A stretch of DNA of 64,000 nucleotides from assembly GCA_973895155.1 (NCBI GenBank), contig OZ316891.1:8061875-8125874 (forward strand), read 5' to 3'. Origin of the DNA: Marsupella aquatica (taxonomy: Eukaryota > Plantae > Marchantiophyta). The notes beneath the pieces were generated by a model. That model was not told where the DNA came from. It worked only from the letters and a program-made list of their open reading frames with translations, and did no database searches. Of this stretch, positions 1-64,000 are shown one piece after another. Position numbers and translations under genes: made by a program. The stretch's first letter is position 1; every line of letters starts with the position of its first letter.

Positions 1-3000
1 GCCCCCTTTTGCCCTCTTCTTTTGAAGTTTGGTGTTTGTCCTGTCTAGGCCTCTTTTGCCTTTGCTCCATTGTAGGTTGTTTAGCCCTTGTCAGTAAATT
101 GGCCCTTTGTAATAAAATGTGTCTCCTAAAAGTAGGTAGCCACAATGGACCACTCTAGAATGCCTGCTTTTTTTGGTATTTACTAGATCGTCACTCTTCT
201 TTGTCTAAATGTATACTTTGTCGCTCTTTTCAATTTAATCTCTACTTTGTCATCTTTTTTATGTTGGTTATTCAAAGTAACTCTAGGTTAACTTGAAATA
301 ATCTGACTGTCGCCAGTAGATGGTCATGCATGTAGTCTACCCTAGCCACAGTGCCCCATCCAGCACTTGACATTGGGTTGGGTCTCTTACTTTGCTCTCA
401 CCCCAACCTGCTCTGCCACGTCCTGATTGCTGGTTGGCTGCCACACTCCCCCATCAAGGATGTTAAAATTAATTTGAAGAAGGTGACAATCATCCAGTGA
501 TGAAAACTGGCAGGATCTTGACCATTAGATCATTCCCAGCTAACTAACATTACTTTGCTTAAATAACCACTTGTGAAAAAGGTGACATTGTAGTAATCAA
601 ATTAAAGTGAGTGATAAGTATGCACTTTGAAGAAAAGAAGTTTTCCAGTTCGGGTTTGGGGGGGGGGAGGGAAGCCCAAAATCATCATTCCAATGTCAGC
701 AAGAGTGAGAGCTCACCAGTATGCAAGCCAGTTGGCAGCTTGCTTGAGAGCAGTTTCCTCTTTACAAAGGAAATAAAACTAAAGAGCAACAGCTCAAGCA
801 AAACCCCCGGCAAAAAATCTTACTTATATAGCGCCAAGGGGAAGCTAGAGTCAGGGTGTAGGCTTCTAGAGTGAAGCAAGCCTCTAGACCGTGACTCTAG
901 GGCCCCACCAAAGTATATGTGCATGTAAAGAAGATGTGCATAGACATGAAAGAAAAATTATTTCATTAATATATTTCAAGAATGGGAATAGGGATATTTT
1001 GTTAAGTTTTATTGTACTCTCCTTTACTCATTTTCAAATAACCGGGTAGTCAGGGCTAGTAACTGATAATTCGCAATCAAAAGCTACACTGAAAAGCTAC
1101 ACTCGGGAGCTTGTGGTCTAGTGTGAAGCCTCTAGAAAGTGACTGGGATGGAGACAACTTCTGGGGTAAAGAACCAGGTGGGGAAGGCAAGTGTGGTCCT
1201 AAGCAAAGTTTGGGCAGTCCCTAGTGTACAAAACAAGGCCAACAAGGCAGAATAACTCTGCCCTGAAATTCACATTGTCCATATTAATTAAAGCCCCTTG
1301 GTCACCCCTATGTGACACGGTCAGCCCCTAGATCAGTTATATTCCTGAAGTATATAGGCCCCACACAGTAGCGTAGTTGACTAGTTACAATAACAGTTGA
1401 CATTGCTGTTTGTTGGACCACTCTATCCTTTATGCCCACATTAATTGTCTTTGTTTTTCATTTTTGTTCTTTAAAGGTTTTTAATGAAAATATGACGCTG
1501 CGCCCAATGAAATTCCAAAGCCCAGCAGAGCAAAGATTTGTCTTTGGAATAAATGCTCGTGTTTGGGGGTGTTACTATAGAACTTTATTTTTTGCTTGCA
1601 TAGCTATTTGTTTTTGTATAAATTTGCAGGAATCCATACAACTTAGTCTTTCCTTCATCCAATCACACATTCAGCTAATCATGCCTGGGGTTAACTATCA
1701 CTTCTTGGCAGTGCTGGGTCATCATGTCCACTTTTTATTTGGACAGCTAATCTCAGAAATCAAACCATGAGATCAAACCAATATCACTCTGTTCGTAATA
1801 AGTAGCCTGACTATCCATTCTTTTGAGCATAAACATTAGCAAGCACCATAAAACCTTGCAAAAAAACAAAACTTAAGTATTCACACTCAATTGTTATTTT
1901 TTGCCATGCGCTGCACCCCCAAGATCAAGTGAAGCACATAGAGTTATGGTCTAGAGTGAAGCCTCTAGCCCTAGGTGAGGACCTAGGCCAAAAAAGTAGG
2001 ATGCCATACTCATCTTTCCGCGTGAAAAAATGCTTTGTCTATCTGAATCATCAGGTCAAACACTCTAGAACATTGTTTTTTACTCATGCAGCTATTTGTC
2101 TTTGTTTGAATCCTTATCTTTTGGGTGTCAACACTTGATGGATCTATCGAAGTCATGAAGACAATATCATATATTGAGCAAGCTCACAAACTGGCTTGGA
2201 AAACCCACCTCTTATATTTTGGGTATTTTTAGAATAAAGTAAAAATAAAACTTGAAAAATAATTCTGGCTTGCTTGGCCGGAGAACCCAGGTTTGATATT
2301 TCTGTAATTTTAGGATAATGTAAAAACAAAATCTTGAATTATAAATTTGGAGGCCCTGCAACTAGAGGGACCACCTAAAAATGTGTCTTGTAGAGGGTAG
2401 CCCAAATCTACCCTATATTCTGCACCATTTTTTAAGGGCTGATATCTTACAATGTCACAATTTTTCATCACTGGCATAGTAGAGTAACTCCGGTAGGTTT
2501 GGAATGATTGAGAGTCAACCTTTTGTTTTTTCTTCATCATATATGCCACAGTAGTTATTGTCTTCACATTAACCTCAACACCAACTCTCATCCTAGGCCG
2601 GAGACCCAATATAAGGGGGGACAAAACAAGGGGAAAACACATACGACCAAAGGGGCTAGAAAGCCTGCAAGCCCCCTCCCCTCTTGCAGCAAAGGAACTG
2701 TTAGATATTGCTCTAGTCTTGTGACTCATGAGCTAACCACAGTTAGTCTAACTTGGGTTAGGACTTAGCTAATGTTAGCGGTAGTGCTGGTGTGCATATA
2801 GCCAGGGCTGATGCCAGACCCTGGTGGAACTTAGGCTCATTGTTACGGAGCTAGTTGAGAGATAGGGAGAGCTTGTGCTGTGGATGCTTGGTATGGTCGG
2901 TCGGCCTAGAGTGCAGTAAAGCTCTTGTGTGTTCCCGTGGACGTAGCCTCATGTGGAGGTGAACCACGTATCTCTCTGTGTCGACTATTGTGCGTTGGAT

Positions 3001-5502
3001 GGTTCATAGGCTTGCCGTTGCGAATGTTGTCTATGCTCAACAGGAACCAGAGCACTATTGAATAGTAATTAAACCAAAAAGCCTTGCAAAGCTTTGGAGT
3101 AAAATGCATGTGAAGGTCACGAAGAGTATTTTTCCTAGAGGCCATAAACCCGGACGTAAACCATCAACCTCATCCCTCCAAAGAACAGTAATTCCTTACC
3201 CCTCTATGGTACAAAAGACACCTGCTCTATAGAGAAGGTAGTATGGACAGAAAACGGAGGATTGTATGGCCTCATCTATTTACACAAGAGTGCACATGCA
3301 AGAATCTATTAAAGATATGGTGCAAAGCCCCAAAGACCTCCGGACCAACGCAAGCGGGCAAAACTAATTCCCAGAATAGCAAGCAGCATATGTCTTGGCT
3401 ACAACATGTCCCGGTACATGGGCTGCAGCCGCAACATGGCTCTGGCCAATAGGATATGCAATGACCACATCCACCAGGGCACAGACTCATGCTCCAGAAA
3501 AGACAAACTGAGCCCACTGCCAATCCAAAACACCATCCCAATTGGAAGCACATGTCACAGCTCCATGGAGACATGATATCCTGAGTCCTAGACAATGGTC
3601 TCCACCACATCAAGTATGTCATCGTGTGTCACAGGTCTCTCACCCCGTGACCACACTTGAGAGAATATGAACTCCCTCCTGGTCGAAAGGCGCCCCACAA
3701 ACACAAGTGCATTGGCCCAAGAGGCAAGGATGGAGTAGACCAAGTTTGAAGGGGCATGAATGAAGATAAAGGAACTCATAGGGAAGGGACCCCACAATGC
3801 ATAGCCAATAGCCAGACTCCCTAACCAGCGCCTGTAAAAGATAAAGATGTGCCTGACTTATTCCTATGGTGTAGATGAGAGCATGTTGGAAAGGGTGTAA
3901 CGGGGCATGCGGCCATAAATCATCTTTTGAAGAGTTGTTCCTCCTCAAAAGCAGGAACAACTCTTTCCACAATCAAGAGCAACAATGTCGGGCTTGCCCA
4001 GGCTGGAGTTTGAAATGGGAGACTGGATCGTCAACCTCCATGAAGCGAGATGCAAAAGCAGGGGCCATACACACAAAAAAAGCACATCGAGAACGCAATG
4101 GGAGAACTTTGAGTCGCAAGTCATTATCTGTTGGCAAGTCACTTTCACTCTTGTGAAAGGTTCATAAATTTACTTTACAATCAGGGATGTTAATAGTTAT
4201 TTTGGTCCAACTTATGCTCACTTTAAGCTAATGAATGATAAACTGCTGCAATCACTCACTACTTAGGCTCTAGCAAAATATTTCTTTGATTCCTTGGATT
4301 TTTTGTGCAACTTCTGCTTCCTTTGCTTTTTCTCTCCATAACCCTCTCAGCCTCCATGTCCATAGTGTGTAGCTTCAATCTCCTAACCCACATATCTGCC
4401 TCTTATGGTTTTTGTGGCTGGGCAGCTAGCTCTTGATTTCTACAAGTCCTTCCTTCAGTCACAATCCTAGCAGGAGTTTGGTTTGCCAGCAGCTTCTCCC
4501 AAAAAGGCTTCTTATGTAACAAGCTGATAGGTGTCCTCTCAGTCTCCCAAATTTGGCCATAACATTTTGTTACAAAATGTCGCTTGTGTCTGCATCCTTC
4601 CGTTAGAACCGTGGACTCTCAATACCATGCTCGACATTTTAGAGTCAGTAACTGTGATAGGATTTCAAGATTCTGCCAACGAAGAATGAGCTCTCTGATC
4701 TTCCTGGTGGACATAGTGGGTGTTTAGCAAAATGTGAGCAATTGTGGAGATTTGGTTCAGTGGTAACTTGCCCAGCAGCAAGGAAAGCTGAAGTTTGAGC
4801 CTGTAGTTGCATTTGCAAATGAACATTTGGTAGTAAAAATCAAGATCAGTTGAAAGTTCTTAATTTCATCGGCCAGCAGGAAGAGTATGAAATACTTGTT
4901 TAGTGACAAAGTTTGGAGGATGAAATTCATTGCGTTTGTGTGGATTTGATTCACCACGAGTCCATATGATCTGATCGAGACTGTTTTTCTTAAATCCAGC
5001 ATGCGATACATTTAGCACAACGAGAGTCGTTGATTAGAGAGGTAAAGATATCCTCCCGGAGGAGAATAGCATTGTTAATGAAGTGCTAATGGCCATAACT
5101 GCCTAGCATGAATTTCATTGGCCATCACCATGAAGTGGTGCATGGGCTTGGCCTCGACCATGAGGCAGCTCCTCTTAACATTGGAACTGGTGCAACCACC
5201 CACCTTCTTACACGAATCGGATAAGCTGTTCTCGGCAAGAGTAAAGACAGATCGAACAATGGGGCTCCCAGAAGTTGCTAATTAATACCATCGTTCCTTA
5301 TGTACAGAAAGCTCATAAGCTTGCCCTCAGCTTTAGTACAAATTGGGCAAGCTTCAACGGGAGGGGAAGCATGACGCAACCGTGTATGTCACCCTATGAT
5401 AGAGTATCCCCTCATTCTGGGTGTGGTTGGTTAACTCTGGCCTCTCGTTGTCTTTTCCTGTGTTGGATTCCATCTATGCTAGGGTTTTCCAAAGCCCAGG
5501 AC

Positions 5503-11147
<5,645 letters not shown>

Positions 11148-11420
11148 CTCCAACAACAGCAGCAGCTGAAACTAAACGGTAAACAGAGTCGCAATCCCTG
11201 CCCTGCTTTGCTCTGCTCTGAAGGTGCGACTAAATGATAAACTGAATCGCAATCCCTGCTCTGCTTTGCTTTCCTCTATTCTACTCTGCTCCGCCCCACC
11301 CAGCTCTTCTTGGCCGAAAACAATACCTCAATCCCAGGAAAACACATTCCGCCATTTTGCTCGTGTGACCTTCGAGATCCACAGACCAGCGACTCGAAGC
11401 AAGCACCGTTTGGAGGAGGA

Positions 11421-11432
11421 TTTTGGCGGGAA
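11421..11432. promoter_or_regulatory. Overlapping E2F/DP sites upstream of MCM7
   Basis: TTTTGGCGGGAA about 275 bp upstream of the ATG. TTTGGCGG on + fits the WTTSSCSS consensus and TTCCCGCC lies on -. MCM genes are established E2F targets. Confidence 0.7.
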
Positions 11433-14084
11433 CTCGGGCATCTCATATTTTATGTATCCGGTCAGAAAATTTCTCTGGATATTGAATAACCAGCTAGTAA
11501 GATAACACTAGCAACAATGGTGGCCTTTTAGCTGACGTGAGGAAAAGTAGTTCTGCTATTTTTTTTGCATCTAAAGAACCAATTGAATTCCATTCGAAAA
11601 TTCATACGAAAGGGGGGACCCAAAACTTCTGCTATTCTTGACATTAATGCAAGCTAGAACGAGTATTGTAAGGAGCCTAATTCTTAAGGTATAATGCAAT
11701 AAGAAAGGTTATTTTGAATAGATCATGAACTACAGTAACTAGATCCACACAAGTACAACAGACTTGGCTATAGCCAATGCGTGGATCAATATTCGTTGCA
11801 TTCGTGATAAGCAAGGCATTTGGATCTATTCAACCCTATGACTCTTTGGTTATCAACAAAATTAAGTGTAGCTTGCACTTGGCTGTGAGTCACTGAAGGG
11901 AATCCATATGTTGATAGACTAAAATGGTAGAGTGATAGAGAAAGGGGAACTCAAACAAAGCCTAATTATTAATGATGCATTATAGTTCTGCAAATCTAAG
12001 CAAATTTGATTGGATCAAGAACAACTAACAAGCAAAGACTTGATGGGGCCTGAAAAACAAACCCCCTACAAGGCCCACACTTTTGAAATGGACTTACTGG
12101 GCCCCCTCCCTGCCCCCTATAAGTCACCAACAACTCCCTCGCTGCAGTTCCCAAATTGCATCACGGTCCTGGTTCTCTCAAGGAAACCATCTGGACCGCT
12201 CCTTCTCTATCCCCGACTATCCTCTCTCCCCACCTCACTCACGGCCCTCCATATATAGCATGCTCATCCTAGAACATGCTTGAGTTTTTGTCTTGTAGTG
12301 ATTTGAAAGTAAATAAAATATGAAAACATAACTAGAAGGATTGGTGCATAGTGACCAATGAAAAGTACAATCAAGGATGCTACAATGTGTGCACTTAATT
12401 CAATGTCTGCATGAATGACACTCATTTCAATAAAAACCATAAACTTAGGAAAGAAAGACATGAAGGGAACTTAAGACATAATCAGAATAATTTCTCTCAT
12501 TCATGAGAATGTTCAAGTGGTGGAGCCTTTCATTTCATATCTAATGAATCATAAACATTAAAATTTATAAGGGGGCTGCCAAAATAAGTTCAAAATACTT
12601 TAGATACTAACCCCGATACTAAAAATTAGAGGGGTCCATAAATTAATTAAAAATGTATATAATACACAGGTTAAAAATGTATATAATACACAGGCTGCCC
12701 CTTGATAAGGCACATTGAAATAAAAATATATGACATGAAAACTCTGAATAAGATAAAATCTGAAAGGTGGATTCACCATATAGCAGTTATAGCAGTTTCA
12801 AAAATAGGCCTGGTCAAGTTTGAAGGACGCCTTGAGTATTCAGAAGGGGGCACCTTGAGTATCTAAAACGGCATTGTGTTACAAAGGGTGCCCGGACTTA
12901 CAAGGGGTGTCACAAGTTGGAAGGGGATTGCTGCAGAGGGTCTTTGTTCTCCTTTCCATTTCAAGGTGCTACTAATATTGACTTCAGGGTCCTGCAACAT
13001 AGAGTTGTGACGTTGTAGCATCCTTGTGCTCAGCTGGTCAATTCTTTTCCCCAAAATACATTTCTTTGTGCAGCGCATAGCCCCAAAAAGACATGCCCTG
13101 CATCCTCACGGTGTAGCACTTCCACAACAAAATTGTGCTGCCATAGCTACTAAAACTCAATTTTTTCAAAGTCTTTTGCAGTTTAGTGAGCTGGGGGATT
13201 TTGGCAAAAGTGGCACCTGGCCTGGCGACCTGCAACTAGGATGAGAAAAAAAACCATACTTGCAAGCCTTGCAAGGATGAATTCATTTGTTGCAATGCAT
13301 ATTTGAATAGTGGGTGAGTTTCATGTGGAGTTTGCAATGTCGGATGGGGAGCGGGAAAAATTGCCAATACTTGACAACCCACAGGGACGGTATCACTGCT
13401 GGAAACAAATTTCCAATGACATTCCAAGCCGCAATGGGAAATCACACGAAGGAGGTAAGGATGACAAATTCATACTTACTTATTGTGTGACCTTAGTACA
13501 AATTCCCCAGTAAAACATAATCCACTTATCACCACTAATTATTTTTATTTCAATTTGCAGTGGATACATAAGCATCACACATTAGACTTGGGGATATGTT
13601 TAACAGTTTTGATGATTTCAAAACTTCCTTGCCTTGATTCTTGGTCTGTTTTGCATGGGAGAATTACTTCTATCTGGTTAAAAACAAAGCCACTGTTCAA
13701 CAATTTGGAAAAAGGTGTAAACAAACTATCATAGAGGAGCCAACTCAAACTCCAGAAGTGTTTTGAACATGATAGTGGCGATTACTGGAACCTGAATGGT
13801 GATTCCACTACAATATCCTAAATAACAATCTAGAACTTGGCAAAGAAATTGTTGTTCCACTCGACATAGTTGCACACTATACCCATTCCTTGTAGACACT
13901 GTCAACCCTGTACGAAGGGGAACCACCACAGAATTCTAGACATGTCCTTGGTGCTCTTAAGACTAATGCCTTAGACAAACAAAGCCAAGGCACTACACAT
14001 TTTCTAGCCAAATGGACAACATTGGATCTAGTATCATGTCCACACTTTTATTTATTTAATAGCCCCATGTCTGTGCATTGCATG

Positions 14085-14735
14085 AAAGATTTTGAGGTGA
14101 GCACAAGATTTTGTGGTTCACAGGACAAGATTTCAAGGTGAGGGCAAGATTTTGAGATGATGGCAAGATGTTAAAGTGAGGGAAAGATATGTAAAGGAGG
14201 GAAAAGATGCCAAGGAGAGAAAAATGTTGAAGTGAGATAAAGATGTCAAAGTGAGGAAAAGATGTCAAGGAGAGAAAATATGTCAAGGAGAACACAATTT
14301 TCAAAGTGAACTAAAGAAAACAATGTCAAGATGAGAAAAATATGTTGAGGAGAGAAAAAGATATGCAAGAGAGGAAAATATGTCAAGGCAACGCAAGAAA
14401 ATATAAGTTTCATGAGATAATTGTTAAGACATGAACATTATGTATCATCCCAACCATACAATCATTGTGGTCGTGTTCAACAACTGTGCTTTGCATAGAT
14501 GGTATAATTGCGTAAAAGTTGTTGAAGTGGAAAAGACGTGGTTGCATAGAAGATGTTGAGGTGAGAAAGATTTTGAGGTGAGGCAAAAATGTCGGGTGAA
14601 ACAAAAATGTCAAGGCAAGGCCAAAATTTTGACACGAGTTTACATGTTGAGGTGATGGAAAGATGTTGGGGGGAAGCAACAATGTGAAGGCAAGGCAACA
14701 ATGTACATAAGAAAGACAAAAAATGTAAGTCAGGC
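14085..14735. repeat. Degenerate ~19-21 bp minisatellite in two blocks (about 14085-14400 and 14545-14735)
   Basis: Many diverged copies of a unit resembling AAGATGTCAAGGTGAGGGA. Confidence 0.7.
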
Positions 14736-15215
14736 AAAGAAGCATGATCATTTTGGTTATAGCTATTGTTGTAAAAATCTTATTATTGGGGAGAGTGAAG
14801 GTTATGACACATGAACCCGAGATGGGTGACTAAGGTGCTAAGAGGAGAATATTTTATTCTGTTTGTAAATTTTCAATGCATACAAATATTCAGATTCTTA
14901 AAAAATATTCAAAGTTTTCCAAAATCTACAAATTACAAATTATAATTTTTCATTTAATTAATTAATTTGTATTTTTGGTTTGGGATAGCTTGGGAAGAAA
15001 TTTAAGCAAAAGGATTTTTTTGGGTAGATTTATTGGTGCCAAAATGAAATGATTTCGTATGAAGTGCCAAGATTGGCTTCAACTTTTTTATGATTATGTA
15101 AATAAACAAGCCAAACAGTGCAAGGTCAAGGCCTATAGAGTTTGATACTTACAACTGCTGGTCTCAATTGGGAAAATTCATTTTTACTTGTTTCCACGCT
15201 CTACATGGCTAACAC

Positions 15216-15600
15216 TAGATAGTTAGTATTGGATAGTTAGGACAACAACATTTGTTTTTGTTTCCAAGACTTTGGTATTTGCCATGTAAAATGGCTAAGA
15301 GAATGATTTCATGGTTAGGGTGTGTGCCCCTCTAGATAGTTAGTATATTTTTGTTTCCAAGACTTTGGTATTAGCCATTTAAAATGGCCTAGTGAGTGAC
15401 TCCATGGTTAGGGTGCGTCAGGGACATGGTGACAAGGTAGATCCTCACCTGGAGCAAGGCAAGTAGAGGGTGCATGCAAGGCACAGTGGCAAGGTATTTC
15501 CGTGGCAGGGGCATAGTGGCAAGGCAAATCCTCCCGTGGACCAAGGTGAGTACATGGCATCACAGGGGCACAGTGGCAAGGCAATAACTTGCCTGGACTC
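15216..15600. repeat. Local tandem duplication plus short degenerate repeats
   Basis: ctagatagttagtat...tttttgtttccaagactttggtatt...catggttagggtg occurs twice (from about 15216 and 15332), followed by several ggggcacagtggcaaggc-like units. Confidence 0.6.
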
Positions 15601-15744
15601 ATTACTAACGCGATAGGGGAGCAATAGGGCATTGTGAGCAAGGACTACCATGGAGGAGGGAGGGAGGCATGGTGCTCATTGCCTATTTATTTTTCTAATT
15701 AAATGTCAGGAAAAAATGGTTGCATGATCTCCCCTTTGAATTGG

Positions 15745-18535
15745 TTTTTTTATAAATTGTTTTCACCCGCGAAAAACCCCACGGGCAGGGCGAACAAGCC
15801 ACATGGCAAACAGACCCCACATCGGGCCCAAACACCACCCAACCAGAGCAAAAGGCCCCTTTTGACAAAGCAACAAGACCACCAGAGAGAGAGACACCCC
15901 TCTGGCAGCAGCCACAAGAAACACATCAACCGGAACAGAGCCGAGTCCCCGACCTCCTATCAGGCCCCCCACTTCCCATCCTGTCTCATGGAGTCCGCGT
16001 CAGCCCCCAGAGAATAAACAGGCCCTACCACTACTGAGCCAAAGCCTACGAAGGCTGTCAATCAAGTCCTTAGCCCGTCGTAAACGAGAGCTTTTCCTAC
16101 CTGGGGGTGAGCCTCTGCTTACAGCATTCAGGCACTCCGCTGTCTCAGGCAGCACCAGGCCAAGATCAAAATAACGTCTGCCCCCAAACTGGAACACATG
16201 GGCATTTCTGCCCAGCCAAAGCAACCACAAAAACTGGTGCAAAACAAAAATCCTGGCAATCTGGATCGGGCCTCTCCCAAAAGCAGAGTCCAGCAGATCG
16301 AGTCATCAGCCCTTGACCTACTGGCAGTCCCAGCTCACGTAAGAAGAGGTGGCTAAGTCCCCAACAGCTAGCCGCATGAACACATCCGAAGAAAACATGG
16401 GGAATGGTCTCCAACACACCGCTGCAAAGTTTGCACTCTCCATTGCTCACCGCGATTTTGCGTGATCTAGCCCCCGTGAAGAGTCCCCCAACGATGGTAC
16501 GCCAGATGAAAGTCTTTCCCCTGGTCGGCAAGTCCGAGCGCCAGAGCTTAGCCCAGCCTGTGTTCCATTCTACTTTCGTCCTAGAAATGGACCAAATCCG
16601 ATTCAAGCGTCCATGGTTTGACCTTTTAGGCCTCAAGAATTCATAGACGTGACAGTTCTCAATCCTAAAGTCTTTCAATCGCTCCGTCTTGTCCGACCAA
16701 ACCCACTATTTGGCATAGAGGAAGTAGTCCGCCCTGCATTCATTGGTGTTCCAGAGGCATTCCAGGAAGGACCGAGCTAAATCTTTGTGCTCTTCAGAGA
16801 ACCCACACAAGTTGTGCCATCGCAGTGGGATGTCTTTCCATCCTCCATCCTCAGGAGACCATCCATCTCCTATAGAGCGCATACCCAATCTTCCACAGAT
16901 GGCCGCAATCCCTGCAACGGCTTCATTTGAGAGGGAGTGAAATCCTGCCATGCAGCACAAGGTGTCGTAGATACTCCATCTCGCCGGTATCCCAGTCATG
17001 CCAGGCTCAAAAGAAAGGTGTGCTCTGACCATCTCCTAGCTCCTCCACAGTCCACTCGTGTATGGTAGACCTGCAAATGATCTCGATGTGCACAACAATA
17101 GTTGATCTTGAAAGGAGTAACGGTTCCTTCTGATTACCTTGTAGTTCCTCAATCCCATCAATGCCAGATTTGCAACTAACATTTTAGACCACTCTAGGTT
17201 TGGGGCGTTAAGGGCTTTTGTAAACCATTGGGAGGGCAGAGCGTCAGAGTGGCTTCTGAAGTCTTTAAATCCCAGACCTCCCTCCATCCGCGGTTGAGCC
17301 ATCTTGTCCCAGGCTACCAAGGGGATCTTCCTACCCCCAGTGGCGTTGTATCCCCATAAGAAATCTCTACTAATTATAAGAGCAATCAGTTTCTTTGCCA
17401 ATCCTACCGAAGCTTTATAGTACATCACATGATAGATCGAAATTGCTTGCAGAATATGCTTAACTAGGAGGGTTCTTCCTGTGAAGAACAGTAACTTGTT
17501 TACCCAGGCAGATAGTCGATTACTTATCTTGTCCAAGCAGAACTTATGGAGCTGCTTTGTGTGCAGCCCCACTCCTAAGGGTGCTCCAAGGTACTTTTGT
17601 ATCTCCCCCTTCTGGCTAATAATACATCCAGTATTAGTGAGCCAGTGTGGAATTTCCTCCATGGCCAGGGGAATCACTACTAACTTTTCTAGATTCAATT
17701 TGGCACCACTAGCCTTCTCGTAGCAATCCAGTGCCATTCTTGTATCCTCAAAGTCCTTCTCTGTTGCCGGGATGAACATTCCTATGTCATCTACAAAGAG
17801 CCTGTAGCAGATCATGAGATCCCCTGTAATTTGTAGTCCTCTTAGCTTTCCTTCCACTATCTCAGCATCCAAAAAATCCATGAGAGGTTGTGTGGAAATC
17901 ACAAATAAGAGAGGTGATAGTGGGCAGCCCTGCCTCACTCCTCGTTCCAAGTGCACTTGTTTTGAAAGGTATCCATTTACCAAAACTCTAGAGGTTGCTT
18001 GAGCTAGCAGCGCTTTAACCAACATTATAAAGCGCCCACTGATCCCAAGCAGGTGCATACATTCCGATATATACTCATGGCATACCCTGTCAAATGCCTT
18101 TTCAAAATCAAGCTTAAGGAACAATGCTTGGCGCTTCTTCTGTTGCACCCAATCGCATGTTAGCATTGCTAGCAAAACATTCTCAAGGATGTGTCGCCTA
18201 GGGATGAATCCCGTCTGTTGAGGGCTGATTATCTTGTGGAGGAGAGGTTTTAGATGCAACGCCAGGATCTTGACAATGATCTTGTACACTGTATTTAACA
18301 TTGTCAGTGGTCTCCAATCTTTTAAGTACCATTTATATATCTGGTTTCTTCGGTATGGATTTGATGATACCCTCACAGATCCCACCGTCAAGTGCCCCTG
18401 AAAGCCAGAATTCCTGGACCATGCCTACTAGATCTTCGCCTATGAATCCCCAACACGCTTTGTACACCTCCACTATCAATCTGTCTGGTCCAGGGGTTTT
18501 GTCTCGGGGCACCAGCCACAATACATCTTTTAATA
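15745..18535 (-). mobile_element. 5'-truncated L1/Tx1-clade LINE (RT and zf-RVT remnant)
   Basis: ORF pieces 18521-18333 (DKTPGPD), 18391-17036 (KDWRPLTMLN, KLDFEKAFDRV, QGCPLSPLLF, FVDD), 17032-16706 and 16678-16166 (CKLC...ETIPHVFFGC). Short A tail near 15745-15751. Frameshifts and stops are present and no TSD was found. Confidence 0.9.
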
Positions 18536-18691
18536 AAAAGAGTGTTTCTTCCTTTAAATTGTTGTTTTGCTTGGATAGTAGGTGTTATATCATATTTTGA
18601 CAATTTTGTAATGTAATGTCTTTTTGTAAATTTAGGATACGCCAAAGAAGAGATACCGATATCTTTTTCTTTAACATTGAGAGTCTGAACA

Positions 18692-20290
18692 ATGTTTTTT
18701 GATGAAGATGAGTTGCGTCAATGTGGATATCATTCCATCACTCCTAAGCCTGGTCCAAATTGTGTGCAAGAACACCCTTCTAAGCAATCTCTAGTGTGGA
18801 AATATTTTGAACGATGTGATACACCTTCAACATGTCATGATGTACGTCAATCGTACCTATCAAAGATGCAAGTATTGTTTAACATCTGTTACTCATCATC
18901 TAACACGAGCAAAGACACATTTGATGGAAAACATTCTAAAAGGGGTTGCGCTCCCTTGCCTATGGCTCTATGGTGTCATCGACTTGGATGTCATCAACAT
19001 AATGTACAAGGTGATAAAAATTTCATCGACCTTAAAATACAAATAAAGGGATGAAACCCATATCTTGCGGGATGTGAGAGGGTGCAAGTCAAGCATTGGA
19101 ACTTCCTATTTGCAAGCATCCACAAGAGGGCCAAACTATGTTGAAATGAAGGATGATACAAATATGAGGGAAAAAGATAGGTCAAGAAATCTTTCAAACC
19201 CGATTATGGATGTCTATCAAATTCCAAATATAACACATTTGGATAAGCTTTGGATAAATTTGGGTACGTCGTTCAATGTTTTCAATAATTATTTTTTAGA
19301 AGAAATCATGAAGACTTCAAAAGGAATTATGAATGATTATTCCCTTCGGACTACTATGCAAAATTTGCGACTGAAACTATTGGAATACAATAAGGGCGAT
19401 CTCATAGAGGACATGACTAAAACTATGAAGGAGACAATTTAACCTTATGGATGTTCTCTTTCTTCAGATGGATGGAAAAACATCCAAAGAGAACCTTTGA
19501 TGAATGTCATGTTGTTGACTTCTAACGATGACTTCTTCTTAGATAGTTGGAATATTGCGCAAATGGATAAGAAAGATAGAAAATATCTTAGCAAGATGTT
19601 GTCAAAATATATGGAGGATATTGGTGCAAATCGCATTATTCAAATTATAATTGATAGAGTACCCGCAAATCGCATAACAAGTTGTGAGATAGTCATGAAA
19701 AAATATTAACATGTCACTTGGAGTTGTTGTGCTGCCAATGTGTTTAATGTATTGCTAAAAGACATGTGTGGTCATAAGCGTGTAGTGGTAGATGATAGTG
19801 GAGAGAATCCATTTCAAAAGATTTTTAAATGCTTGGGGTGGATAGTAAAAGCAGTTTCGTCGTCACAAAATCTTTTCGGCAATATTTGCAAGGAAATATA
19901 CTTACAAAAAACTGTTGAACCTAAATGAAATGAGATTTGCGACCAATTTTTTTATGGCACAAAGAGCATTGGAGCTAAGAGGATCTCTTCAACAGATGAC
20001 CATTGATGATAAATGAAAGTCTTATCGTGATAGACTTCCAGTGCAATCAAAATCAGCTCGGCACATGACGAGGGGAAAGGCAGAGGAACTTAAAGTGTGG
20101 ATACAACAAGATACATTTTGGGCTGAAATGAAGGATATATTGAAATTCTTTACTCCGTTGGTGAGGATGTTGCATGAATTAATGATGATTCACCGCAATC
20201 AGGTTGGTTGTATTGGAGTTTGAAAAGAGGGATTACTCTTCTGAAGGCAAGCATGGAGAAATGTTCATTGGTAATAGAGTTCTTGAAACC
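18692..20290 (+). pseudogene. Decayed hAT-superfamily transposase (BED zinc finger and DUF659-like region)
   Basis: Fragments SLVWKYFE, RCKYC...KTHL (BED finger), GCSLSSDGWKNIQREPLMNVM, DIGANRIIQIIID, WSCCAANVFNVLLKDM and RFATNF, broken by many stops and frameshifts. Confidence 0.8.
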
Positions 20291-20469
20291 AAGATACTAA
20301 AACAAAACATTGTAAACACTAAAACACAAACAAAACAAAAATATTTACTTTAACTCCCCCACTCTAGCTCTCCTTCACTCTTGCTCCTTCCACTCTCGCT
20401 CCTTTCTCCAATCTTGCTCTCTTCCACTTGAAAAGAATGAGAAATGAGAAGTGAAAGGGGAAGTCCTTC

Positions 20470-20710
20470 TTTTATCCCCTCTCCTTGTCCCAACCCTTCC
20501 CCAACTCGAACCCGACCAGGCTCCCACCCCGGACCCCGATCTGTTCCTGACCCGGACCCAACCCGGCTCCGCCCCCAGCCCATCCAAACCCGGCCCGGAC
20601 CCCATCCCAAACCCGGTCCCTTTGACCCCAAACCCCTCCCGACCCACTCCCAATCCTGGCCCAGCCCAACCCATTCCGAAGCCCCTAAACACCTGGCCTT
20701 GGGCAGCCCG
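20470..20710. repeat. C-rich low-complexity (ACCCGG/GACCC) repeat tract
   Basis: Repeated cccggaccc, acccggc and cccaaaccc units. It may be a transposon subterminal region. Confidence 0.55.
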
Positions 20711-21377
20711 GTGTTGTCGGGATGGAAAATGAAGGAAGGGAAGTGAAACCTTATTTTTGACTTGAAGGTATTTGGTGATGGATTGTGATTTGGGAGAAAC
20801 TTTTATTGAAAGAGGAAAACTTGAAATTGAAAGACAGTAAGACATAAGAGGAATAAAAGAGGAAAGAAATAGCTATGGCTTTGAAAAGGCTTTTGGAGGG
20901 GAATTTTCTCCCATTGACATGTGGCTGATTGTGTGACTTTGAAATTCATAAGGGTCATGAGGGGTATATATGGCACGCATGACAAGAAATAGAAAATAGG
21001 TTTCTTATTTCCAACAATTTTTTTTCCTATTACCAACAAAAAGTTTTGTTACCGGAAAATATGATAATCTAAAAATATCTCCCTAAAAGTCTCATTTTCC
21101 AAAAAAATTAACAATACAACAATTTTTGGCTAGCTTCAAACGATGCTATTACCAGCGCAGGGCGCTAGAAAAAAACAGTTGTCAAAAAAAATAAATTAAA
21201 AGAAAATTTCAAATTGTTTTTAGAAAAAACTACCACCCATTTTTCTATTACCAGTTTCTGTTTCCTGTCGTTTGTAAATACCTCATCATGAGGATGGAAT
21301 GGTGATGTGCACGATAGAGGTTAGGGTGAGAAAAGAAGAGAAACGACCAAACGTGGCGGGTGGGTTGTGGTGGTTAT

Positions 21378-21848
21378 TGTTAGGGAATATGTTTTCCGAA
21401 GAGGTAGGCGAATGAGGAGCAGAAGGATGGTGAATGGACAGGGCAGTTTTTTAGAATTCCAAGGGAGAAATGTTGTGCTAGTGAGAAGCTCAGTGAATGA
21501 TCGAGTGTTGAGAATGGGAAGACTATGGTGATAAGAGTATCAGGATGCCCGAGTCTTGGAAATCTAGGATTGAACTGATCTGAAGTAGAGTTGGGAAGTT
21601 AAACAGGAGTTTCATAAAAGATGTCATCGTGGTGTTGTGGGAAGAAGTTTAGAGGTGAACAATGGAGTTTTGGTGCGGAGTAATGAAAGGCGATAAAGTT
21701 ATGAAACTTTGTGAATGATAGAATTATATTATTCTATGGTGATAAGAGGAAGAGGATTGATCCCAAACAAGACAATGAAAATGCTTGGGGAAATGCTAGG
21801 CATGCGATTGAAGATTTGGAAGATTCAGGTGTTTTCTTAGTGACAGTG
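21378..21848 (+). repeat. Dispersed ~450-bp repeat, copy 1
   Basis: Clearly homologous to 52442-52893. Both copies start TGTTAGGGAATAT and end near ttcttagtgaca. Confidence 0.85.
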
Positions 21849-21939
21849 AAGGATTGGTGTTCATGTCTGAACAAGATTAAATTGTGAAGAGTGAAGGAGA
21901 CATGAGGCAAAGAACCAGGAATTGCAACATGTTAACGGG

Positions 21940-22203
21940 TCAAAGAAGAGAAGCGACAAGTGGACTAAGAAGCCAAGTTCAATAGCGCCCACTACTGATC
22001 GTTGCCATAGAAGAGGCGGAGGCCCTGATCAAAGCGAGAGTGAGCTCCGAATGAGAAGATTGCAGATTGAGTGATGGCAGAATCAGAGCTAAGCGTCACT
22101 GCGCGTCCAATACTATTCCTGAAGCGTCCCACCCGAATGCCAGAAAATGGACGCCACTGATCAAATGTCAAGATTTCAGACGACGCTTCCTGAAGTGTCC
22201 ACC
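21940..22203 (+). mobile_element. Deleted remnant of an element-B-family Ty3/gypsy
   Basis: About 21940-22112 aligns with 45830-46000 (start of the accessory ORF), and about 22115-22203 aligns with LTR sequence 36835-36920, including palindrome copies. Confidence 0.75.
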
Positions 22204-22237
22204 CAAGTCTGACATTTAGAATTATTTTCCTCCCTTT

Positions 22238-22383
22238 TGTTAGAATACCATAGTTAAGTCACTAGGGTTACTTACCTAACCCTAGTTAGGAACCTTGTAC
22301 CCATCACCATATATATATAAACATCATCCGAGGGAGAAGTTGTGATTCTATTGGAGTTTATCATGCAACACATTATTAGCACG
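22238..22383 (+). mobile_element. Putative 5' LTR (22238-22370) and PBS (22371-22383) of the Bianca-type copia
   Basis: TGTTAGAA...CAACA with an internal TATATATAAA, followed by cattattagcacg, which resembles the Bianca PBS consensus cgttatcagcacg. A Bianca-type gag lies at 52056. No matching 3' LTR was seen. Confidence 0.55.
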
Positions 22384-23457
22384 TATTGTCTCTCCAAGAT
22401 CTGAGCAAGGCTATGGAAAATTGAGGGTACAAGTTGGAAAAAGTGAAGAAAACTCTTGAGAAACTTGAAGAATTGAGACAAAGAAGTAGAAATGGAATGG
22501 GTAATTGAATCTAAAATCAAAACCTGAAGAATGAAGGACAGAAAAAGAGAATTCAGAGAACGAGCAATAAAGCAGAGAATTAAGGACAAAGGAAGAAACT
22601 TGCCAATAGAAGGAGTATTTGATTTGGCTATGCTCTATTAGACTGGAAAGAAACAGACAATTGGGACAACAATTAGGAATTCATAAGAAGAGAGACATTA
22701 AGAAATTGAGAGAGGAGCAAAGAGATCGTCCGAAAGAGAGATAAAGGGAGAACTTAGAAACTCCCAAAAGCAACAACAGCGGAGAATCAAAACATAATTT
22801 TTTAAAGAGAAGTACGACCTTCGGAGACCGTGGACGAGCAAAGCAAAAAGAAACTATTGGAAAACTAAATGCAGGCCTCAAAACAAACAATGCCAACCAT
22901 GAGTGACGAATATACAGCAAAGCTAAGAAAATGAAGCAAAGAGCAAAAATAGAATGCCCAGAGAGCAACCGTGACTCACTATTGCAATAAGGATTTCTAT
23001 CAAAACAAAAAAGAAGGCACTAAGAATGGATGAAAGACGACGAGATCCATAAACACAAAAGAATCATTGCGGAGGCTTAGCCAAACAAAGCAAATGATCA
23101 AACTCGGGAGAAGGGAGAAAAGAAAGGCCCCCAAATAAGAAAGCATCAATCCAATCTACACAACAATTGAGAATTGAGCAGAAGGAGCCAAGAACGATTG
23201 AAATGACTGTAGGAGAGATTAGAGAATGTAACAAAGAAGAATAGATGAGATTAAAATCCTGATTCACAACGAGGACGTACACGGATACGCTAAAAGATAA
23301 CCAACCACATTCTAAACACCCGGTACAAGAAAATTAAGGACAACAGAAAATTTCAGAAATTTTATAAGGCAAGCCAGAAGAAACAAGAGATAGAAAAGAA
23401 AGAAGAAATGAAGAGATAGAGGAGAACAAGCTATCGATACCCTACCGTTGCGTAGAT

Positions 23458-25162
23458 CGTGATGCCTAGCCAGGAATCACTAGGCCAGTTAAAATGGTAA
23501 AACCGAGAGTGTACCCTGAAAACACATTAGCATAGTAACAAAAACAAGGAAAATATAAACAATTAAGGGTGACCATGGAACCCAAGTCGATCCCGGAAGT
23601 AAGGACGCCATGGTTAGGAACACGATTAGGGTTAGGGCGCGCTAAGTGCCGGCGGCTATGGGTAACCAACGGGAAGGAAGACCAGGCAAGGGGGGGTAAG
23701 GACCGATCACAAGTAATGGCGGCTCATTTGAGAGCACAAACTAAGCAGACAATTACAAGAAGCCAACTACAGTCAACTGCTTAGGCACGCACTTTGGGCG
23801 GGAGCAAATACCGACTATCAACTCAAGGAGGGTATGAGCAACGTCAATCAAGTTGCTCATTTATAGGGATGCTTGCTCGAACGGGCAACTAAGTACATTG
23901 AGACCTGTGAGGAGGAAGAATCGGAAAGGGCAGCTCGAGAAGGGCAGGAGCTCGCTCGACTATGGGAACTCCTACTGTCAATCAGCTTGAGACTTCTATT
24001 CTTCTATTCTGTGAGAATAGAATCGTCGACATCCGAGAAGCCATCAATTGCTGCAACAACATACACTGCTAGCTTAAGGGTAGCACGGAGGTGTGGACAA
24101 AGGCAACCGTGCTCAGAGAAACATCCACAATAGCCGCCATGAAGAGGAAAGGGGCCAACAACAAAGAGGCCACCCCTACGAAGAGAACGAGGTTGGCGAC
24201 ACCAAGGAAGCCAGCCAAGCAGGGGAAGAGGAGGCAAGGAGAAGCCGATGAAGAGGAGGTCAACCCCATCAATGTCGTTCCAACAAGGGATGACACTTGG
24301 AGGGGCTGGGCGGCGACCCTCCCCAAGGAAGTGCAATTACACTTTGCACGAGAGGAGGATGCATGCTTTACGGCTATGCAGACTCGGAAGTACCAGGGCT
24401 TTATGGCCAAATCTGGCTTGGAAGCCTTCATGAAATTACCGTGGTTGAAGTCGGAGGTGCCGGATTTTGACTTATTAGAATTTGTGGGATCATGGGATCC
24501 CGAGACAAATTCCACAAGGGTGTATGGGAAGGATTTCTATCTCACTCCCCAAGTGATTGCCGAAGTGTTTGGCTTGCCGATGGGCAATAAGACCAAAGTA
24601 GGTACCTGGAAGACCTTGCCAGACAAGGAGTTTCGATTGTTCCCAAGGCCATCAACGAAGAATGGCTTCTTCTGGACACCTGCACCAACCCGCACATTGG
24701 GGAGATGATCAATTTCTTGCGGGTAACCATGCACTGCAACCTGCCAAGGCCAGAGATCGTCAAGGCACAGGTCTACCTGGCGGAGAGGCCAGACCCAAGC
24801 CGAGACTACTATAACGGATACTTGCTCACCCAACTGAAGAAGATCTTGAAGGAGGAACAATAGGTGATCGGCCAGGGAAGCATATCCCAACTTGGCTATC
24901 ACATGCCGTTGTTGTGCCGGTATGCCCGAAGTAAGATCTTTGCCCCAGTACTTCCCCTACAGGCAAGGGCACCCAAGGAGGTTTCGGACCGGAGGCCGGC
25001 AGCAGAGAAACCAACCAGCCCGACAGTCCTATGATCAAGCAAGTGTTTAGGCTGAGGACGGAAAATTTGCCGATGCAGATACAAGGCATGCAGAATCTTC
25101 TAAAATTGCTGGAGAAGGAAAAGAAGGTTGCGACGGCAATGGCACCGGTACAGGACACTGCT
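23458..25162 (+). mobile_element. Solo LTR of the element-A family, segment 1 (5' part, degenerate accessory ORF)
   Basis: Homologous to the reverse complement of 29771-28045. Homology starts exactly at the (T/C)GTGATGCCTAG LTR start and does not extend into the PPT or pol. ORF fragments at 23569, 23873 and 24091 match the 818-aa ORF. Confidence 0.8.
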
Positions 25163-28100
25163 TGTGGTGCGTCCCATGGCTCCTTGAACCCAAGAAACCC
25201 CCCAGCTCAAGCCGATTCCCGCAGGTTTCGTGCTTGGCGAGGCCGTTTCCGCGGCTTAGCGGCATGGGACGCTGCTAACCTTCTACTACTACTATTAACA
25301 TTTTACACACATATACTGGACAGATCCTTCATCGGGTCATGAGATACATAGCCGGCCTAATATAGGCCTTCCCCTGTCTTCCCCTGTCTTCCCCTCCGTC
25401 TTGTTAGGTATGTTTGGATTCCGCCGCCGGAATGATCCCCAATAGGCTTGGTTAAGCCGCTAAGACCTCTCTTAGCTCGACACATCCAACTCTCACTCCC
25501 CTACTTACTTTCCTTCCTTCTGTTGATGTGGGCACTCTTCACACAAGTTAATGCGACACACAAATAGCAAAATGACTCATTCTGACTGAGTCATACCATG
25601 CACTTGCCATACAAACAGTACATCTCATACACAAGTTCTGCGAACTAAGCCGTGAGGCCAACTCTATTCAGCTCTTAGGCATGAAGAAACATGAATATAC
25701 ACAAGGGTCACTGTATGACTAACCGAGAGCTTCTCGTACTACTTGATCCCAGCCCGGCTGGTGCAAACTAAAAACTTGCTAAAGAAGAGGCACTGAGCTC
25801 CCCGCTGCCCAGGTACTTATCCTGGTAGTGGATCCGCCATTCTTTGCATCGTAAGCCTAATCTACTTAACAGTAATCTACTTGCCTGAATCTACCTATGT
25901 ACAGCAAGGCAGGAGCACAAGTGTTGCTCCTACCAGTGGGACCGCAATCCCACTAAGCTAAGTGTCAGGGCCGCTCCTGGTTCTGATCCTAATCCTAAAC
26001 GTGGAGATCCGCGCCCGCCCTGCCCACTCACGCCTCCTCCCTCCACGTCCGCCCTCCCTAAAAGGAACGGCGCCCTTGCACCGTCACGACACCGGTGGTG
26101 GATCCTCAATGGACGCCCCCAACGCTTCCTCCTCAGCCACTGCCGTTGGCCCGCCTACTGACAGATTACCTGCCCTTGACCGAGTCAACTCTCCCTCGGC
26201 CTGACTGGGTCCACCTTCGGCTTCAGCCTCGACACCGGCCTCGGCAATACCCACGGCTTCGGCTTCAGCCACTCCCTCGGCTTCGGCCTCCCCTTCCCCT
26301 AGGGTAGTTGGATCCTTAGCCGTGACCCTGTCTGGGGTCGGTGCTGGGTCTACCTCCTTGATCACCACGGCCTGTGAAGTCGTATTACTCCTTGACCCTG
26401 AAGGTTTCCGCTTCTTCTTCGTTGGTGGCTCGACAGCTGGTCCCTTCCCCTTCCCACTTACTTCCGGCACTGGTGCAGGTGGCGCGGCTTGTCCTTCGGC
26501 AATTACCACCCCTGGTAACTGGTTTGTCCCAACGGGAGATGGACCTGCTGCAGCTAAGCATTTAAATACTGCGGCTTGTTTCTTCAGCCGCTCTGTTTGG
26601 TTGTCGGCCCGCCGCTGTAGGTTCTCCATCTTCCTCGTGATTTCCTCCAACTCCTCTTGGGTTTCATCCAGGTCCTTATGTGCCCCCTCCAGCTCGTTTT
26701 TGGCCTCCTCCTGCTCCCTGTGGGCTTCCTCCAATTCCTTCTTCAAGGTAGCCCTCTCCTCCCGGGTTGCTCTTAGCTCCTTGTCGAGCTCTGCAATGAT
26801 GACAGACTCCATCTGGTTCATCTTGGCGTAAGTCTGTTCGAGCATCTCGTCCTTCTCCCTTAGGTCGGCCTTGAAGCTGGCCGTCAGGGACGCAAGCTCC
26901 TGCTGCAGCGCCATAATCCCTTGATAGGATTTCCCTAACTCGGCCTCCTTCTGCTCAAGGGCTCCGCGGATTTTCTTGAGCTCCCCTTTCAACGTCCATT
27001 CCTTTCTTTGGGTCTCCGCCATGGCTCGGCTGTTGGCTGTTATGTGGGCCTCCTCTGTATTCTTCAGCTCTTGCTTCCACTTCTCCCTCTCTTTGATCGT
27101 GTCGGCCAACTCTTCCTGCGTCTGAGTCAGTTTATCCTTGATATGCTGATTATCAGCCTGCGCGGTGTCCAACTGCCCCTGCATGATGTTCAGCTCATGT
27201 CATTTAATCCGCAGTTCATCTTGGGCTTTCTTGGCCGCCCCTAGATCTTCAATCTCGGCTTCCATCCTCCTAAGCCGCCGAATGACCTCGTCCTTCTTGC
27301 TTCTCTCTAAAGCCACCGCTTCTTCTAATTGGTGCTTCTCCAACTGCTCCCTATGGAAAAAGGGTCCTACCTCCAACTCCTCTCCAAAGATGCCGAGCGC
27401 AAGTTCCCCACACATCTCACCATACTCCATGGCTCTATTCTTAGCGTAGGTGGAGTAAGTAGAAGTGATCGGCATCGCCCATCGCGGCCTCTGCTCCCAA
27501 GCCGTCCTGCGGATCTCTTCAATCGTGGCTAGAGGTTTGCTTCCTTTTTTGGCTAGCCGCCTGATGTCCTCCGGCCAATCTCCTCCTGGTAAATCCTTTT
27601 CCTTAGCCAGGGCGGCCTCCTCCTCCTGCTTGATTCGCTCCTGAAATTCCTGCACCGTCTGTTTTATGCCGTCGAAGCTCGGGGGAGCAACATCTGGTGG
27701 GGGAGACTCAGGGCTACTCTGCTGGTTGGGGTCCCCTCGCACTACCCTTGGAAGTGTGGGGACAAACCGGCCACAGGTCCTTACTCCTGGAACGTGATGG
27801 TCCGACCCATAGCCGGAATTATCATGGCTGCAGTCCTCCACCGCCTCCTCTACCTCTTGGACGTCCGGCTTCTCCCTCTCCTCTTCGTCGGTAGGAGCTT
27901 CAGGCAATTCTGCCTCAGATTCGGAGCTTGAGGTTCCCACGTACATTCGAACACCTGGCTTGGATTCCGGCCTGATTCTCTCCTTGTCTCCAGCAAAGGG
28001 GTTTTCTCTTGTGAACCGGTGTAGGCCTACCTTTGTATTAGTGTCCTGCATTGTTGCCGTTGCCGTTGTTGTTGTTGTTGCCAATTTCTTTTCTTTCTCC

Positions 28101-29771
28101 AGTAGTTTCAGCAGACTCTGCATGCCTGGTTGCTGCATCGGCAAGTCCTCCTTCCTGGGCCTAAACACTTGCTCGATCTCAGCCAACGGCCTCGGCGTTG
28201 GAGCTTCCTCGGGTGCCCTTACCTGCAGGGGAAGTACCGGGGCAAAAGTCTGACCTCTGGCATACCGGCACAACAGCGGCATGTGATAGCCCAGCCGCGA
28301 CACGCTCCCCATGCCGATTACCTGCTGCTCCTCCTTTAAGATCTTCTTCAATTGGTTGAGGAGGTACCCGTTGTAGTCCCGGCTTGGGTCTGGCCTTTCT
28401 GCCAGATAGACCTGTGCCTTGCCGATCTCTGCCCTCGGCAAGTTACAATGCATGGTCACTCGCAAGAAGTCGATCATCTCTCCTATGTGCGGGTTGGTGC
28501 AGGTGTTCCGGAAGAAGCCATTCTTCGTTGATGGCCCGGGGAACGACCGGAACTCCTTGTCAGGCAAGGTCTTCCTGGTATCAACTTTGGTCTTATTGCT
28601 TATCGGCAGGCCAAACACTTCGGCAATTACCTTGGGAGTAAGATAGAAATCCTTCCCATATATCCTCGTGCAATTGGTCTCGGGTTCCCATGACCCCACG
28701 AATTCTAATAGGTCTGACTCCGATACCTCCGGCTTCAGCCATGGTAATCTTACAAAGGCCTCCAAGCCGGATCCGGCCATGAAGCCTTGGTACTTCTTGG
28801 TCTGCATGGCCGTAAAGCATGCATCCTCCTCCCGTGCAAAATGTAGTTGCACCTCCACCGGTAGGGTTGCCGCCCAGCCCTTCCAGGTGTCATCCCTGGT
28901 TGGAATGGCCTTGATGGGATCGACCTCCTCCTCTTCGGCTTCTCCCTGCCTCCTGCTCTGCTGCTCGGCTGGCTTCTTTGGTGCCGCCGACCTCGTTCTT
29001 TTTGCCGGGGTGGCTTCATCGTTGACGGCTCCCTTCCTCTTCATCTCTGCTGCCGTGGAGGTTTCTCCTAGCACCGTTGCCTGGGTCCACCTTTCCGTGC
29101 TACCCTTTAATTCCCAGTGTATGTCGTTGCAGTTCTTGATGGCCTCTCGGATGCCGACGACGCTGTCTTTGCAAAACAGAAGATCGTCGAGTTGATTGGA
29201 AGTAGGCGTCCACAGGAACTCGTCCTTGATGAGTTCGCCTCCTAAGAAAGCCGTCTTCTGCAGCTCCCACAATCGAGCGAGCTCCTGCCGTTCTCGAGCT
29301 GCCCTTTCTGATTCCTCGTCCTCGTAAGTCTTGATGTACTCAGTTGCCCATTCGAACAGGCATCCCCAGAAATGTGCCGCTTGATTGACGTTGCTCATAC
29401 CCTCCTTAGGTCGATCGTCGGTATCTACTCTCTCCCCGAGTGCTTGCCTAAGCAGCTGACAGTAGTTGGCCTCCCGTAGTCGTCTGCCTAGTTCGTGCTC
29501 GCAAATGAGCCACCATCTTCTGCAAGCGCTCCTTACCCCTCTCCTCCGCCGGTCCTTCTTCCCGTTGATCCTTCCTAGCCGCCGACGCTTAACGCGCCCT
29601 AACCCTAATCGGGTTTTCACCCTCAGCCTTACCTCCGGCCTCGGCCCGGGTTCCATGGTTGCCCCTAATTGTTTATATTTTCCTTGTTTTGTCCCTATAC
29701 TAAGGTGTTCCTAGGGTGCCTTCCTGCTTTACCCACTTAACCGGCCGAGTGATTCCTGTCTAGGCATCACA
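25163..29771 (-). repeat. 3' LTR of element A, about 4.6 kb, containing a long ORF
   Basis: Begins TGTGATGCC directly after the PPT and ends ...ACCACA. The same two boundaries delimit the solo copy at 23458 and 51016. Confidence 0.72.
26084..29656 (-). CDS. Accessory ORF of element A (Athila-ORF1/plant-transposon-like domain, acidic linker, coiled coil), one in-frame TGA at 27200-27202
   Basis: The 818-aa and 366-aa ORFs are in the same frame, separated by TGA plus 5 codons. Motif GLEAFVRLPW...LLEFVGSW...FYLTPKVIAEVFGLP, followed by a long E/K/Q/L-rich heptad region. Confidence 0.75.
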
Positions 29772-32700
29772 TAGCTCCCCACTTAATTGTGAAGCGTCCT
29801 CGCGAACAACTTCATCTTCGTCCATATAGTATTTCTTGAGGCGGTCATAATGGATGCGAACTGGATATACCTCTCCCGTAATGTTGGCCAATTGTACGGA
29901 GCCATTGGGGAACATCATGGTTACTCTAAAGGGTCCTAACCAGCGAGTGTAAAGCTTTCCTAGAAACCTACTATACCTACTGTCATAAAGTAGCACAAGA
30001 TCACCGGTATGAATACTAACTACTTTTAACCTTTTATCATACTGCTGCTTCATGATATTCTGTCTATATTCTACTCTCTCGGCTGAAATCATTCTCGCTT
30101 CCTCTAAAGCTTCTAACCTATATTCTTGCTCCTTTAGGCTCTCCTCCGCTGAGGCTCTTTCCTCAATTGTAACTTGAAATGTCGGTATCTCAAGTTGCAT
30201 GGGTACCAGGGCTTCTTGTCCAAAGGTTAAGAAGAAGGGTGTATGACCGGTAGTGGATTTATAGGCAAGATTGTAAGCAAAAACAGCAGCAAACAATTTA
30301 TCATCCCAATCGAGTTTGTTCTGAGCTGCTGTCTTGTTCAATATCTTTCCTATAATTCCGTTTGCTCGTTCTGTCAACCCGTTTGCCTTTGGATGGTAGG
30401 GAGTAGTAGGCCTATGTTTAACTAAATACTGCTCATTTAAACGACTAATTATATCATTCAAAAAATGGGTTCCTCTATCACTAACTAATTCTAGGGGTGC
30501 TCCATACCTGGTGAAGATCTGCTCATACATGAATCTAGCCGTAGTAATTGCATCATCCTTCGTTGTTGGTCTGGCCTCTACCCATTTAGTTGCATAATCC
30601 GTAGCCAGGATTATGTACTTGTTCCGTCGAGGGTGGGTCAGTGGTTTCAGAGGTCCAATGTAATCAATACCCCACTTCTCGAATGGTGCCAGAGGTAGAA
30701 TAGGGTGCAGTGGATGCCTGGTGGACGCCCTTGGTCCTCCCGCTCGTTGACAAGGATCGCATTGTTTGATAAACTGATAGACATCTTTGTGCAAGGTGGG
30801 CCACCAGTAACCGGCATTTAATATCTTCTTAGACGTGGTTACTGGGGCAAAATGTCCTCCGGCCTCCTCTCCATGCATGGCCCGTAGGACTCGTTTTACC
30901 TCTCTCTTTTCCAAACATCTTTGAATCGTGCCGTTGATTCCATGCTTGTGCAGTATGCCTTTAATGCACTGATACTGTCTGACCTTCCGCACAAAGACTG
31001 CGGCTTGCTCTCGGCTTAATCCTGGCTGTAATCTGGAAGTGCTGAGAAATTGTAAAATCTCAGGGTACCATGTACCAGCTATTTCCACAACGAATAGCTC
31101 CTCGTCGGGGAATCGATCATCGATGCAATCCGTAGCAGGTTTACCTGTGATCCTTGAAAAGAAGTCGGCATTGGCATGTAACTTTCCCGGCTTGATCCTC
31201 AGCTCATAGTCAAACTCCTGTAATAGCAAAATCCATCTTGCTACTCTGCCTGTAAGGTCCGGCTTATTGACTAGGTACTTCAAACTTTCGTGATCAGTAT
31301 GAAAGATTACCTTGTACCCTAGTAAATAATGCCTAAACTTTTTACAAGAATAAATGACTCCTAATGCTTCTCTTTCCGTGGTAGAGTAGTTCCGTTCGGC
31401 ATCGGCAAGCTGACGGCTTGCGAAGTATATGGGATGGTCCCTTCCTTTCTCATCCAACTGACTTAGTACTGAGCCAATACAGAAGCCCGAGACATCTACA
31501 AAAACATGAAAATCTTTGTTCCAGTCCGGTGCTATCATGATTGGGGCCTCTACTAACATCTGCTTCAATTCTACCACCGCTGTGACTCGTTCGGGTGTGG
31601 GTTCGAAGTCTGCTCCTGCCTTGAGCATATTGGTTAATGGTAAAGCTAGCTTGGCAAAATCCTTGATGAACCGGCGATAGTAACCAATGCATCCCAAGAA
31701 GGATCTTACATCCTTTATGTTCTTAGGTTGCATGATATCTAGCCATACTGCTAGCTTACCTTTGTCAATCTCAATGCCCTTCCTTGATACCTTGTGACCT
31801 AGTAGCACCCCCTCGGTTACTGCAAAAAAACATTTATCTGGGTGTAACTTGAGACCCACCTCTCTACATCTCATGAAGGTTTTCCTGAGGTATTTAGCAT
31901 GTTTCGATGCCTTCCCGAATACTGCAAAGTCATCAATGAAGATTTCCATGAACTTTCTCAAGTAATCATGAAAAATGTTCACCATTAATCGTTGGAACAT
32001 AGCTGGTGCGTTGCAGAGTCCAAACGGCATACGATTGAAGACATAGATCCCCCATTCCGTGATGAAGGCCGTCTTGATTTGGTCTTCCTGCCGAATCCTG
32101 ATTTGGTTATAACCAGAGTATCCATCCATGAATGAATATAGTTCATGACTGGCTACCATGTCTAGTACCATATCAGTAAACGGTAAAGGAAAATGGTCTT
32201 TTAATGTTGCTTCATTCAGCTTCCTGTAATCCTGACAAACCCGGATCTTGGGTTTACCATCGGGTCCAGCTTTCTTGGGAACTATCACAATTGGAGACAC
32301 CCAGTCTGAATGCAGGACTGGAGTGATGAATCCAGCTTCCACTAGTTTGTCGATTTCTGTTTTGACCAGCAGGGAATACTTCGGGTTCATCCTTCGAATT
32401 GGTTGTCGAAATGATTTGGCTCCTAACATGAGATCAATTCGATGTTCCCCTAGTGTTGGATCTACTCCCTTTAGATCTTGGTGACTCCATGCAAACACAT
32501 CCTGAAATTCAATCAATAAGTCACTGATCTCTTTCTCGAGCTCAGGTGCTAGGTTTCTCCCTAAGTTCAGTTCTCTTCCCTCTCCTAAGTCGAGCTTCCG
32601 ATATTGCCGTGCTTGGATCATATTAATCTGCTTCTTCAAATTCGGGTCCAGTTCGGCTTCCAGTCTCTCTAATCTCATACCTCCATAAACTGGAATCTCG

Positions 32701-33026
32701 GCTGGACTAGCCGAGTCGGTCCCTTCCTTGGTGTCCATAGATTGTCCCCTTACCGGTCTATTCGGTTTTGAATTAGTGGTCGGCTCCCCTTCCTGCCTTG
32801 GCTCTGGATCATGTCTGTCCATCTCATCCACCTCTTGCTCCTGAGAGTTAGGCCGCTGTGCTCTCTCGACTTCTAATAGGGCCTCAATTTGTTCTGCCCT
32901 CGTAATCGGCTTGTATGCCGATCCCTTGGTATTTAATTCCTTGCCGATGATCGATGGCGTTGTGAACCCCGTCGGCTCTGCCACAACGCCTGCAGAAAAT
33001 CCACTGTCCCTGCTACTGCTCCCCAC
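29760..33026 (-). CDS. pol of element A (RT, RNase H, integrase), uninterrupted 1088 codons
   Basis: WVSPIVIVPKK, DYRKLN, MPFGLCNAPA, FIDD; RNase H HVFVDVS and NYSTTEREAL; integrase GGHF...CDPCQR, WGIDY, SDRG, ERANG; WLGPF motif. No chromodomain. Confidence 0.93.
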   Translation of the reverse strand: MGSSSRDSGFSAGVVAEPTGFTTPSIIGKELNTKGSAYKPITRAEQIEALLEVERAQRPNSQEQEVDEMDRHDPEPRQEGEPTTNSKPNRPVRGQSMDTKEGTDSASPAEIPVYGGMRLERLEAELDPNLKKQINMIQARQYRKLDLGEGRELNLGRNLAPELEKEISDLLIEFQDVFAWSHQDLKGVDPTLGEHRIDLMLGAKSFRQPIRRMNPKYSLLVKTEIDKLVEAGFITPVLHSDWVSPIVIVPKKAGPDGKPKIRVCQDYRKLNEATLKDHFPLPFTDMVLDMVASHELYSFMDGYSGYNQIRIRQEDQIKTAFITEWGIYVFNRMPFGLCNAPAMFQRLMVNIFHDYLRKFMEIFIDDFAVFGKASKHAKYLRKTFMRCREVGLKLHPDKCFFAVTEGVLLGHKVSRKGIEIDKGKLAVWLDIMQPKNIKDVRSFLGCIGYYRRFIKDFAKLALPLTNMLKAGADFEPTPERVTAVVELKQMLVEAPIMIAPDWNKDFHVFVDVSGFCIGSVLSQLDEKGRDHPIYFASRQLADAERNYSTTEREALGVIYSCKKFRHYLLGYKVIFHTDHESLKYLVNKPDLTGRVARWILLLQEFDYELRIKPGKLHANADFFSRITGKPATDCIDDRFPDEELFVVEIAGTWYPEILQFLSTSRLQPGLSREQAAVFVRKVRQYQCIKGILHKHGINGTIQRCLEKREVKRVLRAMHGEEAGGHFAPVTTSKKILNAGYWWPTLHKDVYQFIKQCDPCQRAGGPRASTRHPLHPILPLAPFEKWGIDYIGPLKPLTHPRRNKYIILATDYATKWVEARPTTKDDAITTARFMYEQIFTRYGAPLELVSDRGTHFLNDIISRLNEQYLVKHRPTTPYHPKANGLTERANGIIGKILNKTAAQNKLDWDDKLFAAVFAYNLAYKSTTGHTPFFLTFGQEALVPMQLEIPTFQVTIEERASAEESLKEQEYRLEALEEARMISAERVEYRQNIMKQQYDKRLKVVSIHTGDLVLLYDSRYSRFLGKLYTRWLGPFRVTMMFPNGSVQLANITGEVYPVRIHYDRLKKYYMDEDEVVREDASQLSGELCDA
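29772..29787 (-). other. Polypurine tract of element A
   Basis: Minus strand gaggacgcttcacaATTAAGTGGGGAGCTA|TGTG parallels the element B PPT context ...TTTGAGTGGAGGGCTA|TGTG. Confidence 0.75.
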
Positions 33027-35896
33027 TTAGCCATTTCATCCAATTGGTCTACATCCTTTACTTCCTCCGGAATTGCAGCTAAGAAGGTGGATTCTATTGT
33101 AAAGCAGTCCTCGACCTCTTCGTCTTCTTCTTCCAAGTCACCTTCCATTGGTTCTTGCCATAATCCGCTGGGGGGTACCTCTGGTCCAAAGACACCTTCT
33201 TCGGTTAGGTCAGTGAGGCATTCTAACCAACGTACTTCATCGGCTGACTCCAGTCCACTGTCGTACCCATCTACTTCCCTTATGCTTTTCCTACGGTCAT
33301 CCTTAGTGTCCCAGGATACCGTGATAGAGGGGGTCCCGAAAGTGAACTGCTTTTTACCCCAATCTTCTATTACCTCGGCTAGGTACAGCCATGGCCTACC
33401 AATCAATAGCCGGAATGACGTAGGATTTACCGGCTTCATTACTACATAGTTAATGCTAAAGAAGATACCTCCTATCTCTGTCTTGATGCCGGTTAACACT
33501 CCCGTAGGAATGACCTGATATCCATTGGCCATGTTCAACACTCTTCCAGTCATCTCCGGTGTTAGACCCCACCCTTTTGCTGTTGAATCAATCATAATAC
33601 ATACCCCTGATCCTCCATCGATGGGTACCCGTAGTAATAATTTTCCTTGAATCATTAATGGTAATGCTGGGGCTCCTTGATCTTCTTCTATCATTAGTAC
33701 GTCGGATCTGGTTGCTACCTTGGGTAATCTCGGCTTGCCGAGAATAGCCTTCCTTAATTGCTTCCGGAAATACGGGCTATTTTTCAATAGTTGACCTACT
33801 GTTGCCGAGACTCTAGATTCTAGTACATCTTTAGCCAGGTCATAGGGAACAATCGGCTTCTCTTCTGGTGGTGTTTCCGTCTTGGATTCGGCCAGTCTTG
33901 CCACGCTAGTCTCCACAGCTGTTGGGTCTTCCGAAGCAAACAATGCTTTTGCTCGTTTTACATCCTTGGCAATGGCTTCGGTATTCTCCAGGGTTTAAAA
34001 TTCTCTTAGTTGTTCCTTAACACTAGCCGTAACAGAGGGGTAGAACAACTTAGGATGATCTCGATTGAAGTCGCTATCTTGTGAAGGATTGGTTTCACTG
34101 GTGGGCTCATGGCTTACCTGTATTGCCGGAGCCCTCCCTTCTCCTTCTGTTGATGTTGACGAAGAGTCGATCCTTTCCTCCGTAACCTTCCCTTTATTTT
34201 TGGCCAGCCCATCCCACCTTCCCTTCCTTCTGGTAGATCGAGTAGAGACCCGGTAGCAATCATGATCTAAATCCTCCTCTGAGAAGGTTGATAGGGCTTC
34301 GGCCTCATCAGCAGATGGTACGAACTCTGCCTCGGCATCCTCTTGCCATCCTAGTTCGATGTGGTTGATTTGAACTCCTCCGGGGGTAGTACCTAGCGGT
34401 AAGATCTTGATCGGCAAAAGCTTATGATTTGCGGCCAGGCCTGCCAACCAAGTAGGACATTGCCCTAGCATATGACCTTCCTGTCGGCATCCCATACATA
34501 GCTGAGCTGGTTGTCCATCACCCTGTTTGCGTGCATTCGGGCATTCTCTAGCAAAATGGCCAGATTGACCACAATTATAGCACGCCGCAAATCTTTGCAC
34601 ATTCGGCCTAGGAGGTACTGACGGGTTCTGAATAATCCAAGGATACATCTCTCCTGGATTGTTCCTTAACCCTGACCATAGAGATGCAGGTCTGTTGGAT
34701 AGGTCTCGTGCTCCAGTCTCACTGATGCCGAAAACACTATCAGCGGCATCTCCTAAAAAGTACTCTACTTCTCCCTGACATGGTCAGATCTCGGCCACAT
34801 GCCGAACATGATTAGTATTAAGCTTAGGACACGCATCTTTATGGTGTCCGGTTTTATAACATAAGGCACACCATACAGAGCTATCCTCCTGTACTACCTT
34901 CTTCTTTGGTTTTACCTCTGCAATGATAGCCTTAAGTTGCTCGGTAAGGGCTACGATGTTATCTGGTGGCTTAGCCTCCATCTTGACTTTCGTCTTCCCT
35001 CTCCTTCTGCCCTTCCTTTTCCTAGTTTTTTCTTCTTCAGAACTAGAAGATGACTCACTCTTGCTACTCCCACTATCCGAGCTTGACTTATCACTTCTAG
35101 ACTTCTTGGGATGTTTCTTCTTCTTATCTTTTTTCTTATGGGGTGATCCCTCCTCTGATGAGGAACTCTCAGACTTAAGCTGTTTCTTCCGGCTTGTGAT
35201 ATCTGCATTAATGTATAATTGAATATCCTTAATTGCTTCGGCTAAAGTCTCCGGGTTCTCCTTCCTAATTGCAAAACTCATCTTCTGTGGCAAAGCATTC
35301 ACCAACCATTGAAGTTGCATACCTTCAGATGCATTGGTCTTTGTACGTCTTACCAGTTTCTGAAAGCGTTGCAAGAACTTCCTGAAGGATTTGTTCTCCT
35401 TGAACCGAAGTTGTCCCAACTTCAGCACTGCTAGTTCTGAAGTTCCAATGGGTCGAAACTCCTTAACAAAGAGTGTTTTGAAGATATCCCAGATGGCTTG
35501 ATCTTCCACATCTAATGCTCTGTACCAAGGCCTAGCCTCACCCTTGAACAGGCCGGGAAGAATCTGCATCTTGATGGCCGATTCTCCATTTGCTGCAGCG
35601 GTTTCCTCGAAATCATCCAACCATTCGTCCGGATCCTCCTCTCCTCTCCCATGAAATGCCTTGTAATGTATGCGCGACCGCTGGCTCAATCTGGTCCCTG
35701 GCCTCTCGTCTGGCCGTGCCTCTGGTTCCCCCATGTCGGTTGGAGACTCACTTCTCCTTACCGACTCTTCTTCTGGTATGTCTTCTTCGACGCCACTTCC
35801 AGTTTTGGAGCTACCAGCTCTTTCTGCCCCTCTCAGTCGCTGTGTATCATGCCACCCGGTGAGCTGCTGCAGTCGAGCTCTCTCCCGTTGAATCAC
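32933..35896 (-). pseudogene. gag-protease of element A with two in-frame stops (34784-34786, 33995-33997)
   Basis: Retrotrans_gag-like FHGRGEEDPDEWLDDFE; three CCHC knuckles (CALCYKTGHHKDAC, CYNCGQSGHFAREC, CMGCRQEGHMLGQC); protease PIDGGSG...LLIGRPWL. The three ORFs are in one frame. Confidence 0.88.
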
Positions 35897-35915
35897 TCTT
35901 TCTTCCCTCGGCGTA

Positions 35916-36362
35916 AGGTCTACCTTAAGGAAACAGAGGTCTACCTTAAGGAAGGAATTGGAGGAAGCCTAGAAGGAGCTAGAGAAGGCGCGCGGGGACC
36001 TAGACAAAATGCAGGAGGAGTTGGAGGAAAGCACACGGAAGTTGGAGAACTTACAACGGCAAGCCGACAACCAAACGGAGCGGCTAAAGAAACAAGCCGT
36101 ACTATTTAAGTGCTTGGCCTCATCAGTTCAAACTCCAATTGTGGCAACAAAGTTGCCAGGGGTAGTACTGGCCAAGGGACAAGCCGCGGCACTCGCACCG
36201 GTGCCGGAGGTAAGTGGCAAGGGGAAAGGACCAGCTGTCGAGCAAGGGAAGAAGAAGCAAAAACCTTCCAAGTCAGGGAGCAACACGGCTTCTCAAGCCA
36301 CCATGACCAAGGAGGAGAACACGGCACCAGCCTCAGGCAAGGTCACAGCAGAGGATCCAACT
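35916..36362 (+). mobile_element. Solo LTR of the element-A family, segment 2 (coiled-coil part of the accessory ORF)
   Basis: ORF 36009-36398 (QEELEESTRKLENLQRQADNQTERLKKQA...GKGKGPAVE) matches the 366-aa ORF. It is cut by element B. Confidence 0.85.
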
Positions 36363-38079
36363 TGTGGAAAGGAGACTTTTGCTGAAACACGACCATAAGA
36401 GAAAAATCTGAATCGTTTCAAACTTTTTGAGCAAAAACGACACTTTCTGAAGCGTCTACTTTCAATTTGGCGGTTAACTCACTTCATTCTAACTAAGGAC
36501 GCTTTCTGAAGCGTCCCCAGTTACAAAGCCAATAAACCTCAAGACAGCTGAGGCGTCCATGCGTGCTGCCAACCAGATGCAACCCCCTTAACCACGACGC
36601 TTTTTGCGCCGTCCTTCACCGATACCACGGAACAGAAGACGCTTCGTGAAACGTCTATTCGAACCAGACACCGGACGCTTTAAGACGCTTTCTGAAGCGT
36701 CCGCTAACCCCAAAGTCCGATGAGACGCTTTCTGAAGCGTCCACATGAGAAGTGATGCCTCGACTATTCGGCCGTGTTCGAAGACAAGGCAGAATCGATG
36801 CTTTCTGAAGCGTCCGCCAAGACAGACTTCGCCGCTTTCTGAAGCGTCCCACCTGAAGGCCGGAAGACGGACGCCGCGACCAAACCCTCAAAATTCAGCC
36901 GACGCTTTCTGAAGCGTCCATAAAAGTCCTTTGTAGTTTTGGACGCTTTCTGAAGCGTCCACTATGTTCCCAACACTTAGAAAAAGTTTCAGTTTTTGCA
37001 CTTTTATAACACCGTGCCACTTTTACTGATTTATTTGAGGCACTTAGAGACCTCAGAAAAGTCTGAAACTTTACCAGCATAGAGATTATATGTAGTAGAG
37101 TACTCTAGAAAAGTCTCAGCTCATTCCGACTTTTAGTTTAGAAGTTAAAATTAGATTAACACCACTGTTTATTAGTTTTACCGGAAAGCACCGACGCTCT
37201 ACAAAGCGTCCACTAAGTCTCCAATGCATTTCTTTATTTCTTTTAGGATTGTCTTTTAGATATTTGAGGTTTGAAAAGTCATGCCTTTTCAGTTAAGGGA
37301 ACCTTTACTTATAAAACCTCATGTTTTTTCCATTCGAAAGGAGGGGGGGACAATTCCAATCAGACTTCTGTTAGTTTCCCTCCTTCCATTTTAACAAGAG
37401 AAGTCTTGTATGGAAGTAAAACTTATGTTTGAATTTATGAATTCAAGAAATTTCTTGATACTTGAATTCAGTTACAAACTTCTGTGACTTACATTGAATT
37501 CACTGCTAGGCTTGCTTGAAGGGTCAAGATTCGCTAGCTAATTCAAGAGTTGTTGTTTGATATGTGAGAAGTAAAGTTTGGTTCTCAGAGTATTCAGTAC
37601 CGTTACTTTGTTTATGGAATATGATTTAGTGTTTGACAGAATTGGGTATCGCTGATGTCAAACCATGTTGCCGGCATCTTAAGTCATATCATTACATTTG
37701 TAACCAGAGCAGTACTTGTTTAGCAAATTGGAAATTCCTTATCATGCAATTTTATTTAGTCAGGAGAGAAATTAGTGAGTTATGAGACTTGTTTTATGTC
37801 TATTCTAAGACCATAGTCCTTTTTGAAGGAGTGGCAATAGCTAATCAGAGTTTTCAGACCATAATTGACTCTCTCTTGACTCATAAGACAGAAGTTTATT
37901 TACTTTGGTGTTTTGTTTATTTGATCTTTTAGTGAGAAACAAGAAATCTATGTGCTGAGAGCTTTAGATTACTCAGAGAGATAAATTCATTCAATTCTTT
38001 CCAAATCTATTCTTAAAGGGATCGTATTCCGAGTCTTTATGTAAAAAGTGTTCCTTTTTGTTCTTTTGGCTATACGACA
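36363..38079 (+). repeat. 5' LTR of element B (1717 bp)
   Basis: TGTGGAAAGG...TATACGACA. About 13 substitutions versus the 3' LTR by eye, and no indels seen. Confidence 0.96.
36439..36960. repeat. Interspersed palindrome array (GGACGCTTTCTGAAGCGTCC) in the 5' LTR
   Basis: Copies near 36439, 36497, 36596, 36638, 36684, 36724, 36797, 36831, 36901 and 36941, plus an outlier at 37193, separated by non-repetitive spacers. Confidence 0.9.
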
Positions 38080-38088
38080 TATGATTTT

Positions 38089-38106
38089 TGGCGCCGCTGC
38101 CGGGGA
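38089..38106 (+). other. Primer-binding site, tRNA-Asp type
   Basis: TGGCGCCGCTGCCGGGGA, 9 nt after the LTR end, matches the Athila-type PBS TGGCGCCGTTGCCGGGGA with one mismatch. Confidence 0.85.
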
Positions 38107-39039
38107 ACAGTATAGAATGGATTGATATCAAGGCAGTGAATGCCAACCGAGGAGGTTGAATTGGTCAGAAGGAGTTACTTAATGGAAGATTCAGGACAAT
38201 GGCCAATTCAGGTGCTGGAGGTTCGACCCTTTACCCTAGCAAATGCCCCGGAAGCTTTCCGGGAGATGATGAGGGAGGAAGCCCTCCTTAATAGGAGAAG
38301 GAGAAGGAAGGAAATTAAGGCCAAAAAGGATAGCCTCAAGGGTGCTTGATTTCCATGTGAAGAAAGAGATTTCTGTGTGTAGGAATCGAGATTAAGATAA
38401 TCAGTGGATTATAGGCGAAGTTTGGAAAGAGTTTTACCCTTTTTATTGAAGAGATCAATTTGTTTAGGATAAGTGTTAGAGCCAATGCTAAAAATTATTG
38501 AGATACTTAGGCTGTAAGCCAACCTTAGGGGTGGAGGATTCTTGAAGAATGCCCCCACCCATTAGATCATTAGGCTCCCTACGAGTTAGGAATTTGCATA
38601 ATCAATATGTGCAAACATGGGTGTTAAGTGTGAGGGGTAGAAGGGGAGTTCATTGGCTGTCCATAATATGGTGGGAAGGTTTGAATTTGCATTTGGTAAT
38701 GCTGAGATTAAATGGTAGGATTACTCAGGAGAGATATACTGTAATTTCTATTTCAGAATTGGCTGGTACAATGCTTCAAGGTGAAATGGGGCCCAATAGG
38801 AGGATGAGATAGGAAGTGCTGCGGTAAACCTAGCCAAAGAAGGATATGAAGAGGAGTCAGGAGAAGATCTCCAAGGCATTGAATGGGTTTCCAGACACTT
38901 TGGATTCCCAAGAGTTGAATGGACATACCTGTTCGAATCCCTCGACACAAGGTGCAAGAGGCATGCCCCTTGGGAAAAGCCAAGGTGACCGCTTCCATCT
39001 GTAGTGGGTGTTTTCTCAAAATTTGAGTGGCATTGAAAG

Positions 39040-39420
39040 ATGCTTGTAATCAAAGCTACCATGCATCCCTCCAATGTGTTCACAAGAGCCATCCAAAGTT
39101 CTTTTGAATCTCAGGTGAGATTGGCAGGATATCTGATTAAGGAAGTTTCAATAGACAGGGGCTCTCGAATTAATTTGCTTTCTATTCGTTTGGCTCAGAA
39201 TCTGGCTCTCGCACCAATTTTACCAACTTACACACAGTTCTGGATCAATGGCCAATTGATTAAACCTGTGGGGGAGATGAGGGTAGTACCTATTCAAATT
39301 GGTGATCGCCTGTACCACCTGGATTTCTTCATAATGGGGCCTCATGAATCACATCTTCCTTCAATACTTCTGAGTACGACCTGGATTCAGTAATGTAGCA
39401 AGACAATTAACTGGGGAGAG
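39040..39420 (+). pseudogene. Extra retropepsin-like protease remnant in the 5' leader of element B
   Basis: EVSIDRGSRINLLS...IKPVG...LDFFIM...PSILLSTTWIQ*CSKTINW parallels the element's own protease RVPVDGGSSVNLM...VVPAG...LEYVII...FPVLLGRPWLYKAQVQVNW. Confidence 0.65.
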
Positions 39421-39447
39421 AAGTTTTACTATTGCTAAGAATGAGGT

Positions 39448-42400
39448 ATGTCGGAGGAAGCTCGCCAAATAAAAAAGAAATGGAGGAAAGCTTCTTATAA
39501 ATCAGAATCCTCGAGCAAGGCAGTGGAGCCTCGAGACCTCCTGTCTGAGTTTCAAGCATCAGAATTCCCTTTACCGGGAAGTGTGACAAGGAAGGTAACC
39601 TCCATTCAGACTAGGGTAACCCAAGGGACTCTGGAAAATCCTGCACCCAGTAGACCCTTATATGTGAATTTGCGATCCGGACCCAAGTTGATTGGTCCAC
39701 CACAGCATTCAAGGAAACCATCAGATGTCGAAGGGATTTTACAACAGAATCCAACTCTAGAAGAACTTGAAGGCTTCACAGCATTTAATTCATTAGAAGG
39801 GTCGTCTTCAGGCGAGAAGAGCTCCGGCAGTAGTTCAGAATCTAGTAGTTCTATTGTATTAAGTCCTCAAACTTGGACTAATCCGTTTGCCATCCGATCT
39901 GCCTTACCCATCCCTAATCTAAGTCCTACTATAATGGCTCGTAACAATGTGAGATATGATAGATTCTTTGGATCATCTAAAGAGGATGCAGAAGTCTATT
40001 TGAAGGAATTTGAAGCTGCTGCAGCTTCAAATGGACAAAGCCAAGATGCGGAAAAGGCTAATTTATTTGGTGGACTGATGAAGAAGAGAGCTCAAAAGTG
40101 GTATGATCGCTTTCCAAATAAACATGACTGGGGTAAGTTGAAGGTTGCCTTCTTGGCTAAGTACAAAGAGGAGGGGTCTGCCGCTCGAACTTTTGCTAGG
40201 ATCTCTCATTTACACATGAAGAAACATGGGTCTGTGAGGAAATATGCGGATAAACTGTTGGATTTGGTGGACCAATATAATCCAGCCACATCTAAGTCTA
40301 CTGTGAAGGATTGGTTTATCAACGGATTGCCGTCACGAATTGCTCGATATGTCAGGCGTGAAGGTGGTACTACTTTGGAGGAAGTTCAGGAATCAGCACA
40401 GAAGTATGTGGATTCTGAAATTTCTGAGAAAAAGCGAGTGAGGAAAGACTTGAAGAAAGATAAGAGGAAAAAGAAGAAAAAATCAAAGTCTAAATCTGAT
40501 TCGGAGAAGGACGATAGTGACAGCAGCAGTAGTGAAGACGATGAGAGTACGGATTCAAGCACTAGTGCGAGCGCTAGCTCTAGTTCTAGTTCAGATTCGG
40601 AACAGCCCGCCTCCAAAAAGAAGAAGTCAACCTCGAAGGTAGAGCCTAAGACTTCTACTCAGAAAAAAATGGATCGCATGATGGAGGAAATAACCGGGAA
40701 GCTATCTAAGCTGAATGTACATATTGCTACGGTGAAACCTGTGCGAAGATTACCACCAACCATGAGGACAAACGTGTGGTGTACCCATTGTAATCAGCAA
40801 GGGCACTATCCGACGGAGTGCCCAAATTGGCGTATGGCAATAAATTACTTGGAAGGACCGGAGGAGGTAGAAGATTACGAATACGAGCCGGCATATGCAG
40901 TTCAGGCAACACCAGGAGGTCAGTATTTCCCACCTGCCCCTCCACCAATGAATAATTGGGTACCGCCAAAACCTGCCTTCAACAGACCTGTTCCCAGGCC
41001 GCCTATGGGACCTCCAGGAGGATACCCCCCTAGAGGAGCTCCACGGCAGAAAGGATCCTGTTGGAATTGCGGTCAGCCGGACCACTACTCACCGCAATGT
41101 CCTTATCCGAAGAGAGAAGAGGGATACACCCCTATATGTGGAAATTGTGGCAAGGAAGGGCACTTGCCTGTGGAATGTCCAAATCCGCCTAAAACAAAAA
41201 TGATGGTTCGCTTTGCTCAAGAGCCTGTCAAGGAGACAATCAGACCAGAGGCTAAAGTGAGGATGGTGTACTCTGAAGAGGCTGAGCATTGTGGAATGAT
41301 CCACCATGGGGATGTGAACAGAGTGGAAGTGACAGGCCACTCCACGTTTGCTCAACCACTGGCCGGAATTGTTCCTAATGTGTTAGTGGATCACTTGGTG
41401 AAGCCAGGGGTGGTGGGCATGCCTAATGCTCGAGTTCAGGATCGGGATAAAGTTCTAACGGATACCTATGCAACTACTCGTTCCAAGCGGAAAGAGGAGA
41501 AACGAGCAGTAGCGAAGCACCAAAAGAAGGGACCTAAGCCGAAGGTACGAGCTCCATTTGAGGAAGGCCTACCCAAGGATCAGGACCCAGCTTATGATCG
41601 CTATGATCCCAAATAGTTTTTACCTGACATTTCTTCAGAAGTAAAAGCTCAATTAGAGGAACTAGTTAAAGATCACACCTCGCATTCAATTCAGAAGCCA
41701 GTGGTGAAGGAGCCCGAACGACCTGTGTTAAAGCAACAGGGATATGATATTGTAGAAGACGTGAAGGGCCATCTTGCTCATATCACCATTGGTGAGTTGT
41801 TGCAAGACAACCCGGTTTATAGACGCCAATTGAGAGGATTGTTGGCAGGAAAGCGAAGGCAGCGTAAGTTGCCAGAGGTGGATGTATTACGTTTGGAATG
41901 GGAGGATAAGGGACCACCAGAGCTGGACGTACAAATTCAAGGATGTGTTGTGAGGAGAGTACCAGTGGATGGTGGTTCCAGCGTCAACCTCATGACTCAG
42001 CAAACTGCATTTAATCTTGGATTTACTAAGTTTGAACCAACACCCAAGATCCTGCGGATGGCGGACCAATCTCGAGTTGTTCCCGCGGGAAAATTAAGTA
42101 AGGTAGATACTCTGATTGCTGGTGTTCCATTTACTTTGGAATATGTGATAATAAGTCCAGAGGTACCTTCCAGCTTTCCAGTCTTGTTAGGCCGCCCTTG
42201 GTTGTATAAAGCCCAAGTGCAGGTAAATTGGAAAGCTCAAGAGATGTCTTTTGGTAAACCCAAGGTGGTGGTGAGTTGGGCTACTGAGGATCATAAGGGC
42301 GAGACGCAAACTGACGACGGGTATACGTCAGACTTTTCGGATTCCAACCTGATTTTGGAGCCATTGGAGTTTGAGTTGGAGGAGGTACGCTATTTGGAGG

Positions 42401-45400
42401 TTTACCTATCTGATCCAGTTGTGGAGACTGGATTAGCTTCTGAGGACCCTTTTTGACAATTTCCACCGGAAGGGGAGAAAGCAAACTTACAAGGAGTCGG
42501 CCATGATACAGGGAAACAATTCTCAGATCAGCAAATGCATGGCGTATCCTCCGGTAATGGAAAACACCCTCCCTCTCCGGAAATCAGTGAGTCTGATGTT
42601 GGTGATTTGGAGCTTAGGCCAGCAGGCCTAACGGATGGTATAGTGGACCCTAAGGCTTGTCAAAAAATTGAGATTGAACCTGGCAAGTTCCTTAATATAG
42701 GAAAGCATATCCAGGGTGAGTTGCGGGACTTGTACATTAAGTTGTTGACCCAGTACAAGGATGTTTTTGCATGGAGTCATTCAGATTTGAAGGGCATCCA
42801 CCCTCATCTGGGAGAGCATCAGATAGACTTGATGGAAGGGGCAGTGCCAGTCCGTCAAAGGCAGTACCGTTTGAACCCCAAGTACTCTGTCCTTGTGAAG
42901 GAGGAGCTGGATAAGTTGACTGCTGCTGGTTTCATCTACCCCGTCTTGAGTAGTGAATGGGTATCCCCCATTGTCATTGTACCCAAGAAGGCGGGACCTG
43001 ATGGAAAGACAAAAATCCGCGTGTGTTAGGACTATCGGAAATTGAATGCAGCCACCAAGAAGGACCATTATCCCTTACCCTTCATAGATTTAGTGCTTGA
43101 TCAGGTCGCATTGCATGAGTTGTATACTTTTCTGGATGGATACTCTGGGTACAACCAGGTTTCCATTCGAAAGGAGGATCGGGACAAGACCACGTTCACA
43201 ACGGATTGGGGTACATATGCGTATGCAATGATGCCATTTGGGTTGTGTAATGCCCAGGCACTTTTCAGCGTATCATGATGATTATTTTTCAGGAGTACCT
43301 TCGGCACTTCATGGAGATCTTCATCGATGATTTCTGTGTGTATGGATCGGCGGCTGACCATTTAATGCACCTCGATAAGACTTTCCAGAAGTGTCGGGAA
43401 GCTCAATTGTGCTTACACCCCGAGAAGTGCTTCATCGGAATGCAGGAAGGTATCTTGCTCGGCCATGTCATTTCTCAGCGTGGCATAGAGGTGGACAAAG
43501 AAAAGGTCCGGGTGATCGTGGAACTTCAACCTCCGACGGATTTGAAGCAACTCCGTGCCTTCTTAGGGCATGTCGGGTATTATCGCAGATTCATTCATAA
43601 ACATGCCGATATTGCTATGCCTCTGACCAAATTGCTCAAACAAAATGAACCTTATGTTTGGAATGAAGAAAGACAGCAAGCTTTTCAAACACTAAAGGAC
43701 CGCCTTGTGACTGCGCCCATTCTCTCCCCACCAGATTGGAGTAGGAAGTTTCATGTTTTCATTGACTCATCTGCCTTCTGCATCGGAGCTAACTTGAGTC
43801 AAAAGGATGATGACAAGGGATCATCCCATTTATTATGCCAGTAGGCAGATGAGTGCTGCTGAGAAAAACTATACAGTTACCGAAAGAGAAGCCTTAGCCA
43901 TTGTTTTTGCCTGCAAAAAGTTTCGTCATTATTTTCTTGGATATCAGATCATCTTTCACACGGACCATCATTCTTTGAAATACCTGGTTAATCAAGTTGA
44001 CCTGTCGGGGAGGGTGGCTAGATGGGTCCTCCTGCTTCAGGAATTTGATTACGAGGTGCAAGTCTGTCCAGGGAAACACCATGAGAATGCCGACTTCTTG
44101 TCTAGACTTCCAGGTACAGAGAATGACCACAACCTGTCTGACGACTTTCCGGATGAGCACCTTTGGCACATTGAAGGCGAGTCCTCGAAATATTTTGATA
44201 TTGTGAAGATGTTGCTGTATGGGGTCTTTCCAGAAGGACTTAATGCTGAAGAGAGGGTTGTTTTTGCACATAAGGTAGGTCCTTATACAATTATCAAAGG
44301 CACCTTATTTAAGCAAGGCCCTGATCAAAGATTACGGCGTTGCCTTGAGATGAGAGAAATTCCACAGGTAATTGCAGCCTTACATTCTGGTGAGACAGGC
44401 GGACACTATGCAGTTACCACCACTGTTAAGAAAATTCAAGATGCCGGATATTGGTGGCCCACAATGCACAAGGACACCTACAATTTTATTAAAACCTGTG
44501 ATCCATGCCAACGAGTAGGCAAACCCACTGCATCTTCTAAATGGCCACTCACTCCCATCCTTCCTTTGGCCCCCTTTGAGAAATGGGGTATTGATTTTGT
44601 AGGCCCAATTTCACCAGCCGCTAGGAAAAGTTGTAGCAAATACATTATTCTGGCCACTGATTATGCCACCAAATGGGTGGAGGCTAAAGCCACTCGCAAG
44701 AATGATGCTACAACAGCGGCTGCATTTCTCTTTGAGCATATTATTACTCGGTTCGGGTGTCCTTTGGAGTTGGTCAGCGATAGGGGTCTACATTTTCTTA
44801 ACTCAACTATTGAGTTAATTACTGACATATATCTTATCAAGCATCGCAAAACTACTCCTTACAACCCCCAAGCTAATGGCTTAACGGAGAGAGCTAATGG
44901 CATTATGGGCAAGATTCTGAATAAGATGGTGGAATCTCACAAGACTGACTGGGATGTAAAATTGCACTCTGCGCTTTGGGCTTACCGTACTGCTGAAAAG
45001 ATTACCACCCTTAGAACCCCATTTTATTTAACTTATGGGGTTGATAGTATTATCCCTATTGAGTTTTCCATTCCTACTGAGCGCTTACTTATTCCTGAGA
45101 GATTCACCCCTGAAGCAAGTATCGAGAGTCGGTTTGTTGATATTATGAAATTAGAAGAAAATAGACTTTTAGCCTTAGAACATACTGCTGTAGTCCAAGC
45201 AAACCGGAAACACTCTTATGATAAAAAGCTTAAACAGGTTAAGCTAGCTAATAATGATTTAGTGTTAGTTTTTGATTCCCGCTACATGCTTTTTCCGGGT
45301 AAATTACATACCCATTGGATCGGCCCTTATCGAATTGAGAACATATGGCCTAATGGTTCTGTATCCTTAACCACTTTAGATGGATCCCCCTTAGACACTA

Positions 45401-45462
45401 GAATTAATGGCTTTAGATTAAAGCCCTATCACTTCTATTCCGTGCATGAGGACATGTCGTAG
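39448..45462 (+). pseudogene. gag-pol of element B with in-frame stops (41614, 42454, 43027) and frameshifts (about 43257 and 43815)
   Basis: Gag FFGSSKEDAEVYLKEFE, three CCHC knuckles, protease VDGGSS, RT FIDD, RNase H NYTVTEREAL, integrase GGHY...CDPCQR, WGIDF, SDRG, and WIGPY. Confidence 0.92.
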
Positions 45463-45477
45463 TTTGAGTGGAGGGCT
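45463..45477 (+). other. Internal duplicate PPT immediately after the pol stop
   Basis: TTTGAGTGGAGGGCT is identical to 48481-48495. Confidence 0.8.
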
Positions 45478-45578
45478 GGGATAGGTATATTTCATATCTG
45501 TAAGAAATACTAGTATGGAAGGGCTTAGAATAGTAGATTAAAAGATTATGTTTGGAAAATTTTTCAAAAAAATTTTGA

Positions 45579-45766
45579 GACGCTTTCTGAAGCGTCCAGC
45601 ATTGTGGACTGATTTCGCGAAGCGGGACCGATGGGACGCTTTCTGAGGCGTCCGCTCCACGACCAGTAGACGACGCTTTCTGAAGCGTCCAGGAGATGCA
45701 CTTTGGAGGCGTCAACTTGCTGACTCAGGATTTCCGTCCGGATTTGGGCCGCTTTCTGAAGCGTCC
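45579..45766. repeat. Internal palindrome array upstream of the accessory ORF of element B
   Basis: Copies near 45579, 45634, 45672, 45695 (degenerate) and 45747. Confidence 0.88.
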
Positions 45767-45962
45767 AGCACAAGTTGAAATTTTGGAATGATCTCAAGTA
45801 CGGCGAGGGATTGTGACGTCTAATGGGTCGAAGAAGAGAAACGACGAGTGGTTTTTGAAACCAAGTTTAGTAGCGCTCATTACCGATGATTGATATAGAG
45901 GAGGTGGCGACCCTGATTGAGGGAAGAGTGGAGCTGCGCCAGAAGAGATTGCAGACTGAGCG

Positions 45963-48395
45963 ATGGCGGAATCGGAGCTAGAAGTCACTGCGCGTCCGAT
46001 AGTTGTTGTGATTCCATTAGGAATAGATGATCGAAGGCGACTACGAGAGGATTTGACGACTATGGGCTTGAAGAATCTCCTAAAGTTTCCTTGGAGTATT
46101 TGTGAATTCAGCTTGATCGATCGGGGCGAATGGGACGGAGAGGAAGGACCGAAGATACGCACGAGGCCAAGCAATTGGAATGAGGAGCTCATCTCATCAA
46201 TTTATTTGACTCCAAGTGTAGGCGAAGGATTACAAAAAGTAGAAGGCGAACCTAGGGCTTACGTTGAATCTCTGTTTTATCCGGGAACATTCAAGAGGCG
46301 GAATGGCTGGGTGGCGGCAGATTGCATAGAAGCGCGATTGCAGCATTTATTTCGGTTCCTCTCCCCTATTTTTCATCCTGAGAGTCAAACGTGTATTACC
46401 TTGTCGTTTGCGGCCACTGTGATTTTTTCTGTGGAACAGAGGAAGACCATCAATTGGACTCAAATCCTACATAGAGTGATCCATGCGCAGGTGAAGAATT
46501 TTTGAAGTCGAGTCAGAGCAAGGAAGTTGAGGAGGGTGCAAATGACACCCTACTTCGCGCATATTTATTACAAGAAGCGATGCCTGTTACCGACAGAGAA
46601 AAGGATTTATCAAAATTTGAGGACTAAGGTGCGAATGGACGTGAGTTGTCGATCGGATGAGCCACTCAACAATCCTCAGGATACTCTGATTGCATTGTGT
46701 ACTTTATTAGACTGCGAAGAGGCTGAGTTGTTACCAAATGTCCGAAATTTGGTTGAAGCACATGAGCAGGCCACTCAAATTCCAGAGGAGGACACTCCTA
46801 CAGTTGACGAGGAGCTAGCTGACCGACTTTCGCATGATATTGAAGCCGAATTGATGCACGAGGCCCAGCTCAGTTCACAATGTGGGAGTCCCATCCCTCT
46901 GCATAACCCGGAAGAAGCTATTCAGGAACCAGAGACAGCTGCGGAATCACCAGGTGAAGGTTCAGTTTTACCTTCTTTTGCAGAAAATGTAGTTTTGAAT
47001 GAGTTACCAAGTTTATCCCCATCTCTAGCTGCAGAAGGACCGGACGCTTTGGCTTCATTACAGGACTACCAATCGGATGAATACTCCAATGGGAGTCCAC
47101 AGCCACCCTTACAAGATGTCCTTGGTTTTCCCCAAGACATTCAACCTTTAGGAATACCAGGTTTTGATGTTTCAAGAAGTGATGGTGAGAATGCAATTGT
47201 AGAGATTGATGATGAGGAGGATGTCTCCTTTTTGCGAAGATCTGAACGAGATGATTCAAGTCAGCAGGAAGGTAGTAGTATGGTGGCGGTACCATTGGAC
47301 ATTTTGGAAGACTTAGCTGAGAGATTAAGTCAAATCTCCCGGTTACCCACAATACCAATGGGCTATGATAGTTCGGAACAGAGTCCTGGGGCATCACCTC
47401 AGCACATATCAGCTCCAAACGATTTTGAGAGATATGCTTCTCTGGACGCTCCACTTACAGCTTCTCCACCTCGAGCCCGAGATGAGTATCCAGTTACTTA
47501 TAGGCGTCGACCATGGAAAAGGTTATGGAAAGCTCAAGATTCGGTGGAATTACATGCTGCTACAGATTTTGTGGAGGCTCAGATTGAGGTACAAGAGCAG
47601 TATGCCCATGAGCAGGAACCATATAACGATTCGGAGCAGGTAGCTGCCTACTCAGAGGAGTTACGGCTAGAAAACGAACCACCCAGTGCAGGTCGAGGAG
47701 ATAGGGCAATTCCAGAACTAGTACAGCCTACTATTGCACCTTTGTCTCCTGCGACTTCACCTTGTCCTCCTGCTAAGGAATCTGTGATTCCTTCCAATAC
47801 TCCAGGGGTTATTTTTCGATGGATAGGTGCGCCAAGTGATGGCAGTGAGGATGAGGCAGATCCTCGAATTATTCGAATTCCACCAAAATTAGGGAGATCG
47901 GTTGAGTTACCACCTCCTATTCCTGTCCCCAATCTTACTTCTATTAATTCTTGGACCAAGAAAGACTACCATATGGCTTTCAGGCATTTGGAAGTAGAGA
48001 GTATCAAACAGCAACAACAGGTTTTGCCAGGATTATGTCCTCCAGGCATTCGTACTTTGATTCCTACGTATAAATTTCCTAAAGTTGTTCCACCTATAGA
48101 TAAGGACAGGAGACATAAATTCTCTGAGTATGAAATATGGTGTTGGGTGTATACCCTTCGAAGAACCCTTTGTCCTTTTCCTCCTATACCTCCAGAACAT
48201 CCATGGCCTTATCGTTACTATGTCTGGGTTGCTCATGACGGATATGCAATTCAGTATAAGTATGAGAAGGATCTGCTTAAACTCAGAGAACAGCTACAGA
48301 GACTCCAACTACATTCCTCTTCTCGCACTCAAGGCTCCCACGCTATCAGAGGACTTGCTCGATTGCCTCTACTCGACCCTTGGCCTCCAATGTAA
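45963..48395 (+). CDS. Accessory ORF of element B (about 810 codons, one in-frame TGA at 46503-46505)
   Basis: The 180-aa and 622-aa ORFs share a frame. N-terminal GLKNLLKFPW...RNGWVAADC...FLSPIFHPE...INW...TPYFAHIY, then a long acidic/Pro/Ser region and a W/Y/P-rich C-terminus. Confidence 0.75.
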
Positions 48396-48480
48396 TTTTA
48401 CAACTCCACATCATTAAAGAGCCACTTCAGAAGTGCCTGATCAAGTATATTATTTCACTTCTTGTGCGGACACAGCGAAT

Positions 48481-48496
48481 TTTGAGTGGAGGGCTA
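48481..48496 (+). other. Terminal PPT of element B
   Basis: TTTGAGTGGAGGGCTA directly before the TG of the 3' LTR. Confidence 0.88.
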
Positions 48497-50213
48497 TGTG
48501 GAAAGGAGACTTTTGCTGAAACACGACCATAAGAGAAAAATCTGAATCGTTTCAAACTTTTTGAGCAAAAACGACGCTTTCTGAAGCGTCTACTTTCAAT
48601 TTGGCGGTTAACTCACTTCATTCTAACTAAGGACGCTTTCTGAAGCGTCCCCAGTTACAAAGCCAATAAACCTCAAGACAGCTGAGGCGTCCATGCGTGC
48701 TGCCAACCAGATGCGACCCCCTTAACCACGACGCTTTTTGAGCCGTCCTTCACCGATACCACGGAACAAAAGACGCTTCGTGAAACGTCTATTCGAACCA
48801 GACACCGGACGCTTTAAGACGCTTTCTGAAGCGTCCGCTAACCCCAAAGTCCGATGAGACGCTTTCTAAAGCGTCCACATGAGAAGTGACGCCTCGACTG
48901 TTCGGCCGTGTTCGAAGACAAGGCAGAATCGATGCTTTCTGAAGCGTTCGCCAAGACAGACTTCGCCGCTTTCTGAAGCGTCCCACCTGAAGGCCGGAAG
49001 ACGGACGCCGCGACCAAACCCTCAAAATTCAGCCGACGCTTTCTGAAGCGTCCATAAAAGTCCTTTGTAGTTTTGGACGCTTTCTGAAGCGTCCACTATG
49101 TTCCCAACACTTAGAAAAAGTTTCAGTTTTCGCACTTTTATAACACCGTGCCACTTTTACTGATTTATTTGAGGCACTTAGAGACCTCAGAAAAGTCTGA
49201 AACTTTACCAGCATAGAGATTATATGTAGTAGAGTACTCTAGAAAAGTCTCAGCTCATTCCGACTTTTAGTTTAGAAGTTAAAATTAGATTAACACCACT
49301 GTTTATTAGTTTTACCGGAAAGCACCGACGCTCTACAAAGCGTCCACTAAGTCTCCAATGCATTTCTTTATTTCTTTTAGGATTGTCTTTTAGATATTTG
49401 AGGTTTGAAAAGTCATGCCTTTTCAGTTAAGGGAACCTTTACTTATAAAACCTCATGTTTTTTCCATTCGAAAGGAGGGGGGGACAATTCCAATCAGACT
49501 TCTGTTAGTTTCCCTCCTTCCATTTTAACAAGAGAAGTCTTGTATGGAAGTAAAACTTATGTTTGAATTTATGAATTCAAGAAATTTCTTGATACTTGAA
49601 TTCAGTTACAAACTTCTGTGACTTACATTGAATTCACTGCTAGGCTTGCTTGAAGGGTCAAGATTCGCTAGCTAATTCAAGAGTTGTTGTTTGATATGTG
49701 AGAAGTAAAGTTTGGTTCTCAGAGTATTCAGTACCGTTACTTTGTTTATGGAATATGATTTAGTGTTTGACGGAATTGCGTATCGCTGATGTCAAACCAT
49801 GTTGCCGACATCTTAAGTCATATCATTACATTTGTAACCAGAGCAGTACTTGTTTAGCAAATTGGAAATTCCTTATCATGCAATTTTATTTAGTCAGGAG
49901 AGAAATTAGTGAGTTATGAGACTTGTTTTATGTCTATTCTAAGACCATAGTCCTTTTTGAAGGAGTGGCAATAGCTAATCAGAGTTTTCAGACCATAATT
50001 GACTCTCTCTTGACTCATAAGACAGAAGTTTATTTACTTTGGTGTTTTGTTTATTTGATCTTTTAGTGAGAAACAAGAAATCTATGTGCTGAGAGCTTTA
50101 GATTACTCAGAGAGATAAATTCATTCAATTCTTTCCAAATCTGTTCTTAAAGGGATCGTATTCCGAGTCTTTATGTAAAAAGTGTTCCTTTTTGTTCTTT
50201 TGGCTATACGACA
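48497..50213 (+). repeat. 3' LTR of element B (1717 bp), includes the palindrome array at about 48573-49094
   Basis: Near-identical to 36363-38079. Confidence 0.96.
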
Positions 50214-50218
50214 CAACT

Positions 50219-51016
50219 ATCCTAGAAGGCGGGGATGGCAAGGCCGAGGCTAGGACGATCATTGAGGAAGCCAGGGTAGCGGATCCACCACTAAAGCAAG
50301 TCGGGGAGGTCGTAGCCTGATCTGAGGCCGTAGCCAAAGCTGAGGCCAAAGCCAAGGGTGGACCCGGTCAGGACGTGGGAGAGTTGACTCGGTCTGGGGT
50401 AGGTAATATGTCAGAATACAGACCTACGGCAGTGGTTGCGGATGAAGCGTTGGGGGCGTCCATCTCGGTTAGTTATACAGTGACCCTTGTGTATATTCAT
50501 GTTCCCTCATGCCTAAGAGCTGAATAGAGTTGGCCTCGCGGCTTAGTTCGCAGATCTTGTGTATGAGAAGTACTGTTTGTATGGCAAGTGCATGGTATAA
50601 CTCAATCAGAAGGAGTTATTTTTGCTATTTGAGTGTCGCATTAACTTGTTTGAAGATTGCCCACATCAACCAAGATAGAAAGGAAGTAAGCAAGGTAGTA
50701 AGAGTTGGATGTGTCAAGCTGAGAGGTCTTAGCGGCTAACCCAAGCCATTTGGGGATCATTCCGGTGGCGGACTCCAAACATACCTAAAAGAAGACCAGG
50801 AGAGGAAGACAAGGGAAGGCATAGAATAGGCCGGCTACTTATCTCATGACCTGATGAAGCATCTGTCCAGTATATGTGTGTAAAATTTTAGTAGAAGAGA
50901 GTTAGCAGCGTCCCATGCCGATAAGCCGCGGAACCTGTCTCGCCGAGAGCAAAACCTACGGGAATCGACTTCTGCAGGGGGTTTCTTGGGTTTAGGGAGC
51001 CATGGGAAAAACCACA
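50219..51016 (+). mobile_element. Solo LTR of the element-A family, segment 3 (3' end)
   Basis: Matches the reverse complement of about 26308-26110 and then about 25728-25163 (internal deletion). Ends ...GCCATGGGA..ACCACA. Flanks tagat (23453-23457) and cagac (51017-51021) are a possible decayed TSD. Confidence 0.8.
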
Positions 51017-52055
51017 CAGACTTAAAATATAAGGACAATGAAGAAAAACAGAATAAAAAAAATAATCGATAAGGAGGCAGGAATTGTTGCAAAGGCCAAA
51101 AAGTAATAGACAAAGAAACAGCAACAAAAAAAGGAGAAGTAGCGAGTGAATCCAAAAAAGAGAGTTGATAAGGATCAGACATCAAGGCATAAGAAAGGCA
51201 AATAAGGAACATCGGAGACCCTCAGGAATTCTGAAACAATAAGGACCAAAAATCAAAGGAAGAAGAATCGAGACAACATGATAGAAAGAGACAACAAGCA
51301 AGTAGTGAAAGTAGTTGTAGCAACAAGTGAAATGTTGAAGGATCAAAAATGAGAAATGCCGTAAGGAGTGATTGAATTGGAGAACCACGATTGTTACCCC
51401 AACAGGAAAAGCAAGCAGAACAAACGATCGAGAAAACGAACGCCAGGAGAGAGAAGAACGTCCTATGAAGACTAAGATCGTGGTACAAGGTAAAGACGAG
51501 ACGTTGGGCAAAGGAGGCAAACAAAAACACAACATAAGCAACAAAAACATTGAAGAAAATGAGACTTAACCCGCTAAGTGCAACCCTCCTTAACCACAAA
51601 ACCCGTCAAAGCAATTTTCTCATACAAAAAGAATTGTGCACTAAACCAGGGAAGCGCACATAATCGCAAACCATTCACAACTACAAACCAAAAACAATGA
51701 GAATTTCATTTACAAGAGAACCTTGTGCAGTTAACCACATACACAAGGAAAACCAAACTTCAGTGCAAACCCTAAAGTGCATTTCATCCTTTACGCTTAA
51801 CTTGCATGGGGCAATAAACCTAAAATGCATTTAGGGTTAACAAAAAATAACCTTATATTAATAAGACAAAACCCTAAAAGGAAAAACAAAAAGGAAAAAT
51901 CAACTTTTTTGATTTTTTGAAAGCGCACAGAACCTATAACAGCACAAAAATCCATTAGACACTAAAAACCAAACTATCTTAGAACCCTCGCATACATTAT
52001 AACCAATATGAGACCTAAAAACCTAACCCTAACTCTAAACCTAAAACCCAAAGAC

Positions 52056-55000
52056 ATGGCATCCATAGAGAAGCTGAACTTTCTCCCCTTGACCATCGAG
52101 GGGGAGAACTACCTATCCTGGATACTAGACATTAAAGTCAACCTAGAATAGCTAAAGACATATATGAAACTATCATAATCAATCAGGGCACAACAACCCA
52201 ACAGAAGGCGAGAGCCTTGGTGTTCATAAGACACCACCTTGTAGAACCACTAAAGCTACAATACCTTAACGAGGAAAATCCCAAAAACCTTTGGGATCAA
52301 CTCAAGGAAAGATATGACCACACTAAGACCATACACCTGCCTAGAGCCCGCCATGACTGGGCTAACCTTTGTGTCCAAGACCATACATCTATAGTTAACT
52401 ATAACAGTGAGCTATTGGGCATCACATCCTAATTGGCCCTATGTTAGGGAATATTTTTTCCGACTTAGAGGCAGGCAAATGAGCAAAAGGATGGTAAATG
52501 GATAGGGCAATTTTTTAGAATTCCACGGGAGAAATGTTGTGCTAGTGAGAAGAGTGAATGATCGAGTTTTGGGAATGGGCAGACTATGGTGATAAGAGTA
52601 TCAGGATGGAGTCTTGGAAATCTAAGATTGAACTGATCAAAAGCAGAGTTGGGAAGTTAAACAGAAGTTCCAGAAAGATGTCATCGTGGTGTTGTGGGAA
52701 GAAGTTTAAAGGTGAACGATGGAGTTTTGGTGCAGAGTAATAAAAGGCGATAAAGTTATGAACTTTGTGAACGATGGAATTATATTATTCGATGGTGATA
52801 AGAGGAAGAGGATTGATCCCAAACAAGACAATGGAAATGCTAGGCACGCGATTGAAGATTTGGAAGATTCAGGTGCTTTCTTAGTGACAATGAATGCAAA
52901 TAAAAGAAACACTTTTCGCATATTTGTTGGGTTTCTATGTCACATAGTAGAATGCTTTTCATTCCACTACGCATGAGATGTCAATACATGACCTTTGGCA
53001 TACCAAGTTTGGACACCCTAGTATGACCATGTTTCAAAAGATGAAAATAGTAACCCATGAAGTACCACAAAACGCACGTGCAACAAACCATAATCATTCT
53101 TGCACGACATGTTCTCAAGGAAAGTTAATCCTTAGACCTTCCGTCTCCAAGACCATCCATGAAATACCCAGATTCTTGGAACAAGTGCATGCAAACATAT
53201 GTGGCCCTATTGAGCCACCAAGCGGACCATTTTGATTTTTCCTAGTCATCATTGATGCATCCTCAAAATGGTCGCAAGTTTTGTTGCTTTCCCACGACTT
53301 TTAGCACACATCTTAAAGCTAAAAGCTCAATTCCTTGAAAACTCTATCAAGACAATTAGGGTTGATAATATAGGCAAATTTATTCCAAAAACATTCAAAG
53401 ATTTTTGCATGGCTATAGGGATAGACACTCAATATCCTGTACCTCACGTCCATTTCCAAAATAGCATTGCTGAATCTGTCATTAAAAGAATACAAATGAT
53501 AGCAAGACCCGTGCTTATGCAGATGTAGTTACCCACAGCTGCCCGGGGTCACGCTGTACCACATGCAACAGCTTTACTTAAATATTGCCCATCGGCGTAC
53601 AACAACCAAACTCCACACCACCTAGCCTTTGAAGTAGACCTTTACTTATCACATGTCCATGACTTTTGGTTGCCAAGTACTAGTCCCCATCATGGGACCC
53701 AAACGTACTAAGATGGGACCTCAAAGATTGAAAGACATTTACATTGGTTTTGAGTCACCATCCATAATCAAGTACTTAGAATCATTAACTGTCAATGTCT
53801 TTCAAGCGAGGTTCCCTGACTGCCATTTCTACGAGAAAATTTTCCCCAAACTATGTGAAGGAAAACCGCAATTCAAACAACCTTGTAACCTAGAATTATG
53901 ATGGCGGACTCAGTCCACTATTTGGAACCATCCACGGACACGACAATGCAAAGAAGAAGTCCATAGAATATTGCAATTGACAAAGACTGTGGAGCAAATG
54001 CCAAACGCATTTATAGACATTGCGCAAGTGACCAGATTACATATCCCTTCCGCAAATGCTCCCGCATGTCTACAAGAATCCACACAACTGGCCACGGACC
54101 AACCACCAAGAGAAAAATGTGGACGTCCTTTGGGATCTAAAGATATTCAACCAAGGCAAAGAAAAACAACAACAATAATATCACCAGTGATACCAGAAGA
54201 GATACCCACACCAAGTCATGTCTAAATCCCCAAAAATGAAGAAATCTCAATTCACTACATGAACACTAGGACCATCTGGAATAGAAATAATATTCCCATG
54301 GACGACAACTTTGCCTACCACATTTCCCAAAATATCACGGATACACAACCTGACCCTAAAACAATCAATGAGGCACAGAAAGCCCAAATTGATCAGAATG
54401 GGAAAAGACAATTAATTCAGAATTGGATTCACTGATTAAATACCAACTGTTCGGACCTATTGTCCCAGCACCAACAAATACCCACTTAATGGATTATAAG
54501 TGGACATTTGTGAAAAAAAAATGCACAAGGCCAAGTTGCAAGATATAAAGCACATCTTGTCGTGAAAGTATACACACAAATACCTGGGCGTGACTTTGAC
54601 TTGATATACGCACCAGTGATGGATGCAATAACCTACAGATATCTAGTTGGTTTTTTCTCTAGGTCGTCGACTAAAATGCATCAGATGGATGTCATAACAA
54701 TATGGATTACTGGAGACTACCATATACATGAAAGCACCCCAAAATTAATAAAATGACACACATACCATCTTTAGGGGGAGCATAAGACAAAACAAAACCA
54801 ATCCACATCCACATATCTACCTTATACCACAAAAAGACCTTAGGAAGGGAAAACGGGGCAAGGTGGACCTATAGTCCATCAAACACCATGGAATGGACCT
54901 ATTGTCCTTCCTAAGAGCGGATCTATTGTCCCTCCAATACATAAATCCATGCCCTGGCCAAGGATGGATATGTTGTCCAGATCATGAGATCGTTATATGG

Positions 55001-55840
55001 ACTAAAGCAAAGCGGAAGAATGTGGTATCAGAGATTTAGAGATAAAATATTGAATATGAGTTTTACTAATGAAGATATTGCTCCTTGTTTATTTATTAAA
55101 AAACATGATGAGAAATTTTTAATAATTGTCATCTACGTAGACTATGGTTTATTTGGACACTTAAACTTATTACAACACCTCATCAAGATACTAAACCACA
55201 TATTTGAGATGAAAAACTTAGGCCAAACCCACTACTGTTTGGGCCTACAATTCAAACACCTACTTATTGGTATACTTTTACATCAGAGTACATATACCAT
55301 CAAAATCCTCAAACAATTCAACATGGACAAAGCACATCTTCTAACTTCTCCTATGGAAGTACAATTCCTAGACAGAGACAAGGATGCATTCAAAAAAAGA
55401 AATGAAAATGAATAATTACTTGGTCCTGAAAAATCATACTTATCAGCAATAGGAGCACTCATGTTCCTAACTAACCAAACACGATCAGACATAGTGCACA
55501 ACCTACCATACGCCACCGGAATGGCACAAAAAGAATAATGCGTTACCTACAAGGAACTACTGATATGGGACTATATTTTCCTAATAACAATAATAAGATC
55601 TTAACAGGCTACGCAGACACCGGATATTTATCAGACCCAGACGACACTAAATCACAAACCGATTACATATTCTTATATGGTACTATAGCCATTTCTTGGA
55701 AAAGCACTGAGCAAACACTAACATGCACTTCATCCAACCATGGCGAGATTATTGCATATATGAAGCTAGCAGAGAGTGTATTTGGCTAAAAAGAGTAATC
55801 AAACATATTAATACAAACTATGGTTTATCAACACTAACCA
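52056..55840 (+). mobile_element. Decayed Ty1/copia internal region, Bianca lineage
   Basis: Gag MASIEKLNFLPLTIEGENYLSWILD and FIRHHL...LWDQLKERYDH; pre-integrase LWHTKFGHP...CTTCSQGK; integrase HANICGP and IRVDN; RT YAPVMDAITYR and SLYGLKQSGRMWY; RNase H GYADTGYLSDP. Many stops. Confidence 0.9.
52442..52893 (+). repeat. Dispersed ~450-bp repeat, copy 2, interrupting the copia gag
   Basis: Homologous to 21378-21848. Confidence 0.85.
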
Positions 55841-56187
55841 AACAGAGAGATACAAAGCAAGATAGTCAAAAACTATGACTAAACGGGAACTGAGAGGGCG
55901 GGAGGGCGGAGCAAACTCAAAGGTGTGGCTATGGCTGCCTGACTTCCCTGGACTCACCAACACGCTCACACTACCATTTTGATCGTTTTATAGGGCGCTG
56001 ACTCCTCGTGTGGACCTTGATATCGAAGGCGTTGCAACTTGCTTGGACATTGGTGGTCGGAAGTGTCACGGAGAGGAATCGAATCAGCTGGAGCACTTCA
56101 CATTTGTGAACGGAGGGCAAAATTTTGGCAATAATTTGAATTGGGTTTGCAAGGTGAGTAGGCTGCTAAGCGTCACGACTAGAACAG

Positions 56188-58359
56188 ATGGATCCTTTTA
56201 GTGGGGTGGGACCGCGGATGCGAACTGGCTATGGTCGTGGCCCTGGGCGGGGATCGTCACTATCATTGGCTATGGGGTCTTTTCACAGGGATCGATCGTT
56301 GGCCCAGGGAGGAGATGGACGGGATCCCTCCGCTCTAGGTGCTAGACGAATTGAAGAGGAAGAAGGAGGGCAATGGGCTGGGGAGCGTTCTGGTAGCACT
56401 AGGTTCTCCCTGCAAGACGCGAGGGGCAGGCCTAAGTCTGCCCCTTTTGATCTGTTTGGCACTGCTGACGGTAGCAGAACAACTACAGATAAAGGCAACA
56501 GGCCTAGCAACAAAAAGTTTATCCCACGCTCCGGACCTTCATGGGCAGATCAGATGGACCTAGATATACAAGAGGCGGAGGAAGCGGTGGAACTTGAGCT
56601 ACAGGCTCATTCCTCGAGACCTAAGTCGCCTGCAAGGGGGCGTGGGGCACTTGGGAACTTAGCGCCTGGTGATGCTCCGGTATGTAATGCTGCTGGCCCC
56701 AAGAGAGGGACGAGGCCCTCCACGATAGATGCACAGGGTTCTCAGAGGGAGGCTGTAGGCCTTGATCACCAGACGGAGCACAAACCACGACAAAGCAATC
56801 GGCAGCCACAGCACGTTAATGCAGCCAGAACTCAACATACAAATGAGGATGACTTTGCTGGGTTATCTGATGAACTACCAAATACCTGTTTGGAAATGCT
56901 ACGTAAAATTGCCATCAGCTCCACAGGCGATTGGCCTAACACGCTTCACACCAGGATTCAGTGGTCTGTAGAGGAGGCTACTCTCTCTATTACAGAACTA
57001 TACAACTGCACAATGATTTGCTATTTCACTGATCGCCTACTGCTACTACCGGTCTTCAGGGACTGGGCTGAATCGGTTTTTAATCGTGACTTAGGCTGGC
57101 CGATAACTCAGATCAAATTCGCTGGTAAGAATTTTTATGTGATCACGTTTGAATTTCCAAAGCATCGAGATGCTGCTTTGGAACTGGCCCCCTTCTTCAT
57201 GGACCGGAAATTTGTATTTACTTTTCCTTGGGACCCATCGTTTGATGCAAGTAGTGATTCATACACGAAATTGCCAGTCTGGATCGAGCTACCATTTCGA
57301 GCACTAGTACTGGAGGGATGCAGGAAACGAATAGCCGGGTCATTTGGGAAGGTTCTATACTACATACAGGGTGACGAGCGCAGCTCTTTCCCCCATGACA
57401 GGGCTTGTATATTGTGGGACACTAGCCGAGAAGTACCACGCTGCGTTGGAGTGGATATTACTGCTGGCATCATGATTTGGCAGCCTGTAGTATTCAGAAA
57501 TATACCATATCATTGTTTCAAATGCAACCAAAAAGGCCACTTAGCACGGGACTGCAAAGCACTCGAACAGGAGGAGAACCCCACCAAAACCAATAAAACA
57601 ATCCGGGATCCTACTACAAGCAAGAGGGCGGGAGAAATATTCCAAGAAGCAAAGACTACGGAGGATATCCCGGCTGGTGGAAGCCATGCGGCCTTCACAA
57701 GTCTGAACACGTATCGTCTGGACACTAGCAATGGTGCAGGAGGAGCTGTCGATCACATGTTGCGTGAACAACGACCCAGTGTGCCACATTCAGCCAGCAG
57801 GGAGAATTACCAGATTACAACCGCGTCAAGAGAAAGGAGCGTGCTTAGGGAAGCGGGAGGGAATCCGTTGGCGTGGCCAGCCTTGGTGGTCAGTAAGGAA
57901 GCTCCGAGGACTAGGCAATCTGCCGGGGACTACGGGTCAACTGGTGCTTTGCCAATTGACTCTCTACGGCTGGGTCCGATGAGGGTCAAAGAGCTAACAG
58001 CGATCGAGGAGTATGAAGCTGTGCAAGATGGAAGCGGGGACGAAGAAAATCAATCTTATCAGGGGGGCTCTGATATTGAGATGTCTGAATACGAAGAATA
58101 CATCACCCAAAGTCAGCTGAAAAAGGAAAGAGCGAGGAAACTCGAGCTGAGAACTCCTCCATTTGTTAAGAGGAATGACGATACGAGGAAGGACACTAAG
58201 AAGGTGAGATCCTTACAATATCCGGGGGTAGAAATTGCTCGCTCTCCCTATAGAGATCGTTTAAATAGTGAAGATCAAGAACGACGCGAAGGAAGGCAGG
58301 TGGAGGAGCAGGAGGATGGAAGTGGAAGGACAAGGGATGCTAGACGGGGTCTCCCCTAA
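56188..58359 (+). CDS. LINE ORF1 (DUF4283-like RRM region and CCHC knuckle), 723 aa
   Basis: GKNFYVITF, PWDPSF, LPVWIELP and CFKCNQKGHLARDC. Confidence 0.9.
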   Translation: MDPFSGVGPRMRTGYGRGPGRGSSLSLAMGSFHRDRSLAQGGDGRDPSALGARRIEEEEGGQWAGERSGSTRFSLQDARGRPKSAPFDLFGTADGSRTTTDKGNRPSNKKFIPRSGPSWADQMDLDIQEAEEAVELELQAHSSRPKSPARGRGALGNLAPGDAPVCNAAGPKRGTRPSTIDAQGSQREAVGLDHQTEHKPRQSNRQPQHVNAARTQHTNEDDFAGLSDELPNTCLEMLRKIAISSTGDWPNTLHTRIQWSVEEATLSITELYNCTMICYFTDRLLLLPVFRDWAESVFNRDLGWPITQIKFAGKNFYVITFEFPKHRDAALELAPFFMDRKFVFTFPWDPSFDASSDSYTKLPVWIELPFRALVLEGCRKRIAGSFGKVLYYIQGDERSSFPHDRACILWDTSREVPRCVGVDITAGIMIWQPVVFRNIPYHCFKCNQKGHLARDCKALEQEENPTKTNKTIRDPTTSKRAGEIFQEAKTTEDIPAGGSHAAFTSLNTYRLDTSNGAGGAVDHMLREQRPSVPHSASRENYQITTASRERSVLREAGGNPLAWPALVVSKEAPRTRQSAGDYGSTGALPIDSLRLGPMRVKELTAIEEYEAVQDGSGDEENQSYQGGSDIEMSEYEEYITQSQLKKERARKLELRTPPFVKRNDDTRKDTKKVRSLQYPGVEIARSPYRDRLNSEDQERREGRQVEEQEDGSGRTRDARRGLP

Positions 58360-58435
58360 ACTTTCTCCGGGCTGCTCGAGATCGGCTTCTTTGAACTGAA
58401 CAAAGGAGGGTACGTAGGTAGGTCCGCAAACGATA

Positions 58436-61400
58436 ATGACAAGTGCTATTCTGTCGTTTGCTTCATGGAATGTATGCGGGTTGTGTGACCCGAATAGGAA
58501 ACAGATCGTAAAGAATTGGCTCATCTCACTGAAGATACCACTTACAGCACTTGCCTTACAAGAAGTTAAGGCTGACCAGTTTAGATTAGACATAGCCTTA
58601 AGAGCTATTTTGCCCAACTACCAGAATTTCTCTTCTGCTTCGGATGATGGACGTGGAGGAATGTCTTTACTGCTTCACCCATCGCTTACGGTTATCGAAT
58701 CAGGGATCATTGATAAGGGGCGGGCAGTTTGGGTACGAGTGGAGCATCCTGAGGGTAATTTTGGCCTGGTAAGTATTTATGCACCTAATCAAGCCAGGGA
58801 GCGGGCGCTACTCTGGCATGACCTGAAGTCCTCGCTACCGCAAGACAATTGGATAATGTGCGGAGACTTCAATATGACAGAAAGAGATACTGATTCTTCA
58901 GGTCCTTCCCCTCTCATCCGCGGGAGGGAGGAGGAATTCTGGAGATTCTTGAAAATGCGTTTCGACTTAGTGGATGCAATCAGCATTAGCCAGAAATTTA
59001 CGGGTGCCAACTTTACGTGGAGAAGGATCATCAATGGCAGGATGGTGCAATCACGTCTTGACAGATTCTACTTCAGTGAGCGAGGATGGTGGACAGGAAG
59101 TGTGGATGAATTACTGCATGAGGGGAGCTTGGCTCTCTCAGACCACGACCCATGTATCATCAGATGCCGGCTTACAACAGCGGATACTCAAGAGACGCAC
59201 CGGAAATCAACATACTTTAAAGCTAATGCGGGCTTACTCAAGGATGCCGATAATTTGGACAGGCTCAGGAATGCCCGGAGAGGGATAGATGTCAGCTCGG
59301 CCGAGCCTCACATCAGGTTTCACCAAGCATGTAGGAGACTAAGGCAAGAGTATATGGGACTCCAAATGGAATCATCGGGTAAAAAGGCGGACGTCACGAC
59401 TCTCCGTGAGCGACTTCGCTCTCTGAAACTTGAACTCCTGCACAGCTACTCTGATGATGATCTCAAAGATTTTGCAACCACTGAGGAACAGGTAAGGATT
59501 GCTGAGCATGAGGATGCCATGCAAAGTAGACGTCTCTCACGTATCAAATGGCTGGGCCAGGGAGATGAGCCATCAAAATTCTACTTCACCACGCTGAAAA
59601 CCAAGAGAATGAGAGAGACCATGTCTGAGCTACTGCTAGATGATGGCAGGATAATTACTCAAGAGAGTCTAAAGATGGCCGAGATCGAAAAGCAATTTGG
59701 GGCCCTATATGAGGCGCATGACGACGCGACAAGTAGTCAGTCCCGGGAGGTTCAGGCCGCACGGAGGAGGTTGTTCTCAAACACACTGAAGGCTCTCTCT
59801 GCCACGGATCTCTCAAAGCTAGAGCAACCACCTACAATGGAGGAGGTGAAGGATACATTATGGTCGTTCCTGGCTGATAAATCACCGGGGCCTGACGGAT
59901 TAACAACTGAAGTGTTCAAGAAGTGCTGGGACTTCTTAAACGAGGATCTGTTGAGTATAATTCTGGCATTCTGGAGGACCGGCGAACTGGTGTGCAACGT
60001 GAAGCAAGGGATTATCAAGTTAATTCCCAAGAAGGCAGATAAAAGGAGACTGAAGGACTGGAGGCCTCTCACGATGCTCAACACGACCTACAAGATTATA
60101 GCCAAACTCCTAGCCAGCCGCTTAAAACCGCTGCTAAACCAACTAATCAGCCCCCAGCAATCCGGTTTTATTCCAGGAAGACACATTCTTGAGAACATTT
60201 CCACAGCGTGGTTTACAGCGGAGTGGGTAAGAAACAAAAAGGAAAAATCCTTATTCCTCAAGCTCGACTTTGAGAAAGCCTTCGATCGGGTCAACCATAC
60301 GTACATTTGGGAGTCCATGCACCTCTTGGGACTTGGGAGTCACTTCATCAGGCTCGTCAGGTCACTGGTTACGGGGGCAAGCTCTAAGATTCACATTAAT
60401 GGCCTCTTTTCTAAGGACATTCGAATGCTGAGAGATGTACGTCAAGGCTGCCCACTCTCTCCTCTATTGTTTGTGCTCTCGACTCAACCATTCATGGATT
60501 TCTTAGATGGAGAACTGGCACAAGGCACCCTGAGAGGAATTCAGATATCGGAGGTGCTGACAATATGCTACAAGTTCTTTGCTGATGACCTCGGCATGTT
60601 TATTCCTGCTTCTCCCGAGGATTTTCTTGGGGCCAGACTAGTTATCGAGTGCTATGAGCTGGCATCGGGGGCCAAACTGAATTTGCATAAGTCGACTGTT
60701 ATTCCCTTGCGACTCAATGAGATCCCGGAATGGTTGGTTGAGACAGGTTGCACTATTAGCCTGAAAGGGGAAATTCAGAAGTACCTGGGTGCTCCGGTGG
60801 GTTGGGGTATACAGGCCTCTAAGCTCCACACCTTCTGTCTCGATCAAATCGAATCCAGGCTCTCTACGTGGGCCACCCGGTTCTTATCATTCACTGGCAG
60901 GACCATACTGGTTAAGCGTGTTCTTCAAGGTGTACCCATTTACCATATGATGTTCCTACATTCTTCGAGTGCTCTGGCCAGGAAAATGGTGGCTCTATGC
61001 CGTGACTTCCTTTGGGGTTACAACGCTGCAGGGGGGAGAAAGGTGCCACTAGTGGCCTGGGGATCATTGGCCCGCCCCAAGGTGGATGGGGGGTTGGGCT
61101 TCAAGGAATTCAGAAGCCATTCGGACACACTCCTAGCACAATGGTTTTACCAAGCACTTGATCATCCGGACTCAGACTGGGCTCAACTCTACTACGAGAA
61201 CCTGAAGATGGCAAAATGGCGCAACCACAAGACCATTAGGAGAAATGGCTATTCCTTCTCTGATCGCCTCCTATTGTGTTGCCCTCGCTCCTTCAGCGGC
61301 TTGAGCTACACTGGCAGTCTCTGGAAAACCTGGGAAGCACTCCATACTCACTTGTTATTTTCGCCTGCTGGTGTTGCTGTGGCCGCTTGGTGGAGCATTG

Positions 61401-62351
61401 ATGATATTGTCAGGTGTCTCGAAGGGTTCCAGGATCTTCCAGAAGACATGAAAGGTAGGCTGATCCGGACTTGCGGACGAATGGGTTTGAGAAAGGTCTC
61501 TGACCTCAGACGCTAGGGTGGCAACACTCCGGAATTTGCCCGACACAAGCTCAACAAGATCAGAGGTTTGGACCCAGAATTGGAGGCGCTGTGCATTTCC
61601 TTGGTGAGAAGAATCAGAAGGATCTCGGATGACAAAGAGGCTGGTTCTTTAGCAACATGCTGGATCTGGGCGGACAAAAAGGAGAGAATGAGCAAATTTG
61701 CCCTGCCTAATGCTAGAGCATACCAACTCCTGCGCACGAAAGGTTAGGCTCAACAGAATCTGGTCGCTTCATCTCTCTGATCTAGAATGGAGTAAACTTT
61801 GGCACTCACTATGGGCGTCTGATCTCCCCACGAAGTCTCGCACATTTCTCTGGAGAGTGATTGCACAAGGGCTCTTCACTAACATACGGGCTTTGCGGAT
61901 GGGTAAGAGTGATGGTACTTGTGGTCTGTGCCGTAATGCTCCTGCGAGTATACCCCACATTTTCTTTACATGCAAGCTTGCTGCCAAAGGTTGGGATTTG
62001 GTTGCCAGGACTTTTCCAGATTTGATCACTTGGCCAGGAGTTGATCTGAGAGTTCTAATGGAGGCATTTCAGGGCCATAGCCTAGCTCGTTCACTAATCG
62101 TTTTCATGGCGTATCAAGTACTCTGGCACATTTGGCTTGCTCGGAATGACAGTGTATTCAATAATGGCAAAAGTAGATGTTTTGACCTGTTGAAGATATT
62201 TACGGAGGTCATTGATCAACTCCATGGACTGTGTGAGGATTTAGGCCCTTGCAATAGGCGCACACGGTTGCTGCGGATCAAGGAAGAAATTATTAAGGAA
62301 CGCTTGAACTGGGCCCCCCGGGCGGAGGCTCGGTTCTCCTCTTCCTCCTGA
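58436..62351 (+). pseudogene. LINE ORF2 (AP endonuclease, RT, zf-RVT) with a stop at 61514-61516 and a frameshift near 61740
   Basis: SWNVCGL, LQEVK, IYAPN, GDFN, SRLDRFY and SDH (endonuclease); KSPGPDG, KLDFEKAFDRV, QGCPLSP and FADD (RT); CGLC...HIFFTC (zf-RVT). Confidence 0.92.
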
Positions 62352-64000
62352 CTTCCTACTTCAGTCCTAGCCCACTAGACTTAGACTTTTTGTGCCTCAC
62401 TAGTGGGATGCACTAGATAGAACCGGTATCTAGGGCTTAGCATGGATGCTGATACCTTCTGGCCTTCTCACCCTGTGGCTCCTTGCCCGGGGTTTCTTTG
62501 GTATGAGCTCTCTAGGTTTTAGTTGGTCTTTTGTCACCCGTCTGCCCGGCGTGGGCTCCTATGCTGCCTGTTTGGCCCCCTTTCCCGTAGGGTTTTGCGG
62601 GTTTTATTTTATATATAAAAATAATAATTTAAAAAAACAAAAAAAACAAAAAAAACAAAAAACTATGACTAAACATGAAGGACAGAGACAGAAGAAAATG
62701 AGTAATTTTGAGTGAAAATTTTGGAAGAATGGGTTTTAATTTGTTTATCTTGGACCAAGAATAGGGAGGAACCATTTCATGAAAATAATTAGAATATTCC
62801 AATTAGAAGTATGGGTTACTTGGACCACTTTAGAATTAATGTTTTGGAGTTCTAGTAGGATAAACGTAGTTAGGAAACTGATTTCTTTTGATGAGTGGAA
62901 CCCGGTGATTGAATCAATATTTTAAAAAGGGATTGTCTACTCCTGTTTCACCTAGAGGAGATTAGAAAAAGGAAAGTTGAATAATAGGGTTTAGAAGATA
63001 TGGTTTTTGAAGCATCTGGTTAGAAAGTTTTTATGTTATGGGATTGGAAAATCAAGGAGATGAGGACGAAATGGCAAGAGGAAGAGAACAAGAAGAACGA
63101 AGATGTGAAGGAAGCTCGCCGGAGATTGAAGCTATGTTTAAAATGTCTGGGCAAAACCATTGATGACCTGGAGACCGAGACCTGACCTGATGATTTGGAT
63201 TTAGCATGGAACCCCGAGCTAGAGACGGGCCAATAAAAGAAATTTTTGGAACCTCAAACCTATAATCCTATTTGAATAAAATAAGACCTAAGTTGCAAGG
63301 GATACCTTTATTGTCATTGCAATAGAATAAAAAAGAATAAAAAAGATATTTGAGTATTTTCTATGACGACTTTGAGTTATGAAGAATAAAAATGCTCAAA
63401 TGGATTGGATGACAATGGATTAGTATTAATTCAATCTTAAAAATGAGATTTGAAATGGATTCAATGAAGTTTAATTACTTCATTATTTAACTAAGTCAGA
63501 AGTGTCAAGTCCCTAAAGCATAAAAAATGAGTTTCATACCGATTTAAATTGGTGTTTGAAAACCGGCTTGGCCCCCACACTTGGGCCTGACCCCGACTTT
63601 GGAAGACCAGGCAGTTTGATGTTTTGATAGAGTTTTTTGGCCAATTTGATGGGCAAGGTCAAACCAGGATCATATGTAGTGGTGTTGGTTTGATGAGTGA
63701 ATGATTTGTAACATAAATGCTATTAATTGTTACGGACCCCACTAGAAGTCCCTTCCAAAATTTGAGACTCCACAACGCATGTCATCATGATGCGCTGCAA
63801 ATAGGTATGGATTGGTTTATAATTACTTCACCTTTCATGTTTATGGCAAGATTTTGGTAAAATTGAGGACATCATGCCGTAAACCTTTATGTAAAAATAT
63901 TTCAAAACTAATCATTTTCATTACCTTGAGTAACCAACTCTTCAAGTAGTAGTAGGCCCGCAATCAGTTTTATTTACCCCTAATAACCAACTGCCCACCC

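What the first reader, a model, noticed from the sequence alone, without database searches (positions are those of the whole stretch)
25163..29771. A ~4.6-kb protein-coding LTR: the accessory gene of element A lies entirely inside its LTR
Seen: pol ends over a PPT (ATTAAGTGGGGAGCTA) followed by TGTGATGCC, and the element ends 4.6 kb later at ACCACA. A second, plus-strand copy (23458-25162, 35916-36362, 50219-51016) begins and ends at the same two points, has no homology to the PPT or pol, and has flanks tagat/cagac that differ only by two C/T transitions, so it looks like a solo LTR. Inside is a ~1,200-codon ORF with one TGA, preceded in both copies by TATAAA (29672-29677 and 23554-23559). Known: Athila/Tat accessory ORFs normally sit between pol and the 3' LTR, and LTR-encoded genes are known mainly from retroviruses (MMTV sag, part of HIV nef). 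Inference: each insertion would carry two copies of the gene, and every solo LTR would remain a protein-coding cassette.
Basis: partly seen in the sequence, partly recalled or inferred. Interest (0 to 1): 0.85.

Follow-up and report, generated by a model that had tools for sequence, protein, structure and literature searches.

The report
Terminal repeat carries anti-silencing-like gene
A jumping gene, likely from a liverwort or moss, carries a large protein-coding gene inside what is very likely its 4.6-kb terminal repeat; the protein is predicted to fold like a known transposon anti-silencing factor, so the single repeats left behind when the host deletes the element would keep that gene.

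Summary
Observation confirmed, interpretation largely supported; no intact two-LTR copy was seen. The unit 25163-29771 starts at TG directly after a PPT, and copy B shares both ends without PPT or pol. Public contigs lie 3.5-4.1 times deeper on the unit than on gag/protease, with no terminal peak (against a short LTR). They stop at 25163, where two runs show a PBS-like TTTT-TGGCGC. The ORF is under purifying selection (core dN/dS 0.15) and likely starts at 29398 (about 1,100 aa). It is a remote member of the Transposase_32/ATHILA accessory family and has no membrane segment. Its predicted core fold best matches the anti-silencer VANC21 (Z 8.4, next 2.1). The layout recurs: of 9 related metagenome loci with both the LTR-start motif and the ORF, 7 have the motif before the ORF and 2 after it, as does element C in this window. 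I found no such plant layout in seven literature searches. Expression and function are untested. The scan earlier noted a different, dead ORF in a solo LTR of another genome (not checked).

The parts
25163..29771 (-). 4,609-bp LTR (3' LTR of element A), TGTGATGCC...CGCACCACA
29772..29806 (-). LTR-start module: conserved GTTCGCGAGGACGCTTCAC motif plus PPT (29787-29772)
   Evidence: same module opens the LTR in L002 and L013
29760..33994 (-). protease region and pol (RT, RNase H, integrase; no added RNase H or chromodomain hit); frame ends 12 nt inside the LTR
33995..35915 (-). gag with zinc knuckles, broken by stops and cut at its 5' end; no PBS or 5' LTR left
26084..29398 (-). accessory ORF from the likely start Met105 (about 1,100 codons, one in-frame stop at 27202-27200; stop-free frame begins 29710)
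28181..28900 (-). conserved globular domain, predicted VANC21-like fold; remote Transposase_32/ATHILA accessory family
   Evidence: dN/dS 0.15
26681..27373 (-). proline-free, charged segment, likely a long coiled coil
   Evidence: composition; only sub-threshold coiled-coil Pfam hits
29672..29677 (-). TATAAA at +95 of the LTR, kept in B (23554-23559); candidate promoter of the ORF, untested
23458..25162 (+). copy B, first piece (starts at the LTR's first base, no PPT before it)
35916..36362 (+). copy B, second piece
50219..51016 (+). copy B, third piece (ends ACCACA)
23453..23457 (+). left flank TAGAT, possible decayed target-site duplication with CAGAC at 51017-51021
   Evidence: both flanks share the same A-rich composition (A 0.47/0.48)
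36363..50213 (+). element C, internal control: 1.7-kb LTRs 99.2% alike, TSD CAACT, homologous accessory ORF (45960-48395) before its PPT, extra PPT without a TG end right after pol (45463-45485)
26040..26075 (-). PPT-like module without TG end just after the ORF stop, resembling the pol-proximal extra PPT of L002/L004; post hoc lead only
25476..25525 (-). purine tract plus TG, the rival short-LTR start; not supported as a boundary

Best explanation
Element A is an Athila/Tat-group Ty3/gypsy retrotransposon, likely of a bryophyte, whose 4.6-kb unit 25163-29771 is very likely its whole LTR and holds a selected accessory gene predicted to encode a VANC/PMD-fold chromatin protein that likely counters host silencing. 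How it would work: plus-strand synthesis is primed at the PPT at the end of pol, so everything from 29771 to the PBS-adjacent end is copied to both ends of each new insertion (follows from standard LTR replication once both boundaries are accepted). Each insertion would carry two copies of the gene, and LTR-LTR recombination would leave one (B is such a solo copy, now decayed). The gene is probably transcribed from the TATA box at +95 and would end in the 0.9-kb tail. I favour the ORF lying in U3, with the genomic RNA starting from a second promoter in that tail (inferred, about 60%). The layout probably arose from the internal-ORF state (as in C, L002, L013) when the LTR start came to lie in front of the ORF (inferred; direction not rooted). 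Confidence: architecture about 0.87; anti-silencing function about 0.45.
For: Boundaries: PPT+TG at 29771 and an independent copy starting there without PPT. One X6 contig aligns 29502-29771 and runs on for 106 unlike letters (record 31). Summed depth in X1 falls from over 279,000 to about 1,500 at 25163, and to 0 in X3 and X6; 10 X1 loose ends there agree at only 0.46; X6 (2 contigs) and X1 (1 joint) show ...GCGCCAAAAA abutting 25163, i.e. TTTT-TGGCGC after ACCACA, like the PBS of C, L002, L003 and L008. Dosage: unit over gag/protease depth 3.65, 4.1, 3.65 and 3.53 in X1, X2, X3, X6; in X1 and X2 all 12 unit bins exceed all 15 internal bins; terminal bin over rest 0.83-1.13. Coding: A vs B dN/dS 0.15 over 267 core codons, 0.24 for codons 105-222, against 0.69 and 1.81 in the two other frames. 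Relatives: module before the ORF in 7 of 9 loci with both; in L003 and L008 the PBS-adjacent end (TCCCACA) is the inverted repeat of the TGTGGGA after the pol-proximal PPT. No second junction after the ORF in A (920 nt), L007 (876 nt) or L011 (1,106 nt), whereas L013, L002 and C have it at 62, 120 and 96 nt. Fold: VANC21 is the best of 48,161 chains for the A model (Z 8.4, rmsd 4.3, 201 aligned; next 2.1) and for the L011 model (Z 7.5, rmsd 4.0, 202 aligned; next 4.1). VANC and MAIN/PMD are structural homologues and VANC multimerises by a coiled coil (PMC13547354, passages); VANC proteins demethylate their own elements (PMC5735166, abstract).
Against: No record spans a whole element, A has lost its 5' end, and no genome is held. 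The tool warns that summed contig depth is not copy number. The libraries look like proximity ligation: 14 of 17 joints checked have a GATC/GANTC site within 6 nt of at least one end, so I discard the joints. Against all internal bins the depth ratio is only 2.41 in X3 and 0.94 in X6, because some RT/integrase bins are very deep there, probably from other families. Only 1 of the 32 records listed bridges 25484 by the tool's 31-letter rule, and X1 depth falls after 25510 near the edge of that stretch. The 5' independent start rests on B and one contig. The TSD of B is imperfect (P 0.039). A has a stop at codon 837 and B is broken, so no intact gene is shown. Z 7.5-8.4 is middling, identity 8-14%, the A model has mean pLDDT 68, and Foldseek gave E 0.14 for A and listed no VANC21 row for L011. 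VANC targets are tandem motifs, but A's non-coding LTR parts show no motif array. No AATAAA or second TATAAA lies in the tail.
Confidence: 0.8

Rival explanations
1. Ordinary Athila-like layout: the pol-end PPT is only the extra upstream PPT, the ORF is internal, the true LTR is the last 320 bp (from TGTGTCGAG at 25484), and B is a truncated or non-autonomous copy.
For: An extra PPT before the accessory ORF is reported for Athila4 and Calypso (PMC2829016, passage) and seen in C, L001, L002, L013. A purine tract plus TG exists at 25525-25476. Abundant non-autonomous derivatives could raise depth over the ORF.
Against: The extra PPTs of C, L002, L004 and L013 lack the CTA-TG end, whereas A's module is the true LTR-start module of L002. 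No terminal doubling of depth, no loose ends listed at 25484 and one bridging contig. B begins at 29771's equivalent, has the short segment only once, and has no terminal repeat.
Confidence: 0.06
2. The 4.6-kb unit is a separate mobile cassette (another element's solo LTR or a non-LTR-type unit) that landed next to A's PPT.
For: The unit exists without pol (B) and is deeper than the internal region. No record listed bridges 29771/29772.
Against: The junction is base-exact with the conserved module-PPT-TG of relatives, including A's nearest relative L012. Runs that hold the unit also hold A's gag and pol across all bins. The far end is followed by a PBS-like sequence. Even as another element's solo LTR it would still be a coding LTR.
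Confidence: 0.05
3. The long coding LTR is real, but the protein is not an anti-silencer. It is a structural or targeting factor (for example chromatin tethering of integration, or particle or RNA handling), or its place in the LTR is a neutral accident of PPT use.
For: A shared fold shows no function; MAIN/MAIL1 with the PMD domain promote silencing (PMC5418596, abstract and passages). No target-motif array in A's LTR. Functions of plant accessory ORFs are described as undetermined (PMC7264820, first third read).
Against: The only solved match is an element-encoded anti-silencer bound to DNA; a globular domain plus coiled coil parallels VANC. No membrane segment (max 19-residue hydropathy 0.82), so not env-like. 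The layout is kept in two well-supported groups of elements.
Confidence: 0.4
4. The LTR is long, but transcription starts at the +95 TATA box for the genomic RNA too, so U3 is only about 125 nt and the ORF lies in R or U5, at the 5' end of the genomic RNA, with gag-pol reached by splicing or internal initiation.
For: The only TATAAA in the unit is at +95 and is kept in B. TATA-like boxes at about +340 to +460 precede the ORF in 4 of 7 relatives checked.
Against: It would need a minus-strand strong-stop DNA of up to 4.5 kb and puts a 1,100-codon ORF ahead of gag (inference). No direct test was possible.
Confidence: 0.35

Closest known systems
Athila/Tat (OTA) Ty3/gypsy elements with a sense extra ORF after pol (Athila4, Calypso, Bagy-2); aRH-less liverwort 'Tat Z2'
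   Same: gag-PR-RT-RH-INT order without added RNase H hit; TGGCGC-type PBS a few bases after the LTR; sense accessory ORF of the Transposase_32/ATHILA kind; LTRs up to about 5 kb are known in non-chromoviruses (PMC6317226, passages)
   Different: The reviews read place the extra ORF between pol and the 3' LTR (PMC7264820); here it lies after the LTR start. Athila versus Tat Z was not resolved: no labelled references were in my tree.
Diaspora, Retrosat2, Ogre (plant elements with multi-kb LTRs)
   Same: long LTR; in Diaspora the PPT follows pol closely (128 bp; PMC1142308, passages)
   Different: Diaspora is described as lacking the extra ORF, and Retrosat2 has an ORF0 of unknown function whose position I did not read (abstract only); the passages read report no LTR-internal gene.
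MMTV sag and HIV/SIV nef in U3
   Same: protein-coding sequence inside the LTR, duplicated at each integration
   Different: vertebrate retroviruses; genes of a few hundred codons in LTRs of about 1 kb or less (recalled); unrelated proteins
VANC21 of VANDAL21 Mutator-like DNA transposons (PDB 9lnj/9lnk) and MAIN/MAIL1 plant mobile domain proteins
   Same: best structural match of two independent models over about 200 residues; globular domain plus coiled coil
   Different: 8-14% identity, Z 7.5-8.4, no sequence-level hit in the PDB; carried by a retrotransposon LTR; no target array found in A's LTR; activity untested

Membership tests
LTR (terminal repeat of an LTR retrotransposon) | starts TG directly after the PPT in pol-linked copies | tested here: met
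   same module in L002, L013
LTR (terminal repeat of an LTR retrotransposon) | ends CA with short inverted termini | tested here: met
   TGTGATGC versus reverse complement of the end TGTGGTGC, 7 of 8
LTR (terminal repeat of an LTR retrotransposon) | followed by a PBS in 5' copies | tested here: met
   TTTT-TGGCGC after ACCACA in X6 (2 contigs, agreement 0.57) and X1 (1 joint); tRNA not identified
LTR (terminal repeat of an LTR retrotransposon) | whole unit present at both ends of one intact element with matching TSD | not testable with these tools
   no genome held; A is 5'-truncated; contigs are short
LTR (terminal repeat of an LTR retrotransposon) | higher dosage than the internal region, even along its length | tested here: met
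   3.5-4.1 times gag/protease in 4 of 4 runs; terminal bin 0.83-1.13 of the rest; summed depth is only a proxy
solo LTR (copy B) | both LTR ends, no PBS/PPT/internal sequence, 4-6-bp TSD | tested here: inconclusive
   ends and absence of internal sequence met; TSD 3 of 5 with two transitions, P 0.039
Ty3/gypsy | domain order RT-RH-INT | tested here: met
Tat with added RNase H | aRH domain | tested here: not met
   no second RNase H family in the 1,088-aa pol or the protease ORF; aRH-less 'Tat Z' groups exist (PMC13468544, passages)
Athila | RT/RH/INT phylogeny inside the Athila clade | tested here: inconclusive
   quick integrase tree without labelled references; closest named proteins are from liverworts
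Athila | tRNA-Asp PBS a few bases after the LTR | tested here: inconclusive
   TGGCGC seen, next base differs from the TGGCGCC of C, L002, L003, L008
env-like ORF | transmembrane segment | tested here: not met
   max 19-residue Kyte-Doolittle mean 0.82
Transposase_32 / ATHILA ORF-1 / PMD accessory proteins | profile match | tested here: inconclusive
   A itself has no Pfam hit. Linked by steps: A to profile A3 E 2.3e-8, A1 vs A3 probability 98.2, L013 PF20167 E 6e-5, L011 Atlas PF20167/PF03078 clusters 0.92
VANC anti-silencing proteins | VANC fold | tested here: inconclusive
   top match for both models, Z 8.4 and 7.5, well above the next rows but middling
VANC anti-silencing proteins | sequence-specific DNA binding and demethylation of own family | not testable with these tools
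   needs experiment; no motif array in A's non-coding LTR parts

The most novel reading that the evidence does not exclude
A lineage of bryophyte retrotransposons has moved a VANC-like anti-silencing gene into the LTR itself. Every insertion then doubles the gene, and the host's main deletion route, solo-LTR formation, scatters self-contained promoter-gene cassettes that keep de-silencing the family in trans. It would also make VANC/PMD-type counter-defence an ancient retrotransposon trait reaching back to early land plants.
Probability: 0.35. Interest if true: 0.92.

Novelty: new variant of a known kind. Interest (0 to 1): 0.76.

Why it matters
LTRs are treated as non-coding, and plant accessory ORFs as internal. 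A selected 1,100-codon gene inside a 4.6-kb LTR, with the same layout in at least seven related elements, means solo LTRs can be gene cassettes and that LTR finders and classifications may misplace these ORFs. The predicted VANC21-like fold gives a concrete, testable function for the long-unexplained Transposase_32/ATHILA-type accessory proteins. The window also holds a natural control (element C, homologous ORF, ordinary position), and liverwort and moss models make the test practical.

Tried and rejected
Whole-genome search was impossible: no genome held. No RNA holder was listed; this is no evidence on expression. Word-based homolog searches found nothing for the ORF (285 aa, only 1,379-3,935 aa searched, weak). 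No relatives in viral contigs. Pfam gave no family for the core. The viral structure library gave 0 matches at E<=0.001; the PDB sequence search gave only 3 chance-level rows; Foldseek for the L011 model listed no VANC21 row. The joints (for example 29157-33677, 29771-26362) were first read as deletions or nested copies, then dropped because most sit on GATC/GANTC sites. Direct BLASTP of A's ORF against C's gave only E 0.06; homology rests on profiles. The tree is the quick method; L080 was left out for short coverage and only 32 of 82 sequences were offered, plus 13 proteins. It gives two supported groups with the motif before the ORF in an unresolved fork (2 changes; 94 of 500 shuffles as low), so one origin is neither shown nor excluded. 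15 of the 24 loci with an ORF hit had no match to my junction pattern and were left unclassified. No tRNA genes in the window. The VANC21 structure paper is not held. Passages of PMC11302176 and PMC11117352 were irrelevant. Supplements of PMC6317226 were not read and may list such elements. No earlier scan note matched by sequence or place.
Full report
Observation. Self-comparison of the window, a global alignment and a coordinate check confirm the finding. On the minus strand, element A has gag, protease and pol (Pfam RT, RNase H, integrase), a PPT at 29787-29772, and a 4,609-bp unit from TGTGATGCC (29771) to ACCACA (25163). Copy B, on the plus strand in three pieces, aligns to the unit from first to last base at about 80% and has nothing matching the PPT or pol end in its flanks. 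B lacks about 1.3 kb exactly where A sits, and A lacks its 5' LTR, PBS and gag start, which one deletion after A inserted into B would explain (inference). B's flanks TAGAT/CAGAC lie in sequence of the same A-rich make-up on both sides; 3.9% of random 5-mer pairs match as well. The closest named pol proteins are from liverworts (Calypogeia 64-65% over part of the query, Riccia 40-56%), so the host is likely a bryophyte. No genome is held.

Is the whole unit the LTR? I laid public contigs of five runs on the region. Over 24700-36500, summed depth on the 12 unit bins is 3.65, 4.1, 3.65 and 3.53 times that on the 8 gag/protease bins in X1, X2, X3 and X6. In X1 and X2 every unit bin exceeds every one of the 15 internal bins. 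In X3 and X6 some RT/integrase bins are far deeper, probably from other families, so the ratio to all internal bins is 2.41 and 0.94. The bin holding the rival short LTR is 0.83-1.13 times the rest of the unit, not double. One X6 contig aligns up to 29771 and runs on for 106 other letters. At fine scale, depth collapses at 25163; ten X1 contigs leave there with disagreeing flanks; two X6 contigs (consensus agreement 0.57) and one X1 joint read TTTT-TGGCGC directly after ACCACA, a PBS like those of C, L002, L003 and L008. Caveats: summed contig depth is not copy number, tables were cut, and the libraries look like proximity ligation (14 of 17 joints checked touch a GATC/GANTC site), so I dropped the joints. 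Neither boundary has such a site, and site density is similar inside and outside the unit (8.5 and 9.4 per kb).

Relatives. A scan of metagenome contigs with an integrase alignment returned 80 loci. A module GTTCGCG..GGACGC..CAC-PPT-TG is shared with A. My pattern found it in 11 of 80 loci, and an ORF-domain profile hit 24 of 80; 9 have both (several of these ORFs built the profile). In L002 and L013 the module follows the ORF; L002 reads pol, extra PPT, ORF, module, 1.0-kb LTR, PBS, gag. Element C of the window is built the same way. In L003, L007, L008, L009, L010, L011 and L014 the module lies between pol and the ORF, as in A. For L003 and L008 the sequence before the PBS is the inverted repeat of the bases after that PPT, which ties the pol-proximal site to the LTR end. 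No second junction follows the ORF in A, L007 or L011 over 876-1,106 nt, while it lies 62-120 nt behind the ORF in L013, C and L002. None of these contigs shows a complete LTR. The quick integrase tree puts the motif-first elements in two supported groups within an unresolved fork, so the number of origins is open.

The gene. Against B, the core (codons 271-540) has dN/dS 0.15, codons 105-222 0.24, the C-terminal part 0.45 and codons 19-104 0.65; the other frames of the core give 0.69 and 1.81. The protein therefore likely begins at Met105 (29398), about 280 nt after the TATA box, and has about 1,100 residues. A carries one in-frame stop and B several breaks. A full-library search found 19 relatives of the core at E<=0.001; two of the ten looked up are named, both Calypogeia fissa. 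Profiles link A's ORF to the ORFs of C and the loci (probability 98.2, E 4e-14; A against profile A3 E 2.3e-8), and through them to Transposase_32 and ATHILA ORF-1. There is no membrane segment, and a long proline-free charged stretch suggests a coiled coil. An AlphaFold2 model of the core (pLDDT 68) has VANC21 as top Foldseek row (E 0.14, probability 0.85) and as best of 48,161 chains (Z 8.4, rmsd 4.3, 201 residues, next row 2.1). An independent model of L011's ORF (pLDDT 86) also ranks VANC21 first (Z 7.5, rmsd 4.0, 202 residues, next 4.1), though Foldseek did not list it.

Mechanism. Shown: both boundaries in separate copies, even dosage, selection on the ORF, fold similarity. Following from LTR replication: if the PPT at 29772 and the PBS at the far end are the working primers' sites, both LTRs contain the gene and solo LTRs retain it. 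Inferred: transcription from the +95 TATA box; ORF in U3 with a second promoter for the genomic RNA (about 60%, against ORF in R/U5); a nuclear, coiled-coil-multimerising DNA or chromatin binder that lifts silencing of its family (about 45%). For this, VANC proteins do so for VANDAL elements (PMC5735166, abstract), and VANC resembles MAIN/PMD and multimerises like the Athila domain (PMC13547354, passages). Against it, MAIN-type PMD proteins promote silencing (PMC5418596, abstract and passages), and A's LTR shows no motif array. A depth ratio near 4 would mean roughly two solo or partial copies per full element if depth tracked copy number, which is not established.

Comparison with the literature. 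The review PMC7264820 (first third read) and the survey PMC6317226 (passages and section 20) describe extra ORFs upstream or downstream of gag-pol, mostly between pol and the 3' LTR, and LTRs up to about 5 kb; neither text read mentions LTR-internal genes, but their supplements were not read. An extra PPT before the ORF is known for Athila4 and Calypso (PMC2829016, passage). Seven searches for LTR-internal ORFs or bryophyte Athila structure listed no plant case in titles, abstract starts or the passages opened; subscription journals are largely not covered. MMTV sag and HIV nef are recalled precedents from retroviruses. The earlier scan note e1-9806152 describes a dead, unrelated-sounding ORF in a 2-kb solo LTR of another genome; I did not test it.

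Verdict. A real feature and a new variant of a known kind: a coding LTR in a bryophyte Athila/Tat-group lineage, with a testable anti-silencing hypothesis. Architecture about 0.87, overall explanation 0.8, interest 0.76. The missing proof is one intact element in an assembly and RNA evidence.

Noticed in passing
window 36363-38079 and 48497-50213: Each LTR of element C holds 7-8 copies of a near-palindromic 18-20-bp motif (GGACGCTT-TCTG-AAGCGTCC type); a candidate target array for its own VANC-like accessory protein. A related copy lies at 22116-22209.
   Followed up: partly
window 45463-45485: Element C has a second PPT directly after pol, identical for 14 nt to its working PPT but without the TG end; L001, L002, L004, L005, L013 have similar ones.
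   Followed up: partly
window 26075-26040 (minus): After A's ORF stop lies a module like the extra PPT of L002/L004, with a partial likeness to the PBS; the two modules seem swapped in order relative to L002. Post hoc; B is deleted here.
   Followed up: partly
window 29771-29760 (minus): The pol frame of A reads through the PPT and ends 12 nt inside the LTR.
   Followed up: yes
X3 loose ends at 29765: Eight contigs share the PPT side and the first bases of the LTR and then diverge; likely another high-copy family with the same junction.
   Followed up: no
window 21372-21850 and 52437-52894: Two 88%-identical Copia-type LTR-like repeats; the second interrupts Copia gag-like coding sequence (about 52050-55400). 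B sits between them.
   Followed up: no
window 56170-62351 (+) and 16166-18424 (-): A near-intact LINE (ORF1 729 aa, ORF2 1,032 aa plus tail) and a related truncated copy (64% DNA identity).
   Followed up: no
window about 18600-20300: Decayed coding-like sequence that by eye resembles a hAT-type DNA transposase; recalled likeness, not tested.
   Followed up: no
L008:180-677; L011:5440-5843: The non-coding tails of the long LTRs of two relatives contain 150-220-bp direct repeats (74-81% alike).
   Followed up: no
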